Part shown: one piece after another, positions 1-64,000 of the stretch
How the letters are laid out: every line of letters begins with the position of its first letter
Numbering within the stretch: the stretch's first letter is position 1
Origin: a virus
Lineage: Duplodnaviria; Caudoviricetes
Direction: 5' to 3' (one strand)
IMG/VR virus record: IMGVR_UViG_3300042366_001770
Location: 1 to 64,000 of that record
DNA: 64,000 bases
The notes under the pieces: generated by a model
What the model saw: the letters and a program-made list of their open reading frames with translations, nothing else
Databases searched by the model: none
What the model was told of the DNA's origin: nothing
Program-made: the position numbers and the translations under genes

Positions 1-630
1 TTAGACCGTACAGAACCTATCATTTGGTGCCTCAATAATCTGTTCCAAATCTTGTTTATTTAAAGACGCTAGATTTGTAAGAACGTCTTTTAGTCTTAAA
101 TTTTCTTCTTCTAGAATTTTAATTATTTCATTGGCTTGGTCTAAAGCTTTATGCAAGTATTTATTTTTTATGATTAGTTCATCTGTTATTGACTTTTTGA
201 AATTTTGCATAGCATATCTCCTAGAAGGATTCAAGTCAACGATTGATGAATAATAATACACCTTATAGGTCTAGACTGCAAAGAAAAGACTTTAGTTCTT
301 TAAGTTGTTTATTGCTCAATACCATATAATCAGCATAGGGTTTGTGTTTCCATAAAACTTGCCAACAGTATCTTATTCTCTGCCATAATGACATCTTATT
401 CTGATAAGCAGCAAAAGTTTCATATATAGCAAAGTCAGCCATTCGTAAACTATGGTCGTATTCTATCATTAGAATTTCACTACGACAATCACAAGGAACA
501 AAAAGAGTTTTATTTTCTCTTAGATTTGTTACGTTTCCCATGTTTAAAAATTCTTTCGTAGTTTTTTGCCCAGGTTTTTTGATCAACACCTTTTGGTCTT
601 TGTTTAGACCCTTTACCATTTTGGGACATA

Positions 631-1191
631 TTATGTCTTTCTCATAATCCAGCTATTATCTATAAATCTAATAATTTCCAAACCATTTTTTCCAGAAAAT
701 TCTTCTATGGCTTGATTAGATTCAGGAAACGGTTTATGTTCTGGATTATAATCATGCCCACATAAGAAACTATCGTTTTTGAGTTTCTCAAAAGATAATT
801 CTATATCTTGCTTTACAGATTCGTAACTATGATTAGCGTCTATATATACTACATCCATATAATTATTTGGAATCTGTTTTAGAAAATCATAAGATGACTT
901 ATTATGAACAGAACACCTGTTATTCAGTATAAATCTGTTTAATCTTTTTTCAGTCTCAGTTATAAGATGTTTAGATAAGTCAACACAATCTATATGTTTT
1001 ATGTTTGGAAATCCTAAAACCATGTTTGCTGATTCGCCAATAAATGAACCTAATTCAACCCAGTTTTCTATTGGACTCTTTATGTCTAGTATATGTATTA
1101 CCATATTTAGAAAACCGACCACTTGACTTGAATCATACATATTCCAGCACGGAAAGAATCTCACGGATTTCGATGGAAAATTTTGTTCCAT
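631..1191 (-). CDS. Class I SAM-dependent methyltransferase (Methyltransf_24-like)
   Basis: Motifs VELGSFIGES, DVVYIDANHSYE and LCGHDY are typical of this family. Confidence 0.8.
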   Translation of the reverse strand: MEQNFPSKSVRFFPCWNMYDSSQVVGFLNMVIHILDIKSPIENWVELGSFIGESANMVLGFPNIKHIDCVDLSKHLITETEKRLNRFILNNRCSVHNKSSYDFLKQIPNNYMDVVYIDANHSYESVKQDIELSFEKLKNDSFLCGHDYNPEHKPFPESNQAIEEFSGKNGLEIIRFIDNSWIMRKT

Positions 1192-1192
1192 A

Positions 1193-1906
1193 TTAGGATT
1201 CTAACACATAGCTCCAGTACCTACTATCGTCTTTCTTTTGTAGAGCGTCCCAGTAAATAGAACGAGCAATATAAGAAGGAACTTTTAGCTTCCCACAATT
1301 AACACTCCAATGCTGCTCCATTTGTTTATACTTTTTAGTGCCTTCTCTACTCTTATTATATGTAAGATGCTCCATGTTGTAAAGCCTAAGTTGATGAACA
1401 TCTCCACACAAAACTCTGCACTCATTAGGGTGAATCATTTCAAGAGCAAAACTAACTTTAGCCATGCCAAGACCCATAATTCTATCGACTATTGAGTCTC
1501 GTTTCCTAACGTGATACTTCTTAGTTGTCAAATAAAAATCTTTTGGGTTTTGCCAGAACTGCTGACTAAAATTCCAAATATATTTGGTACGATTATTATG
1601 GAGACCAACACCGGACGTTGCTAATTTTTGTCTCAGTATTTCCTGATCATCAATCCATTCATTAAAATTCTTAATGGCTTGATAACCGGAACAATTACCT
1701 TTCCAAGTAGTGTGAACAGAGCAATAAGCAAAGAGATAACGCCTAAAAATATCAGCGGTATTCTGTGGTCGTACACTCTCCCAGTATTCTTTATATGAGA
1801 CAATCTTTTCTCTAGGGAAGTTTGTAAAAAATTCATCAGCCTTGCTCCTGCAATAATTGGTTTTCTTTTCGGTCTTTTCCAAGAGAGTATCCATTGTATG
1901 CTCCAA
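1193..1906 (-). CDS. HhH-superfamily DNA glycosylase/lyase (Ogg-like)
   Basis: HhH motif IMGLGMAKVSFALEM followed by VLCGDVH (catalytic Asp position). Confidence 0.65.
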   Translation of the reverse strand: MEHTMDTLLEKTEKKTNYCRSKADEFFTNFPREKIVSYKEYWESVRPQNTADIFRRYLFAYCSVHTTWKGNCSGYQAIKNFNEWIDDQEILRQKLATSGVGLHNNRTKYIWNFSQQFWQNPKDFYLTTKKYHVRKRDSIVDRIMGLGMAKVSFALEMIHPNECRVLCGDVHQLRLYNMEHLTYNKSREGTKKYKQMEQHWSVNCGKLKVPSYIARSIYWDALQKKDDSRYWSYVLES

Positions 1907-1931
1907 AATTAGTAAATCGACAACACTACCG

Positions 1932-1960
1932 ATTCTACACTGTTAGTATCGGCTTGTCAA
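1932..1960 (-). promoter_or_regulatory. sigma70-type promoter TTGACA-N17-TAGAAT with GCCGATA in the spacer
   Basis: Minus strand reads TTGACA AGCCGATACTAACAGTG TAGAAT; representative of a recurring phage promoter class. Confidence 0.75.
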
Positions 1961-1971
1961 GACCTGTTTCT

Positions 1972-3342
1972 TTAGATTGTTCTGCTGCTACCGTGTAAGA
2001 TTTTAAAAGTTGGAAAGCGTAAAGACAAACCTCCATCTTGGTTTTTACTCTCGGTAAAGTATTGAACCGTGATAATCTGTCCAAGAATTTTTCTAGGATT
2101 CTTATAGAATTCTTGACGCTGTTCAATACTAAATCCACTACCAACACGCACGCTATACCCCTTGTGATTAATAGTTACACAACTTAACATGGTTTCTTCA
2201 TGCTCTTTACCATTTAGAATATATCGAAACGGACCCATTTCTGTGTCTACCACTTCATATTCATCATCAAAGAAACTTTTATACTTTAGTAAATCCTTGC
2301 TTCTTTTACCCTTATATGGAGCATCAGATCGAAGCATAACACCTTCCCATCCCAATTTATCTGCTTTAGCAGTCCATTCGGCAAAATGATCATCATCAGC
2401 AATAAATTCTTGATCTAGAACAGAAAGACATGGACATTCGTTGTTCCTCATTTGATAGCACAAACTTTTATAGCGATAAGAATATGTGTTACTAGGATTC
2501 CCTTTTTTGCTATAAAATTCATCATGACTAATCATATCAAAAATCTTATACGATGGATTTGGAATAGTATGATCTTTCCTCTTGAGTTGCTTCATAATTC
2601 CCTGAAAATCTTCGTTACCATCTTCGTCAACAAGACAAAGCTCACCATCAAGCACTACATTAGAGATACCAAGAGCCTTAATGCCACCAGCAACAACATC
2701 GAGAGTATCAAAACTCTTTCCTGTACGGGAGTAGAAAGTAGTGCTACCATTATCATCAACAATAGCAATACATCTAGCACCGTCAATTTTGCGACTAACA
2801 TACCAACCGTCCTTCCAATCTACAATATCTGGATCATATTTATCAGCAAGTGCGACACTAAACTCTGGAATATGATCTGGAATAGCCTTATTAATAATCT
2901 TATCTCCAGCCCTTGTCTTCAAATCTTTATCAATGATACAATGAATAAGTTCTTCAATATTGGATTTATTCGAGTGAGCATCTATAAAGGAGTTTATTGC
3001 TCCAATAGCATCATGACCCGTAATAACACGATTCTTTAAATCATTCAGCAAATCAAAGAAATTTTTGTATGACTTGCCTCTAAGAAAGTTTTTCTTTTTT
3101 AGATTGTCGCTAGTAACATTATACTGCCAAAGAGGATGATATGTATAGAGCAGAATTTTTTTAGCAAAATTTGCGGCCTCACTATTGTGGTTGCAATAAT
3201 CCTCAATAATTCCTTGCTTGTCAATAGTGCTGCTAGTTGCCCTAAGATCGCGTACCATTCCCCAAACATAATTAAAATCGTGAATCATTCCAATAGTCTC
3301 CTGTGTTTCAACCATCATAGCATACAACAAGCCGCTTGTCAA
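1972..3342 (-). CDS. lig: ATP-dependent DNA ligase
   Basis: Adenylation motif RKIDGAR, plus LDGEL, EGVMLR, LLKYK and OB-fold VGSGFS and SLRFP motifs. Confidence 0.95.
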   Translation of the reverse strand: MTSGLLYAMMVETQETIGMIHDFNYVWGMVRDLRATSSTIDKQGIIEDYCNHNSEAANFAKKILLYTYHPLWQYNVTSDNLKKKNFLRGKSYKNFFDLLNDLKNRVITGHDAIGAINSFIDAHSNKSNIEELIHCIIDKDLKTRAGDKIINKAIPDHIPEFSVALADKYDPDIVDWKDGWYVSRKIDGARCIAIVDDNGSTTFYSRTGKSFDTLDVVAGGIKALGISNVVLDGELCLVDEDGNEDFQGIMKQLKRKDHTIPNPSYKIFDMISHDEFYSKKGNPSNTYSYRYKSLCYQMRNNECPCLSVLDQEFIADDDHFAEWTAKADKLGWEGVMLRSDAPYKGKRSKDLLKYKSFFDDEYEVVDTEMGPFRYILNGKEHEETMLSCVTINHKGYSVRVGSGFSIEQRQEFYKNPRKILGQIITVQYFTESKNQDGGLSLRFPTFKILHGSSRTI

Positions 3343-3362
3343 GTATCGTCATTTGCTGGTTG

Positions 3363-4073
3363 CTAACTTAAATCAAAAATCGTCAATGTGTCGTACTTAG
3401 ATTGATGAATATAGATCGTATTAATATAATTACTAAAATATTTTTTATAATTATGCTTATAAAAGTATTCATCACAATATTTAGTTATGGTTTTATTAAA
3501 ATTTGGATTTTTGTCGTGTGTTTCTACTATACAAACTTCAGGACTATGTTGGGATATGTCATAATTTTTAAGAACTTCTATCTCATAGCCTTCTACATCA
3601 AGCGATAATAAATTATATTTTGATATATCTGATAATATATTATTTAAAGTTTTAACCTTGATCTGTATAAATTCTTTATTTGGCATACTGTACATACAAG
3701 AGAATTCATTATCTAGATATAGTTTAGCGATGTGGTCGGATGATCCCGCCGCACATTCATGCAAAGTATATGATTTAATTGGTTGACAATTTTTTTTCAA
3801 AGATTCTATCGAGATAGGATTTGGTTCAACATAAATACCATACCAATTATTTCCTTTAAATAATCTATATGTATTACTATACGTTATACCATCAAACGCT
3901 CCAACATCAACAAAAATTTTTTCTTTGGATTGTGAATATATTTTTTTGAATAGTTCCCAATAGATAAATTCTGGAATTTGAATAAATTCTGTATCAAATA
4001 GTTTAGGCACTTCAGGCACCGACTTGGGTTTTATTGATATGTGGCAACTGATCTGTTTCAAAAATAAATCCAT
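3363..4073 (-). CDS. FkbM-family methyltransferase
   Basis: Motifs FVDVGAFDGITYSNT, GIYVEPNP and LLSLDVEGYE. Confidence 0.85.
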   Translation of the reverse strand: MDLFLKQISCHISIKPKSVPEVPKLFDTEFIQIPEFIYWELFKKIYSQSKEKIFVDVGAFDGITYSNTYRLFKGNNWYGIYVEPNPISIESLKKNCQPIKSYTLHECAAGSSDHIAKLYLDNEFSCMYSMPNKEFIQIKVKTLNNILSDISKYNLLSLDVEGYEIEVLKNYDISQHSPEVCIVETHDKNPNFNKTITKYCDEYFYKHNYKKYFSNYINTIYIHQSKYDTLTIFDLS

Positions 4074-4674
4074 GAGGCAGAAAAAACTCTGTTATCTTTG
4101 AGAAAGAATCTTTTTCTATATCAAAAACCAATAGTTTCCTTGGGGTGCTTGCAAAGTAAGAAACAACAGTCTCATGATGATTGTACCACTCTTCTTTCCA
4201 TAAGTTAATTATTTGATTAGTATCATCAATATCATACGCCTGTTTATGATATTCTATATACGGAATTTGAGTTTGTAATTTTTTTGTAAAACCATATTTC
4301 ATTGGAGAAAAATCACACATATGTTTCATTCTACTAGATATCCAATTATCAACATTTCTTGTATTTAAAATAAATTTACTATTTGGATAATGAACATCTA
4401 GTAAGTCAAAATAATCTTTTGATATTGAGACAAAATTAATTTTTTCATTTTTTGTTCTAAAACATTCCATATCACTATAAACAGAATAGGACTCGTATCC
4501 CTCTAATGGTTTTTTACCAGATAAAATATTATCATGAATATCTCTTGCAAGATACCCTCGATTCCAATGTATACTAGTAATTAATGGGGAACAATAATTG
4601 TTAAATAATTCATGAAACGAATTAGTGCCACACTTATTAAAGCCTATAAGAAAGATTCTCAGCTTGTCTTGCAT
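4012..4674 (-). CDS. Sulfotransferase-family protein
   Basis: N-terminal PAPS-binding loop IGFNKCGTNS, then YPNSKFILNTR..WISS, and C-terminal LPHIN. Confidence 0.7.
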   Translation of the reverse strand: MQDKLRIFLIGFNKCGTNSFHELFNNYCSPLITSIHWNRGYLARDIHDNILSGKKPLEGYESYSVYSDMECFRTKNEKINFVSISKDYFDLLDVHYPNSKFILNTRNVDNWISSRMKHMCDFSPMKYGFTKKLQTQIPYIEYHKQAYDIDDTNQIINLWKEEWYNHHETVVSYFASTPRKLLVFDIEKDSFSKITEFFLPHGFIFETDQLPHINKTQVGA

Positions 4675-5339
4675 AATGATATAGTTTTATTTATAATTCT
4701 GTTTTTAAAATAAGTATCATGTGTTTCACCAGTTAAATTAAACATATAGTCAACAATATAATTTAAAGACTCTTTACTCCATTGTTTTTCGTGTCTTTTA
4801 TGATATAAAAATGGACAATGGATTCTATAAATTGGTATATTTTGTTGAACAGCCAAGAATGGCAACCACCAGTCCCAACCACATAATCCTATGCAAAAAT
4901 TATCGTCCTGTGGAACAATTATATCGTTTAAAATAAAAAAATCTATTCCGCCATCATTGATTGATAAATTAGTATTAAAATTATCATCGTAATTAAATCT
5001 ATGTCCTATAACAATTCCATTTTGTGAAGTTTCTATAATTTGATTCCAAAATGAAGTATTTGTATCAATTTCTATATCACTATTAATTAATACAAACTTT
5101 TGATAATATTTTTGTGCTGTGTGTACAATATCATGAATAGCATGTGTCTCTTTGCCAAATCGAGATACTGATCTTAAAAAAACAGATTGTGTATTTTGAA
5201 CAGTAATTTCTTTGTCAATATTTTGAATGTTATATATTTTACTAGCATAGTTATCCCATGAAGTATAACGATTATCTTTGTTAGTGTAAAAAGAGGTAAA
5301 AAACGGCAATTGGTATTTATTCATCTTCTTTCCTATCAA
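4659..5339 (-). CDS. Putative GT-A glycosyltransferase-like protein
   Basis: LINSDIEI (DxD-like), GIDFFI and IGLCGWDWWLP..LYHKRH; lies in a glycan-modification cluster. Confidence 0.5.
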   Translation of the reverse strand: MIGKKMNKYQLPFFTSFYTNKDNRYTSWDNYASKIYNIQNIDKEITVQNTQSVFLRSVSRFGKETHAIHDIVHTAQKYYQKFVLINSDIEIDTNTSFWNQIIETSQNGIVIGHRFNYDDNFNTNLSINDGGIDFFILNDIIVPQDDNFCIGLCGWDWWLPFLAVQQNIPIYRIHCPFLYHKRHEKQWSKESLNYIVDYMFNLTGETHDTYFKNRIINKTISLCKTS

Positions 5340-6249
5340 TCCAGTATTGAATAAGATCTTTATTATTTTCGTTTATTATATTAATTTCTAATACTCCATC
5401 ATCGTTATAGAATAAATTAAAAACACCTGAGATATATGCGCTTCTTTGACCATATTTTCTGTTTTCTTTAGCTCCATGTTTTAAATGAAGTATGTTAGCA
5501 TCTGGTAAATAAGATATTTTGTTTAAAGAAGATACAGATAGTGCATTTTTTTTATATTCATTCCAATTTTTTCTAATAAGACTACATCTTGGACCCATTA
5601 AAAATTTTTGACAATCGGAGGGCGGATCATAGTTATCAATAAATGAAGCCCAAAATAAAGTATCACCATGTCCTGTTATGCCGTGATCAAAAATTCCACC
5701 AAGCTTATGAAAAAACTCTCTATCTATTGCAGTACAATATCCTGTGTGATGAATTAATAATTCTATCTGTTCATTATTTTTAATAGCTTTAATAAAAGAA
5801 TACTTTAATGTATTTATATCTATATCTTTTTGTTCAGTAATAGAATCTATATCCCTATATGAGTAATCCATATTATGAACTAAATAATTAGTTTCTAATA
5901 GTTTTCTTGTGTTATTTATCCAATTTGAGTCGGAACACACGATATCCGAATCCATAAATATAATCTTGGTAAATTTACTTGGAATAATCTTTTCTGCTAT
6001 ATTCCATAGATTTTCTTTAGAAAATAAAACGCTGTTTGATCTGACGACATGCGCATTTTTTATGACAGGATATTGATTTGGATAAATTAATTCAACAGTA
6101 TAATATGGTATACTGTATTTATCAAATTCTTTTTGAATAATTTGTATATTTTCTAGCGGCTTATGATATTTTAATGGATTAAAATAGCACATCGCTATGC
6201 AAATATCGTCTGCTAGTAATTTACTATAGCCATTATATTGTAATATCAT
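5317..6249 (-). CDS. Putative GT-A glycosyltransferase
   Basis: KENLWNIA, IIFMDSDI (DxD), LGGIFD..GHGD and ILHLKHG. Confidence 0.6.
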   Translation of the reverse strand: MILQYNGYSKLLADDICIAMCYFNPLKYHKPLENIQIIQKEFDKYSIPYYTVELIYPNQYPVIKNAHVVRSNSVLFSKENLWNIAEKIIPSKFTKIIFMDSDIVCSDSNWINNTRKLLETNYLVHNMDYSYRDIDSITEQKDIDINTLKYSFIKAIKNNEQIELLIHHTGYCTAIDREFFHKLGGIFDHGITGHGDTLFWASFIDNYDPPSDCQKFLMGPRCSLIRKNWNEYKKNALSVSSLNKISYLPDANILHLKHGAKENRKYGQRSAYISGVFNLFYNDDGVLEINIINENNKDLIQYWIDRKEDE

Positions 6250-6270
6250 ACTGTTGTTACTTTGTAAGAA

Positions 6271-6622
6271 TGGAGGCGAGGGGAGTCGAACCCCTGTCCT
6301 ATCAATAGATCCATATACTTTCTACAAGTTTATTTCGTTTTTTATCAGACTAATCAAACTCCAACGAACAGGATTTTGTTTAGACTTTTCAACCTATTAA
6401 TCTTAGTTAAGATAAGTTGACCATCTTAACCCAGCAGGATTTTACGACAATCTTTTAGACGCTCCCTGCATCGCTTCCTAAGATTGTTACTGCTTAATTA
6501 AGCAGCAAGGGCTAACTGATGACTGCCAGTTAAAGCATTTAATCGACTTTTAAAGTGGCCGGTCGATAAACCACTACTTGCTTATATAGTTCACTAATTG
6601 TAGTCGAAACCTTTACGCCCCC
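6271..6622 (-). ncRNA. ssrA: tmRNA; predicted tag (A)GSHQLALAA
   Basis: 5' GGGGGCG pairs with 3' CGCCUCC-A giving the G3.U70 Ala identity. T-arm GGGG-UUCGACU-CCCC. pk1-like GUGG/CCAC plus UCGAC/GUCGA. Internal ORF after UAACU reads GGC AGU CAU CAG UUA GCC CUU GCU GCU UAA. Length 352 nt; CCA not encoded. Confidence 0.93.
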
Positions 6623-6849
6623 TTTTTTATAGTATTGATGTTGATAAATCTTCTGGTTCTTCTATTTTAGGTATAAGATATGGTTGATCTTTTGGAACAA
6701 AAATAATTTGAATATTACAATTTGCTTCTAGTTGTTTTAATAATTTAGTATTACGATTATATTGAGCGAAGTTCAGCCCTACAGAAATCATAAACAATCC
6801 AATAAAAATAAGCTTTAAAGGATGTAATGTTTCTAAGAATCGTACAATA

Positions 6850-7302
6850 TCAAACTTCATTGATATCAGTTACACCTTTATCCTTTCTCTGGTATAAATA
6901 GTTAAACAACATTGCAGCCCCTTGATATGAATCTCCGACAGAACCAGCAGCATTATTACATTCCCAACATACCCATCCTCTAAATATTGTGCTATTAGGA
7001 TAGTGATCGCAAGCCCATTTAGTAGGAATTTTATTACAGGATTCACATCGTTCTGGTTTTGAGGGGGCATTTTGATGAACGATTTTTAAATCCTGGTTGT
7101 ATTTTTTGAAACATTCTTTGCATTTAGAATAAAGCTTGCCACGATCCAAAAAGAAACTTTCAACAGGCTTTTCTAGTTTACATATCCTACACACTTTAGT
7201 ATCGCCATCACAATCATCTAACCCTGTTTCTGTCAGAACTTTTAATTCTGGTTGATTTGATTCTTCTTCAGAAAGGTCTGTAAATAAGCGTAGTTGATTC
7301 AT
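6850..7302 (-). CDS. Endonuclease VII-like (His-Me finger) protein with N-terminal Zn ribbon
   Basis: CRIC..CKEC, then CESC..CDH..FRGWVCWECN. Confidence 0.7.
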   Translation of the reverse strand: MNQLRLFTDLSEEESNQPELKVLTETGLDDCDGDTKVCRICKLEKPVESFFLDRGKLYSKCKECFKKYNQDLKIVHQNAPSKPERCESCNKIPTKWACDHYPNSTIFRGWVCWECNNAAGSVGDSYQGAAMLFNYLYQRKDKGVTDINEV

Positions 7303-7309
7303 AGTGATA

Positions 7310-7368
7310 AAAGAAGCAAAGACCCCCGAAAGTGTGCATTGTTAAGAGGCATCGGGGGTTTGCTTTTT
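7310..7368. terminator. Bidirectional intrinsic terminator-like hairpin with a large loop
   Basis: AAGCAAA..CCCCCGA / TCGGGGG TTTGCTT stem with A/T tracts on both sides and a 22-nt loop. Confidence 0.6.
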
Positions 7369-7373
7369 ATTGA

Positions 7374-7604
7374 TTAACGCGAACCATTCTTACGAGAAGT
7401 AAGACCGTACCTAGTTTCACCGAATCGGCCTGTGGTGGTAACAACATTAAAACCCTCTGAGCGTAGTAGTGGCTTAATATCACTAATCGTTGCTCTGAGA
7501 TTACCAACATTAAACATAGCAAAAGCACTATCTTGGCTAAGTGTCTTGCCTCTCATTAAATAATTCATAACCCTATCCTGCTTAGTCAAAGTAGAAGTTG
7601 ACAT
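7374..7604 (-). CDS. Small winged-HTH-like DNA-binding protein
   Basis: Pattern VMNYLMRGKTLSQ..A..FNVGNLRATISDIK. Confidence 0.5.
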   Translation of the reverse strand: MSTSTLTKQDRVMNYLMRGKTLSQDSAFAMFNVGNLRATISDIKPLLRSEGFNVVTTTGRFGETRYGLTSRKNGSR

Positions 7605-7714
7605 TATAGTGTCCTCACAAAATTCTATGGTAGTTTAAAAATTTAGAGAAACAACCTACCACCATGCTGTTTTCTCTATTTTATAGTAGATGAAAGGTCC
7701 AGTATCAGCAAGTT

Positions 7715-8152
7715 TTACTTTTTGTCATACCACATAAAACCAGCCGAACCCAAAAGTACCACTATCATAAAAAATATTTGTATTAGATTTAATCCAAACG
7801 AACGACTGCAAAACATAATAAATATTGCACAAAAAATAGGATATGTAATTTCTATAACTGATGCTTTTACCGAGCCCATTTCTTGAATGGCTTTTATGCA
7901 AAAAAAATTGCCTAAAAGACCACAACTTATACTGGATAGTAACCAAAAAAATCCTTTTATATCACATGAATAGATTGATTTATCTTGCAAGTTTGTTGTG
8001 CTAAAAAAATAAATCGACCAGAAAATAGCCGTAGCAATTCCTGTTAAAAAAAAGAACAGTTTTTTATCTATGGTCTTTAGAGCATATTCACAAGAACCAT
8101 AAGAAACCCCCCAAAAAATTGCTGTCAATATAGCTGGTAAATAATATTTCAT
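7715..8152 (-). CDS. EamA/DMT-like small membrane protein
   Basis: About five hydrophobic segments; AIFWG near the N-terminus and KAIQEMGSVKASVIEITYPIF. Confidence 0.65.
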   Translation of the reverse strand: MKYYLPAILTAIFWGVSYGSCEYALKTIDKKLFFFLTGIATAIFWSIYFFSTTNLQDKSIYSCDIKGFFWLLSSISCGLLGNFFCIKAIQEMGSVKASVIEITYPIFCAIFIMFCSRSFGLNLIQIFFMIVVLLGSAGFMWYDKK

Positions 8153-8302
8153 ATGTTATTATCATTATTTCGACAATATTTTATTAACACTTCCTTTAGA
8201 TTATCCAACTTGGTTTTCATTTCTTCGCATTTTTTGCAAAGTTCTGTGTTGATATATTCTTGTAGATAATCTATTTGTTCTTTAATTTCCGACAGTTGTT
8301 GA

Positions 8303-11026
8303 TTATTCATTGGGTAAAGAATTTATTTTTTGCTGGCCGTAATTATTAGAATTAAGCCAAAAAACCATATCATTCAGTTCATCGTCCCATGCACATTCTA
8401 TTTTATTGGACGCCGCTAACTTTGCAAGACCAGTTTGATAAATTGTATCACGAATGTCTTCAAAAATACTATCAAAAATTTCTTCCGTTATAAGATAACA
8501 GCCTGTTTCATCTTGACCAATACTCTTATTGATGACCATTTGCTCTACTTGAGGCAGTGTTATAAACTCATTTAAGTTTTCTGTATAATTTTCACAGATA
8601 CTTTCAGCCGCATTATTTCTAATAGTAGTAATAAAACCAGTCATATCCGAGATAGAAAATGTTTGCATATTAGTCTCCAATATTAATCTCTATATACACT
8701 ACTATTAATGTCATTTAGTATATTTACAATTTGTTCTTGAAAAGTAGTATCTAGAATTCTTGACATATCTTCTATAGATTTTGTGCTTAGTTCTGGAAAA
8801 TGAGTAGTTATGATTCTATGTGTCTGATATAAGGAACTGCTAATTTTATCACGGTAATCCTTGATAAGACTAGTCTGATGCATTAAATCATGTAATCTTG
8901 TCATTGCTAGTTATTCTCCAGATTTTTAGGTTTCAACTTTAAAAGCTTATGCTTAATCTTCCAGACCCCCGTTTCTTTGTTTTGCATATCCGGTCCCATA
9001 TAAATATGGCAGAACCCTTGGTGTTTGTCAAGACCATATGCACGAATTCCTTGGTCATCAATACTCTCTACAGCAAACCTGCCACGATAACCCATAGGAA
9101 TAAACTCCCCCTTAGAAACAAAGTATGGGCCACCAGCAACCTTGATTTTATCTCCGTTTTGAAGTTCTCTCCAATTAAAATCTTTAACAATCTTAGTGTT
9201 CTTTTTTTCCTTAGCCTGAACCTTAAAAATAAAAGTAGTGTTGCACTTAGGACACATATAAGCCCTTGGACCAGTGCAGTGACCACAATTATCGCAGCAT
9301 TTTTGACCTTTAGGCATCTTGGTTCTCCTTGTCTCCTGTGAATCGGTTTAAAACCAGTATATCACACTTATCGGCATTGTCAAGTCCGCACTTTAGATTT
9401 TGTTTGACTCTCCGCTTAGAGGGTCTTTCTGGTATGGATATTTAAATGGTCCTAAATATGATTTTCTTTGATTTTTAATCCATTCTAATACGTCATCGAA
9501 ACATCTTTCGCATAGTTGAATATCAAATTTACTACCATCTTTTGATGAAAGATATCCCCACACAGCTTCTAGATTAGCGCATTCTGTTCCAAAATTATCG
9601 TCTGTACAACATGATCCACACATATCACAATAAATTTTATCTATTACTTGTTTATATTCTTTTTTATGTGTTTTCATGACCAATCATTTTTATAAAGACC
9701 GGGTTTTAATCTTGGTTCATATGGTTTAATTGTCCATCCTAAATCCAGTAAGTCTTTTTGTATTTCTGCTGTGACTACGCTTTCATTACCAGAACAATAA
9801 AAGTCTAAATAGTTCTCCCCTTGTTTTCTTAGGTCTGCAACTATACCTCCAGATTGTCTCCAACTACAAGTCCATTCCTTATCATCCTTAAAAAATCTGT
9901 TATTGCATAATGCGCCATATAAGTCTCGTGCATAAAATGGATCTTGACATTTTCTAATGATATGATCGCTTTTAAATAAATCATATTCTAAATCTACTAT
10001 CATGTCCATAAACTTTTCCTCAGTTTGATTAGCTCAATTAACATGGCCTCATCTTCTGCGTCGTATTGATCTTCTATATGCTGTTTTTTAAGTATGGTCT
10101 TATATGAAGTCTTTTTAGATTTATACCCATTCTTCTCTATTTCTTCATATTCTTTAGCCCACCCACTTTTTACTGAAGGATCAATTCTATTAGGTCTTAT
10201 ATTTTTCCACCATTCGTATAGTTTTTTTATCCTACGAGCATCTTTAGCCTGTTTAGATACTATTCTCTTTCCGTTTTCATTCCTATCTTTTAGTTTGCTT
10301 GCCCAATTAAAATAGTCATAAGCAGCCTCAATACATCGTCCATTTTTAAACTTGTATTTTTTATCTGTACCCCAAAGGCTTAGGTGAGCCAATTCTATTT
10401 CAACAAAGTTTATTAGTTCATTGAAAAGACCATGAAGGATACGATCATCGAATTCATAGTAATATCCAGGTTTTAATCCAGTATCAAGATACTGAATTTT
10501 ATCTATCCAACGATTTTTAATATAAACTTTAATTGAATGATACATATCGTATGGATAATATAATATGTTTTGCAGGCGCTTGAGAAATTTTTGTGAGATC
10601 CAATATCTTATTGGTTTTCGTTTTTGTAGATCAGCATAGTATTCGTCCCATGCACCCCATTCAAGAGCTAGAGGCTTTTTTTCTCCTAAAATATATTCAG
10701 CCACTCTACCTGAAGACCAATAATATAATCTATTTCTTAGCATAATTATTTAATAGTAGAACAAATAGTCCATATGCTGTTAATTGGCTGCGTTATCGTA
10801 GTATTGTTTGTATTTTGTAATATAATATATTCTATCATAAAGGAATTTCTTTTAAAATGTCTAGTATTCGTCTGGCTAATGCAGCAGCACCAACAATTCT
10901 ACCATCTGTATAATCTTCACCGTATCCTGTTTTAGATTCATGATCCTTTTGATCTTGAATCTTTTGATTACACAGCTTAATAACTTGAATAATTTTATCT
11001 GAATGATAAGTAATACGTTCGTTCAT
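8303..11026 (-). other. Run of co-oriented small hypothetical phage genes (8303-8680, 8683-8904, 8907-9317, 9393-9683, 9674-10009, 10000-10743, 10835-11026)
   Basis: Tightly packed minus-strand ORFs; 8907-9317 and 9393-9683 carry CxxC Zn-ribbon pairs; no function recognised. Confidence 0.7.
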
Positions 11027-11186
11027 ATGGTCTTTTTAACAATAAATTTTGTTGGATTCTTTATCTCATACAGCATTTCTAGTATAGATTCTGCTGTTTG
11101 ATTGACATGGTTTTTGCCTTCTTCCATGAGTAAGCATTGTGCTAATTTTATTAGATACTCTAATTGTTTTTCTGAAATATGCATCA

Positions 11187-12146
11187 TTACTCTCTTACCG
11201 ATTCCCCGTGTCCTCTAGTAATTATACCACAGAACACCTTTAAGTCAATCTGTTCGCTTAAAAGTTTTGTGGAGGAATCAGCAAAAACTACGTTTATTCC
11301 ATTAGGATGAAAAGAATAAGCTTCTCCATCATTTGTGGCGTTCATTGGTACTCCATCGTTGGGTGATGCTTTGGGAGTTTTTATACCATTGCTATTCATT
11401 GGATCAAGTTTAAACGGACCAAGATTATCTGCCCAACCAACACATTGGTTTGTTTCTACGGTAGATGCTACTTTTTGTCGATAAATTTGTGGTCGGCCTG
11501 CACACTCTACAAATAATAGCGTTTTGCTTAAACCGTCTGTAATTGCGGATATTGGGGTTGTTTTATCTTTTACTAAACAACCGTCTCCATTAACAGAATA
11601 TAAATCTGGACTAATCACATTTTTCTTAACGCCTGTTATAGTTTCATAATCAGTGCGTCCTAATTTCTCTGGAGACACAAACGCTGGTCTGATGCTATCA
11701 GTGTCCGGTGAAATTGGTACTGAAGTTATACCATCTCCTTTAGAAGATGGGCAAATAAAAATTGATAAGTTTTGTTGTGAAATGGAAAGATTAGTTCCTT
11801 CCCACCAATTAGAATCTAAAGAATAAGTCTCTACTAAATTTGCTTCTTCCATGAAAGGCATAATATTAGTGCGCCAAGAATGTTCTTTACGATAAGGATT
11901 TCCTTTTGGTGCTTGAGGAAAGAGAGTTATATTAGTTGAATCCGTTGTGTACGCTGCTGCTGGCAATGAGTTTTTTGTATCAATCATATTGTGAGTAGCA
12001 ATACCAAATTGTCTCAGATTATTAGAGCAAGAACTTCGTCGTGCTGATTCTCTAGCACTTTGAACAGCTGGTAAAAGCAGTCCGATTAGACCTCCAATGA
12101 TAGCAATAACAACTAATAACTCTACTAATGTAAAACCTTTTTTCAT
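11187..12146 (-). CDS. Prepilin-type N-terminal cleavage/methylation protein with DUF1559 domain (planctomycete-type)
   Basis: [53 protein letters not shown], and C-terminal [12 protein letters not shown] (H-X9-DG variant). Confidence 0.92.
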
Positions 12147-12426
12147 GATAAGTCTCTCTGGTGGGATGACGAGGCGGGATCAGTTATCTGTTAACTGATG
12201 GATATTATCATATTACCCCAAAAAAAATAATCAATATTATTAGGATATTGTTAGGAAAGATTTTTCCATTCTGGAAAATCATTTATATCCATATCTCCTA
12301 GTATAAAACTACCAACTGAATTATTTATTTTTATAGCAAAAATAGGATTACCATCTACATCTTCACCGAGGTCTTGAATATCTGATTCAGATACGCTATG
12401 TAGCTTTCTAAGAAGTTCTGATATTG

Positions 12427-14457
12427 TCATTTTTGTAATGCCTCTTCAGAATTATACTGTAGTCTAGCGTTGAATCCAGCCTCAAATGCTATGCTCAGTT
12501 GAGGTATAATATCACCGTATCTTTCTCTGTTAGAGATACCCTCATCACCCAAAGGAACTACTGGTCTAATTTGATCTAACCATTCTTCAAACATATCAGA
12601 TATTGACATTATTAACTCCATGACGTATCATTTTCCCATCACGAATCACATGAACAAAAACCTTGCCAGATGATCGAATATAATCTCGCCCACCATCAAT
12701 CATATTGCCATTGTTAAAACTCTTATAATCGTGGCGATGTTGACTATATTCTAAATTCCCTTCATCATTTTCTACCATTCCAAAAGATAGATCCTCTACT
12801 TGGTCTGCATTAGCGATCATCAATTGATCGTATTGTTGATTTAGACTCACTTTAAAGTATAGAGAAAAATACTTGTTACCAAATTTTGGATGTGGAGTAT
12901 CCCTGTAAAAAACATCCACTATTGAATCGCCAAATTCTGTGGTACAAACGTGCTTTACAGGAACTCCATCCTTATCAGAATAAAGTTCTTCGACCTTCTT
13001 AATATTTGTGATAGGATAGTGTACAATGTTCATAAATCAATATTTACTCTGTATTCATTAAGGAGGCTGTAAAACTTATCTCGTATCTGGTCCAAAGCAT
13101 CATCGGCATTTTTAAAATCGTTACCGTATTTTTGCCAATTACGTAGTTGTTGACTAAGATCCCACAAAAATCTTTGAGTCTTTAGTGCTTGACTCATGAC
13201 TTCGTATTCATTTTGATCTTCTGGCAGATCAAACTCAAACTTCGCTTTCATGATTGAATCTCACTATAGGTAATTTACTAAATTGTATCAGTTGGTCGAG
13301 ACTTTGTAAAGATTCTGTTGAAATGCTTAGTAGATAATCATCAAAGTTATTCCAATCCTTTGCATCTATTATTAGCGAATACTCTCTGCTTGCATAACCA
13401 TAAGAGTTATCGCTATCATGACATTCTACTCGTCCAGCAATCCAATTGTCTCCATTCTGTTTTATCCACTCTTGGTTCATTATTAATTCTTGTACCAAAT
13501 AATAATGCCACATTATTTATTTTCCTTGCAAGATTCACAAAGTGTCATAATCCAACCCTTTTTATCTGGACTTCCTTTGGATCCACATTTCTCACAAGTA
13601 TGATAACTCCAACTCTCTGCCATGCCAATTAACCCTCTCGTATATTCATTTCCTCCATAATAATAAACTCGTAATCCACCAAACTTTTCTTTGATCTGAG
13701 TAAATCTGAAAGATTCATAAACTATAGGTTCTTGGTTTTTTGAGACTCGATATTTATTATTTCCCTCAATATTTCGTTCTTGTTGGGCTATCATAAAACA
13801 AAGACTGGATAGAATCTCAAACCATCCATCTTGGCACTCAATACCATAGGCACCTATAGGTTCATTACGATTGTCTTTGAGGCAGAATAAAGACGGATAT
13901 TTAGTATATAATTCTGCCGCTAAAAGTTCTTTCATTGTGAGTTCTCGGAAAAAATATGTTCAATATTAGTGGCTAATACAACTCTATCATTCCCTCTATA
14001 ATCAGAAATTACCCATGTATCGCACTTTAATTCATCTCCAGTTGAAGCATCGTGTACTATTACTGGTGCTTGCCAATCAAACTTTCCAACATTGTTTAAA
14101 TTATTAGCTTGAGAATGAAGGTAATTATAAAGATCAAGCCAAGTTAAATTATTCATTGTTCGTTTGTTCCTTATGTAATTCATCGTAAACGGCTATTTCT
14201 TTAGCAATTTTTTCAGCAACAATATCTCTATACTTTTCTTCATATCTCAATGGATCGGCTAAATTATTATCTATTCTATTTTTATTTGTGATATAGTAGC
14301 CATCATCGTCTTTCAGCAGAATACAATTTTCTGCTATCGTAATCTTTTTAAGAATATTTTCGTCTGTTACAATCATATCGCTAGTGCTACCATATGGTGT
14401 TCTAGTGGTTATAGTTCGACCAGTAACGTGTTTCGGTATTTTGAATGTTCGTGCCAT
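12427..14457 (-). other. Run of small hypothetical phage genes
   Basis: Overlapping or abutting minus-strand ORFs; 13513-13935 has a QIKEKFGGLR + CxxC..CxxC pattern common in phage hypothetical proteins. Confidence 0.65.
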
Positions 14458-14458
14458 T

Positions 14459-14677
14459 TTATCTAGCTCTCCTATTTGCTCTGTCTAAAATACGACGGGT
14501 TTCTGTAGCATTAGATGGACATAATACAAGTTGTGGTGCTGTTTTGTGTGCATAATCCATATATCCAACTGCTCTTTGTTCTGTGCTGCATCCAATACAG
14601 GTTATTGTTTTGTTCTTCTCAACTAAAAACTCTAATCGTCCTTCTGGAATATTTGAACGACAATAAATACAGTGCAT
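14459..14677 (-). CDS. DksA/TraR-like C4 zinc-finger protein
   Basis: CIYCRSNIPEGRL..TCIGC matches the C4 finger of the DksA/TraR family. Confidence 0.55.
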   Translation of the reverse strand: MHCIYCRSNIPEGRLEFLVEKNKTITCIGCSTEQRAVGYMDYAHKTAPQLVLCPSNATETRRILDRANRRAR

Positions 14678-14736
14678 AGTAGTTACCTCCGTACAACAGT
14701 TATACCATACCGTATCGGCTCAGTCAAGTCTAAACT

Positions 14737-15195
14737 TTAGACTGTTGCTGGGGTAATGACATCATACAGCATACCATTATTGTCTTCAAAAGATGTTGAT
14801 CCAGTAGTCCAATAAACTTTACACAAGCCTACTGCATCTAATATCTTTTGACAATTTTCACAAGGCTTACTCAATAGTATTCGTCCTTGTCTATTAATTC
14901 TGACATTAACAATTGAAAGATTAGTATCAATGGAGTTATACCTATCAAGTAGTTTAGAAATAAGATAAGATTCACTGTGAACATATGGAAAGTCCTGATA
15001 AGTTCTGATATTAAATTGTTGCCCTATTCGGTATGCTTTATGGTTAACTTTAATTGGATTGTTTTGACAAATTAAAATTGGTTTGTTGCCATCAAAAGCA
15101 ATAGTAAAATGATATCGTCTTTGAAAAGAATTGGGTTCAAACCTATCGTAACTAAGTTTCAGTGCTTTTTTGAGAATTTTCATAATTGATTTCAA
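14737..15195 (-). CDS. Zn-dependent deaminase-fold protein (cytidine/CMP deaminase-like)
   Basis: VHSE and SKPCENC (HxE...PCxxC). Confidence 0.7.
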   Translation of the reverse strand: MKSIMKILKKALKLSYDRFEPNSFQRRYHFTIAFDGNKPILICQNNPIKVNHKAYRIGQQFNIRTYQDFPYVHSESYLISKLLDRYNSIDTNLSIVNVRINRQGRILLSKPCENCQKILDAVGLCKVYWTTGSTSFEDNNGMLYDVITPATV

Positions 15196-15360
15196 TAGAA
15201 GTTACATAGCCAAAATTATCATAAAGATGTGTTACATTTGATTCGTCGCAGCCCCGGCCAAAATCGTTGCATAATTCATGATTGTCTGATGATAACCGAT
15301 TTAATTTAACGCTTGATGCTTTAGGAGTATCTGGATCTAAAGGAATTCTTTTTGGCTCTC

Positions 15361-16269
15361 TCATACTAAAACTCCATTACAGTAATTAGAAATTGCCTTG
15401 TCTTTCATTTTCAATTCCATATCAATATCAAATTCTAGTCCATACGTTTCAAACGGTTGTTCAGCATAATCTGCATGAGCCCTTGGATTATTTCCTGGTC
15501 TGCTTTCACTATAATGAAACAATGGTTTAGTTTGCCAAGTGTCATAGCACATATTAATTGCTTCAATTTCTGGCACATTGTTTGGATGACACTTGTGATG
15601 CAAATAATCGAAGCAGATGGGAATATTGGTTATTGCATGAAAAATATCTACTAAGTCTTTAACGCTCCAGCAATTAAGTTTATCATCATTTTCAATAGTT
15701 AGTCTGGCCTGACAATTTTCATCAAGTCTTTTGAAGTTGGAATAAAATCTTTGGGATACTTCCTCTTTACTGCCAGAATTATTATGAACATGAAGATTCA
15801 TTGGACTTCTATGGTCTGCGGGGCAACCAATTCTATCCATAAAAGAGCTGTAAAAATTGAGTTCTACTATGGTTTTTTCGATAACTTTATCCGATAAACT
15901 GGCTAAACTATTAAACTCACTAGGATGACAAGACACTCGTACATTTGTTTGCTGAATAGAATATGCTATGTCATCAAAAGCAGCGTCAATTTCGTCATAA
16001 TTTGGCAAATCTTCAAGATTAATATTTGCTTCATCGTATGTTATCAGAGGAAAAATATCACTACTCAAACGATAACAATAATTATTATCTGCACAATACC
16101 TTATTGTAGCATTAGTTGCTACAAGATTATTGAGTATTCTGCTACCAAGAATAGACAATGCTTCGTCACGATCTAAAGAACTAAATCGTTTATAAGTCAT
16201 GGTTTGGAACTTAATCGGTGGATCAAGTTCTTGCAAATTAAGAGAAATACAACACAGTCCGAAACGCAT
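15361..16269 (-). CDS. uvsE: UV-damage endonuclease
   Basis: GLCCIS, YRLSSDIFP, SCHPSEF, LTIENDD, CFDYLHH, HYSES, AHADY and ELKMKDKA. Confidence 0.92.
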   Translation of the reverse strand: MRFGLCCISLNLQELDPPIKFQTMTYKRFSSLDRDEALSILGSRILNNLVATNATIRYCADNNYCYRLSSDIFPLITYDEANINLEDLPNYDEIDAAFDDIAYSIQQTNVRVSCHPSEFNSLASLSDKVIEKTIVELNFYSSFMDRIGCPADHRSPMNLHVHNNSGSKEEVSQRFYSNFKRLDENCQARLTIENDDKLNCWSVKDLVDIFHAITNIPICFDYLHHKCHPNNVPEIEAINMCYDTWQTKPLFHYSESRPGNNPRAHADYAEQPFETYGLEFDIDMELKMKDKAISNYCNGVLV

Positions 16270-16349
16270 AGAATACCTCCGTAAACTCCCATTGTACCCT
16301 ATGATCGGTTAGGAGTCAAGAAAAACTTTAACTTACCCAACATACACCA

Positions 16350-17003
16350 TTAATTCCAGTCATTTTCATAGCCTCCCAATGCCTCGCTAATTACTGGAAA
16401 TTGCTCACAAAAAATTTGTTTACATTTTTTAGCAATATCAATATGTTCTTTTTGCGTACCATTTTTTTCTCTTAGACCAATGTAATGAATCCACGATCTA
16501 ATTGTACCACTCATATACAGTTTTGTTGGAGTTGCTAATGGAAGAACGAATCTAGCACATTCTTTTGCAATACCGTCCGCTATCATGCCATCATATATGC
16601 TTTTGGCTTTAGCAAAGTTTTCTCTAATTTTAGTATACCATTTTGATTTGAGTTCATCAGAAATATTATCAACACTATTTTGTCTATTTTTTTGGTCTTG
16701 TCCACGCAGTTCAAATAGAGGTATTTCATCTGCTAAGAAAGAAGTATCAGCATATCTTTGGCTAAATTCTTGAAAAGTAAAACTTCTATGTCTTAGGATT
16801 TGCGCAGCTAATCCTCTAGTGGTATTTATTTCCACAGTTAGAAACGCTTGTTCAAAAATACTCCAATGATTATGATCTATACAATATTTGAGTAATTTAG
16901 CATAGTTGGGATTTTCTTGATTATTTGGATTACTTACTCTAGCACAATAAGCAATTAATTTTTCTGCTTCCGGTGTTGCACTAATAAATTGTGCTGTATT
17001 CAT
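16350..17003 (-). CDS. thyX: FAD-dependent thymidylate synthase
   Basis: HWSIFEQ and the ThyX signature QILRHRSFTFQEFSQRY; also ECARFVLP and TQKEH. Confidence 0.96.
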   Translation of the reverse strand: MNTAQFISATPEAEKLIAYCARVSNPNNQENPNYAKLLKYCIDHNHWSIFEQAFLTVEINTTRGLAAQILRHRSFTFQEFSQRYADTSFLADEIPLFELRGQDQKNRQNSVDNISDELKSKWYTKIRENFAKAKSIYDGMIADGIAKECARFVLPLATPTKLYMSGTIRSWIHYIGLREKNGTQKEHIDIAKKCKQIFCEQFPVISEALGGYENDWN

Positions 17004-17141
17004 TTATTTCTCCAGTTGATAATTTTTTCCCATAGTGGTTTAAAAAAATATACAGCAATATATCCTACTATACCATGAATAGCAGAATATAATATGCTAC
17101 TTAGTGTAATAGTAACACTCTGAATTCTTGATGGCTTTTTA

Positions 17142-20100
17142 TCACCATGATCCTGATACGACATCGTGATTAATATCCCTAGATAATTGTTTTAGTTCAT
17201 ATTCTTTTTGGTATTCAACAAAAGCGTTATCAGTTATATTATTAAAGATTATTGTTGCTAACTTTGATAAACTATTTGTTGTGCCACTGATAGAAGAATC
17301 AGATACCTTTGTCCAATAATAAGTATAGGGATTGCTATCGCTATCTGATTTTTCACGAATAGTTTGATATCCTTTATCTTTGGCCCATGTTCTAATTAGT
17401 GACCATTGCATGTAATGTTCTCCAAGCTATAGCTATATTGTATCAGTTAAGTATGGTTTTGTCAAGACTTGTCATAGTGCTTCCAACCCTCTTTGTGTTT
17501 AAAAGCAATTATTTCTCTTCTTTGATCATCTATTACGACCATCTGATATTCAATAAGACTATACAAATCTTGTATATGCTCTTTAATCTCAGAATCAGAA
17601 CACTTATGTAATATTTGTGCTCTAATTTCTGGATTAAAACAGTTATACTTTAATGGATTACAGCCCTTTTTAGGAGTATTGTGCATATATTTTATTGATC
17701 TTGTCGATAATGTTATTATCTAGATTGGATTTAATAAATTCGTCATTATTGTCAGTAACATAGGCTTGAATTTCATCGTTTAAAACTTCTTCACAGTAGC
17801 CTTTGTTTAATAAATATTCTTTTATTGGTTTTAATTGTTTGGCATATGTTTTACAAATCTGATTGATATGCGCTTTGTATTGTACAGAATATCCAAATAG
17901 GGCGTGACAAAGCTCGTGTCTTATAGTAGATTCGTCATTTGCTCCTATGATATAGAAATGATCATGACGATATTTAAATAAGTCTAAAAACATCTGTTCG
18001 TAATTAGTCAAAGGATCAAAAAGACCTTGCCTAAAAGGCTGCAAAATTTGACTAGGAAAATTAAAACCAACCCAGTCCCTTGAATAAGTATCAGCACCAT
18101 ATTTTTGGCTATACCAATGTTTAATTTGACCCAGTGTAAATATTTTATCCTTAAACTCTGGGCTTTCATAGTGTTCTTGAAATCTCATAAATGTTTGTGC
18201 TAAAATAAGATTAGATTCAGCCTGAACTAATACAGAATTATATTTTAGCTGTTTTGTCGTTAACATTTCTATGAACCCTTTCATAAGAATTAATAGCATC
18301 TTCTAATAACGAAACTAGTTTAAACATTTCTACGCTTTGGCTAGTATTTAGATCATCTATATTATCTAGATTCTCTACCATGCATCTCATAATATCTGAC
18401 CAATGATATTTGGCTAGAAAAAGTTTAATAGATTCTTTGTGGTAAAGATATCTAGTCTCTGATTTATTCTTGGTCATGGTATAATAATTCCGATTATGTA
18501 CCCAACAGCAAATGCTAAAGTAATTATGCAAATTGCTTGGGCGACATCTTTTTCATTATTTGTCGATTGATTCTGTTGCATTTGTAGCAAAAATTGCCCT
18601 GAGAGTTTCTAATTTTGATTTATTAGTCTCCAATAAAGTAATATATTGATCAAGAATTTGTAAAATATCTGGGTGTTCGCCAACCCCAACAGACTTATTA
18701 AAGTATAAATCTAGAGTTGCTAGTGCTTCTTCTATGGATGCTTGATACTTCGCTTCTAAGGCTCGATAAAATCTATTCATTAGTAATCTCCTGTAATATT
18801 TTCTGAAGTTTCTATTAAATCTGTTAATGATATATCGTCTTCTGTATCAAAAGACAATATCTTATTCGATGAGGGTGGACTAAACTTATAGTCTGCAATA
18901 TCACGATATTCAAATACAATTGAACATACTACTGATAATGTACCAAGAAAAAACAATAAAACAATCACAGACAATAAAATATATACGGTTTGAATTTCAG
19001 ACATCTCACTTCCAGATTGGCTGATAAATCCAAATAACAGAAGGTTCGTATGTTACTGTTCTATGTTGACAAAAAATGCCATATCTTTCTGTAAGAATTG
19101 GTTTATTGAATATGTATGGGATCAACTCATACACAAGAATTGGAGTCCTTGGTTGAGAAACAATAGTATAATATGATTGTTGAATCAAAGGTTGTGTTTG
19201 AGCTATTGTGGGATTAATTGGTAATGGAGAATAGGCAACCCATTCATTTGCCCAACAACAATTAATAGCAAATAAACTAAAAACTATACAAAACAATAAC
19301 TTAACCATAGAATCTCCTTAAAAACTAGTTGCTTTATAGTAAAGACCCACAGAAGAACTACAAGTTCTGATCGTTTCCAATAGTATTTATAACTGTTTCT
19401 ATCAAAATTAGACCAATCAAAACAACCATAACTGATATCATCACTTATATTTACTCTTTATGAGATCAACGATTTGACCAGCAGTGAACTGTATGGTATT
19501 ACCGCCCCAAAAATAAGTATTAACTAAATCTACAATTCTAGTAGAATCTTCTGAGTCAGCAAAAATCTTTGCGTATTTTGGTTTATATTCCATATTTATA
19601 TATGAATATACTCTCATATAAAAAGAGTGAGCCATTTGAGAAGCTTGAGAATTAATAGACTTTTTACGCTTTTTGCTCATGGATTCATCCTGAGCATAGC
19701 AATAATTTTATTTGCTGTATGAGCAATATCATCGTTTTTTGATTCGCTATTTGCAAGTATTTTTGATACTACACTCTTATGATTATCAGACTGAACAAGT
19801 TTAAGAGTATTTTTACCATACTGATTATGGATATAATCGAATACTTGATCATGAAAAGTGTTGCTAACGGTCATTACATAGTCTCCCTATATTGGTCAAG
19901 TTTAAATACCTCACAAAACGTATCGAATAATTTATTTGTTTTCATGCGTAGTAATGTATTAATGCCGATCAAAGCATTAATGATGGTATCTTTATCTACA
20001 TCATCAAGAGTATTCATTATAGATTCAGAAACTAAATCTATTTGATCAGCATAAGTATGTAATTCGTTGATTTCATTTTCAAGATCAAATCTGTCTTTCA

Positions 20101-20890
20101 TGTAGCACCATTAATGGATGAACGATAGTATTTAGCAACATTATTCCATGACGGTAATTCATACCAAGGATCACCCTCGTTTACGCAAACCCCTGATTTG
20201 TCGTAAATATCATAGTGGGAGACATTTCTTTTATCATAGTCCTCCCAAGAATCATAACAAGCCAGAACCTCAAATGTAGAATCCGATTTAGTTGTATGAT
20301 GATCATAGTAATAAACTGCTATAATTTCTGAATTCATCTCGTTTCTCCGTAGTTGACTACAGTATACCACAACTATCGGCATTGTCAATGGCAGACTTTA
20401 GAAAAAAGAAAACCTGCCTATTGTGTCACCAATGATGTATTACATTAGCAATGATAAAAGCACAAGTAATAAAATTTATCAAAATTATAGTAAGCTTAAC
20501 AGAAAAAGCTGTCCATGCTTCATATTGTGTTAATATTGGAATGTCTGGAGCATCATAATCATCTTTGCCAACCCTGTGATCTACTGCTCTAGCAAGAATT
20601 AATAATGATCTGTAAAGTTTCATCAACTATTGTACTCCGCCAAAATAAAAATTAATTGAGCATTTTTGTGGATGGTATTTATGAGAATATTCTATACTAC
20701 CATCATCTTTTTGTGAGATAGCTCCATCATAAAGAATGTGTCCTAGTGTATAATCATCTTTTAATAAAAATAATTCTTGATTATTCCAGTTCCAGTAGTT
20801 ATATTGGAAGGATTCTTTATCATCAACGGATAGAGAAATCATTACTGTATTGTTTATATTAGCAGATATATAATCGTTTAATGTTTTCAT
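17142..20890 (-). other. Run of small hypothetical phage genes
   Basis: Dense minus-strand ORFs of 65-209 aa; 17670-18299 has an HELCH (HExxH-like) motif. Confidence 0.65.
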
Positions 20891-21453
20891 TATTGTTTAA
20901 TATTAATTCCCATCGTAGAAATAAATTGAGATTCACTAGTTATATGCGTTAATAATAGATTATTATTTTGCACTTGATTTAGTACGGCTCTAATAACACC
21001 TGTTTTCCATGGGGGATGACAAACAAAATCATGTCCAGCAATGATTCCTCCTTTTTTTACTTTTTTTATTGATAAGTTGTATTCTTTATTTACATGATCA
21101 TAATCGTGTAAAGAGTCTATGTAAATCCAATCTAAAAAATTATCAGGAATAGATTCTAGCCAAGCTATGGAGTCTTGTTTAATAAGTGTTACGTTGTTAT
21201 ATGGTAATTTCTTTTTTACCATATCAAACCAGTCATCGTAGTATAAGTGTGGTGGACAATTTTTATATGTATCTTCGTCTTTTTCCCATATGTCTACTAA
21301 ATATAAATGAGATGGTTGTGTTAGTTTGTGCAACATAACGGCATTGTCTCCTTGACAAACACCTAGTTCCGCACCAATCGCATTTTTAGGAAATAATTTA
21401 TATAATTCAGGTTTAATCTTTAGTTCTACTATTTCATGATTATGGTCTACCAT
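20890..21453 (-). CDS. Class I SAM-dependent methyltransferase (Methyltransf_24-like), paralogous to 631-1191
   Basis: GAELGVCQG, LDWIYIDSLHDY and IIAGHDF. Confidence 0.8.
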   Translation of the reverse strand: MVDHNHEIVELKIKPELYKLFPKNAIGAELGVCQGDNAVMLHKLTQPSHLYLVDIWEKDEDTYKNCPPHLYYDDWFDMVKKKLPYNNVTLIKQDSIAWLESIPDNFLDWIYIDSLHDYDHVNKEYNLSIKKVKKGGIIAGHDFVCHPPWKTGVIRAVLNQVQNNNLLLTHITSESQFISTMGINIKQ

Positions 21454-21578
21454 AATATCTCGTTATTTTAAAAAGTATATATAAACATATGGTAATACTA
21501 ATAATTAGTACGCTAATTCTAGTAAAATCATCATGAATAAAAGTTGGACAAATTGGTTTACGAATTGATAGATTCATA

Positions 21579-22031
21579 TTATTCCCATGGAAATAGTATC
21601 CATCTATCATCTTTAAGTCTGTCGATTTCTCTTGTATAGCAATCTACTAAAAAATTTTGTGAGATATTGTAAAACAAAGCACAAGTTTTAATTTTATCAA
21701 TATCAAAACCTTTACTATAAAATTTAAGTATAATTTGAGATAAGGTTATTCCACTATCACAAATGTCGTCAACGATTAAAATTTTCTTATCGGTAGAAAT
21801 TTCTTCTACTTCGTAAAGTCTAACCTCTTTGTCTTTACTATCTCTTAGTTGACAACTCATCATTATCAAAGGCTTATCAAATTTATGACTAAGTTTTATA
21901 GCAGGAATAAGGCCGCCTCTTTTTACTCCAACAATATAGTCTGGAGTCCATCCTATTAATGTTATGTAGTTTGTTAAAATCTCAATATCTTCATCAAAAT
22001 CCTGCCAATTATAAATAATCTGATCAGGCAT
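21579..22031 (-). CDS. Type I phosphoribosyltransferase (purine PRT-like)
   Basis: IVGVKRGGLIPA, PRPP-binding ILIVDDICDSGIT, and C-terminal WILFPWE. Confidence 0.88.
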   Translation of the reverse strand: MPDQIIYNWQDFDEDIEILTNYITLIGWTPDYIVGVKRGGLIPAIKLSHKFDKPLIMMSCQLRDSKDKEVRLYEVEEISTDKKILIVDDICDSGITLSQIILKFYSKGFDIDKIKTCALFYNISQNFLVDCYTREIDRLKDDRWILFPWE

Positions 22032-22422
22032 AAACGGATTCCCTAATACTAAAGTTTGTTGTAAATATTATACCTCGTTTTTGTGGTGGGTCAATAGGTT
22101 TTTCAAACTTTTCCACATTACTAACAACCCATCCATACTTGGATTTATAATATTTCCAACCATAATCGTCATCATTTTCATCTACTCTATGCCTATGGTA
22201 GTCATTCATCCATTCGTTTTTATCTTTGTATCTAAAAGACTCACTAAAAGTAATAGTTCCAATTATTCTACTTTTAAATTTGCCTCTTTTCCCAGGAGTT
22301 TCTATAACTGCCAAAGGAATACCAAGATACTTCGATGGAAGGTGGTAAGTTCGTGTCTCCACACTTTTAAAGCCATTTATTAAAAGGCTTGACCACGGCG
22401 TTTGGATATTTAAACCAGTCAT
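22024..22422 (-). CDS. ASCH-domain protein
   Basis: GLNIQTPWSSLLINGFKSVETRT (GxKxxExR). Confidence 0.8.
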   Translation of the reverse strand: MTGLNIQTPWSSLLINGFKSVETRTYHLPSKYLGIPLAVIETPGKRGKFKSRIIGTITFSESFRYKDKNEWMNDYHRHRVDENDDDYGWKYYKSKYGWVVSNVEKFEKPIDPPQKRGIIFTTNFSIRESVYA

Positions 22423-34413: not shown

Positions 34414-34486
34414 TGACCCCACGGGGATTCGAACCCCGATACTTGGAACGAAAATCCAAGGTCCTAAACCGTTAGACGATGGGGCC
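34414..34486 (-). tRNA. tRNA-Glu(UUC)
   Basis: GGCCCCATCGTCTAACGG..AGGAC; anticodon arm TTGGA-TTTTCGT-TCCAA; T loop TTCGAAT. Confidence 0.9.
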
Positions 34487-34526
34487 AGCCACCGTAACTC
34501 AAACGTCAGCCTCCGAAGCATAAAAG

Positions 34527-34602
34527 TAGGGCGTGTACGAGTCGAACGTACCTATGAACACCTTATAAGAGTGTCGGATGCAACCGGCTTACCTTACGCC
34601 CC
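34527..34602 (-). tRNA. tRNA-Ile(UAU) with atypical D arm
   Basis: Acceptor GGGGCGT/ACGCCCT-A; anticodon arm ACACT-CTTATAA-GGTGT; T arm GTACG-TTCGACT-CGTAC; A at position 8 and a weak D stem. Confidence 0.75.
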
Positions 34603-34653
34603 GTGTGTTCTATTCTACATTCGTTATCGGCAGTTGTCAACCCCAACCTTTAG

Positions 34654-34740
34654 CGGAATCTGAGGGATTCGAACCCCCGGAGGATTTTAACCCTCGGCGG
34701 TTTAGTAAACCGCTGCCTTAAACCACTCGGCCAAGATTCC
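34654..34740 (-). tRNA. tRNA-Ser(ACU) with long variable arm
   Basis: GGAATCT/AGATTCC with G73; anticodon arm GCGGT-TTACTAA-ACCGC; variable arm GAGGG-TTAAAA-TCCTC. Confidence 0.9.
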
Positions 34741-34743
34741 AAA

Positions 34744-34815
34744 CTGTCCGACTAGGATTCGAACCTAGAACCAAGCGGTTAACAGCCGCCTACTCTACCG
34801 TTGAGCTATCGGACA
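34744..34815 (-). tRNA. tRNA-Asn(GUU)
   Basis: TGTCCGA/TCGGACA-G; anticodon loop CTGTTAA. Confidence 0.95.
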
Positions 34816-34825
34816 TCATTTACAA

Positions 34826-34896
34826 TTCCGGGGCTAGGATTCGAACCCAGACAAAGAGAACCAAAATCTCTAGTGCTACCGTTACACTACCCCGGA
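34826..34896 (-). tRNA. tRNA-Gln(UUG)
   Basis: TCCGGGG/CCCCGGA; anticodon arm AGAGA-TTTTGGT-TCTCT. Confidence 0.92.
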
Positions 34897-34897
34897 G

Positions 34898-34969
34898 AGC
34901 CGACAGAGGGAATCGAACCCCCGACAGGTTGTTTACAAAACAACTACTCTACCACTGAGTTACGTCGGC
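34898..34969 (-). tRNA. tRNA-Thr(UGU)
   Basis: GCCGACG/TGTCGGC; anticodon arm GTTGT-TTTGTAA-ACAAC. Confidence 0.93.
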
Positions 34970-35683
34970 TTGCAAGACTCGCCATCTCTGACGAGTCAAG
35001 ATCCCTCTATCCACATGGGTAGACAGGACGCTTACATATCATACTCTCGATCCTAGGTCTTGTCCAGCCTCTACCACTTTTATAATTTCCCAAGATTCCA
35101 TATACCTAGTATTTTCATCTGGATGGCATGGTAGAAGTTGTACACACTTTCTTTTAGCATCTGTTTTAGATTCGCAATCACGCATCACAATTTGCACTGT
35201 AATATAGTGATACATTATTCATACTCCTTTTGCCATGAACGCTCAATATCTCGGCGTGTGCGAAGGCGCTTGGGTCTGTTGTCCATAACCGTATCCCGAT
35301 GCTCCTTGTGTCCCTGTCGAACCTCCCACGGCATAACTTTCTTGACCTTGATGATGTTGCGTCGTGGTCGCTGCATATCGTCGTTGTTGTGGAGCGTAAT
35401 CATGCCATTGTCCATTTTCGTGTAAGTAAAAAACCTTCTCAACATTAGGATCGTAAGCCATTAGACAGTATTGTATCGGATAGACTGGTTTTGTCAATAC
35501 TTGTTTTTGTGGCAGTTTTGGTAATTTTATATCACCTTTTTGATAATCTTTTACACCATTATAAGCAAAACCTAACAGAGCAATAATCACTCCAATCCAT
35601 TGAATCATCCGTTCGCTTCTCCTTCTGCGTGGTATCATCATACTCTATGTATCGACGTCTGTCAACACTCAACTTTAGAAAAT

Positions 35684-35765
35684 TCTAAAGTCTTTACGGC
35701 TAAGGACTTACGACGAATCCGGCCGGCCGTCTTTCTCCTAAGTCTTTATTCTTAAAGAGTTTAGG
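35684..35765. repeat. 82-bp double-dyad element, copy 3
   Basis: Boxes at 35684-35712 and 35737-35765; centre CCGGCCGGCCG. Confidence 0.9.
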
Positions 35766-35821
35766 AGCAGCTCACAAGCCTTCAAAAAATCTTCCGTAGT
35801 TTTTGCGTCATCTTTCATAAA

Positions 35822-35893
35822 TAGCCCCGGCAGGAATCGAACCTGCATCTAGAGATTAGAAGTCACTTATTCTATCCATTGAACTACGGGGCC
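35822..35893 (-). tRNA. tRNA-Arg(UCU)
   Basis: GGCCCCG/CGGGGCT-A; anticodon loop CTTCTAA; T loop TTCGATT. Confidence 0.92.
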
Positions 35894-35900
35894 GTCAATA

Positions 35901-36126
35901 CTGCAAGCCCCTACGGCGTCCCATAGAGGCTATGCAGCTTGATGGTGTTATCGTCTTACCATCCTATCATAATTATACGCTAGAGGGTCGATAACTTCAA
36001 CGGAACCACCCGTTTTATCTGGTTGGTTAGACCCTCTCTAGGTTGCACCTTGGGCACTGCAACGAGCCTCATACGCGGGTTTTACCCCGCCGCACTGTGC
36101 CTAAATGCTATTTATACTGGCACAGT
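35901..36126 (-). ncRNA. Candidate structured ncRNA (about six consecutive hairpins)
   Basis: No plausible minus-strand ORF; G.U-compatible stems on the minus strand, e.g. AGCCTCTATGG-GACG-CCGTAGGGGCT. Confidence 0.5.
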
Positions 36127-36140
36127 CCAGTTTGTCAATG

Positions 36141-36455
36141 TCAGGCGGTTGCCTCCGCAGCCACCTTGGATGACTTAGCCTTGTGGCCGTCGCCAGCCTC
36201 CTTGACACCGATACCGAACTTACGATTACGAGCAACCTTCCAACCCTGCTCGCTATACTCCTTCACACCATCGGCCTTGACGAGAGCAAGAGTCTCCTCG
36301 GGCAGACCGTCAGTAAGAGCCTGACGAAGCGTATCCTCAATAACGTCCGTATCCAGACCATCGGCAGCAATCGTCACGTTGAAACTAAAAGCCTTCATAG
36401 TAAACCTCCAAGTAGTAAAGTAAACCAAACTGGAACCAACATAACCAGTATACAT
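36141..36455 (-). CDS. Hypothetical protein (probable start MKAFSF)
   Basis: GGAGG RBS upstream of the internal Met; promoter at about 36447-36475. Confidence 0.65.
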   Translation of the reverse strand: MYTGYVGSSLVYFTTWRFTMKAFSFNVTIAADGLDTDVIEDTLRQALTDGLPEETLALVKADGVKEYSEQGWKVARNRKFGIGVKEAGDGHKAKSSKVAAEATA

Positions 36456-36604
36456 AACTGATTACCGCTTGTCAAGTCTGCCATGAAGGTTTCTAGCGTT
36501 GGCATCGTGGCAGCCACTTGCGTTGCGTTTCTATCATTCTACCCTAGTGTATCGTCACTGTCAAGTCCTTCTCTTGAATGAAAATTCGTTTTTCTTTGAT
36601 TTGT

Positions 36605-36686
36605 TGCAAAGTGTTATCACATAAGCACTTACGTCAAAATGTTGCGGCTGGCCTTGCCCTAAGTTGTTTAGGGTCAAGGCTTTATG
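36605..36686. repeat. 82-bp double-dyad element, copy 4
   Basis: Boxes at 36605-36633 and 36658-36686. Confidence 0.88.
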
Positions 36687-37046
36687 TCAAGCAGGGGTTG
36701 TCCAGCAAGAACAACCGAGCTTCTCCAAAGACTCGCTCAATTCACGAGCCTTCTCGGCAGTCATAGTAGGAGTATAATACGTCCTACCATTATGCATACA
36801 GTTTTCAACCCAATCCTTCGCCTCTCGAAGACCCCAGCCCGTAGAGAGCCTCAAGCTTTTGATGGCTGCTATCTTGTGGTCCCAAAACTGACCATCATAC
36901 CTCACACCATTACAGGCCACCATCATCATGGTATTGCCGGTAGCCTCTTCAATGGCCTTGATGATCCTCTCATACAGATCACCAGTGCAACTGGAGCTAG
37001 AAGCCAGAGCAACCATCTCACGAATCGTCATACCAATATTAATCAT
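36687..37046 (-). CDS. Ribosomal protein bL12 (L7/L12) C-terminal-domain-like protein
   Basis: KIAAIKSLRLSTGWGLREAKDWVE..TAEKARELSESLEKLG resembles the bL12 C-terminal domain signature KI.VIK.VR..TGLGLKEAK.LVE. Confidence 0.7.
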   Translation of the reverse strand: MINIGMTIREMVALASSSSCTGDLYERIIKAIEEATGNTMMMVACNGVRYDGQFWDHKIAAIKSLRLSTGWGLREAKDWVENCMHNGRTYYTPTMTAEKARELSESLEKLGCSCWTTPA

Positions 37047-37881
37047 GTTCTTTCCTCCAAAACGTAAACTTGTTTGCCACTAGTAACTAGCGTAGCGTAT
37101 TCGCTATTATCCCAAATAAACTCGTTGCTATCGCTTTCTCGTCGCCAGTACGGGTCACGAATAGGATTATAATACAACTTCTCAAGATTGTCAACTGGCA
37201 TTTGTCGAACAGGACGAACCTCTTCACACTTTACCCAGCCACTAACATCATGCACACCAGCCTCAAATACCTGCTTGGCCTTATTGGGGCGATTCACCAG
37301 CTTGCATCCAACCATCTCCAATTGGTATTCGGTCGGATTGTAGTAGTATACATCTACTTTTTTGCTACCTTGCATAATCTTTATCTGCCAGTGCATATAG
37401 TTTTTGCCACTAGACAGATGGAATCGAACTTCGGCGTGTAACTTATTCTGTTTCATCTTCCTCATCATCCATGCCCCCAAACATATCTTTCCAGCAGTTA
37501 CCACAAGTACCACTAATTAACAACTCACGCTCATCAGCACTAAGATAGGGCAACTTATCTTGAATATACCCTGAGCCACTAGTCCAGTCAAGAAAATCCT
37601 GTTCATTTACCCACAAAATATATTCGGCCCCACAATGAACACAAGAGGCCACCAACTGTCGATCTCTATCAGCAAAAGCAACCATAAAAGTTCTCCTGTC
37701 TGCACAATATACTTTATCGAGTCACTCTTGTCAAGACCCCTACTTCTGACTGACTATCAGCAACGGCAGCGAATCCGTAGGATTAGCAAAGACAAACAGT
37801 CGGGTTATGCCATACTCGGCCTTGCATTTAACCGTGGCTTCTTTGATATCATTCTGCCAGCGGCCCGCATCTGTTTGCTAG

Positions 37882-37954
37882 TAGGAGCGGTGGGATTCGA
37901 ACCCACACTTGAAGGATTTTAAGTCCTTTGACTCTGCCGTTGGTCTACGCTCCC
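37882..37954 (-). tRNA. tRNA-Leu(UAA) with short variable region
   Basis: GGGAGCG/CGCTCCT-A; anticodon arm AAGGA-CTTAAAA-TCCTT; T loop TTCGAAT. Confidence 0.9.
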
Positions 37955-38009
37955 ATGCTTCAATTATACATATAGTATCGGTACAGTCAAGAGAGAATCT
38001 TGAAAAAAT

Positions 38010-38091
38010 CCTAAGTGGCTTATATCCAAGGACTTACGACGAATTCGGCCGGCCCGGTTTGCCATAAGTCTTTATGTGTCAATCATTTGCG
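38010..38091. repeat. 82-bp double-dyad element, copy 5
   Basis: Boxes at 38010-38038 and 38063-38091; centre CGGCCGGCCCGG. Confidence 0.9.
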
Positions 38092-39261
38092 ACATACCAC
38101 CAGTGGCACTGCTGGCAAAACTTCCAGATCAGACCGTACTTGTCGTATTTCCACACAAGATTATCACACATGCCACACGGACAAATATCACTAAGAGTTT
38201 TGAGTTCCATATTTAGTAGTCGTACAAATCCTTAGTATATTCTTTTGGTATAATAGGACACCAACCCTTGGCTCGCTCCTCATCATATGGAAGCCAGAAT
38301 GGAGCATCACAAGCGTCAACAAATCCAAAATCCACATTCTTGAATGTGTGTGGACACAGTTCTATAGGATTAGCACTGTCCTCATAAAGTGTTCGTTCCT
38401 CATACTTATAATGCCCAATACCTATACCGATATGAGGGCCAAAGTAGTAAATTTTCTCACCATTCTTGGGCGGATTCTTATGAGAATTATTCCATTCCAT
38501 TATTTTTCCCTCGTAACAATCAAGCATTGTGTACCAGTATCACCATCAGTAAACTTCACACACTCATGCGGCCCATAATACCAAGCATCATTCTTGGAGA
38601 AATTGAATACAATCTCCTCTGTCTTTAGATTGACATCATTATACCCACCCTCATAACCAAGGGTAAGAACCCGCATATCGCCCGGATAGTTCTTCAACTG
38701 CTCAATAAGTTCGTTAACGGTCATTTCTTTTTCCTTTTGATGCTTTTCAAGTATATGGGAGACTTTTGATATGGCTTAGTCACAATCTCTATTTCACGAA
38801 TATCAATCGGCCTACCGTAAAACTCTGCATCATTATAATATGATCGTGCAATCTTTTCAGTCTTACAAATCATCTCAATAGATTCATGGATGCTAGCAGC
38901 CCCATACTCACAAACGATAGCGTAGGCTTTCATTTCATAAACCCCACAGAAATAAGATTAGCCAGACAAACAGTTAGAAGTCCAACCACCAAACCCACAT
39001 TAGTATATCCCACCAAATACCCAATACAAGTAGTTGCAATAATATAACTAATAGGCACAGTATTTTGTCGGATAAACTTCATTATACCCTCATTGCTATC
39101 TTTTCGTATTCACTAATCAAGTCTGATACCGTTATACCATGCTCTTCTGCTAAAGTCAATGCCTCTTTCTTGGCAGGACTCATAATCATCATAGGATTCT
39201 TTAGAACCCTGAGAACTTTAATAATCGCTTCTTCTTTAGTCATTCTTTTTCCTTTGTATTA

Positions 39262-39680
39262 AACCCAGCGGATCATTTACGCCCCGATCCTATAACCCAT
39301 ACGATTGCCCTTGTCAGGACCGGATGGAAACCGCCCACGGAAATCCTCCCTGCAAAGTGATAGTCTGCTAGCAACAGTCACTTTGGTCTGGCTCTTGGGA
39401 GCGGTTACTGGTTGTTCGGTATCCGGCTGTTATTTCAGTGATTCTACCCGATGAAAGATAGAACGCAAGCGTAATGTTGCGGTGTTAATTCACTCTATTA
39501 CCCGATGAAGGATAATTCCGGATTGTATGGTCGTGGTGAGGACGCGATCCCCCATAGATTGGCACTACTATCCAACGTATAAGCCCGTTGGCAACCTTTC
39601 CGATGCATTGCATACGGTAGGTTTATCGTAATGGCTTATCCCAACCTAGCCCTACATTGGCCCACGAATGTTTGTGTTGT
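39262..39680 (-). ncRNA. Candidate large (~420 nt) structured ncRNA with its own promoter
   Basis: ORF-free, GC-richer stretch directly downstream of TTGACA-N17-TAGAAT (39687-39715); many stems; two hairpins share the loop UUCAUC. Confidence 0.6.
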
Positions 39681-39752
39681 GCTGTCATTCTACAAGTATT
39701 ATCGTCACTTGTCAAGAGGCTTCTATAGGAATTCTGGAAAAAATTCTGTTGA

Positions 39753-39834
39753 TGCAACCCTATATCACACAAGCACTTACGTCAACATCCTGCGGCCAGC
39801 CTCGTCGTAAGTCCTTTACGATCAAGGCTTTAGG
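39753..39834. repeat. 82-bp double-dyad element, copy 6
   Basis: Boxes at 39753-39781 and 39806-39834. Confidence 0.88.
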
Positions 39835-40069
39835 TCTACTCCAAACTCCAGCCCGCATCCTTCAAGATATGCGAAGTGTGTAAAACGGTAGTTAAACCAT
39901 CAGCATTAGTATAGTCTTTATAGCTTCGCTCATCCAAATAGATATGCTCATCTAGCACATCATTATCATTTAATTCCCATATAGCATCCATAGCAGCATA
40001 TCGTGGAGCCTTGTTGCATGAGTAGATTAGTTCCAATGTTCCACACTTGATATAGTATTTAGCCATGAT

Positions 40070-40708
40070 TTACCTTTCGGGATTAGCATATTGGCGACAA
40101 CATACACAGTTGCACGATCCATAGTTTTCTTCGTCGTCAGACTGAAACTCTCCATAAATACTCTCATCCCAACCATCAAAACTTTCAATACCAACATCTA
40201 TTACGACGGGAATCCACTGTCGATTACGTCGAACATATCCAAAGTTCGCACGATGATGGTCACTATAAGCCAATCCATAAAAATCTAACATACCCACAAT
40301 ATCTGCTATGATACTACTATTTCTACAATCACTATCATAACACTCACCATCACAATATTCATCATTACAGTATGCCATAGGTCGGGCAATTTCTGTAAGG
40401 TATCCATAACCGGTCAATTCACCATCATAACCAGACTTCTGGATTCGTCCTACTTGACCATAAACCTTGGGGGCTAAATCTTTATCTGCTAAAATACTCT
40501 GAATCTTATACGCAAAGTCTGCTTCATTTTTATTTTCAAACTCTTTGAATCCAATACGCTTTTTGCCAAACCTACGTTGTGGGATAATGTAAAAAGCATT
40601 TTTGCTTCCAGCATCATCATATTGTCCAATATATACAGACATAAAAACCTCAGTGTGATGGAAACAGCACGTTAGCCAATCCACGCGGACACAAGTCACA
40701 GTGTACAC
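40070..40708 (-). CDS. Protein-kinase-like fold protein (probable start MSVYIG)
   Basis: GFKEF (Lys), LAPKVYG, catalytic-loop-like YSDHHRANFG and VIDVG (DFG-like). Confidence 0.6.
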   Translation of the reverse strand: MYTVTCVRVDWLTCCFHHTEVFMSVYIGQYDDAGSKNAFYIIPQRRFGKKRIGFKEFENKNEADFAYKIQSILADKDLAPKVYGQVGRIQKSGYDGELTGYGYLTEIARPMAYCNDEYCDGECYDSDCRNSSIIADIVGMLDFYGLAYSDHHRANFGYVRRNRQWIPVVIDVGIESFDGWDESIYGEFQSDDEENYGSCNCVCCRQYANPER

Positions 40709-41405
40709 TATTCTTCGTTTGTGTACAAGTCACAACACCACGACCACGACGGATTTCCGGGCAAGTGATAAACTTCTCACCTTCCAGTACAACCAGTTTC
40801 GGCAACGCTGCTCGCCACGCTGCGGCTTTAGCCTTACCACGCGGACGCTTCGGTGCAATTTTAGTATCACTATCACACCATGCAAACAGTTTGAAACCAG
40901 CAGCCTTAGCCTGTCGCATATCTTCGCCGTCATGAATACTAGCATACATATTTATATACTTGCCAAGTTCGGTAGATAAACGACTATCATAAATATGGGT
41001 ATAAGCCCACATAGTCGGCAGACTACCACCACTAGCAAGAATACTCTCACACGCCCACAGTACGTTATCTACATACTCGGTGTCGAGACTACCATCCTTG
41101 AAAAAGTCGCCACGCTCATGCCAGCGGACATCTTTGTTTTTCTTGACCGCATCCACAAGCATAGAGCGGATACGATTCTTTTCTGTGATAAGATTCTGCA
41201 TACCAGCAGGACGCACACCGGGATAGATATTTTCCAAGTCCTCGGCATAGCAGCCGTTTCCGAGAAAATCACAATCGGGCGGGCAAGTATCACCAACGGG
41301 GCGACTCACCACAATGCAGTTTTCCTTACCCAACTTATCATTACCATTTGCTGTTTTCATCATTTCTCTCCTGTGTGCTGCTATCCTAGCATAGTTTATC
41401 GGCAA
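40650..41405 (-). CDS. Gp88-like phage protein (Cys-rich, radical-SAM-related)
   Basis: NDKLG, TCPPDC..GCYA, VRWHERGDF, WAYTH and TCP..C..C..C. Confidence 0.65.
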   Translation of the reverse strand: MPINYARIAAHRREMMKTANGNDKLGKENCIVVSRPVGDTCPPDCDFLGNGCYAEDLENIYPGVRPAGMQNLITEKNRIRSMLVDAVKKNKDVRWHERGDFFKDGSLDTEYVDNVLWACESILASGGSLPTMWAYTHIYDSRLSTELGKYINMYASIHDGEDMRQAKAAGFKLFAWCDSDTKIAPKRPRGKAKAAAWRAALPKLVVLEGEKFITCPEIRRGRGVVTCTQTKNSVHCDLCPRGLANVLFPSH

Positions 41406-41426
41406 GTCAAGAGGGAATCTTTAGAG

Positions 41427-41442
41427 AGCAAAGCGTGTGCCA
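41427..41442 (-). promoter_or_regulatory. sigma54-type -24/-12 site
   Basis: Minus strand TGGCACACGCTTTGCT (GG-N10-GC). Confidence 0.6.
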
Positions 41443-41466
41443 GTTGTTGCAGAAAATGAAGCAAGT

Positions 41467-41548
41467 CATAAAGTGTTTAGCCGCAAGAACTTACGACGAA
41501 CCCGGCCGGCCGAACTCGCCCTAAGTCCTCTTGGGCAAAGAACTTAGA
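41467..41548. repeat. 82-bp double-dyad element, copy 7
   Basis: Boxes at 41467-41495 and 41520-41548; centre CCGGCCGGCCG. Confidence 0.9.
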
Positions 41549-41557
41549 GCGATTCAC

Positions 41558-41731
41558 CTATTCGGCTTCGATAGGCTCGTCTGCGTAGTAGTTTGAGTTG
41601 GCAAGCACTTCCGGTCTAAACTTACTCAACTTCTTTTCCTTACACTCCACACACACCCTAGCCAGTGGAATACCCCTAGCATCACTTTCCCACCAACTGT
41701 TTTTGTTAGAGCCACATGGACAAGGTTTCAT
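41558..41731 (-). CDS. 57-aa Cys-rich hypothetical protein (not in the ORF track)
   Basis: MKPCPCGS..DARGIPLARVCVEC..; translationally coupled to 41728-41934. Confidence 0.6.
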   Translation of the reverse strand: MKPCPCGSNKNSWWESDARGIPLARVCVECKEKKLSKFRPEVLANSNYYADEPIEAE

Positions 41732-41930
41732 CCAACCAATCCTTTTACTGGGGTTTCATTAGGCATAGGAATATCATTGAGAGCCTTACGATAGCACTCT
41801 AAAATACCCTTCTTATACTCTTCATTAGTCATATTGTCAAGAGATATTCCATCCCATATCTGATAATCGCCACATCGCATAGATACGGCATCATGATACT
41901 TCTGCATTTCCTTGTCGCTAATCCACATTC

Positions 41931-42431
41931 TCATGTTTCAATCTCCTCTTCAGTAAAAAATTCACTAAGATTATAATCATCCCAAATACGCTTAGGAATC
42001 ATATCCTTATGAGTATACTCAACATAATGATCGTCTCCATCATGCCAGATACCACAGTAAGCCATACCCGGCTCAAAATACGTAGCCTCTACACTAAATC
42101 CAAGTTCTTGCAACTTTTCGTAGAGTCCAACCGGAGGACTCCACGCACTATCAAAAGCCATAGTGGCCTGATTACCCACAACGGTAGGTTTCAATCCATG
42201 GGCCTCATTATTATCACTACCAATATCCCACTTAGTACCCCAGTTATTTATGCACCAAGTATACCAGTAGTGTGGGCTAGATTCATCTGTGATAACCTCA
42301 CCCTTCTCATCTCTTGGCACGGGCAGATAATGGTCACAAACCTTGCCTTCCTTATAGGCAAGAACAAACTCCATAACCTTAGACCGATCATTATGCTCAA
42401 TCGTCAGATTATTCTGGCACCAATTAGGCAT
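41931..42431 (-). CDS. DUF1281/YubB (Api92-like) ferredoxin-fold protein
   Basis: MPNWCQN, WYTWCINNWGTKWD, FDSAWSPP and YFEPG. Confidence 0.75.
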   Translation of the reverse strand: MPNWCQNNLTIEHNDRSKVMEFVLAYKEGKVCDHYLPVPRDEKGEVITDESSPHYWYTWCINNWGTKWDIGSDNNEAHGLKPTVVGNQATMAFDSAWSPPVGLYEKLQELGFSVEATYFEPGMAYCGIWHDGDDHYVEYTHKDMIPKRIWDDYNLSEFFTEEEIET

Positions 42432-42906
42432 CTTTTCCCTTTCAGTTGACGCTTACTCGTTCATCACTCTTTCTACCATCCCTGAGAGCCACTGTCAAGG
42501 CCCCGCAAAAGAATTCATAAAAGGATGTCATCTCTTGCAAACACCCTTCATTATCTCCTTCAATAGCATGGGTAATCAACTTTTCTGCAAAATCTGCAAC
42601 CTGATTCCTAATCAACTGCTTGGTACATTCATGAAGCATATCTGTTCTCCGTATTCTGACTGACTACAGCCACTCTAGCCGAATCCGTAGGATTAGATGG
42701 TACACAATGTAGGCATCTTTCTACATACAATCCATGACCATATTTAGAATGAGCATATCTGATAGCGTCCCATTCACTAAAAGATTGAACATAACCGACC
42801 AAACGATTATGTTGCCACACAGCCCACAAATACGGTTTCATCTCTTTCTCCGTTTCGATCATTCTACTATAGAATATCGGCTTGTCAACAGCAAAACTTT
42901 AGTCGT

Positions 42907-42988
42907 CCTAAGTCCTTGTGGAATAACAACTTACAGCAAAATGCTGCGGCCGCACTCTCCCTAAGTCCTTGTGGTATAAGAACTTAGG
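42907..42988. repeat. 82-bp double-dyad element, copy 8
   Basis: Boxes at 42907-42935 and 42960-42988; centre TGCGGCCGCA. Confidence 0.9.
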
Positions 42989-43003
42989 AAGAGCGACCGG
43001 TTT

Positions 43004-43468
43004 TTAGAAAATCATCGCAGCCAAACCGCTCTTGAACAACGCCCCACCAAGGAGGGGGCGACGAACATTGCTAGTACGTTCGGCATAGAAGTTACGAATC
43101 TTACCATCCGGAGTTTGTGCAGTAACAAGGTGTGTGGTACGCACAAACTGATTGTCATGCTTACGATAACGGCTAGTACGATTCAGTCTCTGAATACTAT
43201 CTGCACTCAAACGATGCACACTAATAACCCTAGCCATAAAACGCTCAGGATCACCAGTTACTGGCTGTTCGTACTGAAAGTTATACACACCACCAATACG
43301 AGCATTACTCAGGGTATCGGCAGTACCACGATACACATGAAACAGGATGAAACCAACAACAGCAACAACACAACAAACCATACCAGCAATAACAAACTCG
43401 TTCATTTTCTTTTCCTTTCGATTAGTTAGAAGACACACCAAGCATACCACAAAAAAACTACTTGTCAA
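43004..43468 (-). CDS. Membrane-anchored protein with a WYL/SH3-like domain (probable start MNEFV)
   Basis: N-terminal TM helix; FQYEQP..ERF and LVTAQTPDGKIRNFYAER. Confidence 0.4.
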   Translation of the reverse strand: MTSSFFVVCLVCLLTNRKEKKMNEFVIAGMVCCVVAVVGFILFHVYRGTADTLSNARIGGVYNFQYEQPVTGDPERFMARVISVHRLSADSIQRLNRTSRYRKHDNQFVRTTHLVTAQTPDGKIRNFYAERTSNVRRPLLGGALFKSGLAAMIF

Positions 43469-44551
43469 GTCACAGTTTATTCAACTCGATATTCCAATTT
43501 TTCTTTGCAAATCTCTTCAACGGATGAATAGCGCGTTCACCAATATGCAACGAATAGAATGGCTGAGTCGAATCCACAGGATATAGCTTTACCAAACTAC
43601 CATTACCAAACTCTACTTTAAATCCTGCCTTTTGCAATGATCTAATAATCTGGTTGATATTTTTCATGATACCACCATATTTTCGATGAATGGATATTCT
43701 TTGCCATTCAACTTGACAAACCACTCGTAATTTCTTTGGTAAACTCTTACGGGGCTATACTGGTTGATACGATCCTTTGTAGTAACCGTTTGCCATCCAC
43801 CAGTCTGCAACTTCACAAGACCATTCGGATACAACACCACAACCTTAGTGCTATGTAATTCGATACTAACACTACCATCATACTCGATATATCCACGAGT
43901 ATTATTACCAATTTTACGACTAGTCCGGTTAGTCTTACCACGAACCATAGTAACAGCTTCGGCGTGAGTCATATTCAACCCTTTTCGTAAAGAGAGACAG
44001 TGCAGTAGAAAAAACCAGCGTAAGCAACAACAAAACTTAAACCAATCAGAGCGTCCATTTTAGTTCCTGTGCAGATAATCGTCAAACAGTTTAAAAGCGT
44101 AAAGAAAGGCATACCAACCAACGGTAGAACCTACAAACCATCCACCAATAAACCAGATGGCTAGCGTAGCCCACATCTCGATTTCGTTTTCAGTCATGCT
44201 TCAAATCCTATACTATAGATCGACGCTTGTCAAGTCAAACATTAGTCTTTTTTGGAAGATTCTGGATTGCTTGCAGCGTCTTAGCAACACCATCAAAATC
44301 AAGCCATCCGATCACATCGCTAGTCACAGAAGTATCGTACACAATCTCTCCGGCCATGTCTAGCACAGCAACCTCAAAAAACCCCCTGTCGCCACCATAG
44401 GTGTGCCGATTGCAAACAACGCTGGCTCCGTAACCATTGCCAAACGTATAGGTTTTCTTATATCCGTCGAGCATCTTTATCTCCTTCGTTTTCTTGATTC
44501 TACTCTATAGATCGGTAATGTCAAGAAAAAAAATTAGAAAAAATCTTTAGA

Positions 44552-44633
44552 CGTAAGTTGTTGATAGATAAAGACTTAGGAAAAATTCGGCCGGCCCATT
44601 TTGCCCTAAGTTGTTTAGTGGCAATGGGTTACA
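44552..44633. repeat. 82-bp double-dyad element, copy 9
   Basis: Boxes at 44552-44580 and 44605-44633. Confidence 0.9.
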
Positions 44634-45402
44634 TCGAACAGTTTTAATTCATTAGATATGTAGCCGTACAGCCACAAATAAAAGCCACACTCCACAAAAT
44701 CAGATCACTTATCCTCATCATTCTTCTCCATAAAAAAGAGAGGTGCAGTATTATAACAAAGTATAACCCCGAGAATATAACCAAGTACAACACTAACAAA
44801 ATCAATTTCAAACATCCGTGTTCTCCTATAATTAGAGTCAATCCCCGTAACCTACCCAGAAATCTTCGCCCTTATCATCCTTCATACGCATAAATCCTCT
44901 TTGCTTCATAGTATTATATTCGTTGAGATCCCTGCAAATCTTAGCAAGAATCTCACTAAATAAAAATAAACCACTTACACCAGCAATCGTAAACAGCAGA
45001 GTTACCATAAGTCTCCCTTTCCTGCATCAGTTTACTATAATATATCGTCTTGTCAAGAGTCAAAACTTTAGGCTGACTAAAGCCACACCAGCCAAACCCG
45101 TAGGGTTAGCTAGGACTAACGTAGTTATCCTGCATAGCCTGTCGAACCTTGATAAGATTACGATAGTGTCCGATATGAGTCAACACTGGCTCTTTACGAT
45201 ACAACACGAAATGATTCTCGTCAAGTGGTTTTGGCAGATAGACCACCCTATAACCCATAAGATCAGCGTCAAACTCCAAATCAGCAATTTCCGTTTTGCT
45301 TAGCTTTCTCATCTGTATTTTCTCCTTCTTCTACTTGTATATCGACATTCTATCAAAGCAACTTTAGTTGTCAAAGAAAAAAAAGACAATTTTTTAATTT
45401 GC

Positions 45403-45484
45403 TCTAAAGTGTTGTCGGATAAGGACTTACGTTAAAGTCGGCCGGCCCCGCTCGCCCTAAGTCTTTACGACACAAGGGTTTGCG
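45403..45484. repeat. 82-bp double-dyad element, copy 10
   Basis: Boxes at 45403-45431 and 45456-45484. Confidence 0.9.
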
Positions 45485-45676
45485 TTCGGGCAGTCACTGG
45501 TCATGGTTTTTCCATTAAACTGTATGGGCGTATATAGATGAGGATATAACTTTACATAATTTTCCCGCACCCATACTCTATCACCACGATGATTATCTAA
45601 TACATATACATACGGTTCATCTTTTGACATTATTTATCCTTTCGAAACTGATAATACCCCGTATTATTATTTTTTA

Positions 45677-46039
45677 TCAGTAGTCCTCTCCACCATAATA
45701 ATCGTGGAAGGAATCGATGTCATCTCCATAGTGGCCGTAATCCTCATCGGTCCCCCAACCCGCACTCGCAAGGCCGGACTCGTGATCTCCATCCATACTA
45801 TCATCATAATCGTCAAACCATTCTTCATCTTCGTCATTCTCATTAAATTGTGAAGCAACCTCATGCTCGGCATCTGGATGATAGCCCGCACTGTCCTCGT
45901 CATGAAAGCCATTGTAATCGTCATAGTTGTATGCCATGTCATCATCCTCGTAAGAGTTATCGGGATCGTAGCAGGAATCGGGGTGACTCATCTTTTTCTC
46001 CTTTTCAGTAAGTATACCAAAGAATACCGTGTTCGTCAA
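45677..46039 (-). CDS. Extremely acidic protein (probable start MSHPDS)
   Basis: D/E-rich with no K or R after the probable start; contains DGDHESGLASAGWGTDEDYG. Confidence 0.7.
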   Translation of the reverse strand: MTNTVFFGILTEKEKKMSHPDSCYDPDNSYEDDDMAYNYDDYNGFHDEDSAGYHPDAEHEVASQFNENDEDEEWFDDYDDSMDGDHESGLASAGWGTDEDYGHYGDDIDSFHDYYGGEDY

Positions 46040-46291
46040 CCATGGGTTCGGGATAGATTTCTTCCATCACTTCCTCGATTAGCCCAGTAACCTCCGCCCA
46101 CTCAAGAGGATGACATGACGGCTCATCAATCGGTTCGACCAAACCTTCGTCGTGCATGGCGGAGAGGATAACATTGATTTCATCAAAATCGTGAAGCATT
46201 GTGGATTCTCCTTTGTGGGTTGATGCTTCGATTATATATTAGATATCGGAAACGTCAAGAAAAAAAATTAGCGAAAAAAGTTTTTTCTTTT

Positions 46292-46307
46292 TGGTATAAT
46301 TTTTGCT
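46292..46307 (+). promoter_or_regulatory. sigma54-like -24/-12 site
   Basis: TGGTATAATTTTTGCT (GG-N10-GC). Confidence 0.5.
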
Positions 46308-46313
46308 AGTGGT

Positions 46314-46395
46314 CATAAGTCATTGTGGCATAAGCACTTACGACGCGGCGGGCGGCGCCCTTTTGACGTAAGTTCTTACGCCGTAAGGGTTTACG
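46314..46395. repeat. 82-bp double-dyad element, copy 11
   Basis: Boxes at 46314-46342 and 46367-46395. Confidence 0.9.
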
Positions 46396-46987
46396 TCTAT
46401 TTAAGCAACCCCCTATATATGGGGTAGAACTCATCGAACGACAGGTGACTCATGTACAGTTGTCCATCAAGATAAATACTGTACAAATCATTAGTACCTT
46501 CTGTTACTGTCCACATTACTGAGAGCGTTTTATCTTCAAGATTCTTGAGCATGTGTTTACTCCTCATCAGCAAAGGGGCTCATCTCATCTTCTGACAGAC
46601 TAGCATACTGTGCAGCAAGAGCCTCAACACGCTCACGACTGCCGGGCTTACCAACCGGGAATCGCATAAGATCCTCACCCCCCACAAGTCGGGGGTCGGC
46701 CTTGGTGACCTTGACAGTACCAGCACGACGCAGAGCCTTGCGATTGAACTTGAGAACCTTTTCGGTGACAAGGTATCGCTTTTGGCCGTCAACACTGTAG
46801 ACATAGTGAGCATCCTCACCTTCGATTACCTTATCGTCCGGAATCTCGACGAGCATCGGAATAGCGATACCCTTGAAGATCATCCGGGCCTGACGCTTGG
46901 CGTTTTCAATGATAGCATACTTCGTTTTCATTTTTTCTTCTTTCTTGTTGAGACTATCTTATCAAAGGTTTGGTAGACTGTCAATCC

Positions 46988-47113
46988 CTACATTTGCTCA
47001 ATGTATTCGACATAACCAAATCGGCAACGGGCGACCATAAAAGCCTCAGTATAACCGTCAGCAACAACCGTACCAATCACTTGCATATTACCATTGAAAA
47101 CCAGCCATTCCAT
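46988..47113 (-). CDS. 41-aa hypothetical protein (not in the ORF track), weakly similar to 42629-42862
   Basis: MEWLVFNGNMQVIGTVVADGYTEAFMVARCRFG..; follows the promoter at 47143-47170 and an AG-rich leader. Confidence 0.6.
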   Translation of the reverse strand: MEWLVFNGNMQVIGTVVADGYTEAFMVARCRFGYVEYIEQM

Positions 47114-47201
47114 TTGCTTTCTCTCTTTCTTTCTTTTCAATCATTCTACATTCTAGTATCGGTTTGTCAACTAAAAAAAATCAGTCAAAAAAAGTTTTTT
47201 G

Positions 47202-47217
47202 CGGCACAGCATTTGCT
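47202..47217 (+). promoter_or_regulatory. sigma54-like -24/-12 site
   Basis: CGGCACAGCATTTGCT. Confidence 0.55.
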
Positions 47218-47223
47218 CTATGT

Positions 47224-47305
47224 CGTAAGTCATTGCAGCATAAGCACTTACGTCAAAATCTCGCCCGCTTTTTTGTCGTAAGTCCTTATATATCAAGGGT
47301 TTACG
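47224..47305. repeat. 82-bp double-dyad element, copy 12
   Basis: Boxes CGTAAGTCATT-GCAGCAT-AAGCACTTACG (47224-47252) and CGTAAGTCCTT-ATATATC-AAGGGTTTACG (47277-47305). Confidence 0.92.
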
Positions 47306-48050
47306 CTGGCTATAGCCCATCTTGCCAACCCGTAGGGTTAGCTGGTACAGACGTACACTATGCCGGTGGGGCTAACTTCATTTCACGATATCTATAGAGT
47401 AGTTCAGCAGATAAGTCTTTTATATATAGCCTATACATTTGTCTCTGCTGCTCGGTTGTACATCTATCAAGAACAAACTGCGAGCGTCGTAATTCGTGTT
47501 GCAGTGTAAGGGTGTCGATACTTCTCATGTATTATTCCTTTATGACGCATGAATGAACACTTGTTCACTTACTGTACGATTGTTCACTGTTACAATCCAA
47601 TTCTTTCCGCTACCATCTTCTCGCATGATACTATTGATAATACCAACATGAGCATTACCTTTAGTATCAATAACACTACCATACTTGCCAGTTCGCATAG
47701 CTGTTAGAATCTTATCAAGGCTATTCATTATTTGTTATCCTGTATAGAGATTATTAGTTTCCAACATTCATCGATTGTAAGATTATCACCCACGATATCG
47801 CCATTTTTCCATACTCTATATCTATCAGAGCATCTTGAAGTTTCCCAGTATATCACAGGCTATGCCTCCACCGGAACAACAATTCACTGGCCGCAGCACT
47901 AATACCCGCTTTGATAAGTTCCCGAGCAGCCCCCATTTTAGAGGGGAGTTCATTCTGTGCGAGATGAAGCCACAATTGCAAGTGTTCAGTTTTCATATCT
48001 TCGAAAGTCTTACGATAATGTTCGGGCTTGACAGTCAACATATTACACTT

Positions 48051-48230
48051 TCAGTTAGAGGCTTCCAGCATATCAAACGTGATACACTTGTCAAGATAGA
48101 TCGACCGATACCCTTGTTCGGCCTTGACCGTCAAGAGCATACGATCCCCAAACGTTCTAACCGTGACCACTTCACCGTTCACAATTTCGCCGTTATCATA
48201 TTCGGCGAAAATAAAATCACCAACGTTCAT
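48051..48230 (-). CDS. 59-aa SH3/WYL-like protein (not in the ORF track), paralogous to 49299-49640
   Basis: MNVGDFIFAEYDNGEIVNGEVVTVRTFGDRMLLTVKAEQGYRSIYLDK..; AG-rich leader upstream. Confidence 0.6.
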   Translation of the reverse strand: MNVGDFIFAEYDNGEIVNGEVVTVRTFGDRMLLTVKAEQGYRSIYLDKCITFDMLEASN

Positions 48231-48625
48231 TTTCTTTCTCTCTTTCTTTCTTACTCTTTATATCGACATTCTACATTCGAAACTTTAGTTGTCAAGAAAA
48301 GAAAATCAGCAGATTGCAAAATCGGCCACAACATAGCCCATATCGTCAATCTGAATGTATCCACCATCATCCATAAATCCTAACTCATCGTCAATGGCAA
48401 TCTCATTACCATTAGCACGAACATGGTCAAGCAAATCCATGGCAAAGGCCACACGATTTACAAACGTCGTCATTTCCGTATTGTTGATAAGGTCAACCAA
48501 CTCAGCCTTAGTATTCAGAACAATCAGGTTTGCCATTTTCAATCTCTCTTTCTTTCTTTTCACTTATTCTACATATCATTATCGTACTTGCAAGAAAAAA
48601 AAATTAGAAAAAGAAAATTATTTTT

Positions 48626-48641
48626 TGGCATGATATTTGCT
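48626..48641 (+). promoter_or_regulatory. sigma54-like -24/-12 site
   Basis: TGGCATGATATTTGCT. Confidence 0.6.
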
Positions 48642-48647
48642 ATGCGT

Positions 48648-48729
48648 CGTAAGTCGTTGATATATAAGCACTTACGTCAAAATTGCGGGCGCGTTTTCGT
48701 CGTAAGTCCTTAAGCCGTAAGGGTTTACG
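48648..48729. repeat. 82-bp double-dyad element, copy 13
   Basis: Boxes at 48648-48676 and 48701-48729. Confidence 0.92.
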
Positions 48730-49298
48730 TCGATACCCCATAGGTGGGGTGCGCTGACCGGCCGGATTAGGTAACACACCCCTATTGGGGGGTTACCATG
48801 CCTTGAACAAAAACGCTCTACCCCATCCGCACGACGATATCCCCCATCCGGGGCAGTCCCACAACCAATCGGGCAACCCCTTACTTTGGGGGTGGTGATA
48901 ACCGTCAACGTGTAGTGTACGGTTGTCTCCCGGAACACGTTGCACAGTGCATCCCGATTCTTCAAGCCGTACGATCATTTCTGAAATGTTCATTGTATTT
49001 CCTTTTTCAAGAATGGCAAAGCCTATAATACTTAGCCCACAACTCATCTACAACAAACTGAACAATCCTATCATGAGAACCACGGCAAACGTAATACCCC
49101 ATATGGATATCGAATAATGCGAACGTACCATCCTCTTGGGGATGATAGGTAAACCCACACTTATAAGCATAGGCATTAATTTTACCCTTTATCGTTTCAA
49201 TCTTAGGGGGCTTTCTCATTTTCCTTCTCTCTTTCTTTTCACTCATTCTACATTAGGTATCGGCAATTGCAAGAAAAGAAAACAGCAAATCTTTTCGA

Positions 49299-49640
49299 CT
49301 ACCAACGCCCCCTATATCGGGGGACGTATCCATACTTCACAAGGTTATTATCCTTCCACGCATCATATCCATCGTCGGTGTTGCGAACCACCCGACGGCG
49401 GGGGTCACCCTCGACCATGGTGAACGTGACATCGGTAGCCTTCTCGAAGTAGATCGACCGGAACCCGTCCGCAGTCTCGACCACGAGCAAATTACCCTTA
49501 CCCTCGATTTTTCGTTGACTCTTGACGATACCCTCAATTCGAAGAGGGGCGGGATCCTTCGACCCCTGATAGTTGCAGACAATCCGGGTTCCCACAACGT
49601 CAACTCCACCATTAGCACGGGGGCGAGTAAAGATAGCCAT
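49299..49640 (-). CDS. SH3/WYL-like hypothetical protein
   Basis: IEGIVKS..LLVVETADGFRSIYFEK. Confidence 0.5.
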   Translation of the reverse strand: MAIFTRPRANGGVDVVGTRIVCNYQGSKDPAPLRIEGIVKSQRKIEGKGNLLVVETADGFRSIYFEKATDVTFTMVEGDPRRRVVRNTDDGYDAWKDNNLVKYGYVPRYRGRW

Positions 49641-49742
49641 TTTACTTTTCCTTTTTTCTAGTCTTATCGTTCCGTTTCAATCATTCTACATTACTTATCG
49701 GCCAACGCAAGAAAAAAAAATAGAAAATCTTTTTGTTTTTTG

Positions 49743-49758
49743 TGGCACAATATTTGCT
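49743..49758 (+). promoter_or_regulatory. sigma54-type -24/-12 site
   Basis: TGGCACAATATTTGCT, near-consensus. Confidence 0.6.
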
Positions 49759-50103
49759 GCCCGAGCAGATTAGCTAATCCGCCCATCTTACCTATTATGA
49801 AATCCCCATCCAATCGGCATTTTCGATACAATAATCGTAGAAAATATCGTTGATTTTTTCTTCCATCATATTTTCGGAACGAATCCACACCCCGTCATGG
49901 ATCCTATTCCGAATCTCGATTTTGAACATGTTTCCGGCGTGTACGATTCGCACGTTATGCGACTCGTCGCCAAAAATCTTTTGAACACAATTTTGAATCT
50001 TTGCAATCGTCAACATTTTTCTACCCTTCTCTTTCGTTTCCATCATTCTACAAATAGTATCGGCAATTGCAAGAAAAAAAATTAGAGAAAAAAAGATTTT
50101 TTG

Positions 50104-50119
50104 TGGCATACTATTTGCT
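50104..50119 (+). promoter_or_regulatory. sigma54-type -24/-12 site
   Basis: TGGCATACTATTTGCT. Confidence 0.6.
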
Positions 50120-50276
50120 GCGGCTATCCCCCACCTATGGGGGGTTTTTTCGTTTTGTGCCGTTATTGAGAATAAATCTCAAAAAGCCGCCCGGAGGGCA
50201 TAAACAGTAAGCGACACATACCATAAATGTATCACCTAAACCTCACAGATGGCCCCTGAATAGTCTTTATAATCTA

Positions 50277-50495
50277 TCAGTTTTGATTATTTGATGCTAA
50301 GATGCCTTGCTTCTTTGGTCTGCCTCGACTCTTTTTGAGACTTAGCTTTCGCCTTTGTCGTCTGATCATGGCCGTTGTAACATTTTGCCCGGTCATTTGA
50401 CTAAGCTTAACAGCAAGTTCCTCATCTCGCACAACCCCGTGATTATTCTTTATAAATTCCATCTCTTCGTTTGACCACTTTTTGTAGTTAGCCAT
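50277..50495 (-). CDS. Small HTH/Myb-like DNA-binding protein with an AT-hook-like tail
   Basis: KKWSNEEMEFIKNN..EELAVKL..TTAMIRRQRRKL, followed by RGRPKK. Confidence 0.55.
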   Translation of the reverse strand: MANYKKWSNEEMEFIKNNHGVVRDEELAVKLSQMTGQNVTTAMIRRQRRKLSLKKSRGRPKKQGILASNNQN

Positions 50496-50688
50496 AATTT
50501 TTTCCTTATTTAAGTTGACAAATAGTGTAACAACAGTATTATACTAATACTTGATCATTTTAACGCAAGAGGTTCAATTATGAATTTTTCATTAGCAAAT
50601 TCAACTTTAGACATTAAAGCATCAGGAACCGTAGATATTACTAACGATCTTAATATGCCCGAAGGAAAAAGCATAGCAGAATTATTAT

Positions 50689-51327
50689 ATGAGCAAAAAG
50701 AAAAACCCACTACCGAACAACGTGAATGAAGAAGAGTTTCTTACAGTTTTAGAAAACATTAGCAAAAGATTAGCCTACAAATTTAATTTTGGATATCATA
50801 GTATTGAAGACATGAAACAACAGGCAGCTATATTTGCTCTTGAAGGTTTAAAAAAGTACGATAACTCTCGCCCACTAGAAAACTTTTTATGGACCCATGT
50901 TCGTAATCGGTTATTTAATTACAAACGAGACAACTACCAAAGGCCCGATAAACCCTGTCTAAGTTGTCGCTTTTATGACAAACACTGTGCCAATTCACAA
51001 AATCAATGCACAGAATTTAAAAATAAAAATGATTGCGAAGAATATGATGCTTGGTATACTCGCAATATGAATAAGAAGAATATCATGAAGCCCGTTGCTA
51101 TTGAAGATGTTGGAGATAATTCTCTTAATTTACACTCATTAGAATCAGTAGCCGATTATGTTAATAATAAACAAATTTTCGACCTACTAGACAAGCACAT
51201 TCCTGCACCACATAGAGAAACCTATCTTAAACTAAAACACGGAGATAAAATTTATAAGTCTGATCTACAAAAGATTTTACCTATTATTAAAGAGATACTA
51301 GATACTCATGGAAAATCAAAATCATAA
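50689..51327 (+). CDS. Phage sigma70-family factor (region 2) with a Cys-rich insertion
   Basis: IEDMKQQAAIFALEGLKKYDNSRPLENFLWTHVRNRLFNYKR matches sigma region 2; followed by CLSC..C..C..C. Confidence 0.65.
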   Translation: MSKKKNPLPNNVNEEEFLTVLENISKRLAYKFNFGYHSIEDMKQQAAIFALEGLKKYDNSRPLENFLWTHVRNRLFNYKRDNYQRPDKPCLSCRFYDKHCANSQNQCTEFKNKNDCEEYDAWYTRNMNKKNIMKPVAIEDVGDNSLNLHSLESVADYVNNKQIFDLLDKHIPAPHRETYLKLKHGDKIYKSDLQKILPIIKEILDTHGKSKS

Positions 51328-52141
51328 AGGTCCCAAAAAAAGAGGACAACTAGGATTAGACGAAGAAAAGTATATAAGAGATAATATTAGCGCTTTAACT
51401 ATTGAACAAATTGCAGCTAATCTTAATCGTAGTACCGCCCCTATTGAAAAGTATGTTCAACAAACTCAACTATCATCAACATCATCAGATGATCAAATAC
51501 TTAAACAAAAGTTATATCTAAAAACCTTTTGGTCTGAGATTGAAAAACAGTTTGATAAAGATAGTGGAGAATTATCTTACTTTGAAAATACTTGGGTAGG
51601 ATTAATTAAACAGTTTCGAGAAGATGTTTTGCCCGCAGAAGAACTTCAAATCAAACAATTTATCACTATTGATATTCTTATTAACCGCAGCATGAAAGAA
51701 CGCAAACGCCACATTAGTGATACCGAAAAACTTCAAAATGAAGTGGATAAAGAATATGCCAAAAGTGAAGATCAACGAGATATTCCAAAACTGGCCAATC
51801 TCGAAACACAACTATCATTTGCCCGCAACAGTATCGCTAATTATACTAATGAGTATACCAAACTGCTTAATGAACAGCAAAAGATTAGCAAAGACCTTAA
51901 AGCTACTCGTGAACAACGAATCAAAAGAATAGAGGATGGTAAAAGCTCCTGGGTCGGATTAATACGAATGCTTGAAGACGAAGAAACAAGAGAAAAAGAA
52001 GGCAAAGAAATGGCTATTATGGAAATAGCAGCCGATAACTATAAAAATAAACTATCCGAATATCACTCTTATGCTGATAATACTCTGGATAGTCCGCTTC
52101 TTACCCCAGAGATTGTTTTAGCACGAGAGGAAAATTCATGA
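51308..52141 (+). CDS. Putative terminase small subunit (N-terminal HTH plus coiled coil)
   Basis: HTH LTIEQIAANLNRS, long coiled coil, position upstream of TerL. The function is inferred from context. Confidence 0.4.
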   Translation: MENQNHKGPKKRGQLGLDEEKYIRDNISALTIEQIAANLNRSTAPIEKYVQQTQLSSTSSDDQILKQKLYLKTFWSEIEKQFDKDSGELSYFENTWVGLIKQFREDVLPAEELQIKQFITIDILINRSMKERKRHISDTEKLQNEVDKEYAKSEDQRDIPKLANLETQLSFARNSIANYTNEYTKLLNEQQKISKDLKATREQRIKRIEDGKSSWVGLIRMLEDEETREKEGKEMAIMEIAADNYKNKLSEYHSYADNTLDSPLLTPEIVLAREENS

Positions 52142-53127
52142 AAACCGCAATCATAACAGGCATTACTGGACAAGATGGTAGCTATTTAGCAGAACTACTA
52201 CTAGACAAGAACTATAAAGTCATTGGAATGCATCGACGAAGTAGTATTAATAATTTTGATAGAATCCATCACCTAATAAAATCCCCCTATTTAGTTTTAG
52301 AAGAATGCGATCTGACGGATCCAGCAGGCATATCTAATTTAATAAATAAATATCAGCCCGATGAATTTTATAACTTAGCAGCACAAAGCCACGTAGGATC
52401 ATCCTTTAAAAATCCGTCCACAACCATAGAAATTGACACTCTAGGAGTAGTCAACATACTAGAGGCCATTAGAGCGCACTCTCCTGCAACACGCTTTTAT
52501 CAAGCTAGCACCAGCGAAATGTATGGTAAAAACTATGATACTATTAAATATGATGAACCATACCAGGACGAAGATACCATGTTTATTCCTCAAAGTCCAT
52601 ACGGAGTAGCCAAATTAGCTAGTCATCGATTAGTAGGAATTTATCGTGAGGCTTATGGGCTATTCGGATGTTGCGGCATATTATTTAATCATGAAAGTCC
52701 ACGACGAGGCGAAAACTTTGTGACGCGAAAAATAACCAAATATATCGGCGACCTTGTTAATAATCGCACTAATAAAGTTTTACAGCTAGGAAATTTAAGT
52801 GCCAAAAGAGACTGGGGCCACGCTAAAGATTATGTTAAAGCTATGTGGCTAATGTTACAAAATGATATTGCGGACGATTATGTTGTTGCAACGGGCAGTA
52901 CATATAGTGTTTATGATTTTGTTAAAATTGCTTTTGGTAAAGCCGGATTAAATTACAAAGATCACCTATCTATTGACGAAAATTTATATCGACCAGCAGA
53001 AGTAGAATATTTACGAGGTATTCCAACCAAGGCCCAAAAGAGTCTTGGGTGGCATAGCGACTATTCATTCGAAGACCTAGTTAACGAAATGGTTGAAAGT
53101 GATCTTAGAGTATACGATCATGTTTAG
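52138..53127 (+). CDS. gmd: GDP-mannose 4,6-dehydratase
   Basis: ITGITGQDGSYLAELLL, YNLAAQSHV, FYQASTSE, PQSPYGVAK, LFNHESPRRGENFVTRKI and RDWGHAKDYV. Confidence 0.96.
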   Translation: MKTAIITGITGQDGSYLAELLLDKNYKVIGMHRRSSINNFDRIHHLIKSPYLVLEECDLTDPAGISNLINKYQPDEFYNLAAQSHVGSSFKNPSTTIEIDTLGVVNILEAIRAHSPATRFYQASTSEMYGKNYDTIKYDEPYQDEDTMFIPQSPYGVAKLASHRLVGIYREAYGLFGCCGILFNHESPRRGENFVTRKITKYIGDLVNNRTNKVLQLGNLSAKRDWGHAKDYVKAMWLMLQNDIADDYVVATGSTYSVYDFVKIAFGKAGLNYKDHLSIDENLYRPAEVEYLRGIPTKAQKSLGWHSDYSFEDLVNEMVESDLRVYDHV

Positions 53128-53389
53128 AAATTTTGGAGATTCTCAATATAAACAGTGGCGCAAAAGCGTTTACGAAAGAGACCAGTATAAGTGCAGATGG
53201 CCAAATTGTACTCTAAAACGAAAAATTAATGCTCATCATATCAAAACTTGGGCAAACTATCCTGGATTAAGATTTGATATTAATAACGGTATTACTCTTT
53301 GCAAATATCATCATGATTTAATTAAAGGCATGGAAGAAATTTATGCAGAAACCTTTTTAAGAATATTAGCCAATGATAGACTTCAGTAA
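53093..53389 (+). CDS. HNH endonuclease
   Basis: WRKSVYERDQYKC..C..AHHIK..NGITLCKYHH. Confidence 0.85.
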   Translation: MKVILEYTIMFRNFGDSQYKQWRKSVYERDQYKCRWPNCTLKRKINAHHIKTWANYPGLRFDINNGITLCKYHHDLIKGMEEIYAETFLRILANDRLQ

Positions 53390-53852
53390 CTTTCATATTA
53401 TTGTTGATACAAGAGAACAACATCCATGGGTTTTTGAACACATGACTAAAAGCGTATCTAAATTAGATACTGGAGACTATTCGCTACAAGGACTAGAGAC
53501 CCTATTTTGTATAGAAAGAAAAGGAAGCGTTAGCGAATTCGCTAATAATATTACGGAAAAAAGATTCAAGGATGTTATTGATCGCATGAGACGCATTCCT
53601 TATGCTTTTTTACTATTAGAATTTGATCTTGAAGACATTTTAATATATCCTGTGGGTTCGAATGTTCCCAAAAGAATGTGGGATAAATTAAAAATAGGTC
53701 CAAAATTTATTCTTAAACATATTATTGAACTACAAATATTACATAATATTAAAGTAGTATTCTGTGGCGATGCGTCTAATGCAGAAAAAATGGCCATAAC
53801 AATTATGAGAAAAATCTATGAGCTTTACGGACAACCAGAAAAAAATATTTGA
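53373..53852 (+). CDS. ERCC4/XPF-family nuclease
   Basis: IIVDTREQ, LDTGDYS and IERK. Confidence 0.8.
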   Translation: MIDFSNFHIIVDTREQHPWVFEHMTKSVSKLDTGDYSLQGLETLFCIERKGSVSEFANNITEKRFKDVIDRMRRIPYAFLLLEFDLEDILIYPVGSNVPKRMWDKLKIGPKFILKHIIELQILHNIKVVFCGDASNAEKMAITIMRKIYELYGQPEKNI

Positions 53853-55854
53853 TAATGCTTGGTTGGGTCTTGGTGATTTGTCGGTTTTAAACATACCGAA
53901 TAATCCTATGATTCGACGAACCGAAAAAGAGATAGAGAATCCAGACTTACATCTTATACGATTATTACGTGATCCAAAATATTTTGGTGCCACTTGCAAA
54001 TTACTTTTTAATATTGAACTTCATCCTATGCAAGTAGTAATTTTACAGGAATTTTGGAATCGTCCATTCCCTATGTATATTGCTAGTCGTGGTTGGGGTA
54101 AAAGCTTTTTATTAGCTTTGTATTCTGTTTTACGATGTATTTTTCATCCGGGAACTAAAATAGTTATTGTTGGTGCTGCATTTCGTCAAAGTAAAATTAT
54201 CTTTGAATATATGGAAAATATGTGGCGTACTAGTCCAATCTTACGCAGTATATTTACAGGATCTGATGATGGTCCGCGTCGAGATGTTGATAGATGTACA
54301 ATAAGGTTAGGAGACAGCTGGACAATTGCTGTACCAATGGGCGATGGTAGCAAAATTAGAGGATTAAGAGCACACATTATCATCGCAGACGAGTTCGCAT
54401 CAATATCTCCGGACATTTATGAAACAGTAGTAGCTGGATTCGCTGCTGTATCTGCTAGTCCTATTCAGAACGTTAAAGAAGAAGCCCGTAAACAAGCTAT
54501 GAAAGATGCTGGTGTTTGGAATAATGATTTAGAAATTTTAAGTTATAAAATGGGCAACCAAGCTATTATTAGTGGAACTGCTGATTATGCCTTTAAACAC
54601 TTTGCATCCTATTGGAGACGATATAAAGCAATTATAGAAAGCGGCGGAGACAATAGAAAGCTAGGAGAAATATTTAATGGAGAAGTTCCAGATAATTTTA
54701 ATTGGCAAGACTATAGTATTATTCGCATACCGTATGAATTAATACCCAAAGGTTTTATGGATGATAAACAAGTGGCACGAGCCAAAGCAACTATTCATAC
54801 TGGCATATATAATATGGAATACGCTGCTTGCTTTACTGCTGATAGTGACGGATTTTTTAAACGAAGCCTTATAGAGAGTTGTGTTGTTAGTGATACCAAA
54901 CCCATATTACTAGATAGTAAACCTATTCTATTTGATGCAACTGTAACTGGAAACGCTAATCATCACTATGTATATGGTATAGACCCTGCTTCTGAAAGAG
55001 ACAACTTTAGTATTGTTATATTAGAAGTTCATAAAGACCATTGTAGAGTAGTTTATTGTTGGACTACTAATCGTAATAATTTTAAAGAAAGACAAAAAAC
55101 AGGGCTGATTAAAGACCATGATTTTTATAGCTATTGTGCTAGAAAGATACGAGATTTAATGAAAAGCTTTCCTCCTTTACGCATCGGGCTTGATGCTCAA
55201 GGTGGTGGAGTATCTATTGAAGAAGCTTTACACGACCCTAATCGTCTTCAAGAAGGAGAATCTTTAATATGGCCTGTTATTGATTATGATAAATCTAAAG
55301 ACACTGATGATCAACCAGGACAACATATTCTTGAACTAATTCAATTTGTTAGAGCAGATTGGACTGGCCAGGCTAATCATGGACTAAGAAAAGACTTAGA
55401 GGATAAGGCTTTGCTATTTCCTCGCTTTGATCAATTAACACTTGGATTAGCTTTAGATAAAGAAGGTAAAGATATTATGAACACAGATTTATCTCCACTA
55501 TATGACAGCCTCAGTGAATGCATTTTAGAAATAGAAGAACTAAAAAATGAGCTTACTACTATAGTAATGACACAAACCAGTACAGGGTCCGGAGGAAGAG
55601 ATCGATGGGATACTCCAGAAGTTAAACTACAAAACGGTAAAAAAGGAAGACTAAGAAAAGACCGATATAGTGCTTTAGTAATAGCTAATATGATAGCTAG
55701 ACAACAAAGAATAGCTTTAGTTCCTCAAAATAACTATGAGGTTATTGGAGGTAACAGAGATCAAATAGTAAAACATGAAGGACAGATGTATAAAGGACCA
55801 GATTGGTTTGTAGCCGGGGCCAACGACGATATTTACGGCGGAATTTATAGATAA
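53818..55854 (+). CDS. terL: Terminase large subunit
   Basis: Walker A ASRGWGKS, IRGLRA, Walker B IIIADE, nuclease YGIDPA, and KDRYSA. Confidence 0.9.
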   Translation: MSFTDNQKKIFDNAWLGLGDLSVLNIPNNPMIRRTEKEIENPDLHLIRLLRDPKYFGATCKLLFNIELHPMQVVILQEFWNRPFPMYIASRGWGKSFLLALYSVLRCIFHPGTKIVIVGAAFRQSKIIFEYMENMWRTSPILRSIFTGSDDGPRRDVDRCTIRLGDSWTIAVPMGDGSKIRGLRAHIIIADEFASISPDIYETVVAGFAAVSASPIQNVKEEARKQAMKDAGVWNNDLEILSYKMGNQAIISGTADYAFKHFASYWRRYKAIIESGGDNRKLGEIFNGEVPDNFNWQDYSIIRIPYELIPKGFMDDKQVARAKATIHTGIYNMEYAACFTADSDGFFKRSLIESCVVSDTKPILLDSKPILFDATVTGNANHHYVYGIDPASERDNFSIVILEVHKDHCRVVYCWTTNRNNFKERQKTGLIKDHDFYSYCARKIRDLMKSFPPLRIGLDAQGGGVSIEEALHDPNRLQEGESLIWPVIDYDKSKDTDDQPGQHILELIQFVRADWTGQANHGLRKDLEDKALLFPRFDQLTLGLALDKEGKDIMNTDLSPLYDSLSECILEIEELKNELTTIVMTQTSTGSGGRDRWDTPEVKLQNGKKGRLRKDRYSALVIANMIARQQRIALVPQNNYEVIGGNRDQIVKHEGQMYKGPDWFVAGANDDIYGGIYR

Positions 55855-55911
55855 TTAGTGTATTAAAGATACAATCGCATTACAATCCCAATACAATGGT
55901 ATTAAAAATAT

Positions 55912-58080
55912 ATGAGCAAAAAATATCCAAAAAGTAGCGCTATTAATGATGCTTCCATAATTGGTGAAGAAGCCTATGTTACATGGGGAGACGATCTAGG
56001 CAGTAAAAAAGAAGCTCTTAAAACATCCTCAGAAGCTATGTCGGAATATACTTTAGTAGAACATTCTTCTGCTATGAGACGCTATGGATTAGACTATTCT
56101 GGCTTAGATTCTAATACTGATGGTCGTCCTGGCCTAACGCGTAGTGATTATGACTTCTTTAGACCAGACGAAGCAGTTCCTAAAAGAATAAAAGGTATTA
56201 TTAAAAAAGCAGAAGATATTTACCAACGAATAGGTTTAGTAAAAAATGTTGTCGATCTTATGGGCGATTTTGGATCCCAAGGTATTCGTCTAGTTCATAA
56301 AAACAAAAGAATTGAAAGATTTTACAGAACATGGTTTAAAAAAATCAAAGGCAAAGAACGCAGCGAACGATTTCTTAATAATCTATACAAAACAGGCAAT
56401 GTTGTTATTAATAGACAAACTGGAAAACTTAGTCTTAAAGTATCTGATGAACTATATAAAGCCGTTGGTAATGCTGATTTACAAATAAACGAAACAGAAA
56501 CTATCAAATTAGAAAAAAGAGAAATTCCATGGAAATATACTTTCATTGATCCATTTTATGTTGAGGTATCTGCTGGAGCTTTATCCTCTTTTTCTCCAAG
56601 CAAAACCTACGAACTAGTATTACCAGCAGCCTTAAGAAGAGTTATTAATTCTCCCAAAACACCACAAGAACAAGCCATAGTAACTAATTTACCAATTCAA
56701 ATTGTTGAAGCAGCTAAAACCAAGAAGCCTTTTCCTCTAGACCCGGATAAGGTTTTAGTTTTTCATTACAAGAAAGATGATTGGCAAAGCTGGGCTTATC
56801 CTATGATCTATAGTATTATGGACGATATTACAGTTATAGAAAAATTAAAATTAGCAGATATGGCGGCTTTAGACGGCGCAATTAGTAATATTCGCATTTT
56901 TAAACTCGGTAGCCTTGAACATAAAATTTCTCCAACAAAAGCTGCGGCAGCAAAGCTGGCTCAGATTCTTGGTAATAATGTTGGTGGCGGCACTATGGAT
57001 CTTGTTTGGGGTCCAGATATAGAACTAATTGAGAGTAAAACTAATGTTCATCAATTTTTAGGAGAAGCTAAATATACGCCACACCTTAATAGTGTTTATG
57101 CTGGCTTAGGTATTCCTCCAACACTAACTGGAACGTATGGAGCAGCTGGAACAACAAATAACTTTATCAGCTTAAAAACTCTCACACAGAGACTTCAATA
57201 CGGAAGAGATGCATTAACAGAATTTTGGGACAGAGAGATAGCTTTAGTACAAAAAGCCATGGGATTTAGATACCCTGCTCGTGTAGAATTTGATAAAATG
57301 GATCTCAGTAACGAAGATGCCGAAAAGGCTCTATTAATACAACTAGCTGATAGAAGTCTTATTAGCGATGAATTATTACAACATAGATTTGGCATTGATC
57401 CGGACATGGAAAAGAGTAGACTTAATAGAGAAGCTAGAGATAGAAAGAGTGAAAGAATGGTTAAAAAATCCGGGCCTTGGCACGATCCACAACCAGAAAA
57501 CGGACTCAAGAAAATTGCGTTACAAAGTGGCGTAGCATCTCCTAGCGAAGTTGGTCTACAATTAGATGCTAGAAAAAATGGAGAAAAAAGCTCATTAGAA
57601 CTAAGGCAAGCTTTTAAACCAACACAGTTGGCCAAAGATTCGCCAGAATCTTTGCCAGGGGAGCCGCAGCAAGGCAGGCCAAAATTATCCAGAGATTCCG
57701 AAAAGCGCAAACAAAAAGAATTTCGACCGCAAACCGGAGCCAGTCTAATTCTTTGGGCGTCACAAGCACAAGAAAATATAGCTAGTATTATCAATCCCAT
57801 TATGCTAGAATTTTATCAGAAAAAAAATTTGCGATCACTATCAAGCACAGAGGTTAAAGAGCTAGAAAACCTTAAAGCAGAAATACTTTTTGGACTAAAG
57901 CCCTTCTGCACAATTAATTCTGAATATATTTCAGAAAAAATATCTAATATAAATCATCAATCTTTAGAAGGTTATAGTGTATGGATAAAAGGCGTAGTAT
58001 CTGAGTTGGGCAGAGAATTGTCATCAGATGAACAAAAACAGGCTAAAGCCACATACTATGCTTTTATTAATCAACAATAA
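55912..58080 (+). CDS. Portal protein
   Basis: 722 aa directly after TerL; portal-like VYAGLGIPPTL segment; synteny. Confidence 0.75.
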   Translation: MSKKYPKSSAINDASIIGEEAYVTWGDDLGSKKEALKTSSEAMSEYTLVEHSSAMRRYGLDYSGLDSNTDGRPGLTRSDYDFFRPDEAVPKRIKGIIKKAEDIYQRIGLVKNVVDLMGDFGSQGIRLVHKNKRIERFYRTWFKKIKGKERSERFLNNLYKTGNVVINRQTGKLSLKVSDELYKAVGNADLQINETETIKLEKREIPWKYTFIDPFYVEVSAGALSSFSPSKTYELVLPAALRRVINSPKTPQEQAIVTNLPIQIVEAAKTKKPFPLDPDKVLVFHYKKDDWQSWAYPMIYSIMDDITVIEKLKLADMAALDGAISNIRIFKLGSLEHKISPTKAAAAKLAQILGNNVGGGTMDLVWGPDIELIESKTNVHQFLGEAKYTPHLNSVYAGLGIPPTLTGTYGAAGTTNNFISLKTLTQRLQYGRDALTEFWDREIALVQKAMGFRYPARVEFDKMDLSNEDAEKALLIQLADRSLISDELLQHRFGIDPDMEKSRLNREARDRKSERMVKKSGPWHDPQPENGLKKIALQSGVASPSEVGLQLDARKNGEKSSLELRQAFKPTQLAKDSPESLPGEPQQGRPKLSRDSEKRKQKEFRPQTGASLILWASQAQENIASIINPIMLEFYQKKNLRSLSSTEVKELENLKAEILFGLKPFCTINSEYISEKISNINHQSLEGYSVWIKGVVSELGRELSSDEQKQAKATYYAFINQQ

Positions 58081-58101
58081 TAATTTTGAAGGTTTCATCA
58101 T

Positions 58102-59670
58102 ATGATTATTTATCCTCAAGAGACAGATGATGGATTAGCAGAACAGATATCTAGTTCTGCTTCTATAGCATATGCTTCTATTCTGGAACCAGTAGAATTA
58201 TCTAAGCTAAAAAGTATAGCAGCAAAAAGTTCCGGATCATTCAGCGATGCTGATCTATATTATGTTCAATCAATTTTAGTAAGCTCTTCTTGGAATAAAA
58301 ACGATGATATTTTTGATAAAGCTGAAGTTTGGGCTGCTCGTAAAACACCTGAAGATAAACCCACTAATCTGGAACATGATGAAAATCTTATTATAGGACA
58401 TATCACATCTAATTGGCCTATTGATGAAGACGGTACTCCAATTGATGATAATATTGATCCTGGTTTATTACCAGATAAATTTCATATTTTAACTGGTTCA
58501 GTTATTTATAGGGCTTTTAGCAGTACAGATCTTAAAGAAAGAGCTGAAAAATTAATTGCTGAAATTGAAAATGGAACAAAATATGTTAGTATGGAATGTT
58601 ATTTTAGAAATTTTGATTATGGATTAATTAATAAAGCCACTTCAGAATATAAAATTTTAGCAAGAAATAATGATACTGCATATTTAACAAAACATCTTAG
58701 AGCCTATGGTGGAAAAGGCGAACACCAAGACTATAAGATAGGTCGAGTACTAAGAAATATCACTTTTAGTGGTAAAGGTTTTGTCGATAAACCAGCTAAT
58801 CCTGATAGTATTATTTTTACTAAAAAGCAAATGACTGATATATTGACGAAAAAAAATGAAGATTTATCTAATTCAGGTGTAATACTAAATAAGTCTACCT
58901 CAAATGTGGAGAATATAACTATGACTGAAAATCTAGAAAAACAAGTGGCAGAACTAGGCGCAAAAATTGATAACGTTTCAGCTAACTGCGCTGATACTGT
59001 CAAAGAAGCATATTCATTAGCTTCTCAACTCAAAGATACTAACCAAACTCTTGAAGCTGCTATGAAAGAAAAAGACGAAGAGATGAAGAAAATGAAAGCA
59101 GCAAAAGAAGATATGGAAGAAGAAATGAAGAAGATGAAAGCTGCTTTTGATGTAGAACTTGAGACATTAGCCAAAAAGTACGATAGTGAAAAGGCAGTTA
59201 TGGACGAAGAGGCTAAGAAAACTAAGAGCGAACTAGATGTCGCTAACGAAGCTTTAGCCGCTATGAAAATGAAAGAAGAAGAGATGGCTAAGAAAGAAAA
59301 GAAAATGAAAAGAATGGCCTCTCTAATTGAACAAGGCGTAGACACTGAGGTCGCAGCGAGTGTTGTGGATAAATTCGAATCCATCGAAGACGAAGCTTTT
59401 GATAGCATGACTTCACTATTTGCTGGTAAAATGCCTCCTTGGTTAGAAAAAATCAAGAAAGACAAGACCAAGAAAGAAGAAGCTGCCGTTATGCCACCAA
59501 AGAAGAAGCCCATGGCATCAGAAGACGAAAGTGTTTCTGCCCTAGAAGAAGTTGAAGTCGAAGAAACTGTTGATCTTAGTGTTGGCAGTGATGAGACAGA
59601 AACAAAAACAGAAACAGTTCGTGCAGAACTTTTAGAATTCGTAAGCGCTAGACTCGGTAAAAACTCATAA
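58102..59670 (+). CDS. Prohead protease fused to scaffold
   Basis: N-terminal NKNDD..PTNLEH..IIGH..VSMEC..FSGKGFVDKPA protease-like motifs; C-terminal charged coiled coil. Confidence 0.75.
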   Translation: MIIYPQETDDGLAEQISSSASIAYASILEPVELSKLKSIAAKSSGSFSDADLYYVQSILVSSSWNKNDDIFDKAEVWAARKTPEDKPTNLEHDENLIIGHITSNWPIDEDGTPIDDNIDPGLLPDKFHILTGSVIYRAFSSTDLKERAEKLIAEIENGTKYVSMECYFRNFDYGLINKATSEYKILARNNDTAYLTKHLRAYGGKGEHQDYKIGRVLRNITFSGKGFVDKPANPDSIIFTKKQMTDILTKKNEDLSNSGVILNKSTSNVENITMTENLEKQVAELGAKIDNVSANCADTVKEAYSLASQLKDTNQTLEAAMKEKDEEMKKMKAAKEDMEEEMKKMKAAFDVELETLAKKYDSEKAVMDEEAKKTKSELDVANEALAAMKMKEEEMAKKEKKMKRMASLIEQGVDTEVAASVVDKFESIEDEAFDSMTSLFAGKMPPWLEKIKKDKTKKEEAAVMPPKKKPMASEDESVSALEEVEVEETVDLSVGSDETETKTETVRAELLEFVSARLGKNS

Positions 59671-59686
59671 TAAGGGAGAAGTAAAC

Positions 59687-60157
59687 ATGGCTCTAAAACC
59701 TGATCGTATCGAATTACAAACAGACGTTTCATTTTTCATGAACACAACAGCTACCAGAGGTGGCGTTGCTTCAGTATCTACCGGTGGTTCTGGCGTGGCA
59801 ATGGACGACAGCAACGCTGTTGTTAGTTACGCCGCAACAACTAGCGGATGCAAGCCTGTTGGTGTTCTTCTAAATGATGTTGTTAATCTTGATCTTACAA
59901 GACAACACATCAATTGGCACAAAGACGAAGTTCAAGTCGGTGGCAAAGTTACTTTGCTACAAGTTGGTCAAGTTACAACTAATCTTGTAACCGGTACACC
60001 ATCTGCTGGTGCTGCTGCTTATGTTGGTGCAAGCGGTTATTTCTCCGCTTCTGCTCCTGCGGACGGCACAACAGAAGATGCAGTTTATAAAGTTGGTCGT
60101 TTTTTGAGTTCAAAAGACGCAGATGGTTATGTCAAAGTAGCAGTAAACATTGCCTAA
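59687..60157 (+). CDS. Capsid decoration/cement-like protein
   Basis: Small Gly/Ala/Val-rich beta protein between the scaffold and MCP genes (synteny). Confidence 0.6.
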   Translation: MALKPDRIELQTDVSFFMNTTATRGGVASVSTGGSGVAMDDSNAVVSYAATTSGCKPVGVLLNDVVNLDLTRQHINWHKDEVQVGGKVTLLQVGQVTTNLVTGTPSAGAAAYVGASGYFSASAPADGTTEDAVYKVGRFLSSKDADGYVKVAVNIA

Positions 60158-60181
60158 TCAAACAAAAGGGAGAACATAAAC

Positions 60182-61192
60182 ATGTCAGCAAATAGTAAAG
60201 TTTTTCAACCAACACCAGAATTAACAGATCTTCTTGTTCGTTCTGGCTCTGCACACAGAGAAACATCGTTAGCTGCTAATGCAGAGTTTGCAAAAGCTCT
60301 AGAGCAGCCACTTCGTCAGGGTGTATTAAATGGCGATATTCTGAACGGCATCTTCGAACCAATTCGTTTGGCTCAAAGTGCTACTCCAGAATTTCCCCTT
60401 GATTTTCTAGCTCCAGGAACAGAAAAGGACTTTGTTGCCTATACTGTTCCAAATCACGGCTATATTCCAGAACGCCATGTTGAGGGTGACTATGTTATGG
60501 TCCCAACCTTCGATATTGGCGCCAGTATCGACTATCTCCTAAAGTATGCTAGAGATGCTCGCTGGGATGTTGTTGGTCGTGCTATGGAAGTTCTAGAGGC
60601 TTCATTTGTTAAGAAGATGAATGATGATGGCTGGCATACACTTCTGGCTGCTGGTGTTGATCGCAACATCGTAGTTTATGATAGTGATGCTGCTGCTGGT
60701 CAGTTCACAAAGCGTCTCGTTAGTTTGATGAAGACCGTTATGCGTCGTAACGGTGGCGGTAACTCTGCTTCAAATAATCGTGGTCTTTTAACAGATCTAT
60801 ACGTTTCTCCCGAAGCTATGGAAGATATCCGTAATTGGGGCGTTGATCAGGTTGATGAAGTCACTCGTCGTGAAATCTATACCGCTGCTGATGGTTCTGT
60901 TAACAGAGTCTTTGGTGTTAATCTTCACGACCTAGACGAACTTGGTGAAGGTCAAGAATATCAACTCTTCTACAACAACACACTAAGCGCCAGTCTCCCA
61001 GGTGGTGACAACGAGCTAGTTGTTGGCCTTGATCTCCGTAAGAGAGATAGTTTCATAATGCCAATTCGTGAAGAGGTTCAGATCTTCGAAGACGATACCC
61101 TACATCGTCAGAAAAGAGCTGGTTTCTACGGTTGGGCAGAGCAAGGCTTTGCTGTTCTTGATAATCGTAGAGTTCTTCTTGGCTCTCTATAA
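60182..61192 (+). CDS. Major capsid protein (HK97 fold)
   Basis: 336 aa, strong GGGAG RBS, biased codon use, position after protease and decoration genes, followed by a strong terminator. Confidence 0.8.
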   Translation: MSANSKVFQPTPELTDLLVRSGSAHRETSLAANAEFAKALEQPLRQGVLNGDILNGIFEPIRLAQSATPEFPLDFLAPGTEKDFVAYTVPNHGYIPERHVEGDYVMVPTFDIGASIDYLLKYARDARWDVVGRAMEVLEASFVKKMNDDGWHTLLAAGVDRNIVVYDSDAAAGQFTKRLVSLMKTVMRRNGGGNSASNNRGLLTDLYVSPEAMEDIRNWGVDQVDEVTRREIYTAADGSVNRVFGVNLHDLDELGEGQEYQLFYNNTLSASLPGGDNELVVGLDLRKRDSFIMPIREEVQIFEDDTLHRQKRAGFYGWAEQGFAVLDNRRVLLGSL

Positions 61193-61219
61193 TAGTTCGT
61201 TGATTTTGCAATGAATAAG

Positions 61220-61248
61220 AAAAGCCGCTCATTCGGGCGGCTTTTTTT
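61220..61248 (+). terminator. Intrinsic terminator after the MCP gene
   Basis: AAAAGCCGCTC-ATTC-GGGCGGCTTTTTTT. Confidence 0.9.
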
Positions 61249-61305
61249 ATTATTGTGATGGGTGTATTAATATAATGATAAGCACTCTTTTTCAGGAGTC
61301 ATTTA

Positions 61306-61707
61306 ATGCCAGCAGCAGAATATAACTTTAGTATAGAACAAGGTAGCTCTTTTAAATTGGCATTAGTATATAAAGACGATAGCGGTAGTCCTATCAATAT
61401 CACAGGATGGTGTGCTCGGCTAATATGGAAGACTAATGCTAATGTAACACAGGTTTTTACAACAGAGAACATTGATTATAGTGTATATAAATTTACTATT
61501 GATGGTGCTAATGGAAAATTAACTTTATTATTTCCAGCTAACACCACCAATGGATTTTCATTTACTAATGCTAAATATGACTTAGAATTGCAGTCAGACG
61601 ATAACTTTTATAGTGAAGGTGGAAAATACGTTATTAGAATTATATATGGTACTGTAACTATTTTGAAGCGTAAAAGTAAAACTGACACTTTATTGGATTG
61701 TACATAA
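61306..61707 (+). CDS. Virion structural protein (beta-sandwich adaptor-like)
   Basis: YNFSIEQGSSF..PINITGWCAR..AKYDLEL..GTV, a pattern common in phage structural modules. Confidence 0.55.
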   Translation: MPAAEYNFSIEQGSSFKLALVYKDDSGSPINITGWCARLIWKTNANVTQVFTTENIDYSVYKFTIDGANGKLTLLFPANTTNGFSFTNAKYDLELQSDDNFYSEGGKYVIRIIYGTVTILKRKSKTDTLLDCT

Positions 61708-61949
61708 TGAGCTATATCTATGTTGTAGAAATTGAAAGTGAACCATTGACATCTATAGAGATCGAAAGCGGCTCTATAGCAGATATTCCTAATATTTATT
61801 TGGAAGTTGTTAATACTGAAAAAATTTTAGTATCAGACCTACCACCAGTATCATTTACTGGAACCATAACAACATCTCAAATTACTGATTTAGATGTTTA
61901 TTTAAGTAATTTTATCGATAACTATGAGATAGACTGCGGAACACCATAA
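61698..61949 (+). CDS. Small acidic virion-associated protein
   Basis: Ends in IDCGTP, similar to the IDGGSP end of the next gene. Confidence 0.5.
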   Translation: MYIMSYIYVVEIESEPLTSIEIESGSIADIPNIYLEVVNTEKILVSDLPPVSFTGTITTSQITDLDVYLSNFIDNYEIDCGTP

Positions 61950-61975
61950 AACCATCCTAATTTCGGAGAATTAAA

Positions 61976-64000: not shown

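Follow-up and report, generated by a model that had tools for sequence, protein, structure and literature searches.

GOLLD and ROOL are large structured RNAs of which the function is unknown; they often occur in phages or prophages, close to tRNA genes. The ToxI RNA of type III toxin-antitoxin systems is composed of pseudoknotted RNA units, repeats of about 36 nt, with a constant short A-rich cut site between them, and mimics of ToxI-type arrays are carried by phages. The name GOLLD contains the term "lake-derived" (10.1101/2024.12.08.627333), and the function of RNAs C and D of phage T4 is still described as unknown (PMC9697503). The DNAVirus_X catalogue, made from IMG/VR, contains 8,495 candidate RNAs in the form of covarying intergenic motifs of 29-151 nt, some of them tRNA-like, and passages of its main text describe neither a modular array nor a 147-nt pseudoknotted RNA; fragments of the RNA family described below may be listed in the catalogue itself (PMC10690425).

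The locus described in this work lies in a 64,000-nt stretch of viral DNA (the window), the front half of a 128-kb virus record in IMG/VR (IMGVR_UViG_3300042366_001770) that has terminase, portal and tail genes. The minus strand of positions 39261-39715 is a non-coding RNA locus composed of a host-type promoter followed by three independently folding RNA modules, here named unit A, module X and unit C (Table 1). The locus is conserved, covarying and strand-specific, and belongs to uncultured lake phages. The three modules are self-closing, unit A being constant, module X optional and unit C usually the last. The original prediction for this region, made from the sequence, is partly supported as a whole: a structured RNA on the minus strand is borne out by covariation in units A and C and in module X, and the expected tRNA-rich setting is that of an early phage region. 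What had been taken for one RNA class of about 420 nt is a composite, the middle of which is exchangeable (0-215 nt among the first 20 homologues).

Table 1. Features of the RNA locus and its downstream flank in the window, in the direction of transcription
Feature	Position	Strand	Evidence or remark
Sigma-70-type promoter, TTGACA-17-TAGAAT	39687..39715	-	11/12 consensus matches
Short leader with predicted transcription start (about 7 nt past the -10 hexamer)	39676..39686	-	Inferred from promoter geometry
Unit A, 146 nt, ending ...CCACG-ACCA	39530..39675	-	Covariance model R1, 150.9 bits
Unit A P1	39666-39662/39536-39532	-	Alignment-derived
Unit A P2	39661-39658/39652-39649	-	Alignment-derived
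Unit A P3	39648-39641/39562-39555	-	Alignment-derived
Unit A pseudoknot	39639-39634/39584-39579	-	Alignment-derived
Unit A P4	39633-39628/39568-39563	-	Alignment-derived
Unit A P5	39623-39619/39597-39593	-	Alignment-derived
Unit A P6	39591-39586/39577-39572	-	Alignment-derived
Unit A P7	39551-39547/39543-39539	-	Alignment-derived
Module X, including AUACAA linker	39419..39528	-	z = -3.40; compensatory changes
Module X closing stem, AUCCGG/CCGGAU	39523-39518/39426-39421	-	Invariant among 9 distinct copies
Module X hairpin, UUAUCC-UUCAUC-GGGUAA	39516-39497	-	Compensatory changes (9 distinct copies)
Module X hairpin, CGCAA/UUGCG	39481-39464	-	Compensatory changes (9 distinct copies)
Module X hairpin, UUCUAUCU-UUCAUC-GGGUAGAA	39463-39442	-	Compensatory changes (9 distinct copies)
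Unit C	39261..39417	-	Covariance model R2, 137.6 bits
Unit C closing stem P1c, AACCAG/CUGGGU	39413-39408/39268-39263	-	CCAG/CUGG core invariant
Unit C P2c	39406-39401/39334-39329	-	2/6 pairs changed on both sides
Unit C inner hairpin, CAAAGUGA/UCACUUUG	within unit C	-	Compensatory changes read from alignments, uncounted
Unit C optional hairpin C3, CCAUCCG/CGUAUGG	39327-39321/39303-39297	-	77% paired in the column assignment, a figure limited by the alignment
Unit C hairpin C4, GGAUC-GGGGCGUAAAU-GAUCC	39290-39286/39274-39270	-	99.8% paired; 4/5 pairs changed on both sides
AAUACAA linker, leading into the next ORF's ribosome-binding site	39244..39260	-	Sequence; linker recurs in relatives
53-aa ORF (MTKEEAII...), first of five small downstream ORFs	39082..39243	-	No Pfam match

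All genes near the RNA locus are on the minus strand. The consensus-like promoter that had been called ahead of the element is confirmed, and the near relative G001 carries an identical one ahead of its array. Among the relatives a promoter of the type TTGACN-15..18-TANNNT is found at most 90 nt upstream of unit A in 34 of 85 distinct contexts, and in the remaining contexts unit A is preceded by other RNA modules or by the end of a tRNA. The locus of G001, the closest relative (L005), has an extra structured insert of about 115 nt between promoter and unit A (record positions 25083-25200) and a unit C without hairpin C3. The predicted lack of a coding sequence over about 420 nt also held. The ORFs overlapping 39262-39680 are of 33-49 aa only and unconserved, and each frame across the element has 5-8 stops. 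The longest ORF inside this interval (39485-39613, 42 aa) spans unit A into module X and is not conserved, since module X is absent from 17 of the first 20 full homologues. Within the RNA locus the G+C content is 0.46-0.49, up from 0.36-0.40 in the genes on either side, and the GC skew of the coding type is lost there.

Unit A, of which the 128-kb genome has a single copy by covariance model R1, is a four-way junction of the closing stem P1 with P2, P3 and P7. The P3 arm bears P4 to P6 and a pseudoknot formed by the junction AUAAGC with the P6 loop GCUUAU, and the compact pseudoknotted core contains many invariant unpaired bases. In the window both the minimum-energy and the centroid fold of unit A correspond to P1-P7 (z = -2.63, 1 of 200 shuffles as good). 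The 74-nt "mini-A" copies found in some arrays retain only P1, P2, a short P3 and P7, so that P4-P6 and the pseudoknot appear as an elaboration of the P3 arm. The sequence NCCA is found directly 3' of P1 in 65 of 92 distinct unit A copies. With its closing stem, three arms and 3' NCCA unit A has the traits of a tRNA-like structure, as a resemblance only, and within 39261-39675 neither ARAGORN nor the Rfam model RF00005 calls it a tRNA.

Covariation among homologues, which the original prediction had named as a check, is present. In a structure-free MAFFT alignment of 28 distinct unit A sequences 98.7% of 1260 cells are paired and both sides have changed in 8 of the 45 pairs; none of 500 shuffles reached any of these measures, and sliding the partners by 1-3 columns left 32-39% paired. 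This alignment is given beside that of 84 distinct model-aligned sequences because the latter, being fitted to the model, leans towards the structure: there 98.6% of cells are paired, 19 of 45 pairs have changed on both sides, no shuffle out of 500 was as good and the slid controls were 35-41% paired. With a mean column identity of 78% and an effective sequence number of 1.08 the sequences are close relatives of each other, and the compensatory changes thus stem from few lineages. In the pseudoknot three of six pairs have changed on both sides in the 84 sequences, by swaps from A-U to U-A in four rows, from A-U to G-C in one row, and from G-C to C-G in three rows which are diverged second copies of unit A; in the window the covarying pseudoknot pairs include 39639-39579 and 39635-39583. 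Such second copies, in tandem with the first, are found at L043:7343-7485, L063:4770-4912 and L153:7513-7657 (76-125 bits); the changes in their pseudoknot and P4 are compensated and they look like paralogues within one array.

The minus-strand stems named by the original prediction are all present. Pairing is kept via compensatory changes in CCAACG/CGUUGG (39591-39572), UUAUCC/GGGUAA (39513-39500), CGCAA/UUGCG (39481-39464), UUCUAUCU/GGGUAGAA (39463-39442) and GGAUC/GAUCC (39290-39270), and also in CAAAGUGA/UCACUUUG of unit C, where compensation was read from the alignments and not counted. G.U pairs, from which the minus strand had been argued, are frequent in unit A, in 60 of 84 rows in P4 and 63 of 84 in P7, and the fold z of unit A and module X is -2.63 and -3.40 on the minus strand versus -0.43 and -0.74 on the plus strand.

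Both hexaloops of module X are UUCAUC, as had been noticed, and they are kept in eight of nine distinct copies. One of two proposed long-range pairings, 39421-39426 with 39518-39523, is the closing stem of this module; the other, of 39298-39306 with 39521-39530, was not upheld, as 39297-39303 belongs to the local hairpin C3 and 39524-39530 is variable linker. Module X forms the spacer between units A and C in the window, L015 and L025 among the first 20 full homologues, and is optional in the array: besides the window, only 12 of 146 related loci have it. The suggestion of a protein sponge or of a multimerising RNA was drawn from these repeated loops, which at such a frequency cannot define the family.

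Unit C varies from 122 to 189 nt in length and its inner domain occurs in several types. Overall 92.7% of its cells are paired and the covariation score is 0.259 versus 0.119 (0 of 500 shuffles), and 11 of 500 shuffles equalled its number of pairs with both sides changed. One pair of P2c is U-A in 27 rows, U-G in 26, C-G in 16 and A-U in 11. Searched with model R2, a set of 46 sources gave 38 matches and a set of 100 gave 89, counts which refer to loci gathered via unit A motifs and thus in general to unit C in the company of unit A. Folded alone unit C has a z of -0.38, though the minimum-energy fold still recovers its helices, and the whole 447 nt reach a z of -1.58 only. Because of these two values thermodynamics alone is weak, and it is covariation that carries the case for a structured RNA.

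Full-length versions of the array measure 270 to 523 nt and are built from modules of 74-190 nt. The spacer between units A and C is 0 nt in nine and 61-215 nt in eleven of the first 20 full homologues; across all loci it ranges from 0 to over 380 nt and can contain a tRNA-like gene or an ORF. Loci other than those with module X can have modules Y or Z, a hairpin module, the mini-A of 74 nt or a diverged second copy of unit A in this interval. Between A and C of L152 lies a further module that contains a tRNA-like gene (Rfam tRNA, 45.8 bits; ARAGORN "tRNA-???", 8-nt anticodon loop). The tRNA-like genes L152:252-327, L021:8633-8710 and L043:6894-6968 have a canonical T-arm and irregular anticodon loops (ARAGORN "tRNA-???") and are embedded in a module closed by AUACCGG/CCGGUAU, which sits in the A-C interval or else follows unit C. 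A similar insert, suspected in L035 and L039 from a T-arm-like string, was dropped, as ARAGORN calls nothing there. Unit A precedes unit C, in the same order, and the two occur together in most loci; other orders are C'-A-C in L065 and A-C-A-C in L153, and unit A is present and unit C missing in L031, L059/L072/L094, L087, L122/L150 and L132, all with at least 500 nt of sequence further downstream.

Whatever their fold, the modules are flanked by the same linker, AAUAC(AA), often with CCA ahead. AATACAA is not enriched across the window (30 seen versus 22.5 expected; 7 of 100 shuffles reach 30); the linker is a local feature of the array. Between modules no covarying pair was seen. Two candidates were inspected by eye and rejected: a pairing of the unit C loop CGUAAA with UUACG of unit A shows no covariation and UUACG is already engaged in P4, and a pairing of the linker with unit A has no covariation support either.

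Distant-mode blastn of the 477-nt locus against 50,697 phage records gave no match. Two IMG/VR relatives, found via neighbouring proteins, carry the same region, and in the alignment with them invariant blocks alternate with hairpins differing in sequence and length. Motif scans gave 30 and then 44 IMG/VR stretches and 101 metagenome-contig stretches. R1 matches all 45 related IMG/VR stretches and the window, as well as 100 of the 100 metagenome stretches searched; it fails on L019, a chance match found by a 20-mer and the one miss among 46 sources. Many contigs are filed both in IMG/VR and among the metagenomes, so that their loci appear twice, and distinct sequences were counted instead, which are 28 for unit A in the viral set and 84 in the metagenome set. 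Motif scans of 185,579 species genomes detected no relative (the first pattern had 0 matches), and two 19-mer matches, in a Bacillus contig and a gammaproteobacterial MAG, fail R1 and are due to chance. IMG/VR labels record G000 "provirus", yet the RNA motifs are in none of these 185,579 genomes, and the RNA locus of G000 is abundant in lake viromes and metagenomes. The 1.2-kb stretch of the phage itself is represented with 0.75-0.97 of its sampled words in 13 lake-water DNA runs from 13 studies, a figure which leaves out the possible source run.

In the window unit C is followed by no T-run and continues into the ORF, and there is no terminator between unit C and the downstream small ORFs; on this account the predicted place of the element as first unit of a cassette is plausible within the window, the element itself being a composite. 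Over 77 distinct downstream contexts AATAC lies at most about 12 nt past the end of unit C, with the linker leading to a ribosome-binding site, in 27 (the window among them), a run of at least four T directly after unit C in 37, a new promoter within 80 nt in 27, and T-run and promoter together in 21. Homologues of the 53-aa ORF directly follow unit A in L031, L059 and L150, all of them without unit C. No RNA-related partner emerged from Pfam and PHROGs searches of 10 neighbouring ORFs or from a Pfam search of a further 20 early ORFs. One contig of a freshwater metatranscriptome (39412-39598) and one of a polyA RNA-seq run (39392-39542) lie on the locus, and neither library has a contig on the flanking genes in the 1.2-kb stretch examined; they are a weak hint of expression, with DNA carry-over possible. 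Parts of the stretch left uncovered in X18 and X20 prove nothing. X15 and X17 ("metagenomic RNA-Seq") were set aside as they may be DNA.

Elsewhere in the window Rfam detects a tmRNA, eight of the ten tRNAs called by ARAGORN, a Pistol ribozyme and an abiF motif. The ten tRNA genes (33798-35893 and 37881-37954, minus strand, as the array) are Lys (two), Glu, Ile-UAU, Ser-ACU, Asn, Gln, Thr, Arg-UCU and Leu-UAA. The Pistol self-cleaving ribozyme (36069-36131, minus strand) is syntenic in L044 (3945-4007), L153 (10719-10781) and L043 (3618-3680); it lies 3.3-3.5 kb past the array on the downstream side, and the tRNA cluster starts shortly after it. The tmRNA at 6268-6622 (minus strand) scores 135.4 bits, with the tag peptide GSHQLALAA according to ARAGORN. 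The abiF motif (7322-7358, minus strand; 38.3 bits versus a gathering score of 37) immediately precedes an ORF (6850-7302) that has an endonuclease VII domain, and could presumably be a phage-borne mimic of an abortive-infection RNA. The ORF at 11187-12146 (minus strand) combines DUF1559 with an N-terminal methylation (pilin-type) motif, a pairing typical of Planctomycetota, which would be a hint to the host. In the relative L030 a group I intron (7380-7564; 50.4 bits versus a gathering score of 50) is found right after a tRNA gene (7283-7355).

The reading that we prefer, at a probability of about 0.5, is that the array is an early transcript of the host polymerase which is cut at its linkers into separate stable RNAs acting in trans. 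Host RNA polymerase would transcribe the array early, and the primary transcript would be cut at the (CCA)AAUACAA linkers, as occurs in tRNA-cluster transcripts. RNase P uses an acceptor-type stack and RCCA, and the stack of P1 and P7 followed by NCCA could be a plausible substrate of this type; both linker processing and RNase P recognition are suggested by the anatomy of the array and by tRNA processing in general. The RNAs released may bind a host or phage factor through the conserved pseudoknot core of unit A. Cutting and action in trans are suggested by the modules being self-closing and inserted, lost or reordered without disturbing A or C, by the tRNA-like gene that can sit between A and C, and by the tRNA-like end of unit A. 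Units A and C are conserved together, in the same order and with a shared promoter, so that one joint RNA would fit too, in which the modules fold into a large multi-domain RNA, possibly a multimer, similar to GOLLD or ROOL, with the twin UUCAUC loops serving as repeated contact sites. We consider such a joint fold rather unlikely, as no covarying pair between modules was found and the sole inter-module pairing proposed is unsupported, the spacer reaches over 380 nt and in some loci contains an ORF or a tRNA-like gene, unit A can occur without C and module X is rare, and no Rfam match to GOLLD or ROOL exists.

A cis role is also conceivable in the window, where unit C lacks a T-run and runs into the ORF. 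The RNA would then be a riboswitch-like leader controlling the downstream small ORFs, and the window without a terminator-like site before the 53-aa ORF, the position of this ORF family directly after unit A in three loci and the stem of unit C with its T-run in 37 of 77 contexts, which resembles an expression platform, are in line with it. A riboswitch would keep a constant position before one gene family, and here the downstream contexts differ (various ORFs, a new promoter in 27 of 77, tRNA-like or other RNA modules); modules can be inserted between the would-be aptamer and its platform, and no Rfam riboswitch matches, all of which makes a leader improbable. To be ranked equally low is that unit A or C might be a new self-cleaving or processing ribozyme cutting the array at or near the linkers. 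The compact core of unit A with its invariant unpaired bases, the single linker common to all modules and the Pistol ribozyme 3.4 kb downstream in the window (3.3-3.5 kb in L044, L153 and L043) would fit, as self-cleaving ribozymes tend to cluster; no known ribozyme family in Rfam 15 matches, though, the linkers precede ordinary ORFs too, and unit A right behind the promoter would have only a short leader to remove. That the stems are a chance set, or the region an unrecognised small protein gene, is scarcely credible: the whole-region z of only -1.58 and some unit A copies free of stops over 49-50 codons in one frame are outweighed by covariation, 19 of the 45 pairs having changed on both sides and none of 500 shuffles being as good, by length-variable hairpins between conserved blocks with indels that are not multiples of three, and by the 5-8 stops in each frame of the window's element.

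Within our preferred reading of separate RNAs released at the linkers a more specific and distinctly speculative proposal, which we hold to be unlikely as it stands, is that the array is a set of shufflable RNA decoys, freed at CCA-AAUACAA linkers by tRNA-type processing, in which unit A titrates or misleads a host factor. Unit A would be a tRNA-like RNA (cloverleaf and CCA) of which the anticodon arm has turned into a pseudoknotted binding or catalytic domain, and the factor misled might be an anticodon nuclease or an RNA-guided or RNA-sensing defence. Modules X, Y and Z and the tRNA-like module could serve as additional decoys, which phages would exchange through recombination at the constant linkers. 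Should the modules prove to be decoys or ribozymes, the array would represent a new kind of counter-defence at the RNA level or of RNA processing.

Comparison with known systems places this widespread, well-supported RNA fold outside all 4227 Rfam families. Rfam 15, the models of which include GOLLD, ROOL, raiA, HEARO, RNase P, tmRNA, pRNA, riboswitches and ribozymes, gave no match at gathering score in 39100-39900; the search named by the original prediction also left the element without a match at E up to 10, the two hits listed being in 39175-39248 (E 2.2 and 4.5). The array modules of 13 related loci had no Rfam match, the tRNA-like gene of L152 apart, and no description of the array or of its conserved strings was found in the literature searched. 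Unit A is a knotted RNA of about 147 bases which matches no described RNA family in Rfam. The suggested kinship to GOLLD and ROOL found no similarity in the Rfam search; these RNAs are one fold of 500-800 nt, whereas the array in the window has three self-closing modules of 110-157 nt with exchangeable content. The layout is unusual: in the early tRNA region related phages exchange differently folded self-closing modules, all of them connected by one constant linker. With ToxI the array shares the succession of structured RNA units separated by a constant short A-rich site, and it differs from ToxI in that its modules are unlike each other, measure 74-190 nt and have no adjacent toxin gene.

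The likeness of unit A to tRNA includes the cloverleaf-type topology of closing stem and three arms, the 74-nt mini-A form, NCCA after the closing stem (65/92) and the position among tRNA genes. It differs by a P7 loop of 3 nt in place of the 7-nt T-loop, a closing stem of 5-6 bp and an "anticodon arm" replaced by a pseudoknotted domain of about 100 nt. The closest analogue is in T4, which has two adjacent structured RNAs of 119 and 139 nt inside its tRNA region, rnaD and rnaC, in tandem after tRNA-Arg; in their sizes and layout they are similar to units A and C together. Neither R1 nor blastn detected any similarity of theirs to the array in sequence or structure; R1 with filters off found nothing at rnaC/rnaD, the best score in the T4 tRNA region being 7.9 bits elsewhere in the locus. 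T4 is without exchangeable middle modules, and its RNA C ends in a canonical T-arm, which unit A does not have. The array is a second, richer and covariation-rich system for the 50-year-old puzzle of T4 RNAs C and D, in which one can test what stable non-tRNA RNAs do inside the tRNA clusters of phages.

Follow-up and report, generated by a model that had tools for sequence, protein, structure and literature searches.

The locus considered here raises the question of why the early arm of a tailed phage should carry, beside its σ70-type promoters, sites that resemble the -24/-12 promoters of bacterial σ54, and what those sites might do there. The window, that is the whole 64,000-nucleotide stretch of DNA analysed, belongs to an uncultured 128-kb lake siphovirus lineage, for which a preliminary description had listed six GG-N10-GC sites. 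All six were found at the positions listed (Table 1), and their likeness to σ54 promoters proved to be real: the core consensus is identical, the sites carry zero to two mismatches and the flanking preferences of σ54 are respected. A population variant (A>G at 49749, within the 49743 site) still leaves a purine at -20. The pattern GGYAY-N5-TTGCT was counted eight times in the window against 0.37 ± 0.68 expected from 100 shuffles of the 64 kb, none of which reached eight; the two extra matches, 47060-47074 (-) and 62837-62851 (+), fall inside open reading frames and look like chance. The bare consensus at two mismatches gave no clear enrichment (30 matches versus 21.9 expected, with 4 of 100 shuffles reaching 30), and the signal is that of the near-perfect copies.

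Table 1 Features of the early arm, in coordinates of the 64-kb window
Feature	Position	Strand	Remarks
σ54-type -24/-12 element	41427-41442	-	TGGCACACGCTTTGCT; 0 mismatches to TGGCAC-N5-TTGCW
σ54-type element	46292-46307	+	TGGTATAATTTTTGCT; 2 mismatches; points away from early genes into dyad 46310-46397
σ54-type element	47202-47217	+	CGGCACAGCATTTGCT; 1 mismatch; points into dyad 47220-47307
σ54-type element	48626-48641	+	TGGCATGATATTTGCT; 1 mismatch; points into dyad 48644-48731
σ54-type element	49743-49758	+	TGGCACAATATTTGCT; 0 mismatches; no dyad after it
σ54-type element	50104-50119	+	TGGCATACTATTTGCT; 1 mismatch; plus-strand intrinsic terminator 7-9 nt further on
Dyad element	46310-46397		about 88 nt; two inverted repeats of CGTAAGT-type boxes, GC-rich core
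Other dyads adjoining the motif	47220-47307, 48644-48731, 41463-41550
σ70-type early promoter	46231-46258	-	TTGACG-N16-TATAAT
Equivalent σ70-type promoters	47143-47170, 48566-48593, ~49684-49711, 50045-50072, 41383-41410		~49684-49711 by sequence reading only
A/T tract	46259-46291		A runs then T runs, between -35 hexamer and motif
Equivalent A/T tracts	47171-47201, 48595-48625, 49712-49742, 50074-50103
Early gene	46557-46931	-	124-aa protein without recognised fold; inside or beside motif cluster
Intrinsic terminator	50126-50155	+	8-pair stem, then TTTTTCGTTT

The comparison with relatives drew on loci from 69 related phage contigs, in which about 270 kb of early-side and 438 kb of late-side DNA were scanned. 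The early side held 100 unique copies of the element and the late side three. In the 22 representative loci used for the shuffle test, 92 copies were counted against 2.26 ± 1.53 in block shuffles, and in whole related records, where a reversed-pattern control gave no match, the copies were bunched within a few kilobases (seven between 118.3 and 124.4 kb of the 223-kb record G005). Conservation of the GG-N10-GC spacing in homologous early regions had been proposed as a check, and the spacing was found to be strictly kept in many related phages: TTGC followed GGCA at an offset of 10 in 101 occurrences versus 1-12 at any other offset, and both spacing counts taken together gave 101-104 versus a background of 1-30, with no variants of plus or minus one. 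Pairs of GGCA with GGCA, TTGC with TTGC or TTGC with GGCA showed no offset peak in these relatives, and the two halves are therefore not interchangeable half-sites. Positions left free by the search pattern also fitted the σ54 consensus, with T-26 in 99, R-20 (the purine after GGCAY) in 106 and T-16 in 86 of 113 copies, beyond which the flanks of these copies showed no conservation. Judged by their sequences, all six sites represent one conserved, ordered and rigidly spaced bipartite element with the consensus TTTGGCAY-R-NN-A-T-TTGCW.

As an optional component, the element belongs to a control module that is repeated in the early arm and in which two inverted repeats are followed by one to four σ54-type elements, an A/T tract of about 31 bp, a σ70-type promoter and a small early gene; L059, an outgroup relative, shares the early module but lacks the motif. 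As the preliminary description had noted, the plus-strand sites lie just beyond the A/T tract of a minus-strand σ70-type promoter in all five cases, 30-33 bp past the -35 hexamer, although only four of these promoters were listed computationally and the fifth (-35 TTGCGT, about 49711-49706) was read from the sequence. No other arrangement is as common in the family as this back-to-back placement, and one repeat family of the window (D7) spans both A/T tract and motif. Downstream of the five plus-strand sites there is no plus-strand gene; they are directed towards the 3' ends of genes on the minus strand. The 41427 site is the only one in the window with the same direction as the gene downstream of it (40650-41405); a σ70-type -35 hexamer follows 17 nt downstream, and a dyad is found some 20 bp upstream of the site. 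At its right edge the early module is closed by the terminator at 50126-50155, the best-scoring terminator-like site between 41 and 51 kb, which is faced by a minus-strand terminator-like site at 50188-50200. The same order of motif and terminator was seen in L036, L045, L049 and L053, and the terminator fits, but does not prove, the idea of plus-strand (antisense) transcription.

Eleven copies of the dyad element were found between 35.7 and 48.7 kb, four of them adjoining the motif. The sites had further been described as locked to this element, with 8 bp between the -12 C and box1. That distance is exact at 46306/46314, 47216/47224 and 48640/48648, but it ranges from 5 to 17 bp in relatives, so the lock is not a conserved one. 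The three sites concerned share a single 133-nt repeat family, D3 (63-74% identity), and a de-duplicated tally of these distances has exactly three instances at 8 bp, equal in number to the copies of this genome. Given the shared repeat family and the spread among relatives, the exact distance is most simply explained by local duplication and not by a conserved constraint. Paired inverted repeats adjoin the element, downstream of most copies, and vary by lineage between a CGTAAGT type and a CTGCCA-N4-TGGCAG type, while the element itself stays constant, for which a host-side reader is a better fit than a fast-evolving phage protein.

Neither the DNA-binding domain of σ54 (Sigma54_DBD) nor the σ54-activator domain (Sigma54_activat) was detected in this record or in five related records, three of them at least 90% complete, and the suggested look for a phage-encoded enhancer-binding protein thus came back empty in all six. 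Bins that hold related contigs are labelled Rickettsiales, Alphaproteobacteria, Flavobacteriales and Methylophilaceae, and rpoN is present in two of the three such bins searched, binning being no proof of host. The phage also has a pilin-like DUF1559 gene; the Atlas clusters of this gene are most frequent in Planctomycetota, which points to that phylum as a host guess. PMC12316311 reports a σ54 regulon for Planctomycetota, Verrucomicrobiota and Bacteroidota and quotes the σ54 consensus as TGGCAC-N5-TTGCT.

The preliminary description had proposed, as functions that such sites might have, antisense shut-off of early cassettes, a polymerase roadblock or sink, or a coupling to the nitrogen or stress state of the host. 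We prefer, at a probability of roughly one half, to read the elements as sites within the repeated early-control module at which host σ54 RNA polymerase docks, or as promoters for it. We infer that the σ54 holoenzyme would bind them, could fire from them and may thereby affect early gene expression. Host holoenzyme would dock at the elements, five of which stand back-to-back with strong σ70 early promoters and point in the opposite direction; if an activator, either host-encoded or an unrecognised phage protein, fired the sites, plus-strand transcripts would be expected to originate at the dyad element, to be antisense to the early cassette upstream and to end at the terminator that closes the module. 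None of the sequencing runs listed as containing the region is recorded as RNA. The 41427 site stands in tandem with the σ70 promoter of gene 40650-41405, which it would overlap.

As the main alternative, the elements might be binding sites of a phage-encoded (or host) DNA-binding protein that regulates the σ70 early promoters from about -75, for instance in early shut-off, the likeness to σ54 promoters being coincidence or mimicry. Several features of the arrangement in the family do not sit well with plain promoters. By a tally that rests on crude in-house gene and promoter calls, 70 of 106 unique copies are antisense, pointing away from early genes (as do five of the six in the window), and 36 are sense, and in both orientations the distance to the σ70 -35 is alike (30-44 nt), which is what an upstream binding site would predict. 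Convergent pairs, with no more than 5-7 nt between the copies, account for 20 of 105 copies and form palindromes of 36-40 bp, and divergent pairs and arrays of two to four copies also occur; two holoenzymes could not occupy a convergent pair simultaneously, and such a layout is more reminiscent of an operator array. In L049, the only such case, the motif apparently stands in place of a σ70 promoter (8415-8429), though a weak TTGACG-N19-TATATG reading is possible there, and the half-element TTTTGGCA recurs alone as tandem repeats (8470-8560); some lineages have TGCCA-N4-TGGCA palindromes. The protein in question might be the 124-aa early protein, whose gene lies in or beside the motif cluster in 20 of 20 motif-bearing complete loci and in G009 and G012 and is absent from both motif-free records, G010 and G011. 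This co-occurrence, however, amounts to one independent contrast (the L059/L066 outgroup) in records that are 45-53% complete, and the protein matched no Pfam or PHROG family, no known fold and no recognisable DNA-binding fold, its structural model being weak (pLDDT 71, pTM 0.30); it is a candidate partner of the motif and nothing more. The phage σ70-family factor encoded beside the early region (50689-51327) and a neighbouring 72-aa regulator are both present in the motif-free outgroup as well (the sigma gene in L059 and L066), and therefore do not track the motif. A match at 11 of 11 specified consensus positions together with three σ54 flanking preferences would be very unlikely for an unrelated protein, and the halves are never swapped nor doubled at the helical repeat. 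We consider this alternative rather unlikely on balance.

A special case of the preferred reading, in which the plus-strand elements would be promoters of short structured RNAs made from the dyads, so that multi-copy σ54-dependent small RNA genes would lie between the early cassettes, appears improbable. In 20 of 105 copies a CGTAAGT-type hairpin does begin 5-17 nt past the -12 C, about where a σ54 start would fall; the dyad's second hairpin read on the plus strand has 25 G-T versus 12 A-C mispairs; and in L053 four distal inverted repeats score as terminator-like on the plus strand and none on the minus strand, with 5270-5350 folding at z = -4.9 on the plus strand. In the window, however, both strands fold about equally (z of -1.7 to -2.8 for plus and -2.6 to -3.3 for minus), the first hairpin is biased the other way (6 G-T versus 12 A-C), RNAalifold gave no consensus structure, no Rfam family matched, 8 of the 11 dyad copies have no adjoining motif, and the terminator-like sites of L053 as a whole do not exceed shuffles (14 versus 10.3 ± 3.0). 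Less probable still is that the phage's own sigma factor, or a phage RNA polymerase, uses the element as its promoter, or that the element is a replication-origin iteron near the 50-kb strand switch. The sigma gene does lie right beside the region, the copies are repeated with A/T tracts alongside, and the cumulative GC-skew minimum falls at about 50-52 kb; but transcription also changes direction at that minimum, and the copies extend across 9 kb with one set for each cassette, which would not be expected of a single origin. A 5-bp gap between halves is also unlike σ70-family -35/-10 geometry, the late plus-strand promoters resemble TTGACA-N16-TATTAT instead, the sigma gene persists where the motif is missing, a search of five records (run without a positive control) found no T7-type RNA polymerase domain, and the giant open reading frames encode a tape-measure protein and a fibre protein rather than polymerases. 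That the sites have no function, as chance matches or passengers of a recently duplicated promoter cassette, is scarcely credible. Membership of the five plus-strand sites in the local repeat families D3 and D7 explains the identical 8-bp distance to box1, but the comparative data contradict this account: counts in relatives are 40-fold above shuffles, and the element persists in lineages that share only 42-60% identity in their sigma factor, while the flanks of the element are not conserved.

With the reading of host σ54 docking sites or promoters in mind, several known systems can be compared. Bacterial σ54 (RpoN) uses enhancer-dependent -24/-12 promoters such as glnAp2 and pspA, with which the phage elements share the core consensus, the invariant GG and GC, the rigid 10-bp spacing, T-26 and R-20, as well as inverted-repeat pairs nearby, as enhancer sites would be. 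At 41427 even the canonical order of inverted repeats, element and gene is found; most phage copies, by contrast, point away from genes in convergent or divergent arrays and have their inverted repeats downstream, and neither a phage σ54 nor an enhancer-binding protein accompanies them. Divergent σ70/σ54 pairs are known at activator-target loci (pspF-pspA, norR-norVW), where the σ70 gene encodes the activator and the σ54 side drives the operon. The phage pairs are likewise back-to-back, with about 90-100 bp between inferred starts, bent or A/T-rich DNA and inverted repeats, but their σ70 side drives small early genes of no assigned function and their σ54 side is geneless. Small RNA genes dependent on σ54 (Qrr1-5, GlmY/GlmZ) offer another parallel, in multi-copy short units made of a σ54-type promoter and then hairpins, with a T-rich tail in some relatives of this phage; the dyads of this genome differ in that they match no family, give no consensus RNA structure and are not followed by a clear terminator. 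Orphan and intragenic σ54 holoenzyme sites of enterobacteria act as roadblocks or lack a known transcript and, like the phage sites, show a high-affinity-type consensus not placed to drive a gene, whereas the phage sites are intergenic, regularly spaced from strong promoters, and conserved in the lineage.

Among phages, Pseudomonas phage YuA has a σ54-like promoter found by mapping of transcription start sites, and the account given ties a single promoter, P015, to the σ54-like region (PMC10914365, citing Ceyssens et al. 2008). As far as that account goes, YuA resembles the present family in having a host-type σ54-like promoter beside σ70-like ones, and differs in that here up to 19 copies occur per 10 kb, mostly antisense, at a fixed place by each early σ70 promoter and conserved across a large uncultured phage family.

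A bolder form of the preferred reading, which we regard as unlikely, would have, in a widespread family of lake phages, docking arrays beside nearly every strong σ70 early promoter, no phage-encoded enhancer-binding protein at all, a small early protein that fires or locks the sites, for which the 124-aa protein encoded in the cluster is one candidate, and antisense or multi-copy small RNAs that shut the early programme. If true, it would mean a phage-borne drive of σ54 polymerase without a classical AAA+ activator. More generally, use of the host's σ54 RNA polymerase, a way of working rarely described for phages, is suggested for this lake phage and for many of its relatives.

All six sigma54-type -24/-12 sequences picked out in the preliminary description were found to be present (see the table). 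The pattern GGYAY-N5-TTGCT occurs 8 times in the window against 0.37 expected, a count reached in 0 of 100 shuffles, and the two extra matches lie within ORFs. With two mismatches to the bare consensus allowed, 30 matches were counted against 21.9 expected, which is not clearly enriched, and the signal therefore sits in the near-perfect copies. A position weight matrix rescan was circular at the constrained positions and hence discarded. Among the variant positions listed (40 of 53), one falls inside the six motifs, an A>G change at 49749 that keeps the purine at -20.

Coordinates of the features discussed, in the window except where the whole virus record (G000) is named
Feature	Position	Strand	Remark
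Sigma54-type element	41427	-	
Sigma54-type element	46292	+	
Sigma54-type element	47202	+	
Sigma54-type element	48626	+	
Sigma54-type element	49743	+	
Sigma54-type element	50104	+	
Early sigma70-type promoters	42861-50072		two classes
Dyad element, ~88 nt	35680-48731		eleven copies; four adjoin a sigma54-type element
Terminator-like site	50126-50145	+	with TTTTTCGTTT
Terminator-like site	50188-50200	-	
DUF1559 gene	11187-12146	-	N-terminal methylation motif (type IV pilin-like)
Eight tRNA genes	34116-37954	-	early-gene strand
Pistol ribozyme match	36069-36131	-	52.9 bits (gathering score 34.5), E 2.4e-7
GP88/DUF7227 family gene	40650-41405		
Putative acidic protein, 120 aa	45677-46039	-	strongly acidic (D/E/Y-rich), early
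Early protein, 124 aa	46557-46931		inside the motif cluster
Early gene	46988-47113		homologue in L049
Basic protein, 72 aa	50277-50495	-	SRGRPKK stretch, read as AT-hook-like
Sigma70-family factor	50689-51327	+	
CCCC-loop-GGGG hairpins	46410-46426, 49300-49320, others		overlap with final codons in several small early genes
Joins in lake-metagenome contigs	41731-41970, 42888-45405, 44601-47259		promoter and dyad repeats at or close to the joins
Fibre-like ORF, 4719 aa	G000 79087-93246	+	Ig and YadA-head repeats; outside window
Phage minor-tail (tape-measure) domain ORF, 5741 aa	G000 107902-125127	+	outside window

The virus record comprises 128,328 bp at 35.8% G+C, the window being its first 64 kb. 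Minus-strand genes span 1 to ~50.2 kb and include ligase, Thy1, UvdE, methyltransferases, 8 tRNAs and numerous small early genes, while plus-strand genes start at 50.5 kb and include the sigma70-family factor, terminase and portal. The turn of the cumulative GC skew, at 50-52 kb, coincides with the switch in the direction of transcription, and the early arm holds a G+C island at 32-50 kb (41-46% against 30-35% in the remaining genome). Some of the tRNA genes lie directly behind sigma70-type promoters, and the Pistol ribozyme match adjoins the tRNA cluster. The length of the tape-measure ORF implies an exceptionally long tail. No match to the record was obtained by megablast against phages, and tblastn with the terminase gave a best identity of only 28%, with no close cultured relative. 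The phage DNA is present in many lake-water metagenomes, and the joins seen in lake contigs suggest that part of the population has exchanged or lost early cassettes via recombination between repeats.

Phased runs of A and T, 30-33 bp in total, lie between each plus-strand site and the -35 hexamer of a TTGACA/TTGCAA-N16-TAGAAT-type promoter on the minus strand, so that the element covers about -67 to -82 relative to that promoter. A different layout is seen for the site at 41427, which is preceded by a dyad element at a distance of ~20 bp and followed after 17 nt by the promoter TTGACT-N16-TAGGAT, site and promoter both running in the direction of the GP88/DUF7227 family gene. The 8-bp lock proposed between the -12 C and the first CGTAAGT-type box proved exact at three sites, but these are copies of one 133-nt repeat. 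The dyad element itself is built of four such boxes, which alternate in orientation and surround a core (frequently GGCCGGCC), and its boxes permit alternative pairings (1:2 with 3:4, or 2:3). The two classes of early sigma70-type promoter carry either CCGATA in the spacer, 3 nt past the -35 hexamer, or CGATATA 2 nt past the -10 hexamer, and the boxes of both are conserved in relatives. Assignment of the motif to a MotA-box-like site, a Bacteroidota -7 element or a sigma70 -35/-10 pair was rejected from the sequence, as the required partner elements are absent.

In order to follow the element in relatives, 69 related loci (L numbers) were retrieved from viral contigs with the sigma-factor protein, at 39-100% identity, and most of these again carry the element in their minus-strand early arm. 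Early-side DNA (~270 kb) holds 100 unique copies and late-side DNA (~438 kb) only 3, and 22 representative loci hold 92 copies against 2.26 +/- 1.53 in shuffles. In whole related phage records the copies cluster in one few-kb stretch and the reversed-pattern control gave 0. The GGCA-to-TTGC offset of 10 was found 101-104 times, against background at all other offsets, 9 and 11 included, and no peak was seen in the related loci for GGCA-GGCA, TTGC-TTGC or TTGC-GGCA spacings; the two halves of the element are ordered and not interchangeable. The GG/GC spacing in homologous regions, on which the preliminary description had staked its proposal beforehand, is thus conserved. At positions left free by the pattern, 99 of 113 copies have T before GG, 106 have a purine after GGCAY and 86 have T before TTGC, all of which match the sigma54 consensus, and the farther flanks of these 113 copies show no conservation.

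Read in gene sense, the surrounding module consists of two inverted repeats with a G+C-rich core, 1-4 elements, the A/T tract, a sigma70-type promoter and a small gene, an order found repeatedly here and in related phages. The element is constant although the inverted repeats vary by lineage, being CGTAAGT...ACTTACG in this genome, L014, L015, L034 and L049 and CTGCCA-N4-TGGCAG in L040, L045 and L053. In the outgroup relative L059 the element is missing from a module that otherwise shows the repeats, the tract and the promoter, and the element is therefore an optional insert; the records of L059 and L066, only 45-53% complete, hold 0 copies. The clade of L017, L020, L024 and L052 has its early module elsewhere in the genome, and there it carries the element. 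Several relatives also show an inverted repeat TGTCAAG-N5/6-TTGACAA between A/T tract and element (L015 3870-3895, L049 6360-6385), which may be an operator or a divergent -35 pair.

Of the unique copies on the early side (106 in all), 70 face away from the early genes and 36 run along with them. By the analysis' own promoter criterion, on which these tallies rest, a sigma70-like -35 lies at 30-34 nt from 18 of the away-pointing copies and at 40-44 nt from 8, and at 35-39 nt from 7 of the gene-ward copies and at 50-54 nt from 5. The back-to-back placement with early sigma70 promoters first described for this genome is, by this tally, the commonest arrangement in the family. A convergent partner stands 5-7 nt past the -12 C in 20 of 105 unique copies, a CGTAAGT-type box lies 5-17 nt downstream in 20/105, and a TGCCA..TGGCA palindrome follows in 8/105; in 54/105 none of the features sought downstream was seen. 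At 8 nt there are exactly three of these boxes, equal in number to the copies of this genome and probably identical with them. A candidate promoter made of the motif without sigma70 (L049 8415-8429), standing before a homologue (59% identity) of the gene at 46988-47113, was set aside, as a weak overlapping sigma70 reading is possible.

Transcription by sigma54 polymerase is the sole bacterial system that requires an ATP-driven activator, and few phages are known to make use of it. Neither a sigma54 DNA-binding domain nor a sigma54-activator AAA+ domain was found in this phage or in five related records (three at least 90% complete), and the search for a phage-encoded enhancer-binding protein proposed in the preliminary description was thus negative in all six. 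A T7-type polymerase domain was likewise not found, in a search without positive control. The sigma70-family factor and the 72-aa basic protein do not track the element, because both also occur in relatives that have no element. The gene for the latter, divergent from the sigma-factor operon, is conserved (57 ORFs over the 69 loci plus G000), and its product has a weak PHROG match to a D5-like transcriptional regulator. The 124-aa early protein was encoded in 20/20 motif-bearing loci with enough early DNA, and among whole related records in G009 and G012 and not in G010 and G011. A phyletic contrast of 20/20 against 0/7 was rejected as overstated, because L017, L020, L024 and L052 had only looked motif-free, and the co-occurrence amounts to one independent contrast. 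This protein showed no Pfam or PHROG family and no Atlas hit, Foldseek gave nothing in the PDB at E <= 0.001, and its AlphaFold model is weak (pLDDT 71, pTM 0.30). Its 2043 metagenomic homologues are without domain; one source gives some of them the label TrmD, and precomputed Pfam is empty for all 120 matches listed. The 120-aa acidic protein, a tentative reading of the sequence, is possibly a DNA mimic; the translation made across its coordinates followed the frame of an adjacent 64-aa gene and does not contain it.

The best terminator-like site in 41-51 kb is on the plus strand, directly past the last element and facing the minus-strand terminator-like site. Nothing else in the early arm resembles a plus-strand promoter to a similar degree, although there are several weak 9-of-12 matches. 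The motif is followed by a G-run/T-run terminator also in L036, L045, L049 and L053, the order being reversed in the group of L022, L025 and L029. Four distal inverted repeats of L053 score as plus-strand terminator-like sites, which would agree with short plus-strand transcripts from the element. RNAalifold gave no consensus structure for the dyads, their wobble bias is mixed, both strands fold about equally and no Rfam match was found for them. None of the runs on record as RNA, among the matches listed, carries 41400-50200; two runs from wastewater bear an RNA-Seq label but probably represent DNA and consist of contigs, and their alignment together with two DNA runs yielded no starts, ends or strand. 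RNA-level evidence for short plus-strand transcripts is weak. The CCCC-loop-GGGG hairpins at early gene ends have no T-run on either strand, and two of these genes, with ends near 46397 and 49299, appear to share similar ...P-x-Y-R-G C-termini.

Judged by sequence, the match of the element to the sigma54 consensus is too specific for accident, because all specified positions and three flanking preferences match, because the spacing is rigid and the order of the halves fixed, and because it was kept across lineages whose neighbouring repeats changed. From this specificity follows an about even probability (roughly 0.5) that host sigma54 polymerase uses the element for docking or as a promoter, a minor part of which covers the improbable case that it starts short plus-strand RNAs. 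Simple promoters account poorly for the arrays, as a distance of 5-7 nt does not allow two holoenzymes to sit face to face, and the array geometry, together with a position independent of orientation, would suit the binding site of a phage or host DNA-binding protein, which stays a serious if less probable rival. Solitary half-elements point the same way, such as four tandem TTTTGGCA without the TTGC half (L049 8470-8560), just upstream of a full element.

The nearest Atlas clusters of the pilin-like DUF1559 gene are commonest in Planctomycetota, which makes this gene a possible host clue, and sigma54 regulons are described in Planctomycetota, Verrucomicrobiota and Bacteroidota (PMC12316311). 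The bins holding related contigs disagree (Rickettsiales, Alphaproteobacteria, Flavobacteriales, Methylophilaceae), probably owing to shared low G+C, and rpoN is present in 2 of the 3 bins searched. Pilin, regulon and bin clues together fix no host.

A search of the literature on sigma54 promoters in phages returned YuA only, a phage for which a sigma54-like promoter is described (PMC10914365); the arrangement is therefore not a new kind and departs from this known case. What we describe is a consensus-grade element in a fixed place beside early promoters, in a large and abundant family of uncultured lake phages, without a recognised phage activator. Should a phage protein bind it instead, a viral regulator would have converged on the sequence of a sigma54 promoter. 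If sigma54 polymerase binds, the element would be a host marker, because hosts would be restricted to rpoN-bearing bacteria, and the family would offer a natural system in which to study by what means a virus exploits or neutralises the sigma54 holoenzyme, asking whether closed complexes act as roadblocks or as supercoil-sensitive antisense promoters and whether small phage proteins can stand in for the enhancer-binding protein.
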